Part shown: piece after piece, positions 1 through 64,000 of the stretch
Position numbering within the stretch: position 1 is the first letter of the stretch
Layout: each line of letters opens with the position of its first letter
Origin: an uncultured Prochlorococcus sp.
Lineage (GTDB): Bacteria; Cyanobacteriota; Cyanobacteriia; PCC-6307; Cyanobiaceae
Direction: 5' to 3'
Length of the DNA stretch: 64,000 nt
Assembly (NCBI GenBank): GCA_902573565.1
Contig: CACGKI010000001.1
Span: 2,038 to 66,037 of the forward strand
Notes under the pieces: generated by a model
The model's database searches: none
The model's input: the letters and a program-made list of their open reading frames with translations, nothing else
What the model was told of the DNA's origin: nothing
Made by a program: the position numbers and the translations under genes

Positions 1-22
1 TTCTAATTAAATCCATATTTAT

Positions 23-796
23 CTAATGCCTTAATTTCAAATCAATTCTCCACTGATTTAGAATTGATGATGCGTTAATACTAGCCGTTGAAGTTCTTAA
101 GATAGTGTCTGAAAGTTTAACAAAGGTAATATTATTTTTATTAAAAAAATCAATTTCTTTAGAGGACCAACCCCCTTCAGGGCCAATTACATTCCAAAAA
201 ATACCTCCTTTTTTATTTACAAATTCTTGTTGTTTTTTTAACCATTGATTTAAGTCATAACTAGTATCTTCTCTAGTTATAGAAATTGAAACTCTTTCTT
301 GATTATCTCTACTTTTTAGCCATTCAATAATATCCATACCATTTAAAATAGATGGTTTCCATAATCTCTCACTTTGCTCAACTGCTTCTTTGATAATTGA
401 ATTCCATCTCAAAAGTTTTCTAGAAAAATTTAAATTTTTGTTTACCTGTCTTTCAGAAAATAATGGCTGTATAAAATCAATTCCTATTTCAGTACACATT
501 TTTAAAATATCCTCAAAACCACTTTTTGGAATAACAACAGCTATGCCTAATAAGTAAATTTCTTGTTTTTGAAATAAGTAAGGTTTTTTTAATTGAATTA
601 TTTCTAAACAATCATTTTTAACTTTTGTAGCTTTCCATAATGAACCCTCTCCGTTAGCTATAAATATTTCTTTACCATTTTTTATCCTCATTACTTTATT
701 TATATAATGATCCTCTTCTTTTGAAAGTTCTAAATTATTGTTCTTAATATTTTCAATTCTTTCAGGGGAAATAATTAATCTTGTTAAGTCTTCCAT
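23..796 (-). CDS. rsmE: 16S rRNA (uracil-N3)-methyltransferase, RsmE family
   Basis: 257-aa ORF. C-terminal SPOUT-type motif VIGPEGGWSSKE and overall length fit RsmE/DUF558. Confidence 0.7.
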   Translation of the reverse strand: MEDLTRLIISPERIENIKNNNLELSKEEDHYINKVMRIKNGKEIFIANGEGSLWKATKVKNDCLEIIQLKKPYLFQKQEIYLLGIAVVIPKSGFEDILKMCTEIGIDFIQPLFSERQVNKNLNFSRKLLRWNSIIKEAVEQSERLWKPSILNGMDIIEWLKSRDNQERVSISITREDTSYDLNQWLKKQQEFVNKKGGIFWNVIGPEGGWSSKEIDFFNKNNITFVKLSDTILRTSTASINASSILNQWRIDLKLRH

Positions 797-805
797 CTAA
801 AACAC

Positions 806-1249
806 TTAATCTTTGAAAACTAAATCTTCATGTTCTTCAATTGCCCAATCATTATTTTCACCACCAATAATTAACTCTTCAATTTTTACATAATTATTTG
901 ATATCTCATTCAAAGAATTAATTAGTATATCTATTGAAAGGGAGTCTGAAGTCCCAAAATCAACCCAACATCTACCCCACAGATTTTGATATTCCATAAT
1001 TCCTAAATTATGCATTAAGGCTGGAAGAGATGCGTTTTTTTGGTCATTATCGTAGGACATCCAACTTAGATCGGAACCTTCTTCATGAGTTTGCAAATTT
1101 TCAGAGTTAAATCCCCCTAACCTTCCTAAAACGTACCAACTATCAAAAACACCATCTAAATAATTTTTTTCATCTTGAGTGGGTGGTTCAGTAAACCTTA
1201 TCCATATCCAACAATTAAAAGGATCAACTTCTCTAAAAATAATATTCAT
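806..1249 (-). CDS. Conserved cyanobacterial/plastid-lineage hypothetical protein (DUF3531-like)
   Basis: 147-aa ORF with FNCWIWIRF...SWYVLGRLGGFN block, which I recall from DUF3531 proteins. No catalytic motif recognised. Confidence 0.5.
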   Translation of the reverse strand: MNIIFREVDPFNCWIWIRFTEPPTQDEKNYLDGVFDSWYVLGRLGGFNSENLQTHEEGSDLSWMSYDNDQKNASLPALMHNLGIMEYQNLWGRCWVDFGTSDSLSIDILINSLNEISNNYVKIEELIIGGENNDWAIEEHEDLVFKD

Positions 1250-1331
1250 ATTGTCTAATAGTTTTTTAATCTATAGCTATTATAAGTAAGTTATTACTAG
1301 ATTAAAATTCATACTCATAACTTAATTAATA

Positions 1332-1979
1332 ATGCTTGATTTAAGAGAAATATCTTATCAACCTCAAACTGGTGAAAGAATAATAATAGACAATCTAAAT
1401 TTAAAAGTTCATGAAAACGAAATTATTATAATTTGCGGTAACAGTGGTTCTGGGAAAACAACCCTTCTTGAAATAATTAGCGGATTAACAAATCCACAAA
1501 AAGGAAAAATTACTTGGAAAAACAAAATTTTATCTTCTAGGCAAAGAAGATGGTTTTGTGGAGTAGTATTCCAATTCCCTGAAAGATACTTTATGGGTAC
1601 AACAATTGGGGAAGAATTAAAAATGGGCCATAAATCTTTAAGAGAGAAAAATATAGAAATAGTTTTAAATAAGGTTGGTTTGAAAAAAATTAATCTAACC
1701 CAACCACCAGAACAACTAAGTGGAGGACAACAAAGAAGGTTAGCTGTAGCAGTTCAGCTACTTAGAAACCCGTCAATTCTTTTGCTTGATGAACCAACTG
1801 CTGGATTAGACTATTCAATGAGAAATGATGTGAAGAAGTTAATTCTTGATCTAAAAAATAAAAATACAATTATTATTGTTACTCATGAACCTGCCTTATT
1901 TGAGGGCATTCCGTCTAGGATATTAATTCTGGAAAAAGGAAAAATCAAAAATGTTATGAAAGAAAATCATGAAGGATAG
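1332..1979 (+). CDS. ABC transporter ATP-binding protein (ECF/CbiO-like)
   Basis: Walker [13 protein letters not shown] signature LSGGQQRR, Walker B LLLDEP. Confidence 0.85.
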
Positions 1980-2877
1980 GATAGTACGAGCTACGGCAGC
2001 AAATGGAGGAATAAGATTAGTTGCAGTCTTAACTACAGAATCTTCTCTGGAAGCAAAAAAAAGACACGGTCTTTCTTATTTAACCACCTGTATCTTAGGC
2101 AGAGCATTCAGTGCTTCACTGCTTCTAGCAAGTTCAATGAAGATAATGCATGGGAGAGTAACTTTCAGAGTTAGGTCTGACGGACCCTTGAAGGGATTGC
2201 TTGTTGATGCAGGAAGAGACGGCAAAGTCAGAGGTTATGTAGGGAATCCCGATTTAGAATTAGACCTAGTCAAAACAGATAATAATAAATATTCTTTTGA
2301 TTTTAAAAAAGCATTAGGTACTGGATATTTAAATGTTATTAGAGATAGCGGAACTGGAGAGCCCTTTACAAGTACAGTTGAATTAGTAAACGGGAATATT
2401 GCAGAAGACTTAGCTTCATATTTATATCATTCAGAACAAACCCCTTCTGCTGTATTCATTGGAGAAAAAATTCAAAATAAAGGTGTTATTTGTAGTGGGG
2501 GATTGTTAGCTCAAGTTTTACCTAAAAAAGATACTGACCCCTTACTAGTTGCACTTCTTGAAGAAAGATGTAAAGAAATTAATTCTTTTAGCGAAGACCT
2601 ATTTCAGTCAAAAGATAATCTTCTTTCGTTAATAAGAAATATATTTCCGGATATTGACGATAAATCAATATCTGAAAAAGCTCGTTCCCAAGAAGTTAGT
2701 TTTCAATGCAAGTGTTCCAAACAAAGAAGTTTAAATGCAATGAAAATGCTTGATAAGAGCGAGTTGGAGGACATCCTCAAGAAAGATGGCAAAGCAGAGT
2801 TAGTTTGTGAATTTTGTAAAAATAAATATCTTATAAATTATGAAGAAATTAAATCTATGATAGAAAATCAATCATAA
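1969..2877 (+). CDS. hslO: Redox-regulated chaperone Hsp33
   Basis: 302 aa. C-terminal zinc-centre cysteines CKC...CEFC at Hsp33 spacing. Overlaps the upstream ABC gene by 11 nt. Confidence 0.85.
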
Positions 2878-3546
2878 AAAAATTACGCCTAGCCATAAAA
2901 TAACCATGGCCGGAATACTTTGAATTTTTTGTATTGATAAAGAGTTGTTTGATACTTCCTGAATGAAAGAATTATTTTCAAGCAATCCACCAAATATTAA
3001 TCCTATCGAGAGAAAGGTAACACTCCAACCCAGAGAACCTATAAATCTTTTCCCTGATTTAATTTGAGTATAGGTAAGTATTAATGTTGAGATAGAGAGT
3101 AAAAGTCTATTATTTGAGTCTGGACTGATAAATAACAAAATTAAAAATAATAGCCCAACAGATATTTTTATTGAAAGATTGTCAAATGAGGGGGTAGTTA
3201 TTTTTGGAAGACTATACTGACTTGAATTGTTAGAGTTTTTATTTAAATTTTTTATCTTAGAAAGAAGTGGGAAGTTATTATTGGTAAATTGATTAATTTG
3301 TTTTTCTTTTTTTGAGGCACTCACAGCTTCATAGCTTACATTTCCTGATTGCCTGGCTTTCAGACTACCCATGAGTAATTGATCAAAGGAAGATTCTATT
3401 TTTGCTCTTAAAATTAAGTCTTCACCAGCTTCTTTAACTTTAATATCTCTAGCCTTCTGAATATCCTCAAAAGCAGCACCTTCTTTTACACCTAAAATTT
3501 CATAAGGTGATTTTTCGTTATTATTTTTATTACTGTTTAAATCCAA
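2872..3546 (-). CDS. J-like domain membrane protein (CPP1/DUF3353-like)
   Basis: N-terminal J-like SPYEILGV...DIQKARD without an HPD motif. C-terminal half has several hydrophobic helices. Confidence 0.55.
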
Positions 3547-3597
3547 AATTTTTTACCAATACTAACAGATTAACTAATTTTATAATCCATTAAGACT

Positions 3598-5235
3598 TTA
3601 TAAAACAATTGGTTCGACTCCACTAACAACGGGCGCAACTTTGTTTAAATTTAATTGATTATTGTCTTCAACAAACTGATTTAAATTCCACTCATTTTTG
3701 AAAAGAATAACTGGCCTATTCCAACAATCTTTAACTATTTTACAGTTAAATATTCTGCCTAGTTTTTCAATGGCTGGCCATCCATCAGAAATCCATCTAG
3801 CCAATTGATATGGCATTGCTTCAAGATTTGCATCTACACCATATTCACTTTTTAATCTGTGAGTTACTACCTCCAACTGCAATTGACCAACGGCTGCGAG
3901 TATAGGGTCTCTTTTACTCTCATCAAAGTCATAAAGAATCTGAACAGCTCCTTCTTCTCGAAGTTCATTAACACCCTTTCTAAAGTTTTTAAATGCTGAG
4001 GGATTTGGATTTCTTAGCCAGCTGAATATTTCAGGACTAAAGGATGGTATGCCCTCATATTCCAGATGAGCACCCGTATAAAGAGTATCTCCAATAGAAA
4101 ACATCCCTGGATTATTTAAACCAATAACATCTCCAGGATAGGCATCATCAACTACTTCTCTATCTTGCCCAAATATTTTTTGTGGTCTTGATAATCTAAT
4201 TGTTTTCCCAGTTCTGGAATGTTTAACTGACATATCCTTTTCAAATTTGCCACTACAAACTCTTATAAAAGCAACCCTATCTCTGTGCTTTGGATCCATA
4301 TTTGCCTGAAGCTTAAAAACAAACCCACTAAATTCATCGCTTGCAGGTTCAATATCCCCTTTATTACTATTTCTTGAAGTTGGTTTTTGTGCCATTTTTA
4401 AAAAACTATCTAAAAATGGCCTTACGCCAAAATTAGTCATGGCTGATCCAAAGAAAACTGGGGTTAAAGAGCCATTAAAAACTTTTTCTTTTTCAAATTT
4501 AGATCCCGCCTCATCAAGAACCTCCAATTCTTCAAGTGAGTTTTCAAGTAAATCTCTCTCTACATATTTTGATAGCTCTTTATCTTCAAGACTTAATCTT
4601 TTCTCATTCGATTGTTTCCCTCTCACTGCTTTATCAAATAAAATCACCTCTCTCGAAAATCTATCAATAACCCCTCTAAATTCCTCGCCACTCCCAATTG
4701 GCCAGTTTATAGGTAGGGTATTTAATCCAAGTTCTGATTCAATTTCATCAAGTAAAGAAAATGGCTCTCTTCCTGGTCTATCCATTTTATTTATGAAAGT
4801 AAATATTGGTATTTTTCGCATCTTGCAAACTTCAAACAATTTTCTAGTTTGAGGTTCTAGTCCTTTAGCAGCATCTTCCAACATAACTGCATTATCAGCA
4901 GCAGCTAATGTTCTATAAGTATCTTCGGAGAAATCTTGGTGTCCTGGTGTATCTAATAGATTAATTACAGATCTTTCATATTCAAATTGCAATACAGTTG
5001 ATGTAATAGAAATACCTCTTTGTTTCTCAAGTTCCATCCAGTCTGAGGTGGCTTTTCTCTGATTACCCCTAGCTTTTACTGCTCCTGCCTGTTGAATGGC
5101 ACCTCCATACAAAAGAAGCTTCTCGGTAAGAGTCGTTTTCCCAGCATCTGGATGTGAAATAATAGCGAAATTTCTTCTTTTATTTACCGCATCCAGTATT
5201 TCTTTATTATTTAGAATTTTAGTACCTAAGCTCAT
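3598..5235 (-). CDS. prfC: Peptide chain release factor 3 (translational GTPase)
   Basis: 545 aa. G1 [10 protein letters not shown]3 DTPGHQDF, G4 NKMD, and RF3-like C-terminal domains. Confidence 0.9.
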
Positions 5236-5266
5236 TTATTTAATATAAGGGCCTTTCACTTAGTTC

Positions 5267-5962
5267 TTAAACATTACCATAGACTATTAAATAATTTTCA
5301 CCTTCCTCAAACACATCTAAAGAGGATAGATCATTCTCTAAGATGAAATTTTTTAACTCTTTAAAAGTATAAGAAGCTCTTAAAGATGCATAATAATCAT
5401 TAGTTAAAATCTCATTATATTTAGTTGAACATTGTGCTTTGAGTTCTAAAGCAGACTTTTCATCTAATGGCCTTTTTAAGTCCTTGTGAAAATTTACAGT
5501 GATATTACTAGATAAACTTCTTATTGTGTTGAAGAAATCTTCAAGATTGGTAATGTGATGAATCAAACTATTGCTTACAAGTAAACTAATTCTTTTTTTA
5601 AATAAAAAATTATTTGATTTAATGTCTTTGATGTCAGAACAGATGTAGAATAAATTTTTTAATTTTTTTTGATTATTAGAAATACTTTTATTATATTCTG
5701 CTCTCAAAATCATCTCTCTAGAACCATCTATTCCTACGACTGCAGTATTAGGCCATTTTATTGCTAACTTCTCAGAAATATTTCCTGGGCCACATCCTAA
5801 ATCAACTATTAAATCTTTTTCACCTAAAGAAATATTTTTTTTCAAAAGATATTGATTTATTTGATTAATTAGATTAACTTCCCCTTCTGAAAAATCAGCT
5901 TCGTCATAAGAAATGACCTGCTCTTTTTCTTCCATTAATTCAGGTTCGGGGACTCTTTCCAT
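5267..5962 (-). CDS. Class I SAM-dependent methyltransferase
   Basis: Motif I VDLGCGPGNIS, 231 aa. Confidence 0.75.
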   Translation of the reverse strand: MERVPEPELMEEKEQVISYDEADFSEGEVNLINQINQYLLKKNISLGEKDLIVDLGCGPGNISEKLAIKWPNTAVVGIDGSREMILRAEYNKSISNNQKKLKNLFYICSDIKDIKSNNFLFKKRISLLVSNSLIHHITNLEDFFNTIRSLSSNITVNFHKDLKRPLDEKSALELKAQCSTKYNEILTNDYYASLRASYTFKELKNFILENDLSSLDVFEEGENYLIVYGNV

Positions 5963-6020
5963 ATCCTTTCTTGAAACAAAGATTTCATATTAAACATAAT
6001 TCTACACAAACCGTTAAATA

Positions 6021-8429
6021 GTGGTAAGAATAGTTGCAGACGCCACAGGTAGAGTTATTCTTCCAGTACGGGTTATTTACATACGTTTTTTTATCGTGAC
6101 TATTGCACCAAATAAAGCTTCTTCAGAGAACAATTCCAATAATCTTAAAAAAGATGATTTTCCAAAGACTGCGCCAGCTGCTTACCCAGTTTTTTTCAGA
6201 TCTTATAGTAGAAAAACTTCATCTGGCAAAAGGGAGAACTGGAGCGAAGTAGGCGAAAGGAATTTATCGGGATTAAAAGAATTAGGAAAACTTTCTGAAG
6301 AAGAATTAATCCTAATGAGAGAGATGCAAAGTAACCAAAAAGCTCAACCTTCAGGAAGATGGTTATGGATAGGCGGAACCCCTTGGATTAATAAGAACCA
6401 AAATTTCTCAGGAGCATACAACTGTACCTCAACAAACTTAATTGATTGGGAAGCCTTCGCATTAATGATGGACTTAGCAATGATGGGATGTGGGACAGGT
6501 GCTATAATTGAGCCTCATTTTATAAATAATCTACCTACGGTAATTAACAAAATAAACATTAAATCAGTCAGTGAAGTTGGAATAACTTCTAAAGATCAAA
6601 GAGAAGAAAAGTCATCATTAGAAATTAAAGGAAAAGATCTTCATATCAAAGTTGGAGATAGCAGAAGAGGATGGGTAGATAGCTATAAATATCTTCTTGA
6701 GGCATCAAGTAACGAGAGTCTTGAAAGAGAAATTGATGTTTATATTGATCTGGAAGATATTAGGCCTGCTGGAGAATCATTAAAAGGTTTTGGTGGTATG
6801 GCAAATCCTATCAAATTGAAAGATCTTTACTCTAGAGTCGCATCACTTCTTGGAAAGGCAATTGGTAGAAAATTAAGTACAGTAGAGTGTTGTTTATTAA
6901 TTGATGAAGCTGCAGTAACCATAGTTGCTGGGAATATAAGAAGAAGTGCTGGAATGAGACAATTTGCTTCAGATGATAAGGAAGCCGCATCAGCAAAAGA
7001 AAATTTATGGAGTCAAGATGAGAATGGTAATTGGAGAATAGATCCTGAAAAAGATGCCCTCAGAATGGCCAATCATACTAGGGTTTACCATACAAAACCC
7101 ACTTACCAAACTGTTTTGGATGCAGTAACAAAACAATTCCATTCAGGTGAGGGAGCCATTCAATTTGCACCAGAAGCAATCGCAAGGTCAAATGCAGATA
7201 TTCTCAAAGATGATGAATTGAGAAAGGAATTTATTGAAATCTACTCAGAACAAGGCAAGGATGAAGCGAGAAATTGGATAAATAGTAGTTATGGTCCTTT
7301 TTCAGAAGAAGAGTTAGACCACAGGATGAGCCGATATGGACTTAACCCTTGTGGGGAGATCTTGGGAAATGATTTCCATTGCAATTTGGCTGAAGTTCAT
7401 TTAAATCAGATTGATCCAGGAAATTTTGAAGAGCAAAAAAAAGCTTTTAAAGCAGCCGCTCTTTCTGTAGCATGCTTACTAAATCATGAATTTGAAGTTG
7501 AGCGTTACAGAAAAAGTAGGGAATATGATCCTATCGTAGGAGTAAGTTTCACTGGATTATTTGATTTTTGTGTCCATGCCTTTGGGACGCCATGGTTGAA
7601 ATGGTGGGAAGCAGGAAGGCCAAATAGCGAAGAAGGGAAGGCCTTCAAAGAAAAGGAAGCTAGATTCTTAGATTCTTGGAGAAAAATAGTAAAAGAAACT
7701 GTATGGGAATATTGTGATAAGCATAATCTAAGGAGACCAAATAGATGCACAACAGTTCAGCCAGCTGGAACTAAAAGTCTTCTTACTGGAGCAGCTCCAG
7801 GTTGGCATCCTCCAAAGGCTCAAAGATTCATAAGAAGAATAACTTTCAGGAAAAATGACCCAATCGCTTTAGCTTGCATGGATTATGGTTACTCAGTTGT
7901 TCCATCTCAATCTGATAAAGATGAAAATGGTTGCTTGCTCGATAATCCATTTGATCCAAGATGTACAGAATGGTTAGTTGAAATCCCTACAGAAGTTAGT
8001 TGGGCAAATATAGAGGGTGCAGACCAAATAGACATCAATAATTTCTCAGCATTGGCCCAATTTGATTTTTACATGCAAGTGCAGAAATTTTACACAGAGC
8101 ATAATACCTCAGCAACTGTAGAATTTAGAGAAAATGAAATAGAGGATTTAGCTAAGGCTATACACAGTGCAATAGAAAATAATGAAGGATATATTTCAGC
8201 TGCATTACTAGCTAGATTTAGTGCCAACGCTACTTTCCCGAGGTTACCTTTTGAACCAATAAGTAAAGAGGAATACCTATCATTACAAAATAAAGTTATG
8301 GAAAGGAAAGTTAATAGCGATTTCTTTGACGCTCTTAATAAATATGACGTTGGAGAACTATCTGAAGCAGGACCAGCAGGTTGTGATTCAGATAAGTGTC
8401 TACTTCCTCTAGCTAAACCAAAAGATTAA
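6021..8429 (+). CDS. nrdJ: Class II (adenosylcobalamin-dependent) ribonucleotide reductase. True start probably GTG at 6096.
   Basis: Large RNR-like ORF with the single-chain class II architecture seen in Prochlorococcus. The first 25 codons (MVRIVADATGRVILPVRVIYIRFFI) look non-coding and overlap an inverted repeat. An in-frame GTG lies at 6096. Confidence 0.8.
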   Translation: MVRIVADATGRVILPVRVIYIRFFIVTIAPNKASSENNSNNLKKDDFPKTAPAAYPVFFRSYSRKTSSGKRENWSEVGERNLSGLKELGKLSEEELILMREMQSNQKAQPSGRWLWIGGTPWINKNQNFSGAYNCTSTNLIDWEAFALMMDLAMMGCGTGAIIEPHFINNLPTVINKINIKSVSEVGITSKDQREEKSSLEIKGKDLHIKVGDSRRGWVDSYKYLLEASSNESLEREIDVYIDLEDIRPAGESLKGFGGMANPIKLKDLYSRVASLLGKAIGRKLSTVECCLLIDEAAVTIVAGNIRRSAGMRQFASDDKEAASAKENLWSQDENGNWRIDPEKDALRMANHTRVYHTKPTYQTVLDAVTKQFHSGEGAIQFAPEAIARSNADILKDDELRKEFIEIYSEQGKDEARNWINSSYGPFSEEELDHRMSRYGLNPCGEILGNDFHCNLAEVHLNQIDPGNFEEQKKAFKAAALSVACLLNHEFEVERYRKSREYDPIVGVSFTGLFDFCVHAFGTPWLKWWEAGRPNSEEGKAFKEKEARFLDSWRKIVKETVWEYCDKHNLRRPNRCTTVQPAGTKSLLTGAAPGWHPPKAQRFIRRITFRKNDPIALACMDYGYSVVPSQSDKDENGCLLDNPFDPRCTEWLVEIPTEVSWANIEGADQIDINNFSALAQFDFYMQVQKFYTEHNTSATVEFRENEIEDLAKAIHSAIENNEGYISAALLARFSANATFPRLPFEPISKEEYLSLQNKVMERKVNSDFFDALNKYDVGELSEAGPAGCDSDKCLLPLAKPKD

Positions 8430-8517
8430 TTTTTGAATTATTTGTAAATAAAAAATATAAATTAGTTTTTAAAAATTTAATTTGTGGCTACCTCTTAAAT
8501 AGGGACATAAATTATTT

Positions 8518-8784
8518 ATGACATTAAGCTTAAATATTGGAAACTTATTTAATGATTCCTCTAGCCATGCATTAGTAGATGAGCTAAGAAAAAGAACATC
8601 AGAAGAGGCTATCTTAGATTTTGAGGAAAAATTTAACTCCAGAAACGAAAAAAATCTACATGTTTACATATGTAGATTTCTGAAAAATAGATCAATATCC
8701 AGAGGGCTAGCCTCTAAATGGTTAATAACCATAATTAAAAACAAAGAATCAAAAATTGATGCTCTGCAAAAATTACATAATTAG
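8518..8784 (+). CDS. Hypothetical protein
   Basis: 88-aa ORF only, no recognised motifs. Its 3' end overlaps the convergent ORF by 4 nt. Confidence 0.3.
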   Translation: MTLSLNIGNLFNDSSSHALVDELRKRTSEEAILDFEEKFNSRNEKNLHVYICRFLKNRSISRGLASKWLITIIKNKESKIDALQKLHN

Positions 8785-8975
8785 GTAAGTCCTGATAGTT
8801 TCCATAGAGCAATTCCAAAAATTGAAAATCCCATAATAAAAGTAAAAGCCAAAGCATTTACCAATTGAACTTTGTCATTCATCCTATTTGCAAAGGGGAG
8901 TAACTGAGCAAATAAAGGAGTTTCTTCAACTATTGCAGATTTTTTTACTGTAGGTTTTTTGCTTTTAGAAAACAT
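8781..8975 (-). CDS. Hypothetical small membrane protein
   Basis: 64-aa ORF with a basic N-terminus and one C-terminal TM helix (FTFIMGFSIFGIALW). Confidence 0.35.
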   Translation of the reverse strand: MFSKSKKPTVKKSAIVEETPLFAQLLPFANRMNDKVQLVNALAFTFIMGFSIFGIALWKLSGLT

Positions 8976-9061
8976 AAAACAAATTTTATAATCTTAAGAA
9001 TTTTACATTTAAAAGTTCATTAAATAAAAAATACTTCTCAAAAACGAACAAAATGTAACCT

Positions 9062-9097
9062 GTGAGAAACAACGTGAGAAACAACGTGAGAAACAAA
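9062..9097. repeat. Three tandem copies of a 12-nt unit, GTGAGAAACAAC (last copy ends in A)
   Basis: Read directly: gtgagaaacaac gtgagaaacaac gtgagaaacaaa, in an intergenic region. Confidence 0.9.
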
Positions 9098-9293
9098 CTA
9101 AATATTTTTGACGAGGAGACTAATTACATTATTAAGATATTAAGTTTTTTGATTTAAAACCTAGACAAATAATTTACGGGAGTGTTAAGCTAAATTTGTA
9201 GCAACCGCTACCAAAACGTTCAACTTGCGTTTAGCAAGCCGCAAATCGACTTAAGCCATGGAACGGGGACTTAAGCGAAACCGGAGCTTAAAA

Positions 9294-9395
9294 ATGACTC
9301 TAATTTACAGAGGACAAAAGTACGTCCAGAACAAAGAAGTTGCTAAAAAGCAGCATAACGAACTAACTTACAGAGGTAAAGCTTATACAAGCTAG
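9294..9395 (+). CDS. Small protein with duplicated YRG motif (DUF4278-like), 33 aa
   Basis: Manual translation MTLIYRGQKYVQNKEVAKKQHNELTYRGKAYTS. The internal repeat (L)xYRGxxY resembles the cyanobacterial DUF4278 family. A hairpin plus T-run terminator follows directly. Below the ORF-track length cut-off. Confidence 0.45.
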   Translation: MTLIYRGQKYVQNKEVAKKQHNELTYRGKAYTS

Positions 9396-9413
9396 TGCAT
9401 TTGCACAACGATT

Positions 9414-9441
9414 AAAAGAGCCACTAACAGTGGCTTTTTTA
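9414..9441 (+). terminator. Rho-independent terminator
   Basis: aaaag AGCCAC taaca GTGGCT ttttt. Stem 9419-9424/9430-9435, T-run 9436-9440. A-run upstream makes it potentially bidirectional. Confidence 0.6.
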
Positions 9442-9526
9442 ATGTCCAATTTTAGACTGAAAAAATTAATACTTCCCACAAGTATTAAAATAATACAATT
9501 CAATTGCATTTATAAATTTGATAACC

Positions 9527-9676
9527 ATGGCAGACAAGAAACCTTTATTTAAAGCTCCTTATGATATAAAAGATGTTAGTGCTCTTTTCGCTATAGTTGC
9601 CTTTGTATTAATAATTGCTGCCATAGTTGGAAATAACTTATTTGGTTTATTTCAAGAAAGTGTGAATTTCGGCTAA
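9527..9676 (+). CDS. Hypothetical small single-TM protein, 49 aa
   Basis: Manual translation MADKKPLFKAPYDIKDVSALFAIVAFVLIIAAIVGNNLFGLFQESVNFG. ATG start, one clear TM helix. Below the ORF-track cut-off. Confidence 0.35.
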   Translation: MADKKPLFKAPYDIKDVSALFAIVAFVLIIAAIVGNNLFGLFQESVNFG

Positions 9677-9734
9677 TAACAATATTAAACTTGACTTCAT
9701 AATCTCTATGGTGATGTTTATCCAGAGACTAAAT

Positions 9735-10553
9735 TCACAAAATTTTCAAAATTATAAACTCATTTCCAAATAGCCATACGACTAATCCTCCTAGAGAAAT
9801 AAATGGAGCGAAGGGGATTACTTGTCTAAACTTCAAAATATTTGTAGATAAACCTACTAGACAATATATTGCAGCAAATATATAAGAAAGACCCACAGCA
9901 AGTAATGTTCCAATTGGACCAAGCCAAATAGCAAGCATTGCGACTAATTTTGTATCTCCTTTCCCAATAGCATCTTTTTTGAATATATATTTAGCAAAAT
10001 GTCTTAAAAATTCAAAAATTAAAAATGATATTACTGGTGTACTCAGACCTTTAATAATTAAAAAAAGATCTATAAATTTATCATTTAACATTTCGACAGT
10101 GATTAATCCTATCAATCCAGAAATAAATCCAAAATTTATTAAACCTTGAGGAATCCAAAAACAACTAATATCAATTAAAGATATACAAATCAAAAGAGAC
10201 AAAAACAACCAGCTAAAAAAAACTTGTAGAAATAAGTTTGAGTTAAAATTTTGAAAAGTGGGCGAGCTATTAACAAATAAAACAAACAAAATCCCAGTTA
10301 TAAATTCAACGAGAGGGTATCTAAATGATATTGAAGAGTTACAATTCTTACACTTACCCTTTTGAATAACCCAACTAATTAAAGGTATATTTTCTATCCA
10401 AGTTAATTGATTTTTACAATCAGGACAAAAACTTCTTGGTTTTACAATTGATAGATCATTCGGAAATCGAAAAACAACTACATTTAAAAAACTTCCTATA
10501 CAAATACCAATTACAAACGCTGAAAAATAATTAATCACTATCATTATTTTCAA
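9735..10553 (-). CDS. pilD: Type IV prepilin peptidase / N-methyltransferase (peptidase A24)
   Basis: 272 aa, polytopic. Zinc-type CPDC...CKNC pairs in the first cytoplasmic loop, with the conserved IENIPLISW and FRYPLVE blocks. Confidence 0.85.
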   Translation of the reverse strand: MKIMIVINYFSAFVIGICIGSFLNVVVFRFPNDLSIVKPRSFCPDCKNQLTWIENIPLISWVIQKGKCKNCNSSISFRYPLVEFITGILFVLFVNSSPTFQNFNSNLFLQVFFSWLFLSLLICISLIDISCFWIPQGLINFGFISGLIGLITVEMLNDKFIDLFLIIKGLSTPVISFLIFEFLRHFAKYIFKKDAIGKGDTKLVAMLAIWLGPIGTLLAVGLSYIFAAIYCLVGLSTNILKFRQVIPFAPFISLGGLVVWLFGNEFIILKIL

Positions 10554-10678
10554 GTAGTTATACTTTTAACTTAAAGTATCAAAGTTTTATAAAAAAGAAT
10601 AAAGTTCTTTTGATGCGATAAGAAAATAGATTTTATTTTTTGTATTTAAGTTGACAAAAAAATAACTAAACACGAAAA

Positions 10679-10684
10679 TATAAT
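10679..10684 (+). promoter_or_regulatory. Candidate -10 box (TATAAT) for the pilA operon
   Basis: Perfect TATAAT 24 nt upstream of the GTG start. The TTGACA at 10651-10656 is 22 nt away, too far for a canonical -35. Confidence 0.25.
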
Positions 10685-10707
10685 GATATACATAATAACT
10701 TTTAAAA

Positions 10708-11184
10708 GTGACTTTATTAAAAGCATATTTAAACAGCCCTAGAGCAAAAAGAGCTCTTTCTAAAAAACCAGGGGAGGAGGGATTCTCTCTTATTGAATTG
10801 GTTGTTGTTGTAGCAGTTCTAGCAATACTATCAGCGATTGCTATTCCTTCTTTTACAAGTATAAGTCTAAAAGCACAAGCATCAGCAGCTGCGAACACTG
10901 TTGCTACAGTAGCTAAGGAATGTGCGGTGAAATACGCCAATGGAGAAACAACACCAACAAGACCTATTGTTACTCCTGATGGTTATGGTGCAATTACAGT
11001 AACTGCTCCAACAGGCACAGGGGCAACTGTCAGATGTACAAGGACTGGTCTCATCACAGCTGCTGCAGAAGGAGATGGATCTACAGGTAACCCAAGAACT
11101 TTGCCAGATTTTGTTTATAACGTTACTACTGGCGATAAAACATGCACAACTGGCTATCAAGGTTGTCCTTCAGGTAGATGGTAA
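10708..11184 (+). CDS. pilA: Type IV pilin (major pilin candidate), GTG start, ~25-aa leader
   Basis: Class III signal G|FSLIELVVVVAVLAILSAIAIPSF with Glu at +5. T/G/A/P-rich C-terminal domain with 4 Cys. No other start codon lies between GTG 10708 and the cleavage site. Confidence 0.8.
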   Translation: MTLLKAYLNSPRAKRALSKKPGEEGFSLIELVVVVAVLAILSAIAIPSFTSISLKAQASAAANTVATVAKECAVKYANGETTPTRPIVTPDGYGAITVTAPTGTGATVRCTRTGLITAAAEGDGSTGNPRTLPDFVYNVTTGDKTCTTGYQGCPSGRW

Positions 11185-11247
11185 TTCGACTCTTTTAAGT
11201 TCTACTATTTAAATTTATAAATCCCTTTATTATTTAATAACTAAATT

Positions 11248-11745
11248 ATGAATAAAAGGATTTATAGAAACTTAATTTACTTATCTTTTTCATCCATATT
11301 ATTGTTTGGTTGCTCCCAAAACAATAATATGGATATAGATTTGTCTAATTTACCCAAACCTAAGCTAAATCAAATAATTGATTTAACAGAGGAAGAGCCA
11401 GTCAAAGAAGATAACCAAACATATATTAAAGATTTAGTGCCTTTCGAGCCTAAAGAAAGATTACTTTCAAAATACAAATTTGGGAAAAAAGATCCTTTCT
11501 CAGAAAATGAAAATGAATTAAATAAATTAGGATCAGATTTTAAATTAAAAGGTTTTCTTGAGACAGATACTAAAAAATATGTAATTGTAGATTATCTAGG
11601 AAATAATGGCTCAATTTCCGAAGATTCTATTGGAGGTTTAAATACCGAATTATTACCTAATGGAGCAAAGGTAATTTTTATAGATGCTGAAGAAATGAAA
11701 TTAAAAATTAAATATGAAAACGAAGATTATATCTTTGAACTATAA
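11248..11745 (+). CDS. Lipoprotein, possible PilP-like pilus alignment component
   Basis: Lipobox LLFGC. C-terminal segment KLKGFLETDTKKYVIVDYLGNNGSI...GAKVIFIDAEEMKLKI resembles the PilP beta-domain pattern. Sits between two pilin genes. Confidence 0.4.
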   Translation: MNKRIYRNLIYLSFSSILLFGCSQNNNMDIDLSNLPKPKLNQIIDLTEEEPVKEDNQTYIKDLVPFEPKERLLSKYKFGKKDPFSENENELNKLGSDFKLKGFLETDTKKYVIVDYLGNNGSISEDSIGGLNTELLPNGAKVIFIDAEEMKLKIKYENEDYIFEL

Positions 11746-11835
11746 AAATTTTAATTAAGGTTAGTTTTAAAATTACTTAGTTGTTTAAGTTTTAATTAAA
11801 TATTATAATAAATACTCTAATCCATTGGATATCTC

Positions 11836-12981
11836 ATGAAAATATCCAAAACAAACAAAAGTGAAAATCATAATCAAGGCTTTACTCTCATAGAGCTAGT
11901 TGTTGTTGTTCTAGGGTTAGCCGCTTTAGCAGGTTTAACCCTCCCTAGTTTTCTTAATTCAATAAAACTAAATAGAATTGAAGAAGCCAAGGCATTAATG
12001 AATAGTTTCGCTACAGATTGTTTAGGAAAATATAGGATATCAACTGATCCAACAGATTTTATTGAAAATGCTACTCCAGATGAATTAGATAATATAAAAT
12101 TGTCAACATTACAATATCAAATCGATGGAGATAAAAATAAGTGTTCTCATGTAGCAATCAAACCTTTAAATGAAGATGAAAAAGATCTTTTTGCTTTTGA
12201 CTTCAGAATGTCAAGTGAGGGGAAAATATTAAAAACTGCTCAACCTTCCAGTAATCCAGACTTTCTTAACTCATGTAGAGGCTGGGCAGGAAAAAATTGC
12301 GGACTATCGGATGCCCAAAAAGCAGAATTTGCAAGACTAGCTGCATTAGCAAAAGCTAAAGCAGAATGTATTTCAGCTTATACCTCATGGTTAAATGATA
12401 AAAATAGTGGCGAATTTAGAACTTGGGATAACAGTAATGAGAATTGTACTAGACAGGTTTTTGCTTTTGAAGGAGTTCCAGTAAATTCACTAGAAGCAGT
12501 GGATCAAGCTTTAAAATCTAAGTATGGAAGAGCATGTTTGGATTGGAGAGAATCAAAAAAAAATACTATCAGTCCAAACGGCAACCCAGAAACTAAAAAT
12601 CCAGAATGTGGTGGCGTGCAGTATTGGTTCCATTCTGGAAATATATTTACAACCAAAGCAATGTGGGATGCTCACGACAATCTTCTAAAACAACAAGCAT
12701 GCGTTAAAAACAGAACAGATGCTCTTAACGGAGGTGTAAAAGGCAAATATACATATACACCTCAAGGGCCGCCACCTTGCGGCCAGGTTGTATGGTTATG
12801 TAATGGAGAAGAATATGGGTCACTTGAGGCGTATAAATCTACTTCTTGTGGTGCTCCGCCACCACCTCCAAAAGATCCTCCTGTTCCACCACACTGTGTA
12901 AATTTTGAACCACTGGCATTTTTATGCGGTGGCTATGTGCCTGGAAAGTCTAGATTTAGTCCAGCCTGTGAGTGTAGATAA
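11836..12981 (+). CDS. Large pilin-like protein (381 aa) with Cys-rich, poly-Pro C-terminus
   Basis: Prepilin signal MKISKTNKSENHNQG|FTLIELVVVVLGLAALAGL. Many Cys. C-terminal GAPPPPPKDPPVPPHC...CECR. Its stop abuts the pilB ATG. Confidence 0.7.
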   Translation: MKISKTNKSENHNQGFTLIELVVVVLGLAALAGLTLPSFLNSIKLNRIEEAKALMNSFATDCLGKYRISTDPTDFIENATPDELDNIKLSTLQYQIDGDKNKCSHVAIKPLNEDEKDLFAFDFRMSSEGKILKTAQPSSNPDFLNSCRGWAGKNCGLSDAQKAEFARLAALAKAKAECISAYTSWLNDKNSGEFRTWDNSNENCTRQVFAFEGVPVNSLEAVDQALKSKYGRACLDWRESKKNTISPNGNPETKNPECGGVQYWFHSGNIFTTKAMWDAHDNLLKQQACVKNRTDALNGGVKGKYTYTPQGPPPCGQVVWLCNGEEYGSLEAYKSTSCGAPPPPPKDPPVPPHCVNFEPLAFLCGGYVPGKSRFSPACECR

Positions 12982-14637
12982 ATGTCAAATAATCAATATA
13001 CAGCTACAAGTGTACGAAAGTTAGTAGATAAGTTTTTCTCTCTTCAGTGGTGCAGAGATAATTTAGTAGTTCCTCTATATGAGGAGACATCTTTGCCTAT
13101 GAGCCAGGGGATAATAAAAATAGCTATCGCAAACTATTCATATCTAGGAACTATTGCTTCCCCAATCAAGGAGAGATTAAGTCAATCTGGCTTTAAATGT
13201 GAATTTGTAGAAAGATCTCAAGAAGAAATACAAGAGATCCTAGATTTAGCATCTGAAGAAAGATTTATAAGTGGAGAATCTATAGAGATATCACAATTTG
13301 ACGAGGATGCAGTTCTAGAGGCCATAAAAGAAACCTCAGATAATTCGGATGATAGTTTTTCATTTGAATTTGATGATGATGATGAAACTGCAAATATTGA
13401 AGAAGATAGTTTAGATTTGGCATCCGAAATGATGGAAAGTAAAATTCAAAAGGCAGCAGGAATGGTATTAATCAATTCTAGAAAAAATGATGTATCTGAT
13501 ATTCATATCGAACCGAGAGAAGATGGTTACAAGATAAGGGTAAGGAAGGATGGAGTAATGCAAAAATTCATGTCAATGTCTAAAAAACCAGGAATTCAAT
13601 TAGTTGCATGTTTAAAAAATATGGCCCAGATGGATATTGCTGAAAGAAGGGCCAGTCAAGATGGGAAAATACTTAGAAAATTTGAAGGTAATAGATTTGA
13701 ATTCCGTTGTTCAACTGTTCCAGGAAAACATGGCGAAAAAATGGTTCTAAGAATCTTAAATAGTGATGCATCGGCACTAAATTTGGATACTTTAATTCAT
13801 ATTGAAAGTGTTAGAAAAGATTTTAGAAAAATAATGAATGCCACAAATGGGATAGTGATCGTTTCTGGTCCTACTGGCTCTGGTAAATCAACAACGCTAG
13901 CCGCAGCTTTAAGAGAAAAGGATACAGGAGATTCAAATATAGTAACTGCCGAAGACCCTATTGAATATGATATGGGAGGAGATATAAATCAAGTTCAGGT
14001 AAATAGGGCGAAAGGACAAACATTCGCTATGATTTTGAGAACTTTTTTAAGACAAGATCCAGACGTTATTCTTATTGGTGAAACTAGAGACCCTGAAACA
14101 GCAGAGTCATCTATGGATGCCGCTGAAACTGGTCATTTAGTTTTTACTACTCTTCATGCAAATTCATCAACTAGTTCTTTAACAAGATTATTAGACATGG
14201 AAGTCCCAAAATATAAGTTAAATGCAAGTGTTAGAGGTGTCTTGGCCCAAAGATTGCTTAGAAAAATTTGTACAGGATGCGGAATAAAAAGGCCTATTTC
14301 TGAAAATGAAGCTATTGAATTTGGTATCCCAAAGAATACTCCAATAATGTACGCAAATTCTTTAACGGCAGAAGAAAAATTAAACCGAAAAAAGGAAAAT
14401 ACTCTTTGTCCAAAATGTCAAGGCGCAGGATATAAAGGAAGAGTTGGGGCATATGAACTTCTTCTTATCGATAGAAACATACAAAATGCTATTTCCAAAG
14501 GATTAACCGATAGAGAAATTGAAAATTTAGCAGTTAACGAAAATTCAATGCTCACTCTTACTCAATACGGTGTAGAGTTAGTTAAAGATAATTTAACAAC
14601 AATTTCAGAAGTAATTAGGGTATGCAAATCGGATTAA
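12982..14637 (+). CDS. pilB: Type IV pilus assembly (extension) ATPase, GspE/PilB family
   Basis: 551 aa. Walker A GPTGSGKST, tetracysteine CTGC...CPKC, Asp/His boxes, N-terminal T2SSE_N-like domain. Confidence 0.9.
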   Translation: MSNNQYTATSVRKLVDKFFSLQWCRDNLVVPLYEETSLPMSQGIIKIAIANYSYLGTIASPIKERLSQSGFKCEFVERSQEEIQEILDLASEERFISGESIEISQFDEDAVLEAIKETSDNSDDSFSFEFDDDDETANIEEDSLDLASEMMESKIQKAAGMVLINSRKNDVSDIHIEPREDGYKIRVRKDGVMQKFMSMSKKPGIQLVACLKNMAQMDIAERRASQDGKILRKFEGNRFEFRCSTVPGKHGEKMVLRILNSDASALNLDTLIHIESVRKDFRKIMNATNGIVIVSGPTGSGKSTTLAAALREKDTGDSNIVTAEDPIEYDMGGDINQVQVNRAKGQTFAMILRTFLRQDPDVILIGETRDPETAESSMDAAETGHLVFTTLHANSSTSSLTRLLDMEVPKYKLNASVRGVLAQRLLRKICTGCGIKRPISENEAIEFGIPKNTPIMYANSLTAEEKLNRKKENTLCPKCQGAGYKGRVGAYELLLIDRNIQNAISKGLTDREIENLAVNENSMLTLTQYGVELVKDNLTTISEVIRVCKSD

Positions 14638-14647
14638 ATTTATTCAT

Positions 14648-15691
14648 ATGTCAATAGCTCGGGAGATAGTAGGTTTTGCAATAGAGGCGGGTTCCTCAGA
14701 TATCCATCTTGAAGAGAACTCTCCTATTGCAGTCAGGGTGAATTCTGAAATAAAGGTGAGTCCACAGAAATTAGACTCAGAAGATATGGATGAATTATTA
14801 CTAGAATTGCTAGGTAAAGAAAAATTAAATGAATACAATAGCACTGGAGATTTAGATAGCTCAATAGGCTTAGATGGACTATCAAGATTAAGAATTAATG
14901 CATACGTAGCAAATGAAAAAAGATGTCTTACTCTTAGACTACTCCCAAATGAACTTCCTAAATGGCAAGATTTAGGTCTACCTGATTCTTTCATTAAACT
15001 ATCAAAGCTTCATAGAGGTTTAGTGTTATGCACTGGTCCCACTGGATCAGGGAAGTCAACCACATTAGCAGCATTTATTAATTGCATGCTTGAGACACAA
15101 CAGAGGCACATATTAACTATTGAAGATCCAATAGAGTTCATTTTTAAACATACAGAAAATTCAATAATCCATCAAAGAGAAGTTAAAAGAGATACAAACT
15201 CATTTTCAGTTGCGTTAAGAGCCGCTCTTAGAGAAGATCCAGATGTAATTTATATTGGGGAAATGCGAGACTTAGAAACAATACAGTTAGCAATTACAGC
15301 TGCAGAAACTGGGCATCTAGTATTAGGAACACTGCATACTTCTTCAGCTGCAAAAACAGTTGAAAGAATAGTTGATGTATTTCCTGCTGATCAGCAAGAA
15401 CAGGCAAGATTGCAAGTTTCTACATCATTAGCTGGTATTATGTCTCAAACTTTATGTAAAAACACAAAAGGGAAAAGATCTCTTGCTTTCGAGTTAATGG
15501 TAAATACTCCTGCGATAGGTAACTTAATAAGAGAAAAAAAAGTTAGCGAAATTTATTCACAACTACAAACAGGCAGTCAATACGGGATGAACACTCTAGA
15601 ACAATGTCTAAATTCTCTTTATGCAGATGGTTTAATCTCTCAAGAAGAAGCATTAGGTAGAGCTTCAAACCCTAAAGCTATAAAATTATAA
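14648..15691 (+). CDS. pilT: Type IV pilus retraction ATPase
   Basis: 347 aa. Walker A GPTGSGKST. PilT-type AIGNLIREKK motif (compare AIRNLIRE). No N-terminal extension. Confidence 0.88.
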   Translation: MSIAREIVGFAIEAGSSDIHLEENSPIAVRVNSEIKVSPQKLDSEDMDELLLELLGKEKLNEYNSTGDLDSSIGLDGLSRLRINAYVANEKRCLTLRLLPNELPKWQDLGLPDSFIKLSKLHRGLVLCTGPTGSGKSTTLAAFINCMLETQQRHILTIEDPIEFIFKHTENSIIHQREVKRDTNSFSVALRAALREDPDVIYIGEMRDLETIQLAITAAETGHLVLGTLHTSSAAKTVERIVDVFPADQQEQARLQVSTSLAGIMSQTLCKNTKGKRSLAFELMVNTPAIGNLIREKKVSEIYSQLQTGSQYGMNTLEQCLNSLYADGLISQEEALGRASNPKAIKL

Positions 15692-15693
15692 AA

Positions 15694-16860
15694 ATGGTTG
15701 AATATGGTAATACTACCCAAGTAAGTAGCAAGGCAAAAAGAAATCCTCCACCAATTGTTTTTGGCATACCATTCGGGGAGATATCTCATTTAGACTATGA
15801 ACCTGATACAAAATTAAAAGTACCTCAAAATGATTTATTAGTCTTTTTTAGGCAAATGTCGGTAATGCTTAAAAGTGGAGTTGCACTCTCACAGGCATTA
15901 GAGCTATTAGCTGAAAATATGACTAATAAAAAGTTTGGTTCTAATATCCTTGAAGTATCAAAAAAGCTAGGAAGTGGAGAAGAGCTATCATCCAGCTTGG
16001 GGGCATTCCCCAGAATATTTAGTCCAATAATGATAGGACTTATTGAAGCTGGGGAAGCTGGAGGTATTTTATCTCAAGTTCTAGAAAGATTAGCCGCATT
16101 AATCGAGGCCAGAAGTAAGATAAAAGGGCAAATAACTGGAGCACTAATATATCCAGTAGCAATACTTGTTTTAGCCGTAAGCGTAAGTCTTGGCCTTTTA
16201 ATATTTATAGTTCCAAAGTTTGAGACAATGTTTGCAGATATGGGGGCTGAACTTCCTGGTATAACAAATTTCATGCTGACATTGTCCAGAATAGTAACCA
16301 CTTGGTCTTTTGCAATTATTGCTCCCTTAACATTATTCATTGGTTTTTATTTTTTTAATATTAGTTATGCAACTCCTACTGGGAGGAAATTTTTTGATAA
16401 CTTGATTTTAAAAATTCCCTTATTTGGAGATTTAATTTTAAAGTCTGAAATTGCTTCGCTATCTGATACACTAAGCACTTTAATTAATTCAGGAATTTCT
16501 ATAGTAGAAGCAATTGAGAGGTGTATAAATGCCTCTAATAACGAAATAATAAGGTTATCTCTGAGAAGATCAATTTCCTTAATCACTCAGGGGCAAGAAT
16601 TAAGCACATCTCTAGAAACTGCAAAAATAATGCCAAAGTTGCTTATATCTATGATTAGGATTGGAGAAGAAACTGGGGCTTTATCATTTATGGTAGAAAA
16701 TATTGCTAATTTTTATAAAAGGGAAGTGGAAGAATCAGTAACTGTTTTAACAAAAGCTATGGAACCTGCAGTTATTTTTGTTGTTGCTGGAATAGTAGGG
16801 ACAATAGTTGTCTCACTTTATTTACCAATGTTTAGTCTCATACAAAATATGGGGGCCTAA
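15694..16860 (+). CDS. pilC: Type IV pilus platform protein (GspF family)
   Basis: 388 aa, two T2SSF-like repeats with three TM segments. Follows pilT by 2 nt. Confidence 0.88.
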   Translation: MVEYGNTTQVSSKAKRNPPPIVFGIPFGEISHLDYEPDTKLKVPQNDLLVFFRQMSVMLKSGVALSQALELLAENMTNKKFGSNILEVSKKLGSGEELSSSLGAFPRIFSPIMIGLIEAGEAGGILSQVLERLAALIEARSKIKGQITGALIYPVAILVLAVSVSLGLLIFIVPKFETMFADMGAELPGITNFMLTLSRIVTTWSFAIIAPLTLFIGFYFFNISYATPTGRKFFDNLILKIPLFGDLILKSEIASLSDTLSTLINSGISIVEAIERCINASNNEIIRLSLRRSISLITQGQELSTSLETAKIMPKLLISMIRIGEETGALSFMVENIANFYKREVEESVTVLTKAMEPAVIFVVAGIVGTIVVSLYLPMFSLIQNMGA

Positions 16861-18314
16861 TCATTTTCTAGAAATGATTTATCCATCTTGAATGATTCCT
16901 TTTTCTTCTCTTCGCTTTTAATTTTAGTTTCTGCTTTTTCCTTTATTTTTAAATTTGGTAATGGGGGTAATTCCTTTTTCTTCTCTTCGTTTTTAATTTT
17001 AGTTTCTGCTTTTTCCTTTACTTTTGTATTTTCTTCATTTAATTTATTTAAAGAATCCATTAGATTAGCTACGGTTTGATTACTAATATCTTCAGTTTCT
17101 TCCTGAGTAGCTTCGCTATTATCATCTTGAAAAATAAATTTTTTCACTAGAAGCCTATCATTTAAAGTTTCGTCTTCTAAATTATTATTCTTTATTAAAC
17201 TCAAACCTAATCCTATAAGTCTTGACATGGAAAATTGATTAATTTCCTCTGGATTATATGAGAATTCTTTAAGAGAACTAGTATTTATTGGAGATATCAA
17301 AGCAACATCCATTTTTAAATTTTTGCCAATTAACTCTACAAGATTCTTATGTTGACTATTTCTACCAGATAAAAATATTTTCCCCTTTTTTTTCAGATTA
17401 TTTTGATTTACGAAATTTGTAAATGCTTGATTTATTTCTCTTATTAATACTTTTAAATCAAGTTGCGATAATGGATGGTAATTATCTGATTTTCTTTTAA
17501 TATTAGACTTATCATTTGTTTCAGCTTTTGTAGTATTCATTTTTTTCATCTCTTCTATTGAAGGAAATCTCCTAATAGAAGCTAATCTTTTTATTAATAT
17601 CGGTCCAGATCTATCAAGAATTACAAATTGAGTGAATTCATCCAGCAAATCTACTGAAATAATTAATTCATTTTCTTCTAATTTATTTATTTCTTGTTTT
17701 AGTAAATTAGCAATACACATATGGCTCATTTGCAGGGAACATATTTCTAAATTTGCATTTTTAATCGAATCAATAATGATCTCTACATTTTTTTTGGGGA
17801 TAGATGTTAAAAAATACTTGTTAAATTTCTTTTTTTTAGATTCCTTTTTAGGGAGTTTTGTTAGGTTTATCTCAAAATCTGAGTTCTCCAAAGATATAGG
17901 TATTTGAATCCCAGAATTAGGGTTCTCTAAAAAGGAAGAAGAATCCTCTTCATTTATATTCTCTGGAATTTCAATCAATCTGGTGTAACAAGTATCTGAT
18001 GGTAAAGATACTGCAACCTTACAGGTATTAATTTTATTTTCATTAATAATCTGTTTTAGAAAAAGACCAAAGTTTTCAGAATCAGAAGGTATTGATTTTT
18101 CTAGTGCTTCCCTTGGTAACTTTTGGGTTAAAACTTTTTTTATATAAAGTTTATTTTTTTGGGATTTGGCTACTCCAATATTTATAAAATCTGTACCTAT
18201 TTCCAATAGGATAATTTTACTACTTATTTTTTTAAAAACTTCTAAAAAAAGTTCTTTAATATCTTCAATTTGATATTCACTTATTTTTTTTTTAGGTGTT
18301 TTGGCTGAGTTCAT
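16857..18314 (-). CDS. pilM: PilM-like actin-fold pilus assembly protein with K/E-rich C-terminal extension
   Basis: N-terminal ~350 aa shows a PilM/FtsA-like layout (LLEIGTDFINIGVA...). The last ~110 aa are low-complexity, with a duplicated KEKAETKIKxEEKKKE. Last gene of the pilQ operon. Confidence 0.55.
   Translation of the reverse strand: MNSAKTPKKKISEYQIEDIKELFLEVFKKISSKIILLEIGTDFINIGVAKSQKNKLYIKKVLTQKLPREALEKSIPSDSENFGLFLKQIINENKINTCKVAVSLPSDTCYTRLIEIPENINEEDSSSFLENPNSGIQIPISLENSDFEINLTKLPKKESKKKKFNKYFLTSIPKKNVEIIIDSIKNANLEICSLQMSHMCIANLLKQEINKLEENELIISVDLLDEFTQFVILDRSGPILIKRLASIRRFPSIEEMKKMNTTKAETNDKSNIKRKSDNYHPLSQLDLKVLIREINQAFTNFVNQNNLKKKGKIFLSGRNSQHKNLVELIGKNLKMDVALISPINTSSLKEFSYNPEEINQFSMSRLIGLGLSLIKNNNLEDETLNDRLLVKKFIFQDDNSEATQEETEDISNQTVANLMDSLNKLNEENTKVKEKAETKIKNEEKKKELPPLPNLKIKEKAETKIKSEEKKKESFKMDKSFLEND
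16896..17020. repeat. Two 50-bp direct repeat copies (16896-16945 and 16971-17020), 75-bp period, 1 mismatch
   Basis: ttcctttttcttctcttcg[c/t]ttttaattttagtttctgctttttccttta read twice. Encodes the duplicated K/E-rich peptide in the pilM-like tail. Confidence 0.85.
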
Positions 18315-18835
18315 AATTTACAAAAAGGTTTAGGCCTACAAAATATTCTCCTAACTGGCGTTGCATTTACTGAAACACCATTTTCTGGTTTGGAATACAG
18401 GATGTAAATGCCCGGTTTACCCTTACCATTAGATAATTCTGAATAATTACTCTCTGATAGTGAAGTTGGTTTAATACATACTCTATACGATTTTGGTATC
18501 GCTTCTGTATCAATTGATGGAATTCCCCATTCTAAAGAAGGTAAAGCAGTGCACTGTAGATTCAAAATAAATTCTTTACTGATACCAGGCTCAGATAATA
18601 TTTCTATAATCGAATCAAAAGTATTATTTATTTGAGAGTGATCGTTAAGCATATCTTTTAATTCTTTATTTGAAGAAATATATTCATCTTTAGCTTCTTC
18701 ATTTAAAGGTTGAAAAAATCTTGAAGTATATTCAACCACCATAACTGTTATACCTGTAAATGCCGTTAACATTAACAATGCTAATACTAATTCTGGAAGA
18801 GTCATTCCTAAATTATAATTTTTTTTATTTTTCAT
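18311..18835 (-). CDS. Minor pilin / pseudopilin
   Basis: Prepilin signal MKNKKNYNLG|MTLPELVLALLMLTAF (Gly -1, Glu +5). 174 aa. 4-nt overlap with pilM. Confidence 0.65.
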   Translation of the reverse strand: MKNKKNYNLGMTLPELVLALLMLTAFTGITVMVVEYTSRFFQPLNEEAKDEYISSNKELKDMLNDHSQINNTFDSIIEILSEPGISKEFILNLQCTALPSLEWGIPSIDTEAIPKSYRVCIKPTSLSESNYSELSNGKGKPGIYILYSKPENGVSVNATPVRRIFCRPKPFCKL

Positions 18836-18838
18836 AAC

Positions 18839-19048
18839 TTACTCATTGAATTTTAATGATTTAATATCTTGATTTATATTTTCAATATCGGCTAAGTTAT
18901 ATCCTGCATCAATTAATATTTGTCTTTCTTCTTCTATAAGGGAATATTTCCCAACTTTAATTAATGCTTTATCAGTGATATTAATTGCTAATAGCATTGC
19001 CACAGTTACTCCAGACATTATGACAGAACCAACCAACGCAGAAATCAT
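18839..19048 (-). CDS. Small pilin-like hydrophobic N-terminus protein (no leader)
   Basis: 69 aa beginning MISALVGSVIMSGVTVAMLLAI. ATGA overlap with the upstream ORF. No G/E prepilin motif. Confidence 0.4.
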   Translation of the reverse strand: MISALVGSVIMSGVTVAMLLAINITDKALIKVGKYSLIEEERQILIDAGYNLADIENINQDIKSLKFNE

Positions 19049-19476
19049 TTATTTACCTCATAAGGACAAAAAGATTCATTCTTCAAGTAACAAGAAAATA
19101 AGCTATAAGTGCCAAAACCAGATTTCTTTATTAAAACTCTATGATTAAGATCTTTGTTTACTAATACGCAACTATTAACAAATAAAGTATTTCTTGAAGG
19201 TGTTTGAGTCCCAGTTGTTGAAAATATTTCTCCGTCTTCATAGAGTGCATTATCCATGTTTTCCTTTATTTTTGAACATATCTCCAAATCAGGTCCTGTA
19301 TAATTATTTATAATATTCAAAATCCTCCTATCATAACTTGGCAGAGCTGAACTGTAGTATACGTCTCTTTTAAATGTACTTAATAGCATAAGATTATTTA
19401 CATTATTTCCTATTTGCATCATTGCTGAAATCCCAGAAATCATTGCAATACCTAAGCCAACGTACAAAAATGTCAT
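19045..19476 (-). CDS. Membrane-anchored protein, pilin-like N-terminus without leader
   Basis: 143 aa beginning MTFLYVGLGIAMISGISAMMQI, with 4 Cys in the C-terminal part. Operon position between pilO-like and the minor pilin. Confidence 0.4.
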   Translation of the reverse strand: MTFLYVGLGIAMISGISAMMQIGNNVNNLMLLSTFKRDVYYSSALPSYDRRILNIINNYTGPDLEICSKIKENMDNALYEDGEIFSTTGTQTPSRNTLFVNSCVLVNKDLNHRVLIKKSGFGTYSLFSCYLKNESFCPYEVNK

Positions 19477-19512
19477 AATTAAATTAATTTAATAATCAAA
19501 TGAAAATCTGAG

Positions 19513-20175
19513 TCAATTCTTGCCATAAAATGTTGTCCTAAGTTTCACTTCCAACTTCTCATTTGGATTATTATCCTCTTTATTAAGATTCTGGTTTGAT
19601 AAACCTAAATTTATCTCATTTACTAGTACTACACTCTCCTGAAATTCTAGTTCTCTTAAAAAAGAAAGCAGATCGGTAAAGTTTGATTTTAAAGTTAACT
19701 CTATTATATATTTTTTAGAACCTTCAACTAAAAGCGGATCGATTATTAATGGTTCATTATTTGAGGATTCATCTAAAGTTTTTCTTTTATCATTTGCAAC
19801 AAAGCTCATAATTTTTGAAGGAACTATAGATACAAATTCAATATTATTTGTTTTACCTAAATCTCCTAATTTAGAAAGTAAAGTTTCTAAGTCTGATTGA
19901 CCAGTAACTAGCTCAATTATTTTTAATTTTTCTTTATTTAATTTTTCAAACTTTTGATTAATTGTTTTGTATTGTAATTTCAAGTTGTCCAAGTCATTCT
20001 TTTTTTTGATTAAATCCTTTAATTCAAAATTTACTTTATTCGATTTAATATATTGAGGCATTACAAAAAAAGTTACTATAAAAATTGATATTCCTGCCGA
20101 AATAAAAACTGGGATAAAAGATGCAGCTTTTTCTGGTGTTAAATAGTTTTTTCTTGGATTAATAGAATTAGTCAT
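19513..20175 (-). CDS. pilO: PilO-like pilus alignment protein
   Basis: 220 aa with one N-terminal TM (FIPVFISAGISIFIVTFFVM), a coiled-coil and a C-terminal alpha/beta-like region. Position after pilN-like. Confidence 0.5.
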   Translation of the reverse strand: MTNSINPRKNYLTPEKAASFIPVFISAGISIFIVTFFVMPQYIKSNKVNFELKDLIKKKNDLDNLKLQYKTINQKFEKLNKEKLKIIELVTGQSDLETLLSKLGDLGKTNNIEFVSIVPSKIMSFVANDKRKTLDESSNNEPLIIDPLLVEGSKKYIIELTLKSNFTDLLSFLRELEFQESVVLVNEINLGLSNQNLNKEDNNPNEKLEVKLRTTFYGKN

Positions 20176-20184
20176 CTTATAAAT

Positions 20185-20874
20185 CTAATCAATATTTTCT
20201 TCAATATTTTTTAAAATAGTTAATCTATTAAAAAGTCCAAATGATCCAAGCTTAGTTAAATAATTCTTATTAATCTTTTTATAGTTTGTTGCAACTTTCG
20301 TATTTATTACAGCTAAAAAACTTTTATCTTCTGAACCTGAATCTGAAACTTTTATTTCTTTTAGATCAATATCATCAAATTCAACCAGTTCAGAATTATT
20401 TAAGTTTAATAAGAAAGAATTTAAAGATCCTAAGTATTCTTTATTAGAAAGCTTGGCTTTAATAACAAGTTTATTACCTAAAGAGGCCAGCTCTAAAAGT
20501 TGAATATCTTTTGGAATTATTAAAGCAATTTCCTTAAATAAGGCTGAACTAGAACTTATATTTATTATTGAATTCTTTAGTTCATTGTTGAATTTAGAAA
20601 TTTCTTTTAATTGTTTTGATTCTAGATCTAAATTTTTTTCAAGAAGATCATACTCATCAGTGAAAGCTTTCAAATTATTTTTTTGATTTTCTAAAAACTT
20701 AATTCTGAAGATAAAAGGGATTCCAAGTGTTAGTGATATTGACATTAAAATCAAACCATAAAAAATACCTCTTTTAATATATTTCTTAGTATCAATAAAA
20801 TAAGGCTCATTTAAATCATTACCTCCCCTCCTCTTTCGAAGTAAATCAATTTGTTTAAAATTACTTTTAACCAT
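20185..20874 (-). CDS. pilN: PilN-like pilus alignment protein
   Basis: 229 aa. N-terminal QIDLLRKRR resembles the PilN INLLP motif. Single TM, then coiled-coil. Confidence 0.55.
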   Translation of the reverse strand: MVKSNFKQIDLLRKRRGGNDLNEPYFIDTKKYIKRGIFYGLILMSISLTLGIPFIFRIKFLENQKNNLKAFTDEYDLLEKNLDLESKQLKEISKFNNELKNSIINISSSSALFKEIALIIPKDIQLLELASLGNKLVIKAKLSNKEYLGSLNSFLLNLNNSELVEFDDIDLKEIKVSDSGSEDKSFLAVINTKVATNYKKINKNYLTKLGSFGLFNRLTILKNIEENID

Positions 20875-20900
20875 TTAATAATTTAATTTTTTATAAAAAG

Positions 20901-22814
20901 TCATTTATCTTTAAGAATTCTTGGTGTAACAAGAATGATTAACTCACTTTTTCTTTTCTGAGTTGAATTATTTCTAAACAAGTTTCCAAGAAGTGGTATA
21001 TCTCCCAGAATAGGCACTTTAGCAGTTGATACGGAGTCTGAGTCTTGAAGTACTCCAGTAAGAATTAACGTATCCCCATTTTTTACCCTTATAGAACCCG
21101 TATCTAATTTCCTTACACTTAAAGTGTTTTGTATCCCACAGCCTGAAATCTCAACTGATCTTGTAACCGAAGAAATAGCAGGACTTAATGCAAAACTAAC
21201 AAATCCATTATCATCTATCTTTTCAACCTTTGCTCCAAATGTAATTCCAGCAGTTCCTTCCTGCGCAGTACATGTAACTACACCTTCATCAGCAGTTTGA
21301 GTAAATCCTGTAACCACGGTTTCACCAACTTTTATAAAACCCTCATTTTTGAAAGGCCTACCAATTGATGCGGAATTTAATCCGTCTCCTACTGAAGCAG
21401 CCCCAGAAGTAAGAGCATTTGGATTCTCTCCAAGAATTAAAGTAGGAGAAGCTAAGACCTTTGCATTTTCATTGGTTATTTTAGCCTCTAGCCAATTTAA
21501 AAAATTACCTTCAGTTAAACCTCCAGCAATAATATTTGGAACATTGGCGGTTTCAGGCGGATTGGCTGGAGCAATATTTGCTGTTACTAAACCAAGACCT
21601 CCTCTATTAATAATTCTTGTATCACCAGTTCTTAGTTCAAAAACGTTATTTTTTATATCGGATTTTGTTAGTGAAACATCAATTATTTTTATAGTTAAGG
21701 CCACTTGTCTATGACGAACATCAAGGGACCTTATATACTTTTCAGCAGTCTTCATAAGATCTTTTGAACCTATTAATGTTATAGTTTGCAACCTTAAATC
21801 AGCAGTCCCAACTAATCCAAATAAAGGGCCTTTACCAATTCCATACGAATTAATATCTTCATCCTTAAATTCCTTTTTATTCATTAAACTATCTCCAACT
21901 TCTTGTCCATTAATTGAACCACTAATTAACATTACTTTTGAAATTTGGGCTCCTAATGTTGAAAGGTAATCAGCAACTGAAGCAGCATTAACTTGATTTA
22001 ATCTAAAAGTCTTGGAGAATTTTGGCATTAAACTTTTGTTTAGAATATTTTTTCCGATAAAAATAATATTATTTTCTAAAATTGCCTGAAAATCAGCAGA
22101 AAGCAAAATACTGTTGAAAACATCAGAAATATCAACATTTTGAAAATTAGCTGTAATCTTAGCTTTGTTAGAACTTTCCTCTTTTGAATTCTTATCATCA
22201 ATAATTATTATTCCATAGTTACCCAATTTACCAATTAAATGCAAAGTCTCTAAAGCATCCGCATCTTTTAGATTAAGTGAAATTTTCTGCTCCGATAATC
22301 TTACATACCCTCTTGATGGAACTTTAAATTCGCTAGAAGATATGACACTTCTTGAAGGCAAAGGTAATTTATTAATATTTTCATGGTTAACTTTATTCCC
22401 ATTCTTTAAGTTCTTTTTATTTTTATATTTCTTATTTGATTTTTTTCTAATATTAATTGATCTATTATTTTGAATATTATTATTTTTATCTACTTCATTA
22501 AAGTTGCCATTTTCATTAGGAATATTTTCTTGTTCATTCTTCAAATTATTAATATTATTGAGATCAAAAGTTTCTTCTACAAATTTCTCTAGCCTTTCTG
22601 CATCTCGGCTAAGAAAATTATTTTCACTATTATCTTTATTTGATATTAATGTCTTAAATTTTCTATCGAATTTTGAATGGAAGTTACTTTTTTCTAAGTT
22701 ACCTGTTCCTGTTTTTCTATTTTTGAAAGAATAAGAACTTATTATCAATTGATTAAAAATCAACAAACAAATTAAAAGTATTTTTCTTTTTTTTATTCTT
22801 GAAAAATTTCCCAT
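20901..22814 (-). CDS. pilQ: Type IV pilus secretin
   Basis: 637 aa. C-terminal secretin signature VPILGDIPLLGNLFRN...ELIILVTPRIL, an N0/STN-like segment, and an N/K-rich low-complexity N-terminal region after a signal peptide. Confidence 0.85.
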   Translation of the reverse strand: MGNFSRIKKRKILLICLLIFNQLIISSYSFKNRKTGTGNLEKSNFHSKFDRKFKTLISNKDNSENNFLSRDAERLEKFVEETFDLNNINNLKNEQENIPNENGNFNEVDKNNNIQNNRSINIRKKSNKKYKNKKNLKNGNKVNHENINKLPLPSRSVISSSEFKVPSRGYVRLSEQKISLNLKDADALETLHLIGKLGNYGIIIIDDKNSKEESSNKAKITANFQNVDISDVFNSILLSADFQAILENNIIFIGKNILNKSLMPKFSKTFRLNQVNAASVADYLSTLGAQISKVMLISGSINGQEVGDSLMNKKEFKDEDINSYGIGKGPLFGLVGTADLRLQTITLIGSKDLMKTAEKYIRSLDVRHRQVALTIKIIDVSLTKSDIKNNVFELRTGDTRIINRGGLGLVTANIAPANPPETANVPNIIAGGLTEGNFLNWLEAKITNENAKVLASPTLILGENPNALTSGAASVGDGLNSASIGRPFKNEGFIKVGETVVTGFTQTADEGVVTCTAQEGTAGITFGAKVEKIDDNGFVSFALSPAISSVTRSVEISGCGIQNTLSVRKLDTGSIRVKNGDTLILTGVLQDSDSVSTAKVPILGDIPLLGNLFRNNSTQKRKSELIILVTPRILKDK

Positions 22815-22850
22815 AAATAATCTACCATTTTCATCTTCTTAAAAAATGGC

Positions 22851-23216
22851 TCATTTTTTAATATTATAAATTATTTTATTTATTGTCATATCATTTAATT
22901 TTAATCTATACATATTACGTATATAATCTGAGGATTCAATTATAGCTAAATCAGGATAATAAGAATTATTAGGAGGTTCTAGATTGTAGCCGAAAAATAA
23001 CTTTAATTGACTACTTACTTGGTCATAATTACTATATGATATTGATTTTTGTCTGTATAACTCTTCTAATTCATTTTTTTGATTCCCACTTCCAAATAAA
23101 TATGAATTTTCTTCTGACTTAGCTCCTAAAAAATTATTCATAAAAAAGATCAAAAGAATAAAAAAAAGATATTTTTTGTATTCATCTATATGGGATATAT
23201 TCCTTAAAACAAACAT
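22851..23216 (-). CDS. Hypothetical secreted protein, first ORF of the pilQ transcription unit
   Basis: 121 aa with a signal-peptide-like YLFFILLIFFMNNFLGA|KSE. 36 nt upstream of pilQ on the same strand. Confidence 0.4.
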   Translation of the reverse strand: MFVLRNISHIDEYKKYLFFILLIFFMNNFLGAKSEENSYLFGSGNQKNELEELYRQKSISYSNYDQVSSQLKLFFGYNLEPPNNSYYPDLAIIESSDYIRNMYRLKLNDMTINKIIYNIKK

Positions 23217-23345
23217 GAATTAGATATTACTTACTATTATCTTAACATTTATCAAAAATCATAATCAAAAAAAATTTATATCCATTAATTAATATTTTTA
23301 GTTTAAAATTTTTATAGTGTTTAATAAATTAAAAGAAATAATTTT

Positions 23346-23615
23346 ATGAGCTTAAGAAAGTCAAAATTAAATAGATTATTTAATTTTATATTTTTTTTAA
23401 CAGGTTTATCATTTGGCATCATATTAATATGGCCAGGGGTATTGAAAAATGATAATAGAAGATGTTTTTATAAGATAATAGTTGATGGAAGTGATGGGAA
23501 AGTAACTATGTCAACTATTTTATCCATAGATCCTAATAGCCTTATAAAAATAAATAATGCTAAAAATAAATATAAAAAAATTTTACTAATTGGTGATCAT
23601 TGCTTCAGAAAATAA
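23346..23615 (+). CDS. Hypothetical protein with N-terminal TM
   Basis: 89-aa ORF only. Confidence 0.3.
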   Translation: MSLRKSKLNRLFNFIFFLTGLSFGIILIWPGVLKNDNRRCFYKIIVDGSDGKVTMSTILSIDPNSLIKINNAKNKYKKILLIGDHCFRK

Positions 23616-23959
23616 AAATGAAATTTAATTCAAATTTAAATTTTCCACAAGAAAGTATTCTAGGATTCAAGATTCTAACTTCATTTCAATCCTCAATATC
23701 CTGTTACTTACTATTACTATTTGGAAAAATACTAAATCCAAAATTTGGATTCAGCCAGATTCAAATCTTAACTGGTTCCTTATTTAATATTATTTTAAAT
23801 TTGAGCATAGTTATATTAATAATTAATCTCATTATTAAAAGAAGGGAAGTACAAAAAATTTCCTTTATTTTTTTAAATTCATTCCTATTTATTTATTTCC
23901 CATTAGCGGTATATTTTATTTTCAAATATATGAAGTATTTAATATTAAGCTTTTTTTAA
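23600..23959 (+). CDS. Hypothetical polytopic membrane protein
   Basis: 119-aa ORF with 3-4 hydrophobic segments. A palindrome hairpin at 23967-23983 follows. Confidence 0.35.
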   Translation: MLQKIKMKFNSNLNFPQESILGFKILTSFQSSISCYLLLLFGKILNPKFGFSQIQILTGSLFNIILNLSIVILIINLIIKRREVQKISFIFLNSFLFIYFPLAVYFIFKYMKYLILSFF

Positions 23960-24276
23960 AAATTTTTTAACCTCTGAGGTTAAATTTAATCTATCAATAA
24001 ATTGAAATAAGGAAGATTAAGAAGGATATATGAATACATATTTTTCTCTTAATGGTTTAACTAAGAAGCAAGCTTTAGTTAATTTTCTATTTTAATAAAT
24101 AAAATTCTAAATTCTGTTAAGAAAGATAGTATTAAAAATTATTATTACTATTAAAATCATCAAAATGATAATAATTCAAATAAATATTATTCAATATTCC
24201 TAGTTTTTTATATTAATAGACTATGAAATCTTTTTTATACTATAATTTCAAAGTTATCAAAACTGAATAACCCCCT

Positions 24277-24363
24277 GGAGGGGTGGTCGAGTGGTTTAAG
24301 GCTCTAGTCTTGAAAACTAGCGTGTCTGCAAGGGCACCGTGGGTTCGAATCCCACCCCCTCCG
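24277..24363 (+). tRNA. tRNA-Ser (anticodon UGA)
   Basis: Folded by hand. Acceptor GGAGGGG/CCCCTCC plus discriminator G. Anticodon stem CTAGT/ACTAG with loop CTTGAAA. Long variable arm GTGTC..GGCAC. T-arm GTGGG-TTCGAAT-CCCAC. Confidence 0.92.
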
Positions 24364-24448
24364 TTTTAATAAAAAGGTACTCAAGTTAAACAAAATAATA
24401 TAAACGCCTTTTTGGTATGTCTTTGTTAAGATAAATTTTATTTGATTA

Positions 24449-24649
24449 ATGAGTAAAGGATTCGCAACAGATAATTTAAATTCCAAAAAATCGAAAAAAA
24501 AAGTCATTTCAAATGAACCTCAAGGAAGATTAATATCTTGGTCTCCTTGGCCACCTGCTAATTTTCAGACAAAATATCCTGCTTTCCCTTTTGTTCTTAC
24601 AATATTGATCATAGTAATCGGGCAGTGGTATCTATCTCTACTGAGATAA
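24449..24649 (+). CDS. Hypothetical small protein with C-terminal TM
   Basis: 66-aa ORF only. Confidence 0.3.
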   Translation: MSKGFATDNLNSKKSKKKVISNEPQGRLISWSPWPPANFQTKYPAFPFVLTILIIVIGQWYLSLLR

Positions 24650-24702
24650 GATATATGGTTTTTGTCTTTAAATTTAAGATGAATTGAGTTTGAGAATTTA
24701 TT

Positions 24703-25287
24703 TTGTTTTTTTCAATTTTGTTATTAGCCCATTTTCAGGCGGCAATAATCCCAATATTATTAGGTATTAGATCGATCAATAAATTCAGACACATAAGCAA
24801 GAACAAATTGATACCTTTCGGTTTTATTTTTTTAGGATTGGCATCGATTTCTGAAATGATAGATCATACCCAAACATCTTGGATTTATGTAGATCACTCC
24901 TCTTTATTTAATTGGTTATTTTATTCTTTCCTATCATTAGGTCTAACTTGTTTATCAATATCAGTTATTAAAAATAAATTTATTCAAAAAACTAATATTT
25001 GTATTTCTTTATGTTCAATAATCTCATATTTTTTATTTAATAAAACTATTGCTCTCCTTTTTCAAGTAATAATAAGTATCCTTCTAATTATAAATTGGCA
25101 AAGAGTTTTTAAAGATTGGCTTTTTATTCTTTACCCAATATTTGGTATTATTTTCACGACTTTCTTTGGCACAAGGCTCTCAATTAGTGGCGATCAATTT
25201 TGGCATGTTTTAATAGGCCCATCTGGAACAATTAGCGTTCTTACCTTTTATTTAGTATTAAAGAGATCGGACAAAAAATTTACTTAA
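24703..25287 (+). CDS. Hypothetical polytopic membrane protein
   Basis: 194 aa, about 6 hydrophobic helices. TTG start as called. Confidence 0.45.
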   Translation: MFFSILLLAHFQAAIIPILLGIRSINKFRHISKNKLIPFGFIFLGLASISEMIDHTQTSWIYVDHSSLFNWLFYSFLSLGLTCLSISVIKNKFIQKTNICISLCSIISYFLFNKTIALLFQVIISILLIINWQRVFKDWLFILYPIFGIIFTTFFGTRLSISGDQFWHVLIGPSGTISVLTFYLVLKRSDKKFT

Positions 25288-25294
25288 GATTCTT

Positions 25295-25624
25295 ATGAAA
25301 ATATTTGTATTTGTAAGTTTTATAGTGTGCTTAGTCACAATAATCATTCCAGTTGAAATCTTTGCTGATACGGCACTTGATGTTTATATGAATGATTTTT
25401 ATTCTAAATCCTATGAAGCTAGCCAGATTCTTAAAGAAATCGAAAATAGTCTAAAAGAGGGATCAAGAAAAAAAGTATGCTCTAGGCAAAGAGAGGCAGC
25501 AAGATTAGGTCTATTAGCTAATAAATCATTAATTAAAGCATTTGAAATAGAGGGGGCTAATCCGCCAATGCAAGTAATAAAGGCAAGTCAGAAAAGATGG
25601 GAATCTATTCTGAATGAGTGCTGA
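25295..25624 (+). CDS. Hypothetical secreted protein
   Basis: 109 aa with an N-terminal signal peptide. Follows the previous ORF by 7 nt. Confidence 0.45.
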   Translation: MKIFVFVSFIVCLVTIIIPVEIFADTALDVYMNDFYSKSYEASQILKEIENSLKEGSRKKVCSRQREAARLGLLANKSLIKAFEIEGANPPMQVIKASQKRWESILNEC

Positions 25625-25651
25625 AGAAGGTCAGTAAATCTATAAATCTTT

Positions 25652-26086
25652 TTAAATTTGCATTCTTACAGATTTACTAATTAAGGGAATTTCAGGTTCA
25701 ACCCCATATATACATTGAGAAATCGAATAAATAAAAATACATAGTGTAAAAATAAATATTATTGAGACTAATTCAACTATGGGAAATATTCTCAAGAGAT
25801 ATGAAATTATTATCAAAGCAATATCAATAAGTAATGCTTGGCATGCGTTATATCTAACGAAATAGGGAACATTTGGATTTCTTACTAATCCAGCAAATAA
25901 AATTATAAATAATAAAAAACTACCAAAAGGCAAAGATTTTTCTATTATTTCTATCGGGAAAGTTAGTAATAATAGTATTTTTAAAAATGAATATTTATAG
26001 AACAAATAATATCCAAAAGGTATTGATGCCTTTAATGGCAAAGTATACAAAAATACTGATGAGAGTCTCTGGAATATCTGATTCAA
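25652..26086 (-). CDS. Tic20-like membrane protein
   Basis: 144 aa, 4 TM. The motif YFVRYNACQALLIDIALII resembles the Tic20 family core. Confidence 0.5.
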   Translation of the reverse strand: MNQIFQRLSSVFLYTLPLKASIPFGYYLFYKYSFLKILLLLTFPIEIIEKSLPFGSFLLFIILFAGLVRNPNVPYFVRYNACQALLIDIALIIISYLLRIFPIVELVSIIFIFTLCIFIYSISQCIYGVEPEIPLISKSVRMQI

Positions 26087-26218
26087 TATATTATTGAAAT
26101 TTTGTATTCATATTTTAACCTAATTTTTTAACTTAATAAAAAGAATTACTTTCGAAAAAAACAATTTTGGCAGATTGTTTTTAAATATTAGATAATTTAT
26201 TCAGGTTCATTATTCAAA

Positions 26219-26608
26219 ATGCGTATCCTACATACAATGTTGAGGGTTGGAGATTTAGAAAAATCTATTGATTTCTACGTCAATAGATTAGGAATGAATT
26301 TATTGCGAAAAAAGGATTACCCTCATGGAAAATTCACTTTAGCATTTGTTGGTTATGGCTCAGAAAAAGAAAACACAGTAATTGAATTAACTTACAACTG
26401 GGACAAAAAGTCTGAAGACTATGAGCTTGGAGATAAATATGGTCATATAGCTATTGGAGTAAAAGATATTCATCTAATTTGCCAAGGATTAGAAAATAAT
26501 GGTTGTAAAATAACAACCAAGCCTAAAACAATGAAAAACAGTACTACTGTCTTGGCTTTTGTTGAGGATCCAGATGGGTATAAAATTGAACTTATTGAAA
26601 GAGATTAA
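26219..26608 (+). CDS. gloA: Lactoylglutathione lyase (glyoxalase I)
   Basis: 129 aa. [20 protein letters not shown]...GHIAIGV...[11 protein letters not shown] is a typical VOC/GloA pattern. Confidence 0.85.
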
Positions 26609-26830
26609 AAGCTCAGAAGTTTTTAATTAAATAAACAAATAACTAAAATTTAAAAAGATTAAATCATCAAATATATCGTTTTCAATTAGCGAAAAAATAC
26701 CTCTAAGATCACATTGGATAGATTCTGGAGTTTCAATTATTGTAAAAGATTATTTCTAAGATGAGGAATTATTAAAAATAAAATTTAAATTTTAAACAAT
26801 CTATATTAAATCTATTTAGAATACATAGAC

Positions 26831-26844
26831 AATCTATATAGATT
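26831..26844. promoter_or_regulatory. Perfect 14-bp palindrome AATCTATATAGATT (candidate operator)
   Basis: Self-complementary, 31 nt upstream of the ATG at 26875. ACAATCTATAT also occurs at 26796-26806 as a direct repeat. Confidence 0.4.
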
Positions 26845-26874
26845 TATATATCATAGAATTATCTCATAAAGCTT

Positions 26875-27372
26875 ATGCCTAGTAATTGGTCAAAAATAAG
26901 AGATGAATGGCTTGATAGAACCGCGGTTGCGAAAGATGATGCTAAATGGGCATTAGAAGCTTTAATTAATTCTGAAGAAGAATTATTTGAAATAGAACAA
27001 AAAATAAAGAATAAAGAGGACGCTATAAGCCAAGTAAAATTTTTGAAGAAAAAGGTTAAAGAAACTATTTCTTCTAAAGAAATTAGTCTCGACGATATTG
27101 CATTAAATACTTCAAATTCAAACAAAGTACAGATCTCAGTACCATCAAATCTTACTTATCTTTTGAAAGTTTGGGCCGCAGCTGAAGGAAGAGATCTATC
27201 AAGTGTTGCTTTTCAATGTTTAGAAACTGGTATAAGGGAAATGAAAAGCAAAGGTTCAATACCTTCAATAGCAGTAAATAGATATGACTCGGCCTGTCAA
27301 AAGAGGATTGCACTAGCAGAAGTAAACAATCTATTAGATAAATACGAATTAGCTCAGGATGAAATTAAATAA
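26875..27372 (+). CDS. Hypothetical protein with C-terminal ribbon-helix-helix-like domain
   Basis: 165 aa. VQISVPSNLTYLLKVWAAAEGRDLSSVAFQCLETGI fits the CopG/Arc beta-alpha-alpha pattern. N-terminal half looks coiled-coil. Confidence 0.45.
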   Translation: MPSNWSKIRDEWLDRTAVAKDDAKWALEALINSEEELFEIEQKIKNKEDAISQVKFLKKKVKETISSKEISLDDIALNTSNSNKVQISVPSNLTYLLKVWAAAEGRDLSSVAFQCLETGIREMKSKGSIPSIAVNRYDSACQKRIALAEVNNLLDKYELAQDEIK

Positions 27373-27374
27373 TT

Positions 27375-27767
27375 ATGAATAACAGAAAAATCATTAAAGG
27401 ATACAAAACATTAAAATCATCAAGATTTAATGTAGATACTTCTATAGATAAATTCAAAGATGGAATAATTTATACTCTTTATTCTGATGAATTTAATTCA
27501 CTTAAGGTTGGTTTTGCTGAAAATGATAAGGTTCTAGAAAAAAAATTATCCAGTGAAGGATTGATTTTATTGGATATGAAAAAAGGCAACAAGAAAGATC
27601 TATTTTTATTAATAACTACTCTAAAAGAACTTGGTATCAAATATTCAGACAATTTTTATCTCAAATACTCAAGTTCTTTAATGAGACATTTATCAACTTT
27701 AGGTTGGCCTGTTGGAAGATCACTTTATAAACAAAGGAAGATTAAAAAAGAACTTGTATGTGCATAA
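27375..27767 (+). CDS. Hypothetical protein (weak T5orf172/GIY-YIG-like N-terminal motif)
   Basis: 130 aa, 2 nt after the upstream stop. GIIYTLYSDEFNSLKVGFAEN pattern. Confidence 0.35.
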   Translation: MNNRKIIKGYKTLKSSRFNVDTSIDKFKDGIIYTLYSDEFNSLKVGFAENDKVLEKKLSSEGLILLDMKKGNKKDLFLLITTLKELGIKYSDNFYLKYSSSLMRHLSTLGWPVGRSLYKQRKIKKELVCA

Positions 27768-27769
27768 AT

Positions 27770-28243
27770 TCAAATATAATCACACTCTAAAGTTTCTCTG
27801 GTTTCTCTATTTGTGATTGGATTAGTTCCAGTTGCACTTTCACAAAATTTCCTAATAATATCTTTTGGCAAAAAAACATTTGTGAAGTCTGCGCCTTGTA
27901 TTTTTACATTTTCAAACTGGGTACTATAAGCAAAAGAATCCTCCAAGTTAGTATTTGATAAATCTGTTCCATCTAAAACAGCCGAGTCTAAAGTTACTTC
28001 TCTTAAGTTGGAGTTACTTAAATTAGTATCTTTCAATTTTGCTCCATAAAGAGTCGCATTTTGGAGCTCACAACCTGACAAATTTGCATCTTGTAAATCA
28101 GTCAAATAGAAAGTTGCTCCTTTTAAATCAGATCCAGAAAAATCAGCCCCTACCAAAGATTGTTTCCCATAATCCAAAGCAGCGAAGCTTCTAGAAGGGA
28201 GGGTTAAAACAACTATTAAAAAAGTTAAAATTATAAATCTCAT
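27770..28243 (-). CDS. Secreted pentapeptide-repeat protein
   Basis: Signal peptide, then about 20 A(D/N)LxX pentapeptides (ADFSGSDLKGATFYLTDLQDANLSG...). Confidence 0.85.
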   Translation of the reverse strand: MRFIILTFLIVVLTLPSRSFAALDYGKQSLVGADFSGSDLKGATFYLTDLQDANLSGCELQNATLYGAKLKDTNLSNSNLREVTLDSAVLDGTDLSNTNLEDSFAYSTQFENVKIQGADFTNVFLPKDIIRKFCESATGTNPITNRETRETLECDYI

Positions 28244-28350
28244 TTGTTTGAGTATTATTTCAATAAATTCTAACTTCTTAAGCTGAAATCTAAAAATTAA
28301 TTATTAACTGAATGCTATATTTATTGAAATAGCAAATCATGAAATAGGTT

Positions 28351-29991
28351 TTGGATATAAGTCCTTATGATGCAATTGTTGTTGGTTCTGGAGCAACAGG
28401 AGGAATAGCAGCACTTACATTGGCAGAACAAGGGATCAAAGTTTTAGTAATAGAAGCAGGGCCTCAAGTTAAGAGGCATGAAGCTAGTAATAATGAGCCA
28501 AAAAGTACATTAAAAAGATTATCAGGAGTCATAACAAAAAAACATGCCAATCAGTGCCAACATCCTGGTTATTGGAAAAATAATCCTGACTTATATTCAA
28601 ATGAATTGAAGCATCCCTATGACTTCCCAAAAAAAAAGCTATTTCTTTGGACACAAGGTAAACAATATGGGGGGAGATCATTAACTTGGGGAGGCATAAC
28701 ATTAAGACTTTCCTCAGAAGACTTTCATCCGGCTAAAAAAGACGGATTCGGGCCAAACTGGCCTATTTCATACGAAGAAATTTCCCCGCACTACGATTTT
28801 ATTGAAAATTTCTGCGGAATTTATGGACGAAAAGATGATATCAAGGAAGTCCCAAACGGTAAATATATTGGCGAAATTCCTCTTACAGAAAACGAAAATG
28901 TTTTTGGCAGCAAAGTTAAATCAAAATTAAACTATCCATTTATCCAATCAAGAGGATTTGACCGTAATTCATCTGTAAAAGAAAAAAATTGGCCCAAGTC
29001 CTCTAGCGTAGGAAGCTCTTTAAAAAAGGCTTTAGATACTGGAAATGTACAAATAATCTCTAATTACCTAGTGGAGTCTTTTGAGATTAACAAGATAACA
29101 GAGCTTGCCTCAAAACTAACGATTGTAAATCTAGAAAATGGACACAAAGAAGTATTGGATTGTGATTTAATTCTTCTTTGTGCATCAACAATTTCAACAC
29201 TGAGAATACTACTGAACTCAGAATACAAATCAAATTCCTCAGGGTTTAAAGATAATTCTGGGAAATTAGGTAAATACCTAATGGATCACATATCTATCTG
29301 TAGATTTTTTTCAGTCCCAAAAGCAAAAAACTCAGATAATTCACTAGATAATCCTCCCGATCTTTCTGGAGCAGGCAGCTTCTTTATTCCTTTTGGTTCA
29401 AATTTACCAGAAATTGACAACATAAATTTCCATAGAGGTTATGGAATCTGGGGGGCAATTGATAGATTAGGAATACCTAAATTTTTACAAAAAGACGCAA
29501 ACAAATCCATTGGCTTTCTTATCGCCCATGGTGAAGTCCTTCCTAGAGAGAAAAACTCAGTTTCTCTCTCAAGAAAAACAGATGAATGGGGAATACCAAT
29601 TCCCTACATTGAATTCGAATGGAGCGAGAATGAGTTAAATATGGCAAAACATATGGAAAAAACAATACAAAAATCAGTCAAAGCTGCAAATGGGAAAATA
29701 AAAAATATTGATGAACTAATGAATATTCCATTAGGGAGTTTATTTACAAAAAATTTGATAGCACTTTCAGATAGTCCTCCTCCTCCTGGATATTATATTC
29801 ATGAGGTAGGGGGAGCACCAATGGGGTTAAATGAAGAAAATAGCGTAGTTGATAAATTTAACAGATTGTGGAGATGTAAGAATGTACTGGTACTAGATGG
29901 AGCATGCTGGCCCACATCATCTTGGCAAAGTCCCACACTTACAATGATGGCCTTGAGTAGAAGAGCCTGTTTAAATATTAAAAAGACTTAG
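28351..29991 (+). CDS. GMC-family FAD-dependent oxidoreductase
   Basis: N-terminal YDAIVVGSGATGGIAALTLAEQGIKVLVIEAG Rossmann motif. 546 aa, GMC-like C-terminus. Confidence 0.8.
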   Translation: MDISPYDAIVVGSGATGGIAALTLAEQGIKVLVIEAGPQVKRHEASNNEPKSTLKRLSGVITKKHANQCQHPGYWKNNPDLYSNELKHPYDFPKKKLFLWTQGKQYGGRSLTWGGITLRLSSEDFHPAKKDGFGPNWPISYEEISPHYDFIENFCGIYGRKDDIKEVPNGKYIGEIPLTENENVFGSKVKSKLNYPFIQSRGFDRNSSVKEKNWPKSSSVGSSLKKALDTGNVQIISNYLVESFEINKITELASKLTIVNLENGHKEVLDCDLILLCASTISTLRILLNSEYKSNSSGFKDNSGKLGKYLMDHISICRFFSVPKAKNSDNSLDNPPDLSGAGSFFIPFGSNLPEIDNINFHRGYGIWGAIDRLGIPKFLQKDANKSIGFLIAHGEVLPREKNSVSLSRKTDEWGIPIPYIEFEWSENELNMAKHMEKTIQKSVKAANGKIKNIDELMNIPLGSLFTKNLIALSDSPPPPGYYIHEVGGAPMGLNEENSVVDKFNRLWRCKNVLVLDGACWPTSSWQSPTLTMMALSRRACLNIKKT

Positions 29992-30235
29992 AGGGTGTAA
30001 ATAATTGATTTAAATAAATTTCTGAGACAGAATTATCTGTACAACCGTTTTGAACGAGAAAAGTAGCTAATGCTGAATTTATAAGCTTATATTGATCCCA
30101 AGTCGGGTTACTTAATACGAAATCTTTCATAGTGTTATAAAGAGTCTCTGAAAGCTCTGTTTCTAATGAGACTTTATTTGAGGAGCACTCTACGAGTTTC
30201 TTATCAGTTAAATTTGTTTGGTTGATTTGATCCAT
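29978..30235 (-). CDS. Hypothetical protein (DUF2811-like)
   Basis: 85 aa. NPTWDQYKLINSALATFLVQNG resembles the cyanobacterial DUF2811 pattern as I recall it. Confidence 0.4.
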   Translation of the reverse strand: MDQINQTNLTDKKLVECSSNKVSLETELSETLYNTMKDFVLSNPTWDQYKLINSALATFLVQNGCTDNSVSEIYLNQLFTPSKSF

Positions 30236-30615
30236 AAATTTATTTCTCTACTTCAACAATAATGATGTTTTTCTCTAAAAATATCAAGAAAAATATTCTG
30301 ATAAACTTTTCAAATTATCAAATAAGACTCATGTTATATATAGGTTTTTAAAAAACTTCTTTTTCAAATAAGGAAATTGAATAGATCTTAAATAAAAGTC
30401 AACAATAATGTTGAAGTCCTGTTATTTTTGAAAAATACTGTCATTCCTAATCCAGTGTGGATTTGGACGTGGAAAACAACCTGCAAATTGTGGAAAATCT
30501 AGCTCAAAATACTTTCACGATTTTATATAAAGAATACTTATATATACTGAGTCTATTAAGACTAAGTAGAGAAAGAGACAGGTGATTCATTGATTTCAAC
30601 GGATTTTCTTAAGAT

Positions 30616-31812
30616 TTAGTCTTTATTAGGCAAGCGAAGCGTGACAGGTCCCAAGGGATGTTTTGAATTTGGATAAATACTATGGTGATGGTGATTATGT
30701 TCATGTTGATGAGCCTCTACATGTTCATGTTCTAAGTAATCTCCTCCTGTGTCTGATTTTTCTTGATTATGTGTTGGTATTTGATTTTGTATTTCACAAG
30801 CACCATTACATTCAGGATCACATAAATCACAGCTGATACCCAAGCCCTCTACATGGTCATGATGACTTTCTTGGACCATTCCAACTTCTCTTTCAAAGCC
30901 AAATAAATTTGATCTATATTTACAAGTTGAGCAATTCATAAAATTATTACCTTCGTTATTAAGAATCTCTTCAATTCTTTCTACAAAAGTGTCGACCACA
31001 TAAGACTGTGACGAAAGATATTTTGCATGTATAAATGAAATATTTGGATTATTAATCGCAACTAAATCACTTTGCCTTTTTATTCTTGTAACAAGGACAC
31101 CTGAGAAAAGGAAATAAGGGAAAACAATTATATTTTTATAACCAAGTCTCACAACATTTTTCAAGCCAGGTTCAACAAGGGGAAAAGTTACTCCAGAAAA
31201 AACTGTTTCCCCCCACCCTAAACCAATACCCTCTACGATCATTCTCGTAACTTTTGAAACATTAGAATTCGCATCTGGGTCAGAAGAGCCTCTACCCACA
31301 ACAACTAATAATGATTCTTCAGGTTTGAGATTATTATTTTGTTTAAATACATCTTTTACTCTTTCACAAGCTGCACTAATCATTAAATTATTAATACCTA
31401 ATTCTCTTCCATAAATTATTTCAATTCCTGTTTTACTTGAATAATGCATAAGCAGGCTAGGTATATCATTTTTTACATGGCCAGCAGCGAAAAGCATTGC
31501 AGGTATTGCAATTACTTTTTTTATAGAAAGATCTTTTAACTTGTCTAAAGCATCAACAATCGAAGGTTTTGCAAATTCCAAGAAACCATATTCAACTAAA
31601 AAGTTTGGATATCTTTTTTGGATGAAATTAGTTAATTCTTGAAATTCAGTAATAGCTAGTTTATTTCTACTCCCATGTCCACAGATAAGTATCGCGACTT
31701 GATTATTTAACTTCAAATCTAAATTATCCAAATTCAACTTATTACTTATACCATAATAGTAAAGAACAATATCATGTAGTGAAAAATAATAATAACTTGC
31801 TTGAAGTTCCAA
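30616..31812 (-). CDS. cbiX: Sirohydrochlorin cobaltochelatase, long form. True start probably an internal TTG.
   Basis: Two CbiX half-domains (ILICGHGSR.. and VVVGRGSSD..). C-terminal MNCSTC (MxCxxC) and His-rich tail HEHVEAHQHEHNHHHH. The called start is TTG at 31812, and in-frame TTGs at codons 26, 28 and 33 are more plausible. Confidence 0.75.
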   Translation of the reverse strand: MELQASYYYFSLHDIVLYYYGISNKLNLDNLDLKLNNQVAILICGHGSRNKLAITEFQELTNFIQKRYPNFLVEYGFLEFAKPSIVDALDKLKDLSIKKVIAIPAMLFAAGHVKNDIPSLLMHYSSKTGIEIIYGRELGINNLMISAACERVKDVFKQNNNLKPEESLLVVVGRGSSDPDANSNVSKVTRMIVEGIGLGWGETVFSGVTFPLVEPGLKNVVRLGYKNIIVFPYFLFSGVLVTRIKRQSDLVAINNPNISFIHAKYLSSQSYVVDTFVERIEEILNNEGNNFMNCSTCKYRSNLFGFEREVGMVQESHHDHVEGLGISCDLCDPECNGACEIQNQIPTHNQEKSDTGGDYLEHEHVEAHQHEHNHHHHSIYPNSKHPLGPVTLRLPNKD

Positions 31813-33059
31813 ATATCAACTCAAAGGATGCAAAATTAAAGAAATTAATTTATGACGTGGATGAATCCTTATTTAATGAGGATAACTATTCTTACGAAAA
31901 GTTCGAGCACCTTTGCGTGTGTAGTGGAGGTACAACTTCTAGCTGTGCAAAAAATGGCTTTACAACTCTTGATCTAAGGAAAAATCACAGCCAAATTCAT
32001 CTAGATAGTAAAACCAATTTAGTAACAATTGGAGGTGGTGTAATAATGGGGGATCTATTAAATCATTTACAAAAATATAATCGAAGTTTTCCAATCGGAC
32101 TTTCTAAACTTCCTGGAGCAGGCTATATACTTACTGGTGGAGTAAGCCCGCTCAGTAGAACCTACGGATTAGCAATTGATAATATTGAATCAATAAAAGG
32201 TTTCTTGGGTAATGGCACATTTATTTCTTTAAAAAAAAATCAAATAAATCCAGAAGAACAATTGATTTGGGAAGCAATTAAAGGCGCAGCACCCTTCTTT
32301 TCAATTATTACCGAAATAGAACTTAAGACTATCCAATCTAATTCAATTAAGGTTATTGAAGGATTTGTAAATCTAAATGAACTTACAGAAATAATAAAAC
32401 TATCAGAGGAATTTCCAGAAAATATTAGTCTTCAATGGATTTATGCCCAAAAAATTTACATATATATTTTTGCTGAACTCAAAAATAATTTAGAAGATAA
32501 AAGAACAGAAGAATGTCTAATGCTTCTGGACAAATTCCCTACTCTAGAAAAACAATTTTATGAAAACTTTAACAAAATAAATTTCTTCCCTAAGGAATTG
32601 AATTTATATGAGCTGAATGCAAATAACCATTCTGAGGTAATTAGTCTTCTTGGAGAAGATTTAAAAAATGATATTCCAATTTTCATAAAATGTTTGAATG
32701 AAATAATGGATAATAAACCTAATAATTCCTGTTACATTGCTTCTCAACAATTAGGTTGCAAAACTAAAAAGTTAAATCATGGCTCAAGCTTTTTTGTTCA
32801 TAGAAAAAGCACTTGGAAACCATGGATATATGCATCATGGAAAAAAAATGATCTTCAAGAAAAAGAAGTCGCTTTGAAATGGATTTATAAATCGTGGAGC
32901 AAGCTAAAAAAGTTTTATCCTAATATTCACTTAGCCCAATTGCATAATCATTTGAATTCTCATGATGAAGAAATTACATTAGCCTTTGGAGATAGAATGA
33001 ATGAATTAAAAACTTTAAAGAATATTTTTGACCCACAAGGTATTTTGCCTCCTTTATGA
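31779..33059 (+). CDS. FAD-linked oxidase-like protein (PCMH-type FAD-binding domain)
   Basis: 426 aa. N-terminal third resembles FAD_binding_4 (GGGVIMGDL...LPGAGYILTGG). Start uncertain (GTG 31779 or TTG 31797). Confidence 0.5.
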   Translation: MKNNNNLLEVPNINSKDAKLKKLIYDVDESLFNEDNYSYEKFEHLCVCSGGTTSSCAKNGFTTLDLRKNHSQIHLDSKTNLVTIGGGVIMGDLLNHLQKYNRSFPIGLSKLPGAGYILTGGVSPLSRTYGLAIDNIESIKGFLGNGTFISLKKNQINPEEQLIWEAIKGAAPFFSIITEIELKTIQSNSIKVIEGFVNLNELTEIIKLSEEFPENISLQWIYAQKIYIYIFAELKNNLEDKRTEECLMLLDKFPTLEKQFYENFNKINFFPKELNLYELNANNHSEVISLLGEDLKNDIPIFIKCLNEIMDNKPNNSCYIASQQLGCKTKKLNHGSSFFVHRKSTWKPWIYASWKKNDLQEKEVALKWIYKSWSKLKKFYPNIHLAQLHNHLNSHDEEITLAFGDRMNELKTLKNIFDPQGILPPL

Positions 33060-33089
33060 GGTAACTTCTTAATTATAAAGAAACTTAAA

Positions 33090-34655
33090 ATGTCAAATTT
33101 CTCAAGATATTTATCACAAAATTGGTTAGATGATCCAAAGTCAAATATTCTCTCAGGCTTAGTTGTTGCTTTTGCAATGATCCCAGAAGCAATTGCTTTT
33201 TCAGGTATAGCTGGTGTAGATCCTAAAGTTGGCCTTTTTGGTGCATTTTGCTTATCTATAACAATTGCGATTGTTGGAGGAAGAAGGGGGATGATCACTT
33301 CAGCTACAGGTTCAACAGCTCTTTTGATGACTGGACTTGTTGCTTATGGAGAATCACAAGCTCCTGGATTAGGAGTCCCATATCTTATTGCAGCTGGAAT
33401 ATTAACTGGAATTTTCCAAATTCTTTGGGGATATTTAAGACTTGCCTACCAAATGCGATTCGTGCCAACGGGAGTATTAAGTGGATTTGTAAATGCACTG
33501 GCGCTTTTAATATTTCAGGCACAGCTACCTCAGTTAGGAATAGGTATTAAAGAATCAAAAGAATTAATTGAACAAACTTTGAGTCAGTATCCAGTTAACT
33601 CTCAGATCCCAGTAGTTTGGATTCTTGTAATCCTAGGATTAATAATTATCTATGGACTTCCAAAAATCACAAAAGTAGTCCCATCTCAACTTATCGCGAT
33701 AGTAGTAATTACTCTCATAAGCATATTCTTGAATCTAGATGTCCCAACAGTTAGCGATTTGGGTAAATTACCTGATGGATTACCAAGTATTTCTCTTCCT
33801 TTTGGATCAATAGAAAATGGGAAAGTACCTTTTAGTCTTGAAACATTAGGAATTATTTTACCGACTTCACTTGCAATATCTCTCGTGGGTTTAATGGAAA
33901 CCTTTTTAACTCAAGACATTTTAGACGATGTAACTGATACAAGTTCTAATAAAAATAAAGAAGCAAGAGGACAGGGAATCGCAAATATTGTGGCATCCTT
34001 ATTTGGTGGAATGGCAGGATGTGCCTTAGTTGGGCAATCTGTTATGAATACTGAAAATGGTGGTAAATCTAGATTATCAACTCTCTCCTCAGGTATATCT
34101 CTACTAATTATGATTATCCTATTGAAGTCTTGGATTGGAGCAATACCAATGGCTGCTTTAGTAGCAATCATGATAACGATCGCGATAAGTACAGCAGATA
34201 TAAATGGATTAAAAAATATTAGAAAGATACCTAAAAGTGATACTGCAGTAATGCTTATGACTTTTGCGGTTACAATGCTGACAAAACCTCATAATCTTGC
34301 ACTTGGAGTTATTGCTGGAGTTGCATTAGCTGCAATCCTTTTCAGCAGAAAAGTCGCAAAAGTTATAACTGTCTCAAGAGCTAAAGAAAATAATTTAACT
34401 ACATACAAAGTAAAAGGGCAATTATTTTTTGTAAGTAAAATTTATTTCTTACAAGGATTTGATATTCATGAACATCCAGAAAATATTGTAATTGATATGT
34501 CTTTAGCTCATATTTGGGATCAAAGTGGCGTTGTTGCTCTTGAGCAAATTATTAGAAAGTTCCAGAATGGTGGTTCTAAAGTTGAAATTGTAGGATTAAA
34601 TAAAGAAAGTCTTAACTTATTTGAAAGACTAGGTGGTATGGAAAGCGCTCATTAA
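33090..34655 (+). CDS. SulP-family anion permease with C-terminal STAS domain
   Basis: 521 aa, polytopic core plus a STAS-like tail (YKVKGQLFF...LNLFERLG). Confidence 0.85.
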   Translation: MSNFSRYLSQNWLDDPKSNILSGLVVAFAMIPEAIAFSGIAGVDPKVGLFGAFCLSITIAIVGGRRGMITSATGSTALLMTGLVAYGESQAPGLGVPYLIAAGILTGIFQILWGYLRLAYQMRFVPTGVLSGFVNALALLIFQAQLPQLGIGIKESKELIEQTLSQYPVNSQIPVVWILVILGLIIIYGLPKITKVVPSQLIAIVVITLISIFLNLDVPTVSDLGKLPDGLPSISLPFGSIENGKVPFSLETLGIILPTSLAISLVGLMETFLTQDILDDVTDTSSNKNKEARGQGIANIVASLFGGMAGCALVGQSVMNTENGGKSRLSTLSSGISLLIMIILLKSWIGAIPMAALVAIMITIAISTADINGLKNIRKIPKSDTAVMLMTFAVTMLTKPHNLALGVIAGVALAAILFSRKVAKVITVSRAKENNLTTYKVKGQLFFVSKIYFLQGFDIHEHPENIVIDMSLAHIWDQSGVVALEQIIRKFQNGGSKVEIVGLNKESLNLFERLGGMESAH

Positions 34656-34660
34656 AAAAG

Positions 34661-35551
34661 TTAATTAAGACTTACTTGTTGATAACAGAACCAAAGCCAT
34701 TGTTGAAAAAGCAAATTCCTATGAGACCTCCAAGCGGTTTTTGAACTATTTGGATCAAAATTTTTAGGAGGAGGAACATCTCCCTTTTCTTTGTCTCTTT
34801 CAATTTCGCTAATAATTCTATGAACCGTATATTCAGGATGACCTAAATGCATAAGTTGTTTTTGATCATTAGATTCAAATATTGTATATCCAACGTTTTC
34901 TCCATAAGCCAACAAATTCAATTTCCCTTCTTTTTGGGCTTTCTCCATTTCCAAATCTGGTAATCCAGCAAATCTACTTTGAGGACAAATAAATTCATCA
35001 TCTTGTGTACCCATCAAAGGGTGTCCAGGAACAAGACTTTTTAAAGGGAATACCCCAAATAATTTTCTATCAAAAACTTTCTTATCGACCCCTGCCAAAT
35101 AAGCCAGCGCAAAGCCAGCCCAACATAATCCGAGAGTACTCGCACAAGAATTTCTGGCTTCATTTACAATTTTTACAAATTCGTCCCAATACTTAACCTC
35201 CTCAAAGGCTAGGTGTTCAATAGGTGCTCCAGTAATAATGATTCCATCTAACGGTTCTGGATTATTTGCTTCTTCCCAAGTAATGTATAGATTATTCAGA
35301 TGATTAAGATCCCATGTTTTATAAGAGTGAGTTTTAAGCTTTATCCAAACTGGCTCAATTTGAAGGGGGGATAAACCAAGTGGATGTAGCAAGTTAAATT
35401 CATACTGCTTGCCTAGAGGCATGATATTTAAAATACCAATCCTAAGAGGACGTATATCCTGTCTTTTTGCCAATTCTGGTTCGATCCAAGATATATGATT
35501 TTTCTCAACATCACTAATCTTGTGATAGTTACTAGGAATTATTAAAGCCAA
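34661..35551 (-). CDS. metA: Homoserine O-acyltransferase (MetA family)
   Basis: 296 aa. RPLRIGILNIMP N-terminal block and the GLCWAG active-site Cys region. Confidence 0.85.
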   Translation of the reverse strand: MALIIPSNYHKISDVEKNHISWIEPELAKRQDIRPLRIGILNIMPLGKQYEFNLLHPLGLSPLQIEPVWIKLKTHSYKTWDLNHLNNLYITWEEANNPEPLDGIIITGAPIEHLAFEEVKYWDEFVKIVNEARNSCASTLGLCWAGFALAYLAGVDKKVFDRKLFGVFPLKSLVPGHPLMGTQDDEFICPQSRFAGLPDLEMEKAQKEGKLNLLAYGENVGYTIFESNDQKQLMHLGHPEYTVHRIISEIERDKEKGDVPPPKNFDPNSSKTAWRSHRNLLFQQWLWFCYQQVSLN

Positions 35552-35564
35552 TAAATCTCCTTTC

Positions 35565-36908
<1,344 letters not shown>

Positions 36909-36964
36909 CTATTATCTATTTAACTTAGAAAAGTACAAAAAAAAAACAAAAAAAAGATAAATAT

Positions 36965-37624
36965 TTATAAATCCTTTTTTAATGAGGGGTAATTATCTTT
37001 CATATATGTACTCAAATCCTCTTTTATCGCAGATCTGAGTTTCTCAATATTTGCAGATTCAATTATTGGAAAAGTTTTATTAGCCTCAGGATCTTTTTCA
37101 GTAATTGATTTCCAATTCTTACCAACATCTTTTTCAGAGTTGTTTAAAACTTCATCAAAGTTGAAAACCTTGTCATTACTTTTAGCATCAAATTCGCTAA
37201 AAGCTTTATTTATAAGCTCTTTTCTATTTTCGAATAGATTCTTAGCTTTTAAAGTATCTGGAAGACCCATAACTGGTTGTAATTCCTTAAGAAGTTTTAT
37301 TTCCTCTTCAATTAAGAGTGTCCAAACACCATATTTGTTTTTTGGTAGATTGGAATTACTAAAAATATTAATTTCATCGAGGTAAAAATTTAACCATAGA
37401 TAATAAGATTTTTCTTCAATAGTTTTTTTAACGGATATCTTTTTATTTTGGATCTTTGGGAGTAACTTTTCTGCCTTCTTTAAAAACTGTCTGTCTTCTC
37501 TTTCTAAATTTATTAATCCCCATCTTTGACTGTAGTCCCATAAATCTTCGTATCTTGTTAGGTCTTCTTGATTCCAACCAAGAGCTTTAAGTTCATGAGA
37601 ACGATGAGTTAATTCCTTTTTCAA
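36965..37624 (-). CDS. Hypothetical protein
   Basis: 219-aa charged soluble ORF, no recognised motif. Confidence 0.45.
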   Translation of the reverse strand: MKKELTHRSHELKALGWNQEDLTRYEDLWDYSQRWGLINLEREDRQFLKKAEKLLPKIQNKKISVKKTIEEKSYYLWLNFYLDEINIFSNSNLPKNKYGVWTLLIEEEIKLLKELQPVMGLPDTLKAKNLFENRKELINKAFSEFDAKSNDKVFNFDEVLNNSEKDVGKNWKSITEKDPEANKTFPIIESANIEKLRSAIKEDLSTYMKDNYPSLKKDL

Positions 37625-37716
37625 AAAAAACCTTTTAAACCATTATAATTCTAACCCTGCAATCAAGATTAGTAAATAAATTAAGAACTTTGCTTTCTGG
37701 CAAATTAGAAAAATAA

Positions 37717-39225
37717 TCAATTATTAAAATATTTATTAATAATTTTCAATACGTTGATATAACTAGGAATTTTTTTAGAAATTTGATTACTATATTTACT
37801 TGTTTTAAGGGCGTTTTGCTCTTTGTCAACAAATAATTTCATATAAAAGTTTTCAATATCATCAAAAAGATGATCTCCTTTTAATTTTTCATTTAGTTCG
37901 AAAGATAATTCAGATTTCACAGATTCTTGGCAAAAATTGGTGATTTCTTCTGAACTAATTAAAACCTTATAAATTTCTTTTTTTTCTTCTGAATTAGCAT
38001 TAAAGCATAAATAAATCAGATTAATCATTGAACAATTGTTATTTTTAATTTTGAATTCTTTATAAATGTCTGGCCAAAATTTTAAAGATTTTAGACCTTC
38101 TAAACCTCCTTGACTGAGAGAGTATTTATTACACCAATTTACAAATTCTGAGACATCTTTTGGACATCTGTTGAGTTGCAAAAGCATATCTGATAAAACT
38201 TGTCCTGCTTGAAAATTCCGTGTTGGTTTTCCTTCAGTTGGTAGAGTCATACTCCCCAAGACATCAGCCTTAACCGCATTTAATTGAGAAAAAGTATAAT
38301 CTCCTTTTTCACAAAATTTATCATTAATTATTTCCCTTGCACTAATTATTTCTTCACCATAACCAAGTTCTTTTAATGAAAGATATTTATTCTCTAATTT
38401 ATTTTCTTTTCTAACTTTTATTGATACTGATGCGGCCTGATCTAAACATTGAGTTAACAAAATCGTATTAATGGTAGGCAACATTCCTGGCTTATCGGAA
38501 TGAAAGTTATTTACAAAACCTGCAAATATTGATGAGATATTTTTTATTGATTTTATATATTGACATTCAATATTGTGAACTCCAGGAGAAACTTGAATTT
38601 TCGGTGATAATTGATTCAAAATGCGTGCTCCTATTAATGCTGTTAGCGCATCAGGATGGCAGAAATTTGCAGTAAAACTATCATTAGGATTTCGTAAAGC
38701 TCCGTGACGATGAAATCCCGTAAAAAAAGCTAAATTTGGATATTTATTACAAAGAATAAAAGGGTTTTTATTTTTATTATCAATACAAAAAGAACCGACT
38801 AGACAGCCAAGAACCACATTTTCTCTTTTTAAATTTTTTCTAAGTTCTAAAGCATTTTTAACATCATCTTGTATGTGATTACTATTTGAAGCAAGAATAA
38901 CCATCTCACATTTCAAGAGAAGATCTTTTAGATCAAAAGACTTTATTTTTCCCTCTGAAGAATAATTTCCCATTCTCTTAATCTTCTCAATAATCTCATT
39001 ATCCATATCAGAAATAACATCATTTGAGAAAGCACCTAACAAATCTCTATCTTCCCTAGGAGCCAAGAGAATATTATTTGATTTTCCATGCATAGCACAG
39101 TTGTATGCTAATGATGCAGGATATAAACCAACACTGTAAAATCCAACTTTGCTATTCTCTATATCTTCAATCAATGAATAAAAATATTTTTCATCTTTGA
39201 TGTTTTCTACGAAATTATTCTTCAT
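37717..39225 (-). CDS. Hypothetical protein with glycerol-3-phosphate dehydrogenase (GpsA)-like core
   Basis: 502 aa. MVILASNSNHIQD and IKSIKNISSIFAGFVNNF...TINTILLTQCLDQ resemble GpsA blocks. The N-terminal dinucleotide motif is degenerate. Confidence 0.35.
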   Translation of the reverse strand: MKNNFVENIKDEKYFYSLIEDIENSKVGFYSVGLYPASLAYNCAMHGKSNNILLAPREDRDLLGAFSNDVISDMDNEIIEKIKRMGNYSSEGKIKSFDLKDLLLKCEMVILASNSNHIQDDVKNALELRKNLKRENVVLGCLVGSFCIDNKNKNPFILCNKYPNLAFFTGFHRHGALRNPNDSFTANFCHPDALTALIGARILNQLSPKIQVSPGVHNIECQYIKSIKNISSIFAGFVNNFHSDKPGMLPTINTILLTQCLDQAASVSIKVRKENKLENKYLSLKELGYGEEIISAREIINDKFCEKGDYTFSQLNAVKADVLGSMTLPTEGKPTRNFQAGQVLSDMLLQLNRCPKDVSEFVNWCNKYSLSQGGLEGLKSLKFWPDIYKEFKIKNNNCSMINLIYLCFNANSEEKKEIYKVLISSEEITNFCQESVKSELSFELNEKLKGDHLFDDIENFYMKLFVDKEQNALKTSKYSNQISKKIPSYINVLKIINKYFNN

Positions 39226-39355
39226 TTTTGGAAACTCTTGATAATTTTTTTAATTTCTTACCCATACCAACATTTTTCTACATTAAAGCAATTTTTGACC
39301 ATAGCAAATTATTTATTGAAAAAATTGAGTTTTTTAATTTATAATTTCTAGGAAA

Positions 39356-40603
39356 GTGGAAATTAAAAGAAAAATAATCATAAATATGGAATATATAGCA
39401 AGTAATTTAAATGAACAAAAACAATTAATTTCTTCTAAAAATATCTTATTTATTCAAGACATTGACGGAGTTTGTATCCCTTTGGTTAAAGATCCAATGA
39501 CTAGAGAATTAGAATCAAAATATATCTATGCAGTAAAAGAATTTGCCGAGGAATTCTTTGTATTAACTTGCGGGGAACATGAAGGTCCAAGAGGCGTTAA
39601 CAGAATAATAGAGAGGAGTTTAAGGAGCACTACTGAGCCTAAAAACAAAGAACTATATTTAAGAGGTTTAGCTGCCTGTGGAGTAGAGTATCAAGACAAC
39701 AATGGTGAAATAAGTTTTGAAGGAGTCTCAGAAAAAGAACTAAATTTTTTATCAAAAGTACCTAGTTTAATAAGACCAAAATTTAATTTCATAGTTAAGA
39801 ATATTTTTCCTGAACTTAGCCAAGAAGATATCAATTTTCACGCGGTAAAATCAATTTGTGAAACACGCTTCTCTCCAACGATTAATTTCAATAGTCTATT
39901 TGATTTAGTTCATGAAGATTCTGATAAAAGAAAGCTTATTCAAATTAGTTTTGAAAAAATGATGAATGAAATCATTTTAAAAGCTGAATCCGAAGGCCTC
40001 AACAACTCATTTTTCCTTCATATTTCACCAAATTTAGGTAATAAAAATGGTAGAGAAACAATTAAACTTTCTTCTCAAGATGATATTGGATCAACAGACA
40101 TACAATTACTTATTAAAGGAGCAGTTAAAGATTCTGGAGTTTTATTTCTTTTAAATAAATTTATTGCGGATAAAACTGGTAAAGCTCCTTTTGGAAGAAA
40201 TTTTAATTTTAGAAACTCTCCAAATTCTGTTACGGAAAAAATTGATTTATGCAAAAGAACTATTCAAAAAGAAGATATGCCTTTGATTGTAGGAGTTGGT
40301 GACACAGTCACATCAAAAAAAAATAATGATAAAATTTATTCAAGAGGAGGAAGTGACAGGTCTTTTCTAGAATTAATACAAATATTAGGTAATGAATATG
40401 GGATTAAGAATAAAATAATTTTTGTAGATAGTAGTTCTGGTGAAGTTGAAAGACCCTCTACAAAAAAAACTGGTTTAATAGGGATCAGTGATGTTCATGA
40501 CAATTTAAAATTTGACATAGTTTTTAAAAATGGTCCCAAAGAATACATAAGTTGGTTTATTGAACTTGCTAGTAAGAGATCAAATTTTAAAAAAAATAGT
40601 TGA
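39356..40603 (+). CDS. HAD-superfamily phosphatase-like protein. Likely start ATG at 39386.
   Basis: DxDxV motif FIQDIDGVCIP near the N-terminus and a late VGVGDTVTS motif. About 405-415 aa, a size reminiscent of glucosylglycerol-phosphate phosphatase (StpA). This is inference. Confidence 0.4.
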   Translation: MEIKRKIIINMEYIASNLNEQKQLISSKNILFIQDIDGVCIPLVKDPMTRELESKYIYAVKEFAEEFFVLTCGEHEGPRGVNRIIERSLRSTTEPKNKELYLRGLAACGVEYQDNNGEISFEGVSEKELNFLSKVPSLIRPKFNFIVKNIFPELSQEDINFHAVKSICETRFSPTINFNSLFDLVHEDSDKRKLIQISFEKMMNEIILKAESEGLNNSFFLHISPNLGNKNGRETIKLSSQDDIGSTDIQLLIKGAVKDSGVLFLLNKFIADKTGKAPFGRNFNFRNSPNSVTEKIDLCKRTIQKEDMPLIVGVGDTVTSKKNNDKIYSRGGSDRSFLELIQILGNEYGIKNKIIFVDSSSGEVERPSTKKTGLIGISDVHDNLKFDIVFKNGPKEYISWFIELASKRSNFKKNS

Positions 40604-40643
40604 CTTTTAAATTTTCGAATGACAATTTATAAATAATCGATTT

Positions 40644-41576
40644 ATGAAAGAAAAATTCCCCCCAATACATAAAGAACCTATAGAAACATTGCAAATTAAC
40701 ATAGGTTATAAATGCAATCAGGCTTGCAAGCATTGTCATGTCAATTCGAGTCCCCTAAGGACTGAAAAGATGTCCAATGAAATGATATCTCTTATTCCAA
40801 AGATAATTGAAAAATACAAAATCAAGACTTTAGATATTACAGGTGGTGCGCCAGAACTTCACCCAGAATTTAAAAACCTAATAACCAGTTTGAGCACAAA
40901 ACAAATTGATATTATTGACAGGTGCAATTTGACAATTTTCTTTGAAGAAGGTTATGAAGATCTTCCTCAATTTCTTGCAAAGAATAAAGTGATAGTTACT
41001 GCTTCGCTACCGTGTTATGAAAAAAATAATGTTGATTTTCAAAGGGGTTTTGGGGTTTTTGAAAAAAGTATTAATGCCATAAAAATTCTTAATGATTTAG
41101 GCTATGGGAAAAAAGAAAATGGATTACAATTAAACCTTGTTTACAATCCTGTAAGCCCAATTCTTCCTCCTTCTCAGGAAATATTGGAGAAGGATTATAA
41201 AAAAATACTATTCGAAAAATACAATATCGTTTTTAATAATTTATACACAATAACTAATATGCCGATAAATAGATATGAAGAATCTCTTAGAAGAGAAGGG
41301 AAACTTGAGACTTATTACAAATTACTAAAAGAAAATTTTAATGAAAAGAATTTAGAAAATCTTATGTGTAAAAAGACAATTAGCGTAAATTGGTTAGGAG
41401 AAATTTATGATTGTGACTTTAACCAACAAATAAATTTCCGAGAGGATAAAGGACCAAAGACACTTTTTGATCTATTGGATGAATCATTTACTTTTGACTA
41501 CGGGGTAGCTGTAAAAGAACATTGTTTTGCTTGCACTGCAGGGGCTGGGTCAAGTTGTGGAGGGACTTTAAGTTAA
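40644..41576 (+). CDS. arsS: Radical SAM / Cys-rich domain protein (ArsS-type)
   Basis: CNQACKHC (CxxxCxxC) cluster motif. C-terminal CFACTAGAGSSCGG Cys-rich tail is typical of the rSAM/Cys-rich family. Confidence 0.65.
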   Translation: MKEKFPPIHKEPIETLQINIGYKCNQACKHCHVNSSPLRTEKMSNEMISLIPKIIEKYKIKTLDITGGAPELHPEFKNLITSLSTKQIDIIDRCNLTIFFEEGYEDLPQFLAKNKVIVTASLPCYEKNNVDFQRGFGVFEKSINAIKILNDLGYGKKENGLQLNLVYNPVSPILPPSQEILEKDYKKILFEKYNIVFNNLYTITNMPINRYEESLRREGKLETYYKLLKENFNEKNLENLMCKKTISVNWLGEIYDCDFNQQINFREDKGPKTLFDLLDESFTFDYGVAVKEHCFACTAGAGSSCGGTLS

Positions 41577-41582
41577 AACCTA

Positions 41583-42035
41583 CTAAATGCAATTAGGACA
41601 AATAGCTCTTACATTTAAAGAGGATTCAATTAGTTTAAAACCATTAACTTTTGCTGCTACTTTGCCTGCTTCTAAAACTTCTTCATTTTCGAATTCTTCT
41701 GTTCTTCCACACCTAATACAAATCAAATGATGATGGTCCGGTGTGTCGTTACTAAGCAATTCATATCTGTGTCCACCCTCACTGAGTTCTAATTCATGAA
41801 GCAAACCCATTTGTACTAAAAGTCTTAAAGTTCTATAAATTGTTGCTAGTGAAACTTTGGAGCTTGTTTTAACTAACTTTTCATGAATCTCTTCAGCACT
41901 AAGATGCTTTCCAGAGCCAATATTTTCAAATAAATTAAGAACTTTTAGCCTCTGAGGAGTTAACCTCTTCCCATCTTTATGTAATCCATCACCAAGAGGA
42001 GATGTGATGACTTTGTATTGAGAGGATAATGACAA
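41583..42035 (-). CDS. Fur-family metalloregulator (Fur/Zur/PerR type not resolved)
   Basis: 150 aa. Winged helix (ATIYRTLRLL), HHHLIC, and CxxC pairs CIRC...CPNC. Confidence 0.85.
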   Translation of the reverse strand: MSLSSQYKVITSPLGDGLHKDGKRLTPQRLKVLNLFENIGSGKHLSAEEIHEKLVKTSSKVSLATIYRTLRLLVQMGLLHELELSEGGHRYELLSNDTPDHHHLICIRCGRTEEFENEEVLEAGKVAAKVNGFKLIESSLNVRAICPNCI

Positions 42036-42151
42036 AATTAACCCATGGCTATTCTCAATAATAACTCTAGATGAGAGTAAAACAACTTATTGATTTAAAA
42101 TGTTTACTAAAGTTCTTCAAAATATTATGTTAAATGTATCTTTATATATAA

Positions 42152-42721
42152 ATGATGAATGATCAAGAAATCTCTTCTGATAAATTATCATCGAAAGTAA
42201 ACGCCTTGATAATTATTGATATTCAGGAAAAAATAATAAGACCAATTTTTAATAAGGATTCAATAATCAAAAACATTAAAAAACTAATAAATGCTTACCA
42301 AATTTTAGAAGAAAACATATTTATATCTGAACAGAACCCACTAAAATTGGGAGAAACGATCCCTGAATTATTACCCAAAGCTCGATTTCAAAAGATTGAA
42401 AAGATGGAATTTAGCTTAGCTAACATACAAGATTTTTTAAATGAACTTAGAAATAAGAAAATTAGTAATTTAATAGTTTGTGGGATCGAGACGCATATTT
42501 GTATTCAACAAACTGTCTTAGATTGTTTACAAAAAGGATTTGAAGTTTTTCTCATATCAGATGCCATGGGAAGTCGAAATATAGTAGATCATGAAATAGC
42601 ATTACAAAGAATGAATCAGAGTGGGGCGTTCATAACAACAACTGAATCAATAATTTTTGAATTATGCAAAACTGCGGATAGAAAAGAATTTAAAGAAATT
42701 AGAAAGATAATTATGAGTTAA
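42152..42721 (+). CDS. Isochorismatase-family hydrolase
   Basis: 189 aa. LIIIDIQE... and LIVCGIETHICIQQT catalytic Cys block. Confidence 0.75.
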   Translation: MMNDQEISSDKLSSKVNALIIIDIQEKIIRPIFNKDSIIKNIKKLINAYQILEENIFISEQNPLKLGETIPELLPKARFQKIEKMEFSLANIQDFLNELRNKKISNLIVCGIETHICIQQTVLDCLQKGFEVFLISDAMGSRNIVDHEIALQRMNQSGAFITTTESIIFELCKTADRKEFKEIRKIIMS

Positions 42722-42793
42722 AGAAAAATAAAGACTGGTTTGTTGTTTAGAGATAATTTAAAATTTTGTTAGAGATAAATTTTTAGGGTTTAT

Positions 42794-43831
42794 TTGAATA
42801 TGAAATTATTTACTGAAAACTTCCTTCTGGCAATATCTATTTTTTTTATTGGAATTTTATTGTCGATAATAATTTCTAAACTTTCAAAAATATTCTTCAA
42901 AAAGATCTCCAAACGTACAAAAACAAATTTTGATGATTTTATTTTTGAGGTCATCTCTGGAATTATTAAACCAATAGGTTTTCTCCTCTCATTTTATTTT
43001 TCAATTGACTATTTTTTTGCTGATGAAATAACTTTTATCTCTGTATTATTGAATATTCTGAAATTATTTATATTGATAATAATTATAAAAGCTCTCAACA
43101 AAGTTTTAATAAGATCTTTAACAGAATCGACATCGAAAATTAATGATTCCTCAGTCAGTTCAATGATATCTTCACTTACTCCTTTAATAAAAGCATTAAC
43201 ATGGACTATTGGTTCAATCTTTTTCTTACAAAATATAGGTGTTCAAATGACTGCTATTTGGGCTCTACTCAGTGCAGGGGGTATTGGAGCAGGATTAGCT
43301 TTGAAAGATCCAGTTCAGGAGTTTTTTGAATACATAACGATTTTGCTTGATAAACCTTTTCAAAAAGGTGAGTTTATAAAATCTGATGGCGTCCTTGGAA
43401 TGGTTGAGAGGGTCGGAGTAAGATCCTCAAGAATAAGAAGTATTAATGGAGAAGTAATAGTAATGAGCAACAGCGCCCTTACAAATGGAATAATTTCAAA
43501 TTACGCACAAATGGAAAAAAGAAGGCTAGTGCATAAATTAGGAGTTGTTTATGAAACCTCTCCAAAACTTATGAAATTGATTCCAATAATAATAAAAAAA
43601 ATAGTTGAAGAGACAAAAGATGCTTCCTTTGATAGGTGTCATTTCACAGATTTTGGTGACTTCAGTCTTAATTTCGAACTTGTTTATTACATACCAACTA
43701 ATAATTATCTTGCTGCAATGGAAGCTCAACAATCTATAAATTTAAAAATAATTGAGGAATTTGCTCTCAATAATATAGAGTTTGCATTCCCAACACAAAC
43801 CTTAAATATTGAGAGTAACAAATCCAAATGA
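42794..43831 (+). CDS. Small-conductance mechanosensitive channel (MscS family)
   Basis: N-terminal TMs, pore-helix region GGIGAGLALKDP, then a beta-domain. Likely ATG at 42800. Confidence 0.8.
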   Translation: MNMKLFTENFLLAISIFFIGILLSIIISKLSKIFFKKISKRTKTNFDDFIFEVISGIIKPIGFLLSFYFSIDYFFADEITFISVLLNILKLFILIIIIKALNKVLIRSLTESTSKINDSSVSSMISSLTPLIKALTWTIGSIFFLQNIGVQMTAIWALLSAGGIGAGLALKDPVQEFFEYITILLDKPFQKGEFIKSDGVLGMVERVGVRSSRIRSINGEVIVMSNSALTNGIISNYAQMEKRRLVHKLGVVYETSPKLMKLIPIIIKKIVEETKDASFDRCHFTDFGDFSLNFELVYYIPTNNYLAAMEAQQSINLKIIEEFALNNIEFAFPTQTLNIESNKSK

Positions 43832-44803
43832 TCTACAAATCTCTTCACTTAAAATCCAAAGTTTTGAAGCCAACTCATCACTATTTGCTTCATCACTAAC
43901 GTTACTTTCAACTAATTTATGTTTTTTTCTAGCTTTAAGTTTATTACTTAAATATATGAAACCAACATTATTTAAATTTGCATCAAGGACAATCTCAGAA
44001 AGAATCTTTCCAGCATTTTCTGTACTTTCAGAAATTCCTAAAATATTTTTTGCAGCTTTAGAAAAAATTAAATATCCAAAGAGATTAAAACGTTTACTGT
44101 ATCTAAAAAAACCAGAATCATCATTTGGTATTACGAGACCAGGAGCCCAAGTTATTACAGAAATTTTACTGGAGGACATTTTTAATTTTTTTTCAAGTTC
44201 TTTAGCAAACAAAATATTACATAACTTACTATTTTTATAAGCTTCATCAGCATTAAAATTTAAAAATTGCCCAGTTACTTTTTTTCTAAAATCAACTAGG
44301 TTATTAAGTCCCGCTTTCTTTCCTATATTGCCACCTGAACTTTTGGGGTCGTGAACATCTGATGATGTAATAATGATTTTAGATTCTTCTTTATCTTTAA
44401 CAAAATCTTTTAGGATATTTACCAAGTAAAAATGTGCAAGATGATTTACCGCAAAAGTTAGTTCTATGCCTTGTTTTGATACTTTAGGATAAATAGAGCC
44501 TGTATATTGCAATCCTGCATTTAAAACAACTACATCTAAAAAAATCTTTTTAGAAATAAAGTAATCTTTAATTTTTTTAATATTCTTTAGATCTGAAAGA
44601 TCACAATTTTCAATTATATTTAAAAATTTACTGAGGTAATTATTATCAAAATATTTCTCGAGTGTTTTCATAAATTGATTCTTTCTTAATTCGTTTTTTA
44701 TCACAACATATAAATTATTTTTCTTCTTTAGTAAATTAATTATGGCAAAAAAACCTATGCCCGAATTACCTCCAGTAACTAAAATATTTCTATTTTTAAT
44801 CAT
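43802..44803 (-). CDS. Short-chain dehydrogenase/reductase (protochlorophyllide-reductase-like subgroup)
   Basis: TGGNSGIG cofactor motif and YKNSK active site. 333 aa. Confidence 0.75.
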   Translation of the reverse strand: MIKNRNILVTGGNSGIGFFAIINLLKKKNNLYVVIKNELRKNQFMKTLEKYFDNNYLSKFLNIIENCDLSDLKNIKKIKDYFISKKIFLDVVVLNAGLQYTGSIYPKVSKQGIELTFAVNHLAHFYLVNILKDFVKDKEESKIIITSSDVHDPKSSGGNIGKKAGLNNLVDFRKKVTGQFLNFNADEAYKNSKLCNILFAKELEKKLKMSSSKISVITWAPGLVIPNDDSGFFRYSKRFNLFGYLIFSKAAKNILGISESTENAGKILSEIVLDANLNNVGFIYLSNKLKARKKHKLVESNVSDEANSDELASKLWILSEEICRSFGFVTLNI

Positions 44804-45030
44804 TTAAATTCCTTATATATTTTTTAATGATAAAAAAAAATACATAAGTTTTTTTAATTTTGTAATCTTATAAATTATTGTTAAAACACTGAAAACTAAG
44901 TCACTAGTAATTAAGTAATTTGATTATCATTAATCTACTCACACAACAAGCATAAGATGAAATATAAAAACCTAATCTCAGAAATAATCCCTTTTTCCAT
45001 AAATTCCTTTAATCGCAAAATCTATATTTA

Positions 45031-46314
45031 ATGTCAATAGAAAGCATGCCAGATGTTCTTGTTTTGGGTGCAGGGCCTGCAGGCATGGCAATTGCATCAG
45101 CTTTAGGAAAGGAAAAATTAGATGTTGAAGTGCTTTCTCCAAATGGACCAGATGAACCTTGGCCAAACACTTATGGGATTTGGGGGAAAGAAGTTGACCA
45201 ACTCGGGCTTCAGGATTTACTTGAATATAGATGGAAGAATACTGTAAGTTTTTTCGGACATGGCGCTTTAGAAGAACAAGATGACGAGAATAAAGCCACA
45301 GAACATTCGCTAGATTATGGACTATTTGATAAAAAGAAACTCCATAATTTTTGGTTTAATGAATGCAATAAGTCTTTTATTAAATGGCATCAAGGGTTTG
45401 CAAAAAAAATTCATTTTGAAAAATACAAAAGTACAGTAACTACAAAAGATGGCAAGACTTACTCTGCAAGATTAGTAGTAGATGCAACAGGATATGATCC
45501 CGTTTTTCTTAAATTAAAATCTTGTGGTCCTTTAGCAGTCCAAACCTGTTATGGGATAGTAGGTAATTTTAGTAAGCCTCCGCTTAAAAAAGGGCAATTT
45601 GTATTAATGGACTATAGAAATGACCATCTTAATGAAGAGCAAAAAAAGGAGCCGCCCACTTTTCTTTATGCCATGGACATGGGAGATGGGAAATATTTTC
45701 TTGAAGAGACATCTCTTGGATTAGTAAATCCTCTAACGATGGAAAATTTAAAAAAGAGACTGGAAAAGAGACTTTCTTATCGAAATATATCTATTACAAG
45801 CATGCAACACGAAGAGCTTGGTTTGTTTCTTCCAATGAATATGCCAATACCAGATTTCAAACAGCCAATACTTGGATATGGCGGCGCAGCTTCAATGGTA
45901 CATCCTGCATCTGGATACCTAATTGGTAATGTATTAAGAAGAGCTCCACTTGTCGCAGAAGCGGTATCAGAAGCAATTAAAAACAAAAATCTTAGTACCT
46001 ATCATATTGCTAGAAAAGGTTGGGAAGCTTTATGGTCAAAAGAATTAATCAGAAAGAAATCACTTTATCAATTTGGATTAGAAAAACTCATGAGGTTTGA
46101 CGAAAAACTATTGAGAGAATTTTTTGGCAGTTTTTTCCAACTTCCCAAAAATCAATGGTATGGTTTTCTAACTGATACTCTTTCTTTAAGACAGATTGTA
46201 TATGCAATGTGCATATTGTTTATAAAGGCTCCATGGAGTGTAAAGAAAGGTCTGATGATTATGCATGGGAGAGAATTTAAAATGTTACTTAGGATAATAT
46301 TTCCTAATATATAG
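45031..46314 (+). CDS. crtL: Lycopene cyclase, CrtL family
   Basis: 427 aa. VLVLGAGPAGMAIA dinucleotide motif and plant-type lycopene cyclase blocks (FLYAMD, FLEETSL). Beta versus epsilon specificity cannot be decided by eye. Confidence 0.8.
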   Translation: MSIESMPDVLVLGAGPAGMAIASALGKEKLDVEVLSPNGPDEPWPNTYGIWGKEVDQLGLQDLLEYRWKNTVSFFGHGALEEQDDENKATEHSLDYGLFDKKKLHNFWFNECNKSFIKWHQGFAKKIHFEKYKSTVTTKDGKTYSARLVVDATGYDPVFLKLKSCGPLAVQTCYGIVGNFSKPPLKKGQFVLMDYRNDHLNEEQKKEPPTFLYAMDMGDGKYFLEETSLGLVNPLTMENLKKRLEKRLSYRNISITSMQHEELGLFLPMNMPIPDFKQPILGYGGAASMVHPASGYLIGNVLRRAPLVAEAVSEAIKNKNLSTYHIARKGWEALWSKELIRKKSLYQFGLEKLMRFDEKLLREFFGSFFQLPKNQWYGFLTDTLSLRQIVYAMCILFIKAPWSVKKGLMIMHGREFKMLLRIIFPNI

Positions 46315-46321
46315 TTTAAAA

Positions 46322-47029
46322 ATGAGAACCATTCTAATAAGTGGTGCTAATAGGGGCATTGGCTTAAATATTGCACATAAAGAATTAAAAGAAGGCAATA
46401 GAATAAGTGTTGGTATAAGAGATTTAGAATCATTAAAAGGAAGCAGTATTGATCCAGCTAGATGGCCAGAAGGGAGAATTATAATCAACCATTATGATGC
46501 ATTAAAAAAAATTACTGCCGAAAACTGGATAAAAAATACAATAGATGAATTTGGAGGCTTTGACTCAGTAATAAACTGTTCTGGAGTATTATCGAAAGTT
46601 CCTTTCCTATTCAAAGATGGTGATGAAGAAGATATTTTAAAAACACTAAATATCAACTTTTTAGCAATTTGGAATTTATGTAGGCTTTCTTGGGATTATT
46701 TATGTGCCTCAGGCAGAGGAAGAATTATTGTTTTAGTTTCAATGAGTGGGAAAAGATCTAAAGGAGATTTAGCAGCTTACTCTTCTTCAAAATTTGCATT
46801 GATGGGATTATGTCAAACAATGAAAAATAAAGGTTGGGATAAAAATATAAGGATTTCAGCAATTTGCCCCAGTTGGGTTAATACAGAAATGGCCCAAAAT
46901 ATCTCTTCCCTAGAAAAATCAAGGATGACACAACCTGAAGATATTGCTGAGATATGCTCAACTATTCTGAAGTTACCTACCCAATCAGTTCCATTTGAAA
47001 TTGCCTTAAATTGTAATTATGAAATTTAG
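46322..47029 (+). CDS. SDR-family oxidoreductase
   Basis: ISGANRGIG cofactor motif, YSSSK active site. Confidence 0.8.
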   Translation: MRTILISGANRGIGLNIAHKELKEGNRISVGIRDLESLKGSSIDPARWPEGRIIINHYDALKKITAENWIKNTIDEFGGFDSVINCSGVLSKVPFLFKDGDEEDILKTLNINFLAIWNLCRLSWDYLCASGRGRIIVLVSMSGKRSKGDLAAYSSSKFALMGLCQTMKNKGWDKNIRISAICPSWVNTEMAQNISSLEKSRMTQPEDIAEICSTILKLPTQSVPFEIALNCNYEI

Positions 47030-47568
47030 CCTAAATTGAAAATTAAGTAAGCCATTGAGAGCATTGCAATTGCAATGAATAAACCTTTTATTCGATTAGT
47101 TAATAATGAAAAAAGAGATAAATCTTCAGAAAAATACCCCCCAAAACCGCCTGTAATAAACAATATAACCATTGGTAGAGATGCCATTCCAAAAGAGTAA
47201 GATATTGCTTTTACAAATCCAAAATTTAAATAATTAAAAATAAAGAAACATAGGGAAAACAATAAAAAAGATGCAAATAAAGTAATAGATACTTCAGCAT
47301 CTAAGGTGTGAGGTAAGCTTCCCTTTAATTCAAATTGCTTTTTACATTCTCTAATTTGTCTTTTAGAAAGCTTTAAATAACCAGTTTCAGGAATTCTTTG
47401 AGATTTATATTTTCTTAGTAATCTTGCTTCTAGAGTTTCTGGCTCCTTAGTCAAAATCGATGTTAGTAATTCATCTGGTTTAAGTTTCTTGATTTTTTTT
47501 TCAAGATTATCAGTTTTCCCAATTCTATAAAGGTCTCCCACTCTAATAAGGTAAACATATCCCGGCAT
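47026..47568 (-). CDS. T5orf172/GIY-YIG-like domain protein with C-terminal TM helices
   Basis: GYVYLIRVGDLYRIGKTDNLEKKIKKL N-terminal motif. C-terminal ~90 aa has three hydrophobic helices. Confidence 0.45.
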   Translation of the reverse strand: MPGYVYLIRVGDLYRIGKTDNLEKKIKKLKPDELLTSILTKEPETLEARLLRKYKSQRIPETGYLKLSKRQIRECKKQFELKGSLPHTLDAEVSITLFASFLLFSLCFFIFNYLNFGFVKAISYSFGMASLPMVILFITGGFGGYFSEDLSLFSLLTNRIKGLFIAIAMLSMAYLIFNLG

Positions 47569-47642
47569 TTGCGATGTAAAATTAATACTGTTCCTATTTA
47601 AATAATACTAAAAGAATCAAGGAAATTAAAAGTTTTTACAAA

Positions 47643-48302
47643 ATGACAAACGATATTTTATATTCATTTCGAAGATGTCCATATGCAATTCGTGTTAGAT
47701 GGGCTTTATTAATTTGCGAAATAAAAGTAGAAATAAGAGAAATTGATTTAAAAAATAAACCTCTAGATTTCCTAAATAAATCAAAGACAAAAACTGTTCC
47801 AATACTTATTAAAAAAAATAGTGAAGTTATTGAAGAAAGTCTTGAAATCATCCTATGGGCTCTCTCAGAGTCAAAAAAGGAAAAAATTAAATTAAATTAT
47901 TTTCCTGATAACAAAAAGGAAGAAATTTTTGAGATAATTAATGAAAACGATAACGAATTCAAATACCATTTAGATCGATTTAAGTATGCCACAAGATATC
48001 AAAATAGTAATGAAGAATTTCATTTCTCAAAAGCGATTATATTTATCAAGAGATGGAACAAACTTCTTACAAAAAACAAATACTTTTTTGGGGATAACCC
48101 CACAATCGCTGATTGGTCTATTTGGCCTTTTGTAAGACAATTTAAAATCGCTTGTGAAAGTCAGAAAAGAAAAAATTATTTTGAGCCCTCAATAAAAAAC
48201 TGGTTAGATTCGTTTGAGACTAATAACAAATTTAAATCCTTAATGTATAAATACGAATTATGGGAACCACATTCTAGTAAGAATTTTTTTCCATATAATT
48301 AA
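47643..48302 (+). CDS. Glutathione S-transferase / glutaredoxin-2-like protein
   Basis: Thioredoxin-fold N-terminus with CPYA and TVPIL motifs. 219 aa. Confidence 0.6.
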   Translation: MTNDILYSFRRCPYAIRVRWALLICEIKVEIREIDLKNKPLDFLNKSKTKTVPILIKKNSEVIEESLEIILWALSESKKEKIKLNYFPDNKKEEIFEIINENDNEFKYHLDRFKYATRYQNSNEEFHFSKAIIFIKRWNKLLTKNKYFFGDNPTIADWSIWPFVRQFKIACESQKRKNYFEPSIKNWLDSFETNNKFKSLMYKYELWEPHSSKNFFPYN

Positions 48303-48556
48303 CTTTCTAACAACTTCCTTTTCTCAATTATTCTTGCTAACTCAAGAAAATATCCTGCAGTTCTAAATTTTCCTATATTTTTTTCTTTAAAATCAAGATC
48401 GCTTCTAATTTCTGCAGTTTCTGCCATAAGCAAATCTAAATCATTTGATCCAAGACTATATAATTCACCAAGTTCGATTTCCCTACCTAGCAAATGACTC
48501 CTAAACCATTTCCCTTTATTTTCTTGAGGTGGAATATCGTAGGGAGTAAATGACAT
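48299..48556 (-). CDS. Hypothetical protein
   Basis: 85-aa ORF only. Confidence 0.4.
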   Translation of the reverse strand: MSFTPYDIPPQENKGKWFRSHLLGREIELGELYSLGSNDLDLLMAETAEIRSDLDFKEKNIGKFRTAGYFLELARIIEKRKLLES

Positions 48557-48592
48557 TAAAATAAAATTTGTACTAAAACTATTCTAGGGTTA

Positions 48593-49951
48593 TTATCTTA
48601 ACTTTTTCATCTCTAGTTTATTAAAAATAAATGCAATAAAAAGAATTGCGAATGTAATTAAGGCGCAAATTTCTGTCCAATAATCTAGTCCAATTTTAGA
48701 AATCATTAATGGTGCCAGAACTGTAAATAGTCCCCCTGAAAGAATTAACTGAGCGAAAAGTTGTTTTGATGTAAAAATTGGTAAAGTCTTTGAAATATTT
48801 TTGGGGTCTGCAAGCCTTAAAAGAAGCAACCCTGAAGCTACTACACCTGTGGAATTACCAAACTCTATCAAACTTTTTTCAAACCAATAATCCTCAAAAA
48901 TAAAGTATGCAAAATAAGCAATGCAGATTAAATTCCAAAGTAAACCAAAAATAGTAAACACTAAAATTAGTATCCAATTATCAAAAACAACAGCAATATC
49001 TAAACTTGCCATAGCTGTAAAAATCAATAAGTCTGTAGATAAAATACCAATTTCCCTTTGCAGAATATTTGAAATAAATTCTGTATTTTTGGTTTTCTCT
49101 AAAATATATCTAATAAGGAGCGAACCTATAAGGATAAAAGGGAATACCGGGAGCGAAAAGATAATCTCCTTAGAAAAATCACCAAATGAACTTGAAATAT
49201 ACCTTAAAAATTTAAGTAACAAAACACCGAAAGAAATTGCCAAGCCAGAGAAGCCAAGGTTTATTATAAAAATTCTTAAATCTTCAAAAATTCCTATTTT
49301 ATTGTTTTCATTTAGATTATCTTTTTTTTCAAGAATTCCCTCATTATTTGTAAGATTTAAATTTCTTCCAAGAAATATAAATATGCTACCTAATATTGAA
49401 GATGATAGAAGACCCATTGTTGCCATAGCTAATCCTAGATCTAGACCATTTGGAAAACCGAGTTTATTAAAACTTTCACCAATTATTGATGCAGCTCCAT
49501 GGCCTCCCTCAAAACCGACCTCTATTAAACATCCCATTAGAGGATTTGTATCCGTAGATGGAGGCAAAAAATATTTAACAACTATGCCGCCAACGAAAAA
49601 CTGTCCGAACCCTAAAGAAAGAGCGAGCAAAAACTGATTAAAGATTGGTTTAACCAAACCATTTATATTTGGGATAGGTCTACCCATCATTAGAGTTGCG
49701 AAGACTAATGATAAAAGAGGAGTAGGAAAATTACTCCAAACATTGATTGTTTCTTTTGGTATAAAGTGTATAGCCCCAAATGGGCCTATACATATGCCAA
49801 AAATGCCAGATATAACTGCTATTGGTAATCCAAATCTCTCAAGTTGAACAGCAAGTTTATATTTCCTCCCAAAAATTAATAAAAAAAATATAATTAATAA
49901 TCCCAAAAAACTTATTAATAGAGAATTTGAAAAAATCTTCAATGAAGTCAA
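48593..49951 (-). CDS. Sodium:glutamate symporter-like permease (GltS/ESS family)
   Basis: 452 aa, about 11 TM. The GFEGGHGAA block resembles the GltS GGHG motif. Confidence 0.5.
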   Translation of the reverse strand: MTSLKIFSNSLLISFLGLLIIFFLLIFGRKYKLAVQLERFGLPIAVISGIFGICIGPFGAIHFIPKETINVWSNFPTPLLSLVFATLMMGRPIPNINGLVKPIFNQFLLALSLGFGQFFVGGIVVKYFLPPSTDTNPLMGCLIEVGFEGGHGAASIIGESFNKLGFPNGLDLGLAMATMGLLSSSILGSIFIFLGRNLNLTNNEGILEKKDNLNENNKIGIFEDLRIFIINLGFSGLAISFGVLLLKFLRYISSSFGDFSKEIIFSLPVFPFILIGSLLIRYILEKTKNTEFISNILQREIGILSTDLLIFTAMASLDIAVVFDNWILILVFTIFGLLWNLICIAYFAYFIFEDYWFEKSLIEFGNSTGVVASGLLLLRLADPKNISKTLPIFTSKQLFAQLILSGGLFTVLAPLMISKIGLDYWTEICALITFAILFIAFIFNKLEMKKLR

Positions 49952-49993
49952 AAACTATTACCTTATAAATCTAAATTAATAAACAATTAAATT

Positions 49994-50023
49994 CAAATAA
50001 AAAAGGCCCTATAAAGAGCCTTT
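49994..50023 (-). terminator. Candidate intrinsic terminator of pcb
   Basis: On the minus strand: AAAGGC-loop-GCCTTT followed by tttatttg, 25 nt after the pcb stop. The stem is short and AT-rich. Confidence 0.45.
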
Positions 50024-50047
50024 AATATTATTGAATTAGAAAAGAAC

Positions 50048-51106
50048 TTAATCTTTAAGAGTAATTGTGGCACTATCAATATTACTAATAGCATTAGTTA
50101 CTCTCTTGAAATCAAAGCCTAATGCTCTAAGAGCATGCCATAGGTGACCTTGAATAAAGAAGAAACCAAAGTAGTAGTGAACATTTGCTAACCATGCCCT
50201 TGATGTAAACTCACCATCAGGAAGATCGACAGTATCAACCCAATATGGAGAAATACTAAACTTCAACTCTAGTGGTTCACCAAAATATTCAACAGGATAA
50301 ACTGTTGTATTTGCTGCACTCCAGAAAGCCGCAATAATAGCCATCCAGCCTATACCAGCTAATGACCAAGATAAAACAGCTTCTGCAGATAGAAGACCTT
50401 TACCCTTAAATTTAGTAAATTCTCCAACCTGCTTTGTAGCAATATGCCATGCACCACCTGTTATCTCAACAAAAGCCAGGAATGCATGACCGCCCATAAC
50501 TTCTTCAAGACTATCAATAGTCAAAAAGTCTGTTTGATGATTCCAAATTTTTGCCAAGTTTAATTCGTATTCAACTTGCCTAACAGCACCAATTGCTGGA
50601 TCATAAATTCCATGAACTCTGGCCCATTCAACGAAAGCAATAACTGCAAATCCTAAGAAAAGAAGATGATGGCCGAGAATGAAAGTCAATTTGTCTGGAT
50701 TATCCCATTCAATATTGAATTTTCTTGCTCTGGCAATATCTGAATCTTCTAAATTTCCTGGAAGAAGTAAAGAGTGTAAAAGTCCGCCAGCAGCCAGGAC
50801 CATAGAAGAGACTAAATGTACGATTGCTATTGCAAGAACAGGTTTAGTATCTCCCATAGCAACACCATTAGCATCAAACCCTATTCCTAGAGTTGCTAAG
50901 TGTGGAAGAACAATTAGAGGTTGATGACCCATAGGAACAGTTGGGTCGAATCGTGAAAGTTCAAAAAGGGTGAAAGCACCAGCCCAGAAAACAATTAATC
51001 CTGCATGAGCTACATGAGCAGCGATAAATTTTCCTGAGCGATTAGCTACACCTGAATTTCCAGCCCACCACCCGTAAGTGGTATCTGGATTACCGTAGGT
51101 TTGCAT
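50048..51106 (-). CDS. pcb: Chlorophyll a/b-binding light-harvesting protein (Pcb, CP43/IsiA family)
   Basis: [43 protein letters not shown]. Six-helix CP43-like protein lacking the large lumenal loop. Confidence 0.92.
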
Positions 51107-51432
51107 TTAGGAAATGATTAGCTTAAACGTTCTGAGAATACTTTAAATTTCATCAAACAGTTGAATTCACAACAAAATTGTAAAAATTAGTAATCCTAAG
51201 TAAAAAAATAAAATTATTTACCAAAACAATTAAATATTAAAGAAGTTAGATTTCAACAGTAAAGTTATTGTTAAATAATCAATTACTTATGAAATAACAA
51301 GCTATTAAGGTTAATTTCTTTTTTTTAAATTTCTTTTTGCTGACATTAAACAATTTTTTGTTTCATTAAACCATCCTCCTTATTGCCTCATTCACAAACA
51401 ATTATTAAAAAGAGAATAAGACATCTAATATT

Positions 51433-51609
51433 ATGACTACTTCTCAAAAGTCTTCTAGAAAAATTTCACTAGAAATGAAATCGGAAGTTCATTACAAAAA
51501 GGCAGCTAAATCCTATAGAAAATCTCAGCAATATATAAAGATGATTAACCTATATCCAACTTTGCAAAACACTATTATTGATTGTAAGAACGAGAATTTA
51601 GTTGAGTAG
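51433..51609 (+). CDS. Possible small basic protein, 58 aa
   Basis: Manual translation MTTSQKSSRKISLEMKSEVHYKKAAKSYRKSQQYIKMINLYPTLQNTIIDCKNENLVE. ORF only. Confidence 0.25.
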   Translation: MTTSQKSSRKISLEMKSEVHYKKAAKSYRKSQQYIKMINLYPTLQNTIIDCKNENLVE

Positions 51610-51656
51610 ATATACTATATAACTTTCCAAATTAATCTTCGTATAATATTTTATTT

Positions 51657-51890
51657 TTAAGCGGCAATACTATCATTTTCCTCAAAACATAATTTATCTA
51701 CAATATCTCTGCAAAGTTTTACATTGTAGAGAGCTTTGGGATTCCAAGGTTTTTTCTGACCAAGTGGAGAGCTTTTCCAATGAATTCCAGGTTTGAGTAT
51801 TCCATTTGCACGTAAAAAAGAAAGTTTAATTTCAGTTATTCCTAATTTTTCTGAGGTCGACTCAGATGAGCTCCACATATCCCCTAACAT
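51657..51890 (-). CDS. Hypothetical protein with helix-turn-helix-like segment
   Basis: 77 aa. SEKLGITEIKLSFLRANGIL resembles a MerR/excisionase-type HTH. Confidence 0.4.
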   Translation of the reverse strand: MLGDMWSSSESTSEKLGITEIKLSFLRANGILKPGIHWKSSPLGQKKPWNPKALYNVKLCRDIVDKLCFEENDSIAA

Positions 51891-52028
51891 TGAATTTAAG
51901 TAAATATTATTAATCCTTGATAACGTTATTTTTATTTTTTTGAAAGGGTTAAAACTTTTAAATAATTATTAAATTAAGAAAAACATAGTATTTATAATGA
52001 AAATGGGGAAAAAGAGATTTTTATCAAA

Positions 52029-52328
52029 TTAAGAAATATTAAATGAAGAATCGTCATTAACAAATATTCCATCTTTTCCTTCTAACTTACTGCTGGATTT
52101 GAAAATACCATATTCTTCAGTGATAGACTCAAGTTTGGGAAGATTACTCCATCCTTTACTCCAATTCCCACTATTTATTAATTCTTCGTAAGAAATTTTT
52201 AAATTAATTTCAGAATCAAGAACAGAAACCATCAAATAAATAATTTCCTCCTTCTCTTTCTTCTCATTTAATAAAACAAAATGTCTTAATCCATTTATGT
52301 TCTTTTTAGAAGTCCAGAAATTTTCCAA
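52029..52328 (-). CDS. Hypothetical protein
   Basis: 99-aa ORF only. Confidence 0.4.
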   Translation of the reverse strand: MENFWTSKKNINGLRHFVLLNEKKEKEEIIYLMVSVLDSEINLKISYEELINSGNWSKGWSNLPKLESITEEYGIFKSSSKLEGKDGIFVNDDSSFNIS

Positions 52329-52347
52329 TATTAATTTCCCATTAGGT

Positions 52348-52626
52348 TTATTTAGATTCTTCTTTGGAAATTTTTTTATATTCTTTTCTTATTTTTTCAA
52401 GTAACACTTTTCTCTTATTTAAGTAATTAATAGATTCTTCTTTTGATAAGTTATATCTTTCTTTTTTAGTTAAATTCATCCAATTATTTAAATTCTTCTT
52501 ATTAAAATTTATTAACTTTGTTGGTGTATAAACTTTTATTTTATTTTTTGATTTAAGAAAATTTCTCAAATAATAAAAAATAAGTATAAAAATAAAAATA
52601 ATTAACATTAATTTGAATATCATCAC
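52348..52626 (-). CDS. Hypothetical membrane-anchored basic protein
   Basis: 92 aa with an N-terminal TM. 4-nt overlap with the hisS stop region. Confidence 0.4.
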   Translation of the reverse strand: MMIFKLMLIIFIFILIFYYLRNFLKSKNKIKVYTPTKLINFNKKNLNNWMNLTKKERYNLSKEESINYLNKRKVLLEKIRKEYKKISKEESK

Positions 52627-53903
52627 TTCAAAAGCAAGTTATTATTTATCCAATTTTCCAATTTAATATTATTGTCGAAAGATATAACCTCTTCTTTATT
52701 TTCATCATTTGATTTATCAAACAGCCTAATAATAAATTCTTTATTGGATGCCTCATCTTCACCAATGACAATAATACTTTTAGATTTTAGTTTATTTGCT
52801 TTTTTAAATTGTTTAGAAAGGGAGGCTCCGCTTAAATCCAATTCAACAAACAAATCATAATTTCTTAATTTTCTAGATAGATCCATGGCTAATGATTCAG
52901 CAATTAAGCCTTGATTAATAATATAAATATCAGTATTTCGTTGAACTTCAAGCTCTTTACCCGCTAGTAAAATCAATCTTTCTAAACCAATAGCAAATCC
53001 AATTGCTGGGGTGTTTGGCCCTCCCATTTGTTTTATTAAATTGTCATATCTTCCTCCACCACAAACTGTAGCTTGTGATCCTAAAGCCCCACTTGTAATT
53101 TCAAAGGCAGTATGGCAATAATAATCCAAACCTCTGACAAGATTAGAGTTTTCTAAATAAGGTATTTTTAAATCCTCTAATTGTTTTTTTAAGTCTGAAT
53201 ATCTTTTACGACTTTTTTCAGAAAGAAAATTAAATAATCTTGGTGCGTTTTCAAGTATTTTTTTTGTTTCACTATTCTTAGAGTCTAAAATCCTTAAGGG
53301 ATTTTTATTAATTCTATTCTGAGAATCTATGTCTAAAAATTTTTTATTTATTTCTAGCCACTTTATAAAGGATTTTTGAAAATCTAATCTATCGTTAACA
53401 TCACCCAACGTATTAATTTCAAGATTAAGATCTTTTATCCCTAATTTCCCTAAAATATCCCAAGCTATAGCAATAATTTCAACGTCACTCCTAACTGAAT
53501 CATATCCTATAAATTCAACACCTAACTGATGAAACTGTCTTTGCCTACCTGCTTGGGGCCTTTCATATCTAAACATAGGACCCATATACCAAAGTTTATG
53601 AAGGGGATTAGAGGATATTCCATTTTGTATTAATGCTCTTGCGACTGACGCAGTTCCTTCAGGTCTAAGAGTGCAAGATCTATCACCTCTATCTAAAAAT
53701 GTGTACATTTCTTTACTAACAACATCTGTACCTTCACCAATTCCTCTAATAAATAATTCAGTCATCTCCAATATTGGTGTTCTTATTTCTTTTATAGATG
53801 CTCTTGAAAGCTGCTCAAATATGATTTTCTCAACATTTTGCCACTTTATTAATTGATCAGGTAAGAGGTCTACCGTTCCTCTAAGATTTTTTAAGTTATC
53901 CAA
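52623..53903 (-). CDS. hisS: Histidine--tRNA ligase
   Basis: 426 aa. Class II motifs (TLRPEGT, FRYERPQAGRQRQFHQ, GGGRYD). Confidence 0.9.
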   Translation of the reverse strand: MDNLKNLRGTVDLLPDQLIKWQNVEKIIFEQLSRASIKEIRTPILEMTELFIRGIGEGTDVVSKEMYTFLDRGDRSCTLRPEGTASVARALIQNGISSNPLHKLWYMGPMFRYERPQAGRQRQFHQLGVEFIGYDSVRSDVEIIAIAWDILGKLGIKDLNLEINTLGDVNDRLDFQKSFIKWLEINKKFLDIDSQNRINKNPLRILDSKNSETKKILENAPRLFNFLSEKSRKRYSDLKKQLEDLKIPYLENSNLVRGLDYYCHTAFEITSGALGSQATVCGGGRYDNLIKQMGGPNTPAIGFAIGLERLILLAGKELEVQRNTDIYIINQGLIAESLAMDLSRKLRNYDLFVELDLSGASLSKQFKKANKLKSKSIIVIGEDEASNKEFIIRLFDKSNDENKEEVISFDNNIKLENWINNNLLLK

Positions 53904-54001
53904 AGTTTTAGAAAATAATTCAAAATTTTTAATTTAAGATGAAATTAAATTTTGATTGGTTGTTCCGTGAGACAATATTAATTTAACATTTAGAAAAACT
54001 A

Positions 54002-54418
54002 TTGGAAATTAATCAAAATAAAGAGATTCAGCATTGTGGTACAAAACCGAAAAAAATTGCTTTTGGGATAGCTCCACTTGGTATTGTTTCTATAGGAATA
54101 GTCCCAATGGGAGTAATAAGTATTGGAGTAGTTCCAATGGGTGTTTTTTCTTTTGGCGCGGTAGCAATGGGAATAATTAATTTATCAGTAGTTGGGATGG
54201 GAATAATCTCTGCAGGAATTACTACCATGGGCGTGTGGGAGTATTCTCCTAATTCACAGAACCATAATCATTCCAAACAAACTTCAAATTCAAAAAAGGA
54301 AAATGTGGTTTCAGATCTTTTTATGACCAAAGAAGACGCTGAGAAGGCTGCTTCAAAACAAGGATGTGTTGGAGCCCATAAAATGGGCGATAAATGGATG
54401 CCCTGTAGAGTGCATTAA
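54002..54418 (+). CDS. Membrane protein with six decapeptide repeats and a DUF3721-like C-terminal domain
   Basis: TTG start. Residues 19-78 are six xSxGxxPMGV-type units. C-terminal CVGAHKMGDKWMPC. Confidence 0.55.
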   Translation: MEINQNKEIQHCGTKPKKIAFGIAPLGIVSIGIVPMGVISIGVVPMGVFSFGAVAMGIINLSVVGMGIISAGITTMGVWEYSPNSQNHNHSKQTSNSKKENVVSDLFMTKEDAEKAASKQGCVGAHKMGDKWMPCRVH

Positions 54419-54448
54419 ATATTTTCTTAGTCAAAAATTAGCTGAATA

Positions 54449-55228
54449 TTAACTTAAAATCTCAACTCTAAAATCAAGATTTTTTGCCTCATCAGTAGTT
54501 AATTTTCTTGACCAAGCACCTTGTACGGGACTATTCCATCTAAATCCAGCATTTTTAGCTAAAGACCTATCTTCATAACTAACCAATGCCTTGTATAAAA
54601 ATCTCGGTTCAGTAGCTTTAAGTAAAAGTTCCTCTAAATTATCACATTTTTTGAAAACCTCAGATATGTAAAAGCAATCAGATAAAGCTCTATGTAAGTT
54701 CCAAACTGGTATTGAAAAAGATAGAGCTAGATCAGTTACTGAAGGTCTAGTTTTTAGTGATTTTTGAAAAGACCAATCAATATCTTCTAAACTACATATC
54801 CATTTTTTATCAAGATTAGGCAATCTTCCTTTTCCAAACCATTTCTTATCAAATTCAACGTTATGGGCAACAATGAAATCAGAACAATTAACCAGTTTTA
54901 AAAAGAAATTTAATCCATCCTCCCAAGGTTGAGAGATATTAGTTACTTCTGCTGAAATACCATTAACATGTTCAGCTTCATTCCTTTTAACTGGAAATAA
55001 AAATGAAACCTGTGAAAGTACACACTTAAAAGAGACATCAAACAAAATACAACCTATTTCTATCACTTCGTCTTTTTTTTCATCTAAACCTGTTGTTTCA
55101 GTATCAAGAATTAAAATTTTTTTAATTTTTTTATTTTGATCAGGAACATCTATTTCAGAAGATTTACTAACAGTTTGATCTTGAAGAAAATCCAATTGAT
55201 TTAATACTTTTTTGTTAAATAGTTCCAA
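54449..55228 (-). CDS. DEDDh 3'-5' exonuclease (DnaQ-like) with extra C-terminal domain
   Basis: ExoI ILDTETTGL, ExoII IVAHNVEFD, ExoIII HRALSDC. C-terminal ~55 aa YEDRSLAKNAGFRWNSPVQGAW. Confidence 0.75.
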   Translation of the reverse strand: MELFNKKVLNQLDFLQDQTVSKSSEIDVPDQNKKIKKILILDTETTGLDEKKDEVIEIGCILFDVSFKCVLSQVSFLFPVKRNEAEHVNGISAEVTNISQPWEDGLNFFLKLVNCSDFIVAHNVEFDKKWFGKGRLPNLDKKWICSLEDIDWSFQKSLKTRPSVTDLALSFSIPVWNLHRALSDCFYISEVFKKCDNLEELLLKATEPRFLYKALVSYEDRSLAKNAGFRWNSPVQGAWSRKLTTDEAKNLDFRVEILS

Positions 55229-55357
55229 TCATCTGAAAATATCTTAATTTATTTTGACGCATTTAATTAAAATTTCTCTTAAATTAATATTAATTAAATA
55301 AATTTGATTGGAAAAATAATATTTGAAAATTTCTAAGATTATAATCAAATCTGCAAA

Positions 55358-56080
55358 ATGAGTTTTACAAAATATCAATTTAACAACTTTTGTTATTGGC
55401 CTTCAAAGCCGAAGAAAATTGTGGAGTTCATCGGAGGAAGTTATTTAGCCTCGAAACCAGATTTAACCTATAAAAGATTTATAGAGAGCTTAATTCATAA
55501 AAATTTTGCAGTACACGCATACAAGTACACCCCACAATTTGATCACCAACAACTCGCTATTAAAGCATGGAAGGATTTTAAAAATTGCAGAATATCCTTA
55601 TCTAAAAGAATAGGATCATCAATTCCTTCAATAAGAATTGGTCATAGCCTTGGAAGTAAACTTCATTTAATTTCTCCTGATGGTGGAAGAAATTGCGAAA
55701 AATTCATTTCAATTAGTTTTAATAATTTTAGTGCAAACAAATCAATTCCATTATTAAAACAAATCGCTCAAAAATTAGAATTCAATAGTGAATTCAGTCC
55801 AAGTCCAGAAAGGACTTTACGAATAATTGAAAAAACTTATAATCAAAAAAATAATTTCCTAATAAAATTCAAATCGGACGAATTAGATCAAACAGATAAA
55901 TTATTTTCTTCTCTCAAAGCAAGAAAAGAAGATAATTCTAAGGGGATAATCTTAAAAGGGACACATACTATTATTGCAAGTGCAGGGCTAAGAGAAAATT
56001 TTCTTGGAGAATGGGCCGATGATGATTTTAAAAAATATACCATAAGAAAAATTTCAAATTTAATTGATGAATCCGATTAA
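55358..56080 (+). CDS. Alpha/beta-hydrolase-like protein (DUF1350-like)
   Basis: 240 aa with GHSLGS nucleophile-elbow motif. Confidence 0.5.
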
Positions 56081-58059
56081 GATTTTTCTTTCAACTTTTC
56101 CAAAACAGAACTATCCTCAAGTGTACTTATATCACCACTAATCCTTTCTCCAGCAGCCAAAGATCGCAAAATTCTCCTCATAATTTTTCCACTTCGTGTT
56201 TTAGGAAGAGAGTCAGAAAATATAATTTTTTCTGGCTTAGCAATAATTCCAATTTCATCAACAACATGTTTCTTTAATACCTCTCCTAATTCTGAAGAGG
56301 TATTAAAGTCTTTCTCTAGGGAAACGAAAGCGACTATAACTTCACCTTTTAAATCATCTTTTCTCCCAACAACAGCAGCTTCTGCAACCGATTCATGACT
56401 CACTAAAGCAGATTCTATTTCCATTGTTCCCAACCGATGACCAGAAACACTTATAACATCATCAACTCTCCCCATAATCCAAATATATCCATCTGCATCA
56501 ATACGTGCTCCATCTCCAGCAAAATAAACATTCTTTTCTCCTTTAAATGTAATATATTCCCAATAAGTCTCCAAGTATCTCTGTGAGTTCCCATGAATTG
56601 TTCTCATCATGCCTGGCCAAGGCTTCGTAATAATTAGATAACCGCCCTCATTCTCCTTTACCTTATTCCCATCTTTATCAACTACTTCAACTTCAATTCC
56701 AGGTAAGGGGTAAGTAGCTGAACCCGGTTTTGTCGCAACCACTCCTGGTAAAGGACTTATCATTACGCCTCCTGTTTCAGTTTGCCACCAAGTATCAACT
56801 ATAGGACATTTATTTTTACCAATAACATCTTTGTACCAAATCCATGCTTCAGGATTAATGGGTTCTCCAACAGTGCCCAGAAGTCTAAGACTCTCCAGAT
56901 TATATTTATCAGGGATTTCACGACCAGACTTCATAAATGCTCTAATCGCGGTAGGTGCAGTATAAAAAATGGACACCTTATATTTCTGAACAATTTCCCA
57001 AAAAGCTCCTAAATTTGATGGTCTTGGTACTCCCTCAAACATTAAAGTGGTCGCGCCATTAGATAAGGGGCCATAAACTATATAACTATGTCCTGTGATC
57101 CAACCAACATCTGCAGTACACCAGTAAATATCATCATCTTTCAAATCAAAAATCCATTTAAATGTCAAATGGGACCAAAGATTATAACCACCTGTAGTGT
57201 GAACTACACCTTTAGGTTTTCCTGTAGAACCTGAAGTATATAGAATAAAAAGTCTATCTTCACTATTCATAATTTCGGGTTCACACCAATCTTTTTGATC
57301 TTTTAATAATTCGTGCCACCATACATCCCTACCATCAACAATAGAAATGTCTTTGTTAGTTCTTTTAACAACAACAACTTTTTCAACAACTTTATCTGCC
57401 CCACTTTTAATTGCAGCATCAACTGCTTGTTTAAGCTCAACTACTTTATCTTTTCTAAAGCCGCCATCGGCAGTAATAACAAATCTAGCCTTTCCATCAA
57501 TTAATCTTTCCTTTAAAGCTTCTGAAGAAAATCCCCCAAAGACAACTGAATGAGTAGCTCCAATTCTTGCACAAGCTAACATGGCAATCATTGCCTCAGG
57601 AATCATTGGCATATAAATGCATATCAAATCTCCTTTTTTTACTCCAATTGTTTTTAATGCGTTAGCTGCTTTGCATACCTCTTTTAGAAGTTCTAAATAA
57701 GTATATTTTTTGTTATCCCCTGGTTCACCCTCCCATATCAGGGCAGTCTTTTGCCCAAGTCCTCTCTTAATGTGTCTATCTAAGCAGTTGTATGAAATAT
57801 TAAGTTTTCCCTCTTTAAACCACTTAAAAAAGGGGGCATTATCACAATCCAATACAGTTTGAAATGGCTCGAACCAATCCAATTCAGATTTTGCAAAAGA
57901 TTCCCAAAATTTAATTGGATTATTTAAGGCTTGTTTTTTTAGTCTAAGTAATTCTTTTAGAGATTTAATATTTGAGTTTTCTACAAATTCTTTTGAAGGA
58001 GGGAAAATTCTCTTTTCTTCTAAGATGTTATTAATTGAATTTTTTTTATCTAATGACAT
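56077..58059 (-). CDS. acs: Acetyl-CoA synthetase
   Basis: 660 aa. AMP-binding [11 protein letters not shown]. Acs-type N- and C-termini ([11 protein letters not shown]). Confidence 0.92.
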
Positions 58060-58154
58060 TAAATAAATATATGCTTAATAAACTTAGTCGAAAAATTTAT
58101 GGTTTTCAAAAATTTTAATATTAATTTAGATGGGGAAATATATTTATATTTAAT

Positions 58155-59138
58155 CTAATAGATTCGGCTGAGAACAAATTCAGGTAGTGCCAACAACGCT
58201 CTCTTATATTCTGAGTCAGGAAGCCAGACTATAGCTTCTTTGGAAAGTGTCGCAAAATTCTCAGCTAACTTTCTAGAACTTTCGATAGCTTTAGAATTCA
58301 TAATAATACTTAATGCATCATTTAGATCATTTTTTTCAGCAAGTTCTCTATTAATGAGTACAGATAAATTTTTATTGTCTTCTAAGGCATATAAAACTGG
58401 TGCAGTAAGATAACCACTAGCAAGATCACTCACAGCAGGTTTTCCTAGTTGTTTATCGTTCCCAGTAAAGTCAAGTATGTCATCTACAACTTGGAAGGCT
58501 AAACCAATATTTTTGCCAAAATCGTATAAAGATGATAATTCTTTATCATCAAGATTGCTCAAAACCCCAGCGGCTTTACAACTGTTTGCAATTAATGATG
58601 CTGTTTTGCAATAGCTTTTATTGATATATTTAGAAAAAGATTGAGCCGAGTCAAATCTATTTAAATTTTGTTTAATTTCACCTTCTGCTAAATCCATTAT
58701 TACTCTACTTAGTAATTTAACCACATCTACATTATCAAGATTTGCTAGGTGCCAACTTGCTTGAGCAAATAGAAAGTCGCCTGCCAAAACAGCTACTCTG
58801 GTATTGAATCTGCTGTGGACTGTATCAACCCCCCTTCTTATAGAAGCTTCATCTACAACATCATCGTGTACCAATGATGCTGTATGAATCATTTCTGTTA
58901 TTTCTGCCAATCTCTTATGTTTACTTGTTAGACAAAATTCAGTAGATATTGCTTTTGAAATTAATAAAACGATACCAGGTCTCAATCTTTTCCCCCCAGC
59001 ACTGAATAAGTGTTCTGCAGCTGCTTGAAGAATTGGATGACCAGCCCCTATAAGATTTTTCAGTTCAAAAATAAGATCATCAAGATCTTTTTCAACTGGT
59101 TGTAGTAACTCTGTAACTGTATTCATGATAGACCTCAT
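58155..59138 (-). CDS. sdsA: All-trans polyprenyl (solanesyl) diphosphate synthase
   Basis: FARM LVHDDVVDE and SARM VVDDILD motifs. Possible start at the internal Met (59126). Confidence 0.85.
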   Translation of the reverse strand: MRSIMNTVTELLQPVEKDLDDLIFELKNLIGAGHPILQAAAEHLFSAGGKRLRPGIVLLISKAISTEFCLTSKHKRLAEITEMIHTASLVHDDVVDEASIRRGVDTVHSRFNTRVAVLAGDFLFAQASWHLANLDNVDVVKLLSRVIMDLAEGEIKQNLNRFDSAQSFSKYINKSYCKTASLIANSCKAAGVLSNLDDKELSSLYDFGKNIGLAFQVVDDILDFTGNDKQLGKPAVSDLASGYLTAPVLYALEDNKNLSVLINRELAEKNDLNDALSIIMNSKAIESSRKLAENFATLSKEAIVWLPDSEYKRALLALPEFVLSRIY

Positions 59139-59153
59139 ATATATATTAAAGAA

Positions 59154-59948
59154 TCAAACAATGCTTCGGAGGTTAACTAACCTAATTTCTTTATTAATTT
59201 CAAGCCAGAGTTTTATTTTTTTGGAAAATTTATCTTTGTCTGAAGTGACAAAGAATTGAACATTATCGTAAGAAAGACTTTCATAGCGGCCAGTTCTTGG
59301 GATAACGAAAGACTCGTTAAATTTTTTTATTAACGCTTCTGATGGATCAATAATTGTTATGTGCGGATTAGTTTTTTTTCTTAAAAAGTCATAAATTAAA
59401 GGATAATGACTGCATCCAAGGATTAATTCTTGAATATTTTTATTTAATAGTGGTCTTAAATACACATCCGAAAGATGATTCAACTTATTAACATCAAGCT
59501 CATCTTTTTCTATCTCTGATACAAATTCTGGACATTCTTGTTGAAAAATTTTAAGGTTTTCTTTTTTAGAACTTATAGCATTTTTGTAGTATTCTGAGTC
59601 AACTGTTGCTTGTGTTGCTAATACACCGATTATTCGTTTATTAACAATTTCGGATACTGAGTTTATAAGATCAAAACAAGGGATTCTCAAGTTGTTTGCC
59701 AAGATATCAAGGGCACATGCATTTGTTGTATTACAGGCTATTAAAAGAGCATCCAAATTTTTATCTTCAAAAAAGATACAAATCTCTTTTGCAATGTTTC
59801 TTATCTCTCTAAAACCTTTGTTCCCAAATGGGGATCTTTTTGTATCGGCCAAATAAATAACTTCAACATCTTTACGTGTTTTTAATAAAGAATTAAGGAT
59901 AGTAAAACCGCCTATACCACTATCAAATATACCTATTTTTAGTTTCAC
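59154..59948 (-). CDS. murI: Glutamate racemase
   Basis: IGIFDSGIGG, ACNT and GCSHYP catalytic Cys motifs. Confidence 0.88.
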   Translation of the reverse strand: MKLKIGIFDSGIGGFTILNSLLKTRKDVEVIYLADTKRSPFGNKGFREIRNIAKEICIFFEDKNLDALLIACNTTNACALDILANNLRIPCFDLINSVSEIVNKRIIGVLATQATVDSEYYKNAISSKKENLKIFQQECPEFVSEIEKDELDVNKLNHLSDVYLRPLLNKNIQELILGCSHYPLIYDFLRKKTNPHITIIDPSEALIKKFNESFVIPRTGRYESLSYDNVQFFVTSDKDKFSKKIKLWLEINKEIRLVNLRSIV

Positions 59949-61030
59949 CCTACTTTATCTAGATATTCGAGGATGCCTTTTGCAATTGCATAGGCTAATC
60001 TTTTTCGATGGGTTATTTTCTCTAGTCTTCTTGCATCTAATCTTCCCGTTAAAAATCCAATTTCTACAAGGACTGCGGGCATCCTAGTATTTTTAATAAC
60101 GTAGAATCTACCTTGTTTAACTCCTCGATCAGGACTCCCAGGGGAAACTCTTAAAATTTGTTTTTGAATTCTTTTCGCGAGTAATCTTCCTCTCCAACCT
60201 CTGTAATAAAAGGTTTCCAATCCATTTATGTCTCTTCTTTTACCTCTTGAGGCATTTGCATGAATACTTACAAAAATATCTGCATCCGTATTATTAGCAA
60301 TGGAAACTCTTGGAGGCAAATCCAAATCAACTTCATTTGTTCTAGTCAACCTTACTTTGACACCTTTTTCAGAAAGTAAATTTTTAACAATTTTTGAAAC
60401 CTCTAGGACAACATCTGTTTCTCTAATACCACCTATACCTATCGCTCCTGGATCAGGTCCTCCATGCCCTGGATCGATTACAACCTCAAACTTGTTTCGT
60501 TTTACCTCTGGTAGTTTCAAGTAGCCATAATCCCTTTTTCTCATATAACTTGATTTTTGATTTGCTTGAATATTTCTTGTTTTTTTCTCAACTACACCTT
60601 CACCTATCTTCTTAAATGAATATTTTGGGGTAAATAGTTTAATTCGCCACCTATTTTGATCCAAGCCAACAACCCGCCAAGTCAAGGGATTTAAGTAAGT
60701 TTTTTCCTTAAATTCAATTACTAGTCTTGTTTTACCCTTAACTGGTTTACCTAATCTAATTTCTTTTATTGGGCCATTACCTTTTATTGTTCTGGGATTT
60801 ATTAATTCTCCTGGAAAATCTACCCAGAATCTATCTCCCGATATTTGGTTAGCCTTCTGAAAGTATGCTTTTAAATTTGTATTTGATTTAGTTCTTAATT
60901 CTAAAATCCCATTGTTATTTATAGCCCATGCCGCAAGAGCACTTGAAGATTTAACTGGAAGGATTGAAGAATTTAAAAATAAAAAAACAGATAAATAACG
61001 AAAAAGTTTATTATCTAAAAACTTTATCAT
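59945..61030 (-). CDS. amiC: N-acetylmuramoyl-L-alanine amidase with N-terminal AMIN-like domain
   Basis: VVIDPGHGGPDPGAIG and SIHANA amidase_3 motifs. Signal peptide. Confidence 0.85.
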   Translation of the reverse strand: MIKFLDNKLFRYLSVFLFLNSSILPVKSSSALAAWAINNNGILELRTKSNTNLKAYFQKANQISGDRFWVDFPGELINPRTIKGNGPIKEIRLGKPVKGKTRLVIEFKEKTYLNPLTWRVVGLDQNRWRIKLFTPKYSFKKIGEGVVEKKTRNIQANQKSSYMRKRDYGYLKLPEVKRNKFEVVIDPGHGGPDPGAIGIGGIRETDVVLEVSKIVKNLLSEKGVKVRLTRTNEVDLDLPPRVSIANNTDADIFVSIHANASRGKRRDINGLETFYYRGWRGRLLAKRIQKQILRVSPGSPDRGVKQGRFYVIKNTRMPAVLVEIGFLTGRLDARRLEKITHRKRLAYAIAKGILEYLDKVG

Positions 61031-61857
61031 TAGTTTGAAAACAATTTGTTTTTTCTATGTTTAAGGCTTGGCATCTGCTCCCTAATTTTCTTCACTCTTT
61101 CTTTATCAGCAGGAGCTATTGCAGCTCCCTGAGTTTTTCCAGCATCAGATAAAACTGTACCCCAAGGGTCAATTACCATTGCATGGCCATGACTTTGCCT
61201 TCTTCCATAATGAATACCAGTTTGAGCTGGAGCGACTACATATGCTGTATTCTCAATTGCTCTTGCTTGTAATAGGATTTGCCAATGATCTTTTCCAGTA
61301 AATGCTGTAAAAGCTGCGGGTATCATAATTAGCTCAGCACCGTTGGAAGACAAATATCTATAGAGTTCAGGAAATCTAACGTCGTAACAAATCGATAATC
61401 CTATTTTGCATAAACCTGGGACATCTACAACAGGTGGGTACTCTGCTCCAGATAAAATAGTGGATGATTCCTTGTATAAATTCCCATCTGGCAAATCAAC
61501 ATCAAATAAATGAATCTTGTCGTATTTTGCCAAAATCTGTCCATCTTTTCCAAATAAGGCTGACCTATTAAAAGTATGATTATCATCACCAGCAGGGACA
61601 GGATACCCTCCTCCCAAAAGAAATACTTGATATCTTTGTGACATAGTTTTTAGAAAATTTGTACACTTCTGTGATAATTCAGAAGCTAATCTAAGTTTTT
61701 CATCATCTCCTCCTAAAAAAGCAAAATTCTCAGGCAATCCTATTAACTCAGCACCTCTTCTAGCAGCTAATTCAATCTGTTCTTCTGCTTCAGTAAAATT
61801 TTCTTCAACATTTGAAGTACTCGTAATTTGCAATGCAGCTACCAAAAAATCAGTCAA
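61030..61857 (-). CDS. Carbon-nitrogen hydrolase (nitrilase superfamily)
   Basis: Glu-Lys-Cys triad context: GLPENF, YDKIHLFD, LSICYDVRFPE. Confidence 0.8.
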   Translation of the reverse strand: MTDFLVAALQITSTSNVEENFTEAEEQIELAARRGAELIGLPENFAFLGGDDEKLRLASELSQKCTNFLKTMSQRYQVFLLGGGYPVPAGDDNHTFNRSALFGKDGQILAKYDKIHLFDVDLPDGNLYKESSTILSGAEYPPVVDVPGLCKIGLSICYDVRFPELYRYLSSNGAELIMIPAAFTAFTGKDHWQILLQARAIENTAYVVAPAQTGIHYGRRQSHGHAMVIDPWGTVLSDAGKTQGAAIAPADKERVKKIREQMPSLKHRKNKLFSN

Positions 61858-61887
61858 GACTTTACTCCTAATGAACCAATTCGTAAA

Positions 61888-62622
61888 TCATGAGGCACGA
61901 ATCACACCTCTTTCAACTTGAGCTGGAACAATATCTAAGCAATCAAGTTCAGCGCAACATTTAAAATCATCCTCATAATCTCCAAGACTTGTCAATCTTT
62001 TGCCATGGGTTGCTGTTTTTAAACATTTCAAAATATCATTTTTCCAGACATCCCAAAGTGCCAAAGCAGATTGTAATTCGTCATTCATAATATTAATTTC
62101 GAAATCACAGTTCTGTTTTAGGTATGAAGCCAAAGCACCTGCAGCTAAAGAATCCTCAAGTGAATAAGAACCTTCCCAACCACTACCAAGTATTAAAACA
62201 TTTTCACGTTTTAGTGAAATGATTTTTTCGGCAACTGCTTTCCTGTTTGGGAGACCCATAGCAAATAAATGCTTAGCATTTTGAACTTTTTGCAATGATT
62301 TAGTCCCATTAGTCGTACTCATAAATAGTCTTTTACCATTAACGACTTTTTGTGTAACTGATAAAGGAGAATTTCCCAGATCAAAGCCCTCAATCTTCTT
62401 TCCGCCTCTCTCTCCAAGCATTAGTCTTTTTTCAGCTTGCCAATCAATTGCAGATTCTTTTAATAAATCTAAATCTGCAAAAACTTGTATTGAATCAGCT
62501 CCATTTTTTAAAGCCCAAGAAATTGTGGTTGTAGCTCTTAAAACATCAATGACCACTGCAATGTCAGGACTATTTTCAGGAACATCCTTTGCAACGTGAT
62601 AATAAGTAAGATTAATAGTCAA
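61888..62622 (-). CDS. comB: 2-phosphosulfolactate phosphatase family protein
   Basis: VIDVLRATTT N-terminal motif. 244 aa. Confidence 0.75.
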   Translation of the reverse strand: MTINLTYYHVAKDVPENSPDIAVVIDVLRATTTISWALKNGADSIQVFADLDLLKESAIDWQAEKRLMLGERGGKKIEGFDLGNSPLSVTQKVVNGKRLFMSTTNGTKSLQKVQNAKHLFAMGLPNRKAVAEKIISLKRENVLILGSGWEGSYSLEDSLAAGALASYLKQNCDFEINIMNDELQSALALWDVWKNDILKCLKTATHGKRLTSLGDYEDDFKCCAELDCLDIVPAQVERGVIRAS

Positions 62623-62750
62623 ATCCTTTTTCTATTTTTATTATAGAAAACAGTTACTTAATTTGATTATTTTTTTTTAAAAAACAAACTTATTGATAAT
62701 ATAAAACTAATTTGTTTTTACAGAAATTTTATCAAGTAATTAATTTGAAA

Positions 62751-64000
62751 ATGAATAATATCCGCACAATAAAAGGTGGAGTTAATTTAAAAGGAAAAGT
62801 AAAAGTACCTGGAGATAAATCTATTTCTCATAGAGCTCTAATAATAGGAAGTATTGCTAAGGGTGAGACGACTATTGAGGGGTTCTTACATTCCGAAGAT
62901 CCACTTTCAACTGCTGATTGTCTAAGAAAGTTAGGTGTAAATATACCAGAAATAAAAAAAAATGAGCCTTTTACGATTTCAGGATTAGGTCTTGATGGTT
63001 TAAAAGAGCCAAAAGAAATTCTCAATTGTGGAAATTCAGGAACCACTATGAGGCTATTAATGGGTTTATTAGCCTCACAAGAAGGTAAGAATTTTATCTT
63101 AAGTGGGGACGCTTCTCTTAACGAAAGGCCAATGAGAAGAGTTGGCAAACCGTTATCTTTGATGGGTGGCAAAATTTACGGAAGGGAAAGGGGTAACAAA
63201 GCTCCAATTTCAATTGACGGGAAAAAACTTAAGGGATGTGTTATTGGAACTCCAGTTGCAAGTGCTCAAGTAAAATCTGCAATATTATTGGCAGGCCTCA
63301 ATGCTTCTGGAACTACTTCTGTAATTGAACCAGCATCTTCAAGAGATCACACTGAAAGAATGCTAAAAGCATTTGGAGCAGACATCAGTATCAGAGGAGA
63401 ATTAGGAAGGAATGTAGTTATCAAGTCAGGTAGCAACTTAATTGGTCAGAGAATATTGATTCCTGGAGACATAAGCTCCGCTTCTTTTTGGATGATTGCT
63501 GCATCTATTGTTCCAAATTCAGAGGTTTTAATTCAGAATGTCGGATTAAATCCCACTAGAACAGGTATTTTAAATGTAATGGATTCAATGGGGTGCAATT
63601 ATGAAATCCTAGATAAATCGACTATTGCAGGTGAACCTATTGGATCTATCAAAGTAAAGACTTCAAATAATTTAAGATCATTCACTATTGAAGGAGATAT
63701 TCTCCCAAAACTTATAGATGAAATTCCTATCCTTACTGTGGCTGCCTGTTTTTGTAATGGAGTTTCTGTAATTAAGGATGCACAAGAATTAAGAGTTAAG
63801 GAGACAGATCGATTAAAAGTCATGGCACGACAGTTACAAAAATTCGGCGCTGAAATAACAGAAAAAGAGGATGGGTTAATTATTAATGGGCAGTCAAAAT
63901 TTCATTCTGCGGAGGTAGATAGTGAGACAGATCATCGAGTAGCAATGAGTCTTGCTATTGCTTCACTTCTTGCTAAAGGTACCTCAAAAATCATGAGATC
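62751..64000 (+). CDS. aroA: 3-phosphoshikimate 1-carboxyvinyltransferase (EPSP synthase), 3' end outside window
   Basis: Not in the ORF track because it runs off the window. Manual translation [33 protein letters not shown]...[12 protein letters not shown]...LRVKETDRL...DHRVAMS. Confidence 0.9.

Follow-up and report, generated by a model that had tools for sequence, protein, structure and literature searches.

The question raised by this locus is whether the genes packed closely at positions 9735–23216 of the 64-kb window (the whole stretch of DNA that was analysed) encode a complete and retractile type IV pilus in a Prochlorococcus-like genome. The ORF calls and translations gave 15 intact genes (Table 1). 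All ORFs lie at the coordinates of the original prediction, and the junctions that it quoted were correct, namely TAA|ATG at 12979–12984, where the stop codon of the 381-aa pilin gene directly adjoins the pilB start, and the ATGA overlaps at 19045–19048 and 18311–18314, the latter between the pilM start and the upstream minor pilin gene. None of the genes is disrupted, each agreeing in length with its orthologues in 16 Prochlorococcus loci. The Prochlorococcus-like origin was confirmed by a G+C content of about 30%, flanks that share 89–100% identity with loci of Prochlorococcus MIT 9201 and of SAGs, and the presence of a Pcb antenna gene inside the window.

Table 1. Positions of the pilus genes, their neighbours and the cassette limits in the window.
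Feature	Coordinates	Strand	Basis
Variable cassette limits, 14,539 bp	9673..24211	.	Empty-site metagenome contigs
pilD, prepilin peptidase/N-methyltransferase	9735..10553	-	A24_N_bact 4.4e-34, Peptidase_A24 1.1e-10
pilA, major pilin, PilA1 GFSLxE type (GFSLIE)	10708..11184	+	N_methyl 4.4e-7; TIGR02532 above cut-off
PilP-like lipoprotein, C-terminal beta domain	11248..11745	+	Lipobox LFGC; fold match
381-aa modular pilin	11836..12981	+	GFTLIE motif; N_methyl 1.4e-3, below cut-off
pilB, extension ATPase	12982..14637	+	T2SSE 1.8e-102
pilT, retraction ATPase	14648..15691	+	TIGR01420 pilT_fam 427 bits (cut-off 319)
pilC, inner-membrane platform	15694..16860	+	Two T2SSF domains, 1.7e-52
pilM, actin-like cytoplasmic protein	16857..18314	-	PilM_2 51.4 bits (cut-off 27)
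Minor pilin, class III signal G|MTLPE, 4 conserved Cys	18311..18835	-	Invariant signal
69-aa protein, N-terminal hydrophobic helix, putative pilus component	18839..19048	-	Conserved, syntenic
143-aa protein, leaderless N-terminal hydrophobic helix, 4 conserved Cys	19045..19476	-	Orthologue alignment
pilO-like, bitopic protein	19513..20175	-	Pfam PilO 3.1e-3, T2SSM_b 4.8e-3; both below cut-off
pilN-like, bitopic protein	20185..20874	-	Pfam PilN 3.4e-3, below cut-off
pilQ, outer-membrane secretin	20901..22814	-	Secretin 5.6e-29, above cut-off
121-aa protein, N-terminal signal or membrane anchor	22851..23216	-	First gene, secretin operon
Two small membrane-protein genes, 89 aa and 119 aa	23346..23959	+	Travel with cassette
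tRNA-Ser(UGA), right-hand edge of variable site	24276..24364	+	ARAGORN, Rfam

The region is best explained as a complete, self-contained type IVa-like pilus of the picocyanobacterial 'PilA1' kind, carried as a flexible cassette in an HLII-like Prochlorococcus chromosome (probability about 0.82), and its direct support lies in gene content, family placement and selection. Families were assigned with Pfam and NCBIfam profiles at their curated cut-offs. PilD, PilA, PilB, PilT, PilC, PilM and PilQ each scored above the cut-off in their own family; the family assignments expected from the translations were borne out for these proteins, and the PilN- and PilO-like proteins stayed below the cut-offs. 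No family was found in Pfam or NCBIfam for the lipoprotein encoded at 11248–11745. Every core function named in the original prediction is nevertheless present and intact, with PilP assigned by modelled fold, the putative PilO by profile match and the candidate PilN more weakly.

The pilD translation contains the CxxC...CxxC pairs and the active-site motif GKGDTKL, and its orthologues comprise 272–276 aa. The major pilin has four Cys and a 25-aa leader (...KKPGEEG|FSLIELVVV) kept in orthologues, and is 47% identical to PilA1 of strain GP2 (Pro_GP2_0655). The 381-aa pilin (16 Cys) consists of a pilin head, a Pro-rich stretch and a C-terminal module rich in Cys; in GP2 its counterpart Pro_GP2_0653 (42% identity) is listed as 'PilE' by Aguilo-Ferretjans et al. 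2021 (PMC7994388). In its AF2 model (pLDDT 78), with a helix at 18–68 and a sheet at 94–136, T4a pilins were matched weakly by Foldseek (probability at most 0.63), and residues 160–335 gave no Foldseek match. The minor pilin had neither a Pfam match nor a PDB profile match; G10, M11, P14 and E15 are unchanged in 12 orthologues, and dN/dS is 0.17. Besides the major pilin, only two canonical prepilins were found here, compared with the four or five minor pilins of a classical T4aP system; this shortfall counts against the pilus reading. The 143-aa protein (dN/dS 0.27; M1, Y5, G9, C67, C103, C129 and C137 invariant) is possibly a non-canonical minor pilin. No Pfam or NCBIfam match was obtained for it, for the 69-aa protein, which lacks a prepilin motif and is syntenic and kept in 11 loci (dN/dS 0.13), or for the 121-aa protein, kept in 9 loci at 32–61% identity (dN/dS 0.54–0.60).

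The pilB translation carries Walker A, Asp box, Walker B, His box and tetracysteine motifs. PilT contains the predicted AIGNLIREKK motif and is 81–95% identical among Prochlorococcus loci, with a dN/dS of 0.02. PilC is 74% identical to GP2 PilC and scored 288–294 bits with PilC models, under the equivalog cut-offs. The PilM match spans profile positions 3–337 of 340 of PilM_2; its C-terminal tail is variable and Lys/Glu-rich (orthologues of 469–650 aa), and the gene contains a 75-bp tandem duplication at 16895–17031. The pilN-like gene lies immediately upstream of pilO. Its product retains a conserved N-terminal ...IDLLRKRR, which we take to resemble the PilM-binding INLLP motif of PilN; a PDB profile search with this protein returned no match, and its weak placement counts against the pilus reading. 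The orthologue profile of the PilO-like protein matched Myxococcus PilO (3jc8_O, E=5.9e-4). In PilQ, Secretin_N and STN scored slightly under their cut-offs. The lipoprotein (dN/dS 0.30) has 387 homologues in marine metagenomes, and residues 98–165 of its AF2 model reach a block-mean pLDDT of 91–96. Foldseek ranks 1–8 were all PilP (2ivw, 2lc4, 2y4y, 3jc8_P, 4av2_M) or the GspC HR domain (3oss), and rank 10 was the PulC HR domain (6hcg_e, TMt 0.75, rmsd 2.0). The suggestion that this lipoprotein could be PilP is thus upheld by the modelled fold of its C-terminal domain, which also resembles the GspC HR domain.

The cluster forms a flexible cassette of 14.5 kb that adjoins tRNA-Ser. In three empty-site metagenome contigs (L036, L051 and L037), alignment to the window runs to 9672 and resumes at 24212, with about 130 bp standing where the cassette would be. 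The cassette is thus absent from metagenome contigs whose flanks are near-identical, and such contigs differ in sequence on either side of tRNA-Ser. Synonymous divergence of the cassette is far above that of the flanks. The 89-aa and 119-aa genes, whose products had no match in a Pfam search, adjoin the cluster in L002, L004, L005 and L007 and adjoin pilD in L016 and L006; their dS (0.88–0.95) is cassette-like, unlike the flanks. All 15 genes are conserved in syntenic order and under purifying selection (dN/dS 0.02–0.6) across the 16 Prochlorococcus loci, including MIT 9201.

The closest known systems are the HLII pilus clusters of GP2 (Pro_GP2_0650-0655) and MIT9201 (Pro_MIT9201_1024-1029) in Supplementary Data 1 of Aguilo-Ferretjans et al. 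2021 (PMC7994388), whose PilA1, 'PilE', PilC and PilB proteins are orthologous to those of the window. They share its gene order, chromosomal site (MIT 9201 being locus L002) and GFSLxE pilin leader, with 74–80% identity in PilC and 42–67% in the large pilin; the window carries another allele, with 47–52% identity in the pilin and 68% in the secretin. None of the window's own proteins occurs in the exact-match index, and the large pilin has a single identical copy, on an NCBI contig. The second HLII cluster type (MIT9312, MIT9311, MIT9301 and MIT9302) has the same host clade and kind of machine, and the 2021 survey (PMC7994388) tallied both types under 'PilA1 pili'. However, its identity to the window is 33–34% in PilC, 34% in PilQ and 48% in the PilB core, and by sequence the two are not alleles of one cluster. 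The PilA1-PilE pilus of Synechococcus sp. WH7803 likewise has a PilA1-type pilin whose leader is long, another, larger pilin encoded close by, and PilB/T/C and PilM/N/O/Q parts. The same working principle is presumed for the putative pilus of the window's GFSL-type cluster. In WH7803 the pilin motif is GFTLxE rather than GFSLxE, and the genes are spread over several loci, namely a pilA cluster, pilCTB and pilMNOQ, whereas the window has 15 genes in one cassette, in the order Q-N-O-x-x-pilin-M. Identity to Synechococcus A15-127 homologues is only 36% for the window's PilC and 42% for its PilB. All core functions of the canonical T4aP of Myxococcus xanthus and Pseudomonas aeruginosa (pilBTC, pilMNOPQ, pilD and fimU-pilVWXY1E) are represented, the PilO profile leading to the Myxococcus machine and the PilP fold to Pseudomonas and Neisseria PilP. 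In contrast to those systems, the gene order is reversed and interrupted, the pilP gene adjoins pilA outside a pilMNOPQ operon, PilM has its long Lys/Glu-rich tail, and neither PilY1 nor a recognisable FimU/PilV/PilW/PilX set was found.

By family knowledge, assembly, retraction and surface display would proceed as follows. The prepilins, which are the major pilin with its GFSLIE motif, the 381-aa modular pilin and the minor pilin with GMTLPE, would be cleaved and methylated by PilD, and PilB on the PilC platform would polymerise the major pilin. The filament would pass through the PilM-PilN-PilO-PilP alignment complex and then the PilQ secretin. The machine is probably retractile because pilT is present, its product being predicted to depolymerise the filament. 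The proposal of a functional, retractile pilus is therefore supported by the intact core functions together with PilT.

An unlikely alternative is a machine that is wholly or mainly a T2SS, which would use a short pseudopilus to drive folded proteins out through the secretin, without assembling a long pilus. With GspC-M the cluster shares the superfamilies of its ATPase, platform, secretin and HR-domain protein. PilB scored marginally better on GspE than on PilB, both in NCBIfam (393 vs 389 bits, both under equivalog cut-offs) and against PDB sequences (1.4e-82 vs 3.4e-80), and GspD was the best match of the secretin in NCBIfam (104 bits; PilQ 73 bits) and among PDB sequences (1e-13; PilQ chains about 1e-11). 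These equal or better T2SS scores count against the pilus reading. The match of the PilO-like protein to T2SSM_b and the fit of the lipoprotein fold to the GspC HR domain point the same way. However, a bona fide PilT is encoded in the operon, and T2SSs are not known to have a retraction ATPase. Instead of a fused GspL there are two proteins, PilM and PilN, and GspC, GspH, GspI, GspJ and GspK all remained under the curated Pfam/NCBIfam cut-offs, the sole pseudopilin-model match being a weak one of GspH to the pilin N-terminus. The major pilin is, moreover, orthologous to PilA1 proteins catalogued as pilus subunits.

Slightly less probable still is a pilus serving chiefly for DNA uptake, which the original prediction had raised. 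PilT is present, and in Synechococcus elongatus, as in many other bacteria, DNA uptake is driven by retractile T4P (PMC7125226). The PMC7994388 table, however, has no ComEA, ComEC or PilA3 entries for the relatives GP2 and MIT9201, while PilA3-bearing strains do have Com proteins there; DNA uptake is therefore unlikely. The pilin is of PilA1 rather than PilA3 type, and com/dprA genes were not found within the window. The least probable reading makes the cassette a remnant, silent or in decay, from which nothing is built now. Most Prochlorococcus do not carry the cassette, as seen in the empty sites and in the 12.7% of SAGs with pili genes (2025 preprint), and in one SAG locus, L004, the large pilin is truncated and shows an in-frame stop, and pilD, pilA and pilP are absent. 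In the window, by contrast, all ORFs (15/15) are full length with catalytic motifs intact, dN/dS of every gene is far under 1 despite near-saturated dS, and Prochlorococcus pilA1 transcripts are abundant in the TARA metatranscriptomes (PMC7994388).

The interpretation as a type IVa-like pilus is not new, and its novelty had been overrated: the orthologous clusters, their frequency (pili genes in 14–24% of high-light SAGs), TARA expression and roles were already published by Aguilo-Ferretjans et al. 2021 (PMC7994388). The link of pili in marine Synechococcus with flotation and grazing avoidance, which the original prediction mentioned, is found there as well, PilA1 pili being produced by picocyanobacteria, keeping cells suspended and lowering grazing, and a 2025 preprint ties pili to phage encounter. 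The functional experiments concern cluster types whose PilC is only 33–36% identical to that of the window, which also counts against the pilus reading, and the strains used, Synechococcus WH7803 and Prochlorococcus MIT9313, bear other cluster variants. By analogy with these strains, long pili may raise drag, so that cells would remain suspended and suffer less grazing, with more frequent phage encounters as the cost.

The window has a GC content of about 30% and contains a Pcb antenna gene, genes for lycopene cyclase, glucosylglycerol-phosphate phosphatase, and HisRS, and further housekeeping genes. The flank proteins are 89–100% identical to those of Prochlorococcus MIT 9201 and of SAG loci. 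It is thus a stretch of ordinary Prochlorococcus chromosome. The ORF map of the pilus cluster agreed gene for gene with the original prediction, a complete type IV pilus set read from the sequence alone, and the gene junctions listed there were confirmed. The coordinates of the features are listed in the table.

The ORFs were tested by Pfam and NCBIfam searches with curated cut-offs. Seven products (PilD, the major pilin, PilB, PilT, PilC, PilM, and the secretin) fell within their families above these cut-offs, and PilO and PilN were sub-threshold. The prepilin peptidase PilD matched the Pfam families A24_N_bact (116.8 bits, 4e-34) and Peptidase_A24 (42.3 bits), in each case above cut-off. The 158-aa major pilin matched N_methyl (29.7 bits, cut-off 21.2) and TIGR02532 (27.5 bits, cut-off 16.3); it combines a class III signal (G-1, F+1, E+5) with a hydrophobic alpha1 helix, and the G/FSLIE site is kept in the orthologues. 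PilB reached 343 bits (1.8e-102) against the Pfam family T2SSE and 389 bits against the PilB-specific equivalog, below its cut-off of 676; its assignment as a PilB/GspE extension ATPase therefore holds at the superfamily level only. PilT scored 426.9 bits against TIGR01420 (cut-off 319.1), with AIGNLIREKK present in the translation, and the platform protein PilC had two T2SSF stretches (PF00482, 177 bits). The secretin matched PF00263 (101 bits, 5.6e-29, cut-off 27.5) and gave 73 bits against the PilQ-specific TIGR02515 (cut-off 284), a score that leaves its subtype among secretins unsettled. PilM covered the full length of PF11104 (PilM_2; 51.4 bits, cut-off 27), and a single-sequence phmmer search with it against PDB yielded nothing better than E = 0.3. 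PilN remained under the cut-off of PF05137 (17.8 bits against 22.8, about 3e-3); the protein is bitopic, keeps an N-terminal IDLLRxRR, and is encoded next to pilO, and its orthologue profile had no match among PDB sequences. PilO was likewise under the cut-off of PF04350 (18.1 bits against 22, about 3e-3), and its orthologue profile matched Myxococcus PilO (3jc8_O, E = 5.9e-4).

The lipoprotein, suggested earlier as a possible PilP, has the lipobox LFGC in its translation, no Pfam or NCBIfam family, and no PDB sequence match with the orthologue profile. A total of 387 homologues were found among marine metagenomes, and an AlphaFold2 model was built on 33 metagenome homologues. The model has a C-terminal beta domain (residues 98–165) with a block-mean pLDDT of 91–96. 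In the Foldseek search against PDB, ranks 1–8 were all PilP or GspC HR domains (probability 0.8–1.0, E 0.02–0.1), and rank 10 was the PulC HR domain. The fold match and the lipobox support, at fold level, a PilP-like role, in which the modelled HR beta domain would dock on the secretin.

Two extra canonical prepilins, of 381 aa (GFTLIE) and 174 aa (G/MTLPE), are encoded in the cluster, together with two helix-anchored proteins without a signal. The model of the 381-aa protein combines a pilin-like helix and sheet with three helix-hairpin modules after the pilin head, 16 cysteines, and a proline-rich stretch. Foldseek returned weak matches to T4a pilins for this protein and no PDB match for its C-terminal half (the helix-hairpin modules and proline-rich stretch). 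In the 174-aa ORF, the prepilin signal is invariant and four cysteines are conserved; the orthologue profile of this ORF found nothing among PDB sequences. A recognisable FimU/PilV/PilW/PilX/PilY1 set was not found in the cluster, and none of these four proteins, prepilins or helix-anchored, could be placed as FimU, PilV, PilW, or PilX.

A PilC scan of the genome collection recovered 16 loci, all from Prochlorococcus and one of them in the complete MIT 9201 genome. All 15 ORFs have the same order, orientation, and matching lengths across Prochlorococcus loci. Pairwise dN/dS was 0.02–0.30 in 14 of the 15 ORFs, those for the 69-aa and 143-aa membrane-anchored proteins included, and 0.54–0.60 in the 121-aa ORF. 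The low dN/dS and the conserved order argue that the unnamed ORFs, and specifically the 69-aa and 143-aa ones, are real genes under constraint. Beyond the cluster, two genes for small membrane proteins stay with it even where they lie on its other side, beside pilD (L016 and L006, two of the genome loci), and may encode unrecognised pilus-related components.

The genes are ordered orf121-pilQ-pilN-pilO-orf143-orf69-pilin-pilM, convergent with pilin381-pilB-pilT-pilC. The cluster differs from a textbook T4aP system in gene order, in the position of pilP beside pilA, and in a PilM with a variable Lys/Glu-rich tail. PilM orthologues span 469–650 aa because this low-complexity tail varies; in the window, it includes a tandem duplication. 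The convergent pilC and pilM overlap at their 3' ends, so the two operons meet head-on without terminator space. In DNA this rich in AT, scanning for promoters and terminators gave no useful signal, with 66 promoter-like sites found where 78.6 were expected.

PilB and the secretin scored equally or slightly higher against T2SS models, and a T2SS was considered as the alternative machine. Such a system has a GspC/L/M platform, GspH-K, and no retraction ATPase. None of GspC, L, H, I, J, and K was detected at curated cut-offs, GspH and GspG giving weak sub-cut-off matches on the pilin N-termini. The presence of PilT in the operon, the separate, unfused PilM and PilN, and the PilA1-type pilin point to a T4aP-type pilus rather than a T2SS. 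The predicted product of the gene set is an assembled, retractable surface filament. The set anticipated by the original prediction was confirmed, with PilN, PilO, and the minor pilins as tentative members, and its reading as a functional retractile pilus is supported at the level of gene content. The functions proposed with it, namely flotation or grazing avoidance, DNA uptake, and phage reception, are all addressed in print; as for uptake, ComEA, ComEC, DprA, and a PilA3-type pilin are all absent from the 64-kb window, and Supplementary Data 1 of PMC7994388 has no PilA2, PilA3, ComEA, or ComEC entries for the HLII strains GP2 and MIT9201.

Positions of the cassette, neighbouring elements, and features of related loci (L-handles denote Prochlorococcus genome loci or metagenome contigs)
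Sequence	Position	Feature	Details
Window	6021-8784	Flank compared with L005	
Window	9062-9096	Perfect tandem repeat of 12-bp unit GTGAGAAACAAC	2.9 copies; upstream of the glutamine riboswitch by ~120 bp
Window	9214-9275 (+)	Glutamine-II riboswitch	69.8 bits
Window	about 9294-9395	33-aa ORF MTLIYRGQKYVQNKEVAKKQHNELTYRGKAYTS	follows the riboswitch
Window	9419-9435	Terminator-like hairpin	downstream of the 33-aa ORF
Window	9673-24211	Cassette	
Window	9735-23216	Pilus gene cluster	15 ORFs
Window	16857-16860	Overlap of pilC and pilM	4 bp
Window	16895-17031	Tandem duplication, pilM 3' end	75 bp, 94% identical; repeated KEKAETKIK.EEKKKE tail
Window	23346-23615	Small membrane-protein gene	no family match
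Window	23600-23959	Small membrane-protein gene	no family match
Window	24276-24364	tRNA-Ser(UGA)	
Window	24703-26086	Flank compared with L005	
L004 (SAG AG-347-J21)	1-1306	Ribonucleotide reductase fragment and large-pilin gene	fused straight to each other
L031	784-827	Partial tRNA-Ser copy	upstream of the full gene
L032	620-5946	Cargo	860-aa TPR protein and GIY-YIG-domain protein
L059	907-951	Partial tRNA-Ser copy	upstream of the full gene
L102	184-219	Partial tRNA-Ser copy	upstream of the full gene
L107	1-5355	Histidine kinase/response regulator pair	upstream of the tRNA; contig without the small ORF, left boundary unverified

To assess site occupancy, metagenomes were scanned with the 194-aa gene downstream as the query, which gave four kinds of contig. 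The site is empty in L036, L037, L051, and L067, where a small ORF (ending at 9676 in the window) lies 110–218 bp from tRNA-Ser. Other cargo of 1.7–5.3 kb separates the small ORF from tRNA-Ser in L032, L070, and L079. Contigs of a further kind do not include the small ORF and have unrelated sequence upstream of tRNA-Ser, a two-component system in the case of L107. A divergent pilus cassette fills the site in one metagenome contig (L075), and a pil cassette is also present in the 16 genome loci. Between the window and the empty-site contigs, homology ends at 9672 and is resumed at 24212, which defines a cassette of 14,539 bp, swapped for about 130 bp in the empty sites. At one fixed position bounded by conserved flanks, the cassette is present in some loci and absent from others, which makes it a flexible island beside tRNA-Ser. 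A mobile integrative element, with an integrase and flanking att repeats, was considered for the window with a negative result: there was no integrase among its ORFs, and no att-like repeats or partial tRNA-Ser copies were found in it.

In some metagenome contigs, partial tRNA-Ser copies (36–45 bp) precede the full gene, and in others, insertions of 2–5 kb lie 3' of tRNA-Ser (L038, L045, L057, L075, and L102); both are signs of integrative elements also using tRNA-Ser. In L004, a single-cell locus, the large pilin has no N-terminal helix and an in-frame stop, pilD, pilA, and pilP are absent, and the cluster is intact from pilB onward, a structure due either to partial cassette loss or to a single-cell amplification chimera. 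Two different pilus cassettes, L003 and L013 (PilC 81% and 71% identical to that of the window), occur in one MAG, binchicken_co76_412, so this bin blends at least two Prochlorococcus genotypes. On the other side of the site, the unit of riboswitch, 33-aa ORF, and hairpin is kept beside the empty site in metagenome contigs; the riboswitch and ORF presumably correspond to an arrangement known in marine picocyanobacteria, a small protein under riboswitch control.

Synonymous divergence from the genome locus L005, by two-sequence estimates near saturation, was 0.7–1.6 in every cassette gene, even the highly conserved pilT, and 0.2–0.6 in the flanks. The closest locus switches from one cassette gene to the next. 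We infer from these comparisons that the cassette alleles are much older than their backbones and have been reshuffled through recombination, the pattern of replacement-type islands. With regard to their source, an exhaustive HMMER search with PilC showed the window's family to be isolated (60% identity, 471 bits), followed by a gap and a next match of 259 bits. Below this match, P0123, the hits form a flat continuum of 35–38% identity across many phyla. The idea that the cassette was recently imported from another phylum was weighed and dropped: P0123, which is 41% identical to the window PilC, is itself picocyanobacterial (71% identical to a Synechococcus PilC), and a neighbour-joining PilC tree, a rough distance tree of 320 columns, loosely clusters the three picocyanobacterial types. 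Deep divergence within the picocyanobacteria is accordingly preferred, tentatively, to a recent foreign import, and three deep picocyanobacterial pilus lineages are suggested on the same tentative footing. That the GFSL-type cassette is a distinct third lineage, an ancient "replacement island" held by balancing or negative frequency-dependent selection, probably phage-driven, is a speculative extension that we consider unlikely, at roughly one chance in four. On this reading, the parts specific to the lineage (the 381-aa pilin with its unmatched Cys-rich C-terminal module, the two leaderless helix-anchored proteins, the PilM with its variable Lys/Glu tail, and the two linked membrane proteins) could confer a function unlike that of the Synechococcus flotation pilus, e.g., attachment to particles or partner cells.

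Type IV pili of picocyanobacteria were surveyed by Aguilo-Ferretjans et al. (2021; PMC7994388), who reported PilA1 with PilB, PilC, and PilQ in 33% of Prochlorococcus isolates and in 14–24% of high-light SAGs, and GFSLxE in five Prochlorococcus PilA1 proteins. In the same study, Synechococcus WH7803 stayed suspended and was less grazed through PilA1 pili, PilA1 was secreted by Prochlorococcus MIT9313, and Prochlorococcus pilA1 transcripts were found across TARA stations. In a 2025 preprint, 12.7% of 690 Prochlorococcus SAGs had pili genes, and pili were shown to increase phage encounter. PMC7994388 defines the picocyanobacterial PilA1 type by a PilA1 homologue with GFTLxE or GFSLxE whose genome also encodes PilB, PilC, and PilQ, a combination present in the window cluster. 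The orthologous genes of GP2 and MIT9201 are tabulated in its Supplementary Data 1. The window pilin is 47% identical to GP2 PilA1, PilC is 74% identical, and the large 381-aa pilin is the orthologue (42% identity) of the GP2 protein listed as "PilE". A different cluster, tabulated there for the HLII strains MIT9301, MIT9302, MIT9311, and MIT9312, has PilC 33–34%, PilQ 34%, and the PilB core 48% identical to those of the window. Synechococcus PilC, with 36% identity, is about as distant as this second HLII type. Judged by these identities, the pilus clusters of HLII isolates are of two unrelated types, which are pooled by surveys of "PilA1 pili".

Since the orthologous clusters are catalogued in PMC7994388, the cluster type is already known, and the present details are modest refinements. 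They comprise a 15-gene parts list with a fold-supported PilP, the exact limits of the 14.5-kb cassette beside tRNA-Ser, evidence for alleles that probably predate the surrounding genome by far, the two pooled HLII cluster types, and lineage-specific genes. These data will be of use in annotating and counting pili in picocyanobacterial genomes and will not surprise specialists. As earlier published work had already brought out, type IV pili of Prochlorococcus matter for the residence of the most abundant phototroph in the lit layer, its escape from grazers, and its encounter with phages.

Follow-up and report, generated by a model that had tools for sequence, protein, structure and literature searches.

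Gene content of the pilus locus

The window, i.e. the whole 64-kb stretch of uncultured Prochlorococcus DNA that was analysed, harbours pilD, pilB, pilC, pilP, pilQ and pilM-, pilN- and pilO-like genes, all within one 13-kb locus. The prepilin peptidase gene pilD (9735..10553, minus strand; A24_N_bact, 117 bits; Peptidase_A24, 42 bits) is followed on the plus strand by pilA (10708..11184; N_methyl, 29.7 bits), which codes for a PilA1-type major pilin candidate of 158 residues with a 25-residue leader and a GFSLIE motif. This protein resembles the PilA1 proteins of MIT9201 and GP2 (PMC7994388 Suppl. Data 1), and between loci the PilA sequences can be aligned in their N-terminal half only. The next gene, pilP (11248..11745, plus strand), codes for a 165-residue lipoprotein with an LFGC lipobox and was identified by its fold. 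Its C-terminal beta-domain was modelled by AlphaFold2 (AF2) with pLDDT values >90, and the ten best Foldseek matches are all PilP or GspC-HR (probabilities 0.94-1.00), which rules out that this lipoprotein is a dedicated partner or chaperone. pilP is kept at the same position in the Prochlorococcus loci.

Downstream of pilP lies an ORF with an ATG start that codes for a 381-residue pilin-like protein (11836-12981, plus strand), hereafter the large pilin. It is followed on the same strand by pilB (12982-14637; T2SSE, 343 bits), pilT (14648-15691) and pilC (15694-16860; T2SSF, 177 bits), with gaps of 0, 10 and 2 nt between the four genes. The TAA stop codon of the large pilin gene (12979-12981) directly abuts the ATG of pilB at position 12982, in line with the coupling to pilB described in an earlier note on this DNA. 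The same note placed the gene between pilA and pilB. This holds on the pilB side, and the PilP gene separates it from pilA. The PilB and PilC models gave strong matches, yet below their equivalog cutoffs; PilT reached 426.9 bits with TIGR01420, for a cutoff of 319.1.

A convergent block on the minus strand (16857..22814), whose gene order is conserved in all loci, harbours pilQ (20901-22814; Secretin, 101 bits), pilN-like (20185-20874) and pilO-like (19513-20175) genes with weak PilN and PilO matches, two small ORFs (19045-19476 and 18839-19048), a minor pilin gene detected by a prepilin motif scan (18311-18835; G/MTLPE, the slash marking the cleavage site) and a pilM-like gene (16857-18314; PilM_2, 51 bits). 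Outside the large pilin gene, one clear and two doubtful minor pilin candidates are found in the locus. As PilT scores above its curated cutoff and PilM/N/O/P/Q are present, the system is a compact type IVa pilus with a complete gene set, PilT included. Systems of this kind occur in Prochlorococcus and in part of the marine Synechococcus.

Analyses of the genetic environments confirmed that the position of the large pilin gene upstream of pilB is conserved. It directly precedes pilB-pilT-pilC in 47 of 51 pilB loci. Of 58 junctions with pilB, 39 have a spacing of exactly 0 nt and 57 fall in the range from -8 to +4 nt. In the divergent Synechococcus-type loci (42-52% GC), the large pilin is also encoded upstream of pilB and comes straight after pilA. 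A DsbA gene is present beside the Synechococcus-type loci. None was found in the 64-kb window or in the Prochlorococcus loci, and DsbA was therefore dropped as a linked factor.

A conserved family of large pilins

The N-terminus of the large pilin, MKISKTNKSENHNQG/FTLIELVVVV, has the features of a class III signal peptide, with Gly at -1, Phe at +1, Glu at +5 and Pro at +22. A short hydrophilic leader that ends with Gly (NQG/FTLIE) precedes some 20 hydrophobic residues that include Glu +5 (MKISKTNKSENHNQG/FTLIELVVVVLGLAALAGLTLPSF). The prepilin signal reported in the earlier note is thus readily recognized, and cleavage of the leader (residues 1-15; 11836..11880, plus strand) by prepilin peptidase probably occurs after Gly15. 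Pilin profiles nevertheless remain just short of their thresholds, with 18.5 bits for Pfam N_methyl (cutoff 21.2) and 16.2 bits for TIGR02532 (cutoff 16.3), and the GspG, PilA and PpdD models gave weak matches at the N-terminus only. Residues G15, F16, T17 and E20 are each conserved in at least 90% of 101 homologues. With 381 versus 158 residues, the protein is 2.4-fold longer than the product of the nearby pilA ORF, as anticipated from the more than twofold difference noted previously. It contains 26 Pro and 16 Cys residues, in keeping with the many Cys initially pointed out, and has the polyproline, 4-Cys tail that was quoted for its C-terminus.

We collected 276 homologues at E<=1e-3, and at E<1e-10 the family comprises 214 clusters at 50% identity. 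All those that can be placed taxonomically belong to marine picocyanobacteria. Relatives encoded by cyanophages were looked for and none was found. All 16 Cys positions are conserved, and 15 of the 16 alignment columns contain 98-100% Cys; the sixteenth Cys belongs to the tail, where frequent indels scatter it across neighbouring columns. The number of homologues, the conserved Cys positions and a dN/dS of ~0.2 for the body of the protein go beyond chance. Thus, the ORF at 11836-12981 is a real gene of a conserved, uncharacterized family. Existing names vary: one member is called 'pseudopilin PulG' by JGI, and the homologue of Synechococcus MIT S1220 is named FimT/FimU (GspH) by NCBI. The GspH, FimT and FimU models do not match the large pilin, and TIGR01708 (gspH) matches PilA instead. 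The protein therefore falls outside the FimT/FimU/GspH group.

Predicted structure of the large pilin

The AF2 model of the large pilin has a pLDDT of 86. Its pTM is only 0.52, and the arrangement of the modules relative to one another is therefore uncertain. Residues 16-140 (11881..12255, plus strand) are predicted to form a type IV pilin fold, with an alpha1 helix kinked at P22 (residue 37), an alpha-beta loop and a four-stranded sheet (helices 18-33 and 38-68, strands within 94-136). C62 and C103 of this module are invariant. The pilin-like N-terminal helix sought by structure prediction is thus present in the model. Foldseek ranks full-length PAK pilin first (1oqw; probability 0.96, target-normalized TM-score 0.48, E 0.039) and further pilins next among the best 50 of 315 PDB matches, none of which reaches E<=0.001. 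Matches to PDB sequences are confined to residues 8-55. Over residues 14-90, the large pilin shares 32 of 79 aligned positions with its cognate PilA. Given the predicted pilin fold and the conserved position upstream of pilB, the pilin assignment of the earlier note holds.

Beyond the pilin module, residues 141-338 (12256..12849, plus strand) are predicted to form a C147-C155 loop followed by three units, each composed of a helix and a beta-hairpin. This alpha/beta part with long helices has a pLDDT of about 90 and column entropies of 0.4-1.6. The conserved Cys residues of the three units are 178/204, 234/258, 289/315 and 322/338. Residues 141-381 matched no family of Pfam or NCBIfam, and neither the PDB folds (the best 50 of 315 Foldseek matches) nor viral structures gave a significant match for them. 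The body is modelled with confidence and appears to be a fold for which no related structure has been solved. The extra module resembles no known adhesin or lectin fold. A three-fold internal repeat was considered and rejected, as only units 2 and 3 are weakly alike (residues 250-295 versus 305-342; hhalign E 1.7e-4), and unit 1 is not. The disulfide map that we propose is based on the joint loss of Cys residues: in distant relatives 147 and 155 are missing together 14 times and 178 and 204 three times. On this basis, the extra body is probably stapled by disulfides, and the whole protein would have eight of them.

The body is followed by a low-complexity stalk, GAPPPPPKDPPVPPH (residues 339-353; 12850..12894, plus strand), whose length in 117 homologues ranges from 12 to 39 residues, with a median of 15 and a Pro content of 37%. 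In 15 of these homologues, runs of Lys, Glu, Asp, Gly or Gln take the place of the Pro residues. The C-terminal segment, which we call the knob (residues 354-381; 12895..12981, plus strand, including the stop codon that abuts pilB), harbours four Cys residues in a C-x9-C-x13-C-x-C arrangement.

A hypervariable C-terminal knob

Across the family, the knob has a C-x8-C-x(7-18)-C-x-C framework. Its mean pairwise identity is 31%, versus 71% for the body, and it falls into 18 types at 50% identity whose distribution is discordant with the relatedness of the bodies. The knob is thus hypervariable, and its types form a mosaic with respect to the bodies that carry them. PilA shows another pattern, as its globular part fails to align between loci whereas the body of the large pilin is conserved. 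The dN values of the tail are 3-6 times those of the body, and omega is 0.5-0.7 for the tail and 0.2 for the body. As omega does not exceed 1, positive selection on the tail is not demonstrated. The raised dS of the tail may reflect recombination or alignment noise.

Sequence elements upstream of and at the start codon

The spacer between pilP and the large pilin gene is 90 nt long and contains a conserved -35/-10-like element, TTGTTT (11781-11786) and TATAAT (11804-11809) separated by 17 nt on the plus strand. In an alignment of the spacers of nine loci, both blocks (TTG and TATAAT) are conserved, and they can be recognized in almost every one of 62 unique 5' regions. In a generic promoter and terminator scan, the element at 11781..11809 was not listed and the region scored no better than shuffled sequences. 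The promoter-like element might represent an own promoter of the unit formed by the large pilin gene and pilBTC.

An inverted repeat on the plus strand (11825..11849), with arms TTGGATAT (11825-11832) and ATATCCAA (11842-11849), brackets the start codon (11836-11838). It is predicted to fold into a hairpin of 8 bp (-6.3 kcal/mol, z -2.6) whose 9-nt loop contains the start codon. A single copy of the repeat is present in the window and in each related locus, invariably at the start of the large pilin gene. This rules out that it is an operator shared by the pilus genes. About 45 of the 62 unique 5' regions harbour it, with loops of 7-12 nt, and two loci (L008 and L009) have other complementary arms. 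Codon usage is skewed within the repeat: where codon 4 specifies Ser it is TCC in 45 of 47 cases, for a TCC share of 6% in the genome, and where codon 3 specifies Ile it is ATA in 41 of 42 cases. In a formal covariation analysis, five of the eight pairs are invariant, and the element could act as RNA or as DNA. Based on its distribution, we consider it a candidate gene-specific regulatory element.

Comparison with known systems

Modular pilins are by definition expected to be exposed at the pilus tip and to carry a functional module, as exemplified by Streptococcus sanguinis PilB, with a vWA module, and PilC, with a lectin module (Raynaud et al. 2021, PMC8179133). Like them, the large pilin combines a class III signal and a pilin module with one or more modules at its C-terminal end, residues 141-381 extending beyond a complete pilin fold and being confidently modelled. 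No functional domain was recognized in it with Pfam, NCBIfam, PDB sequences and folds or viral folds, which is also the case of CofB, TcpB and ComZ (PMC8179133). Unlike the S. sanguinis proteins, it has disulfide-stapled helix and hairpin units, a stalk and a hypervariable 4-Cys knob, and it occurs in a diderm cyanobacterium whose pilus machine is of type IVa. By analogy, a modular pilin displayed at the tip would be the known category that fits best.

The large pilin also resembles TcpB and CofB in its size, its extra C-terminal domains, its linkage to assembly genes and its plausible location at the tip, a contact point for phages or ligands. However, TcpB and CofB belong to type IVb systems, in contrast with the PilT-containing type IVa system described here, and beyond the pilin helix no similarity was detected in sequence or, among the best 50 of 315 Foldseek matches, in fold. 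The additional part of the large pilin is alpha/beta with long helices rather than a beta-repeat followed by a beta-sandwich. Like the D-region of type IVa major pilins such as PAK pilin of P. aeruginosa, the knob is a C-terminal, hypervariable pilin segment bounded by disulfides. In PAK pilin, the D-region loop is a receptor-binding site exposed at the tip. The knob differs from it by having four Cys residues, by the ~200 conserved residues and the stalk that intervene, and by occurring as discrete types shuffled among lineages. Finally, proteins of the GspK/PilX type likewise exceed the major subunit in size and belong to a set of minor pilins. In GspK, Glu5 is missing and the additional domain is inserted into the beta-sheet, whereas in the large pilin Glu5 (Glu20 of the precursor) is invariant and the additions are C-terminal.

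A comparison with the second pilin encoded near pilA1 in marine Synechococcus had also been proposed. The two genes have similar locations, but PilE of WH7803 (SynWH7803_1796) is an ordinary pilin of 166 residues that matches residues 15-55 of the large pilin only (41% identity by BLASTP). The match being limited to the N-terminal helix, full-length homology is absent, and the equivalence does not hold. The GP2 family member Pro_GP2_0653 has been listed as a 'PilE homologue' at E = 0.085 (PMC7994388 Suppl. Data 1). In WH7803 and MIT9313, which have another pilus type, the pilus genes are dispersed and pilB adjoins grpE, and in WH7803 no member of the large pilin family lies beside pilB. SynWH7803_1797, a secreted protein encoded downstream of pilA1-pilE, was set aside, as it is a Cys-poor, 72-kDa protein that differs by eye.

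Possible roles of the large pilin

Taken together, the sequences and models are best interpreted as describing a novel family of modular minor pilins. The promoter-like element that precedes the large pilin gene and its tight packing with the motor genes point to expression at the level of the machine, as for a minor pilin, rather than at the level of PilA. We thus favour, with a probability of roughly 55%, a low-copy modular subunit displayed by the pilus and not a second bulk subunit.

The latter had been suggested in the earlier note, which proposed stoichiometric production and, as one option, the subunit of a thick second filament. The large pilin would then co-polymerize with PilA in bulk into a thick or decorated filament. 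Its alpha1 helix, nearly the same as that of PilA and including E5 and P22, would suit such a role and makes incorporation along the whole fibre possible, and the large pilin is encoded in essentially every locus of the compact type. However, pilP and the promoter-like element stand between the two pilin genes, and the large pilin gene is packed at 0 nt on low-copy motor genes, which argues against stoichiometric production with PilA. The mature protein would have 366 residues, with elongated C-terminal modules, while the largest solved major pilin among the matches, Myxococcus PilA, has 208. Furthermore, its body is conserved whereas the shaft subunit PilA is hypervariable, and published picocyanobacterial pili, albeit measured on the other pilus type, are thin (~6 nm). 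We therefore regard a second major subunit as improbable. A somewhat better case, although still an unlikely one, can be made for a priming pilin that, like TcpB or CofB, seeds filaments together with small minor pilins, the knob being incidental; a protein that seeds each new filament would therefore end up at the tip. The essential job of such an initiator would be to start or regulate polymerization by PilB and PilC. The near-obligate coupling to pilB, the machine part-like conservation of the body and the scarcity of other minor pilin candidates in the locus are consistent with it, as is the position right after pilA in the Synechococcus-type loci, since tcpB follows tcpA and cofB follows cofA. 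Nevertheless, CofB and TcpB are absent among the best 50 of the 315 Foldseek matches, the system is of type IVa with PilT, and priming would not explain why hypervariable loops are held by a conserved Cys framework at the end of a stalk.

That the protein is a periplasmic pseudopilin acting as a secretion piston, or that its knob is released as a free disulfide-rich peptide, seems very improbable. The JGI name and the weak N-terminal GspG score hint at the former, and the succession of a conserved part and a hypervariable C-terminus rich in Cys bears a superficial resemblance to peptide precursors. However, the GspG similarity is limited to residues 14-68 (23.7 bits, for a cutoff of 88.85), the PilT score and PilM/N/O/P/Q identify a type IVa pilus, no protease or processing site is evident, and related PilA1-type pili have been seen on cells (PMC7994388).

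If the large pilin is a displayed minor subunit, it would be produced at a low, machine-like level, PilD would cleave its leader after Gly15, and its PilA-like alpha1 helix would dock it into the PilA filament. Its place would then be the distal end of the pilus or the vicinity of that end, or else sparse positions along the fibre. The conserved body might serve as a rigid spacer and the stalk might hold the knob outward, with the eight putative disulfides stabilizing the exposed part in seawater. The knob would represent the contact surface, either a strain-variable site that binds ligands or particles or an exposed epitope. It would diversify fast and be exchanged between lineages, probably under the pressure of phages or grazers on pili.

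Roughly a quarter of marine picocyanobacteria are piliated (PMC7994388). Their pili influence sinking, grazing and encounters with phages (PMC7994388; bioRxiv 10.1101/2025.09.20.677514), and phages bind the pili of marine Synechococcus (bioRxiv 10.1101/2025.09.20.677514). Pilus experiments to date have all dealt with the pilus type of WH7803 and MIT9313, and the published exoproteomes are from these strains only. The compact locus is that of high-light Prochlorococcus, the numerically dominant cells, and no other component sets this locus apart as much as the large pilin. Should the large pilin be the subunit that makes contact, its knob would be an obvious candidate to explain what the pili touch or are touched by, and pilus-mediated interactions in the open ocean would become testable questions. 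A more tentative idea, which we think doubtful, is that stalk and knob form a recognition cassette at the pilus tip that is swapped between lineages by recombination, with the start-codon hairpin gating the number of tips. Such a cassette would consist of a disulfide-knotted peptide of 21-32 residues, in which hypervariable loops are set into an invariable framework of four Cys and which a rigid spacer holds outward. Each Prochlorococcus lineage would thereby acquire a surface identity of its own. This identity could serve in self/non-self or partner recognition, in binding to particular particles or cells, or as a decoy for pilus-binding phages or means of escape from them. The most abundant phototroph on Earth would then have a hitherto unrecognized contact system that is specific to the strain.

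Gene content of the pilus locus

The window has a G+C content of ~30%, and its genes are most closely related to those of Prochlorococcus single-cell genomes and of strains MIT 9201 and GP2. The gene of the large pilin lies at 11836-12981 on the + strand. The 381-residue protein begins with the prepilin sequence MKISKTNKSENHNQG|FTLIELVVVV, contains 16 Cys and 26 Pro residues and ends in ...CGAPPPPPKDPPVPPHCVNFEPLAFLCGGYVPGKSRFSPACECR. Its TAA stop codon directly abuts the ATG codon of the gene for a 551-residue PilB (T2SSE, 343 bits). The earlier note had thus accurately described its prepilin start, Cys and Pro content, C-terminus and coupling to pilB. It had also placed the gene between pilA and pilB, which holds on the pilB side, but a gene coding for a 165-residue lipoprotein (11248-11745) separates it from pilA (10708-11184).

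Its gene content identifies the neighbourhood as a type IVa pilus locus that is both compact and complete. It starts with pilD (9735-10553, - strand), followed on the + strand by pilA, the lipoprotein gene, the large pilin gene, pilB, pilT (TIGR01420, 427 bits, above cutoff) and pilC, with gaps of 0, 10 and 2 nt behind the large pilin gene. A convergent block on the - strand harbours pilQ, pilN-like and pilO-like genes, two small ORFs, the gene of a 174-residue minor pilin (G|MTLPE) and a pilM-like gene. The lipoprotein has no family match by sequence. Nevertheless, its C-terminal beta-domain was modelled at pLDDT >90, and each of its ten best fold matches in the PDB is to PilP or to the homologous GspC HR domain (probability 0.94-1.00). 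The Foldseek E-values are weak (0.04) for these matches and for the pilin matches of the large pilin alike; what supports both assignments is the agreement among the best hits, together with the signal peptides. By its predicted fold, the lipoprotein is PilP and therefore a part of the machine, rather than a private partner of the large pilin.

Other features of the locus deserve mention. pilA has a GTG start codon and encodes a 25-residue leader before G|FSLIE. Across loci, its product can be aligned in the N-terminal half only (about 80 residues), so that this presumed major pilin is far more variable in its globular part than the large pilin is in its body. The PilM-like protein (16857-18314, - strand; 485 residues) is extended at its C-terminus by a long stretch rich in Lys and Glu that contains a near-duplicate segment (KVKEKAETKIKNEEKKKE / KIKEKAETKIKSEEKKKE), and its orthologues in related loci range from 485 to 877 residues. 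The 18311-19476 region (- strand) codes for one clear additional prepilin only, the 174-residue protein, next to two small ORFs (69 and 143 residues) with hydrophobic N-termini but without Glu5. We found no PilY1-like gene in the pilus locus. Judging from its sequence, this region could provide a type IVa machine with a minimal set of minor pilins. Between pilD and a small ORF lies a glutamine-II riboswitch aptamer (9214-9275, + strand; Rfam RF01704, 69.8 bits, E 8e-15). An 802-residue ORF (6021-8429) that immediately precedes the pilus locus and appears to be ribonucleotide reductase-like is 92-98% identical between loci, in contrast with 30-95% for the pilus genes (9735-22814). The chromosomal site of the pilus cluster is fixed, and the cluster behaves as a variable island there.

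A conserved family encoded next to pilB

The large pilin is a prepilin with a pilin fold and a near-obligate placement ahead of pilB. In a 90%-clustered database, we collected 276 homologues at E<=1e-3. The 120 of them that were listed have 355-405 residues and are 59-100% identical to the large pilin, nearly all with exactly 16 Cys. An alignment of 117 homologues shows good conservation over residues 1-340 (mean column entropy 0.4-1.6 per 10-residue block). Conservation extends to all 16 Cys positions; 15 of these columns hold Cys in 98-100% of the sequences, and the sixteenth falls in the indel-rich tail. A profile search of 1.84 billion representatives at 50% identity yielded 214 clusters at E<1e-10, 76 of them at E<1e-30, including longer members (400-494 residues, 18-28 Cys). 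Named members occur in Prochlorococcus CUG1434 and MIT 0601 and in Synechococcus sp. MIT S1220, whose homologue is called 'FimT/FimU family' by NCBI. No phage-encoded relative was found among 50,697 phage records.

In 13 loci of reference genomes, the gene order is fixed where the contig allows: pilD (- strand), pilA, pilP, the large pilin gene, pilB, pilT and pilC, then pilM (- strand) to pilQ. Divergent members, found on contigs of 42-52% G+C including a Synechococcus genome, keep the pilA-large pilin-pilB-pilT-pilC series and the convergent pilM to pilN block. These Synechococcus-type loci have neither pilP nor any other gene between pilA and the large pilin gene. In three of five divergent loci, the pilus cluster is bordered by the gene of a DsbA/thioredoxin-type oxidoreductase (L015, 14134-14859; L017, 11094-11798; L019, 20800-21296). 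The large pilins of these loci have 20-23 Cys, and there is no pilQ nearby. No DsbA-type relative was found in the window or in the Prochlorococcus loci.

We also performed the reverse analysis, starting from metagenomic PilB proteins and keeping the 51 loci in which 1250 nt or more are available upstream of pilB. The large pilin gene immediately precedes pilB in 47 of them. Of 58 junctions, 39 have the stop codon directly against the ATG (0 nt), and in 57 the two codons are separated by -8 to +4 nt. The four exceptions (L086, L087, L089 and L090), whose pilB genes are 71-79% identical to that of the window, have unrelated upstream genes, such as a 212-residue ORF beginning with MCGRFEL in L090 and a DNA cytosine methyltransferase-like ORF in L089. 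Their gene content suggests that they may be rearranged or decaying pilus loci. The L012 locus, in NZ_CP138931.1, titled Prochlorococcus marinus str. SS51, was left out as evidence for an LLII member, because its G+C content is 30.7% and its large pilin is identical (386/386) to Pro_GP2_0653 of the HLII strain GP2. A 2021 survey listed no pilus genes for SS51 (LLII, 36.4% G+C), and the strain label of this record looks doubtful.

Predicted structure and disulfides

The AlphaFold2 model, built on a 101-sequence alignment, has a mean pLDDT of 86 (about 90 from residue 50 on) and a pTM of 0.52, which makes the inter-module geometry uncertain. It shows a long helix at residues 18-68, with a break at 34-37 where Pro37 (mature P22) is located, and a four-stranded sheet at residues 94-136. 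The best Foldseek match in the PDB is the full-length PAK pilin 1oqw (probability 0.96, TM 0.48 on target, E 0.039), followed by other pilins; PDB sequence matches are confined to residues 8-55.

The rest of the protein comprises a large conserved addition stapled by its Cys residues, then a stalk and a hypervariable four-Cys knob. Past residue 140, the model predicts a short helix with a C147-C155 loop and three units, in each of which a beta-hairpin follows a long helix (H159-187/E192-216, H219-241/E263-271 and H274-299/E303-327). This region has no structural match in the PDB or a viral structure library, and no Pfam or NCBIfam model. Units 2 and 3 are weakly alike by profile (E 1.7e-4), and no similarity of unit 1 to the others was detected. 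We deduced disulfide partners from Cys residues that disappear jointly, using 102 distant relatives. Joint loss affects C147 and C155 in 14 cases and C178 and C204 in three; C62 and C103 are always retained. In the simplest reading, the Cys residues would pair sequentially, stapling each helix to the next hairpin.

A variable knob on a Pro-rich stalk

The stalk that follows C338 (residues 339-353 of the 381-residue protein) has 12-39 residues (median 15) and is 37% Pro overall, although runs of K, E, D, G or Q replace the Pro residues in 15 of 117 homologues. The knob (residues 354-381) has 21-32 residues and a C-x8-C-x(7-18)-C-x-C framework. Mean pairwise identity is 31% for knobs versus 71% for bodies (correlation 0.34). 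In 19 pairs the bodies are >88% but the knobs <40% identical, often with unlike loop lengths, and five pairs have bodies <68% but knobs >60% identical. At 50% identity, single linkage separates 18 knob types. For 57 unique DNA copies, omega is ~0.2-0.25 in the body versus ~0.5-0.7 in the tail, with dS near saturation for most pairs; the tail values do not demonstrate positive selection. Tail dN is 3-6 times body dN, and tail dS is also raised in close pairs. These data fit a fast, partly recombinational diversification of the tail on a fixed Cys scaffold.

Putative expression signals

A promoter-like element (TTGTTT, 11781-11786; 17 nt; TATAAT, 11804-11809) lies in the 90-nt spacer that precedes the large pilin gene, and both of its blocks are conserved across loci. 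An inverted repeat (TTGGATAT, 11825-11832; ATATCCAA, 11842-11849), 15 nt past TATAAT, brackets the ATG codon. The window contains a single copy, as does each related locus, always at the start of the large pilin gene. About 45 of the 62 unique 5' regions carry the repeat, and the loop between its arms varies from 7 to 12 nt. Folded as RNA, the arms would pair into an 8-bp stem and leave the start codon in the loop of the hairpin (-6.3 kcal/mol, z -2.6; -6.4 to -7.9 in other loci). The repeat spans codons 3 and 4 (ATA TCC), which accounts for the invariance of Ile3 and Ser4 in an otherwise variable leader. Ile3 is ATA in 41 of 42 cases and Ser4 is TCC, 6% of Ser codons here, in 45 of 47, but the sequences are related, and nominal P values exaggerate this bias.

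The repeat might be either an RNA hairpin that presents the start codon or a palindromic operator. In the alignment, 96% of cells pair, five of the eight pairs never vary, and a double change occurs in one pair only. L008 and L009 have different but complementary arms (ATATTGG...CCAATAT) around a TTG start codon. We favour the hairpin because of these arms and the variable spacing. Irrespective of how the repeat acts, it and the tight packing of the downstream genes indicate that the large pilin gene probably heads a pilB-pilT-pilC unit separate from pilA. The argument of the earlier note for stoichiometric production with PilA is therefore unsupported.

Relation to known pili and possible function

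PilA1-PilE pili have been described in Synechococcus WH7803 (Aguilo-Ferretjans et al., PMC7994388). However, PilE of WH7803 (SynWH7803_1796) is an ordinary pilin of 166 residues that matches the large pilin over residues 15-55 only. Furthermore, unlike in the window, the motor genes of WH7803 and MIT9313 are located elsewhere, adjoining grpE. Marine picocyanobacteria therefore have two types of pilus loci. In Supplementary Data 1 of PMC7994388, Pro_GP2_0653 (386 residues, 18 Cys) is given as 'PilE homologue' with a BLAST E-value of 0.085, and the PilE column is blank for MIT 0601; Pro_GP2_0653 is the GP2 member of the large pilin family. The large pilin is mentioned neither in a 2025 review nor in a preprint from 2025 about phages that bind pili, and our full-text literature searches returned nothing on it.

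As regards function, all of which we infer, expression of the large pilin would be low and machine-like. A role as a second bulk subunit appears improbable, and a secretion-type role very much so. The protein is identical to PilA at 32 of 79 residues over residues 14-90, and its PilA-like alpha1 helix would allow its incorporation into the pilus. It might be an initiator only, but we consider this unlikely. We rather envision that the large pilin would be displayed at or near the pilus end, with the knob as contact surface, and the idea of a tip adhesin or receptor put forward in the earlier note is plausible. The best-fitting category is the modular pilins of Raynaud et al. (PMC8179133), in which an effector module is appended to a pilin module and a tip location is expected; according to these authors, many such modules are unrecognizable by current signatures.
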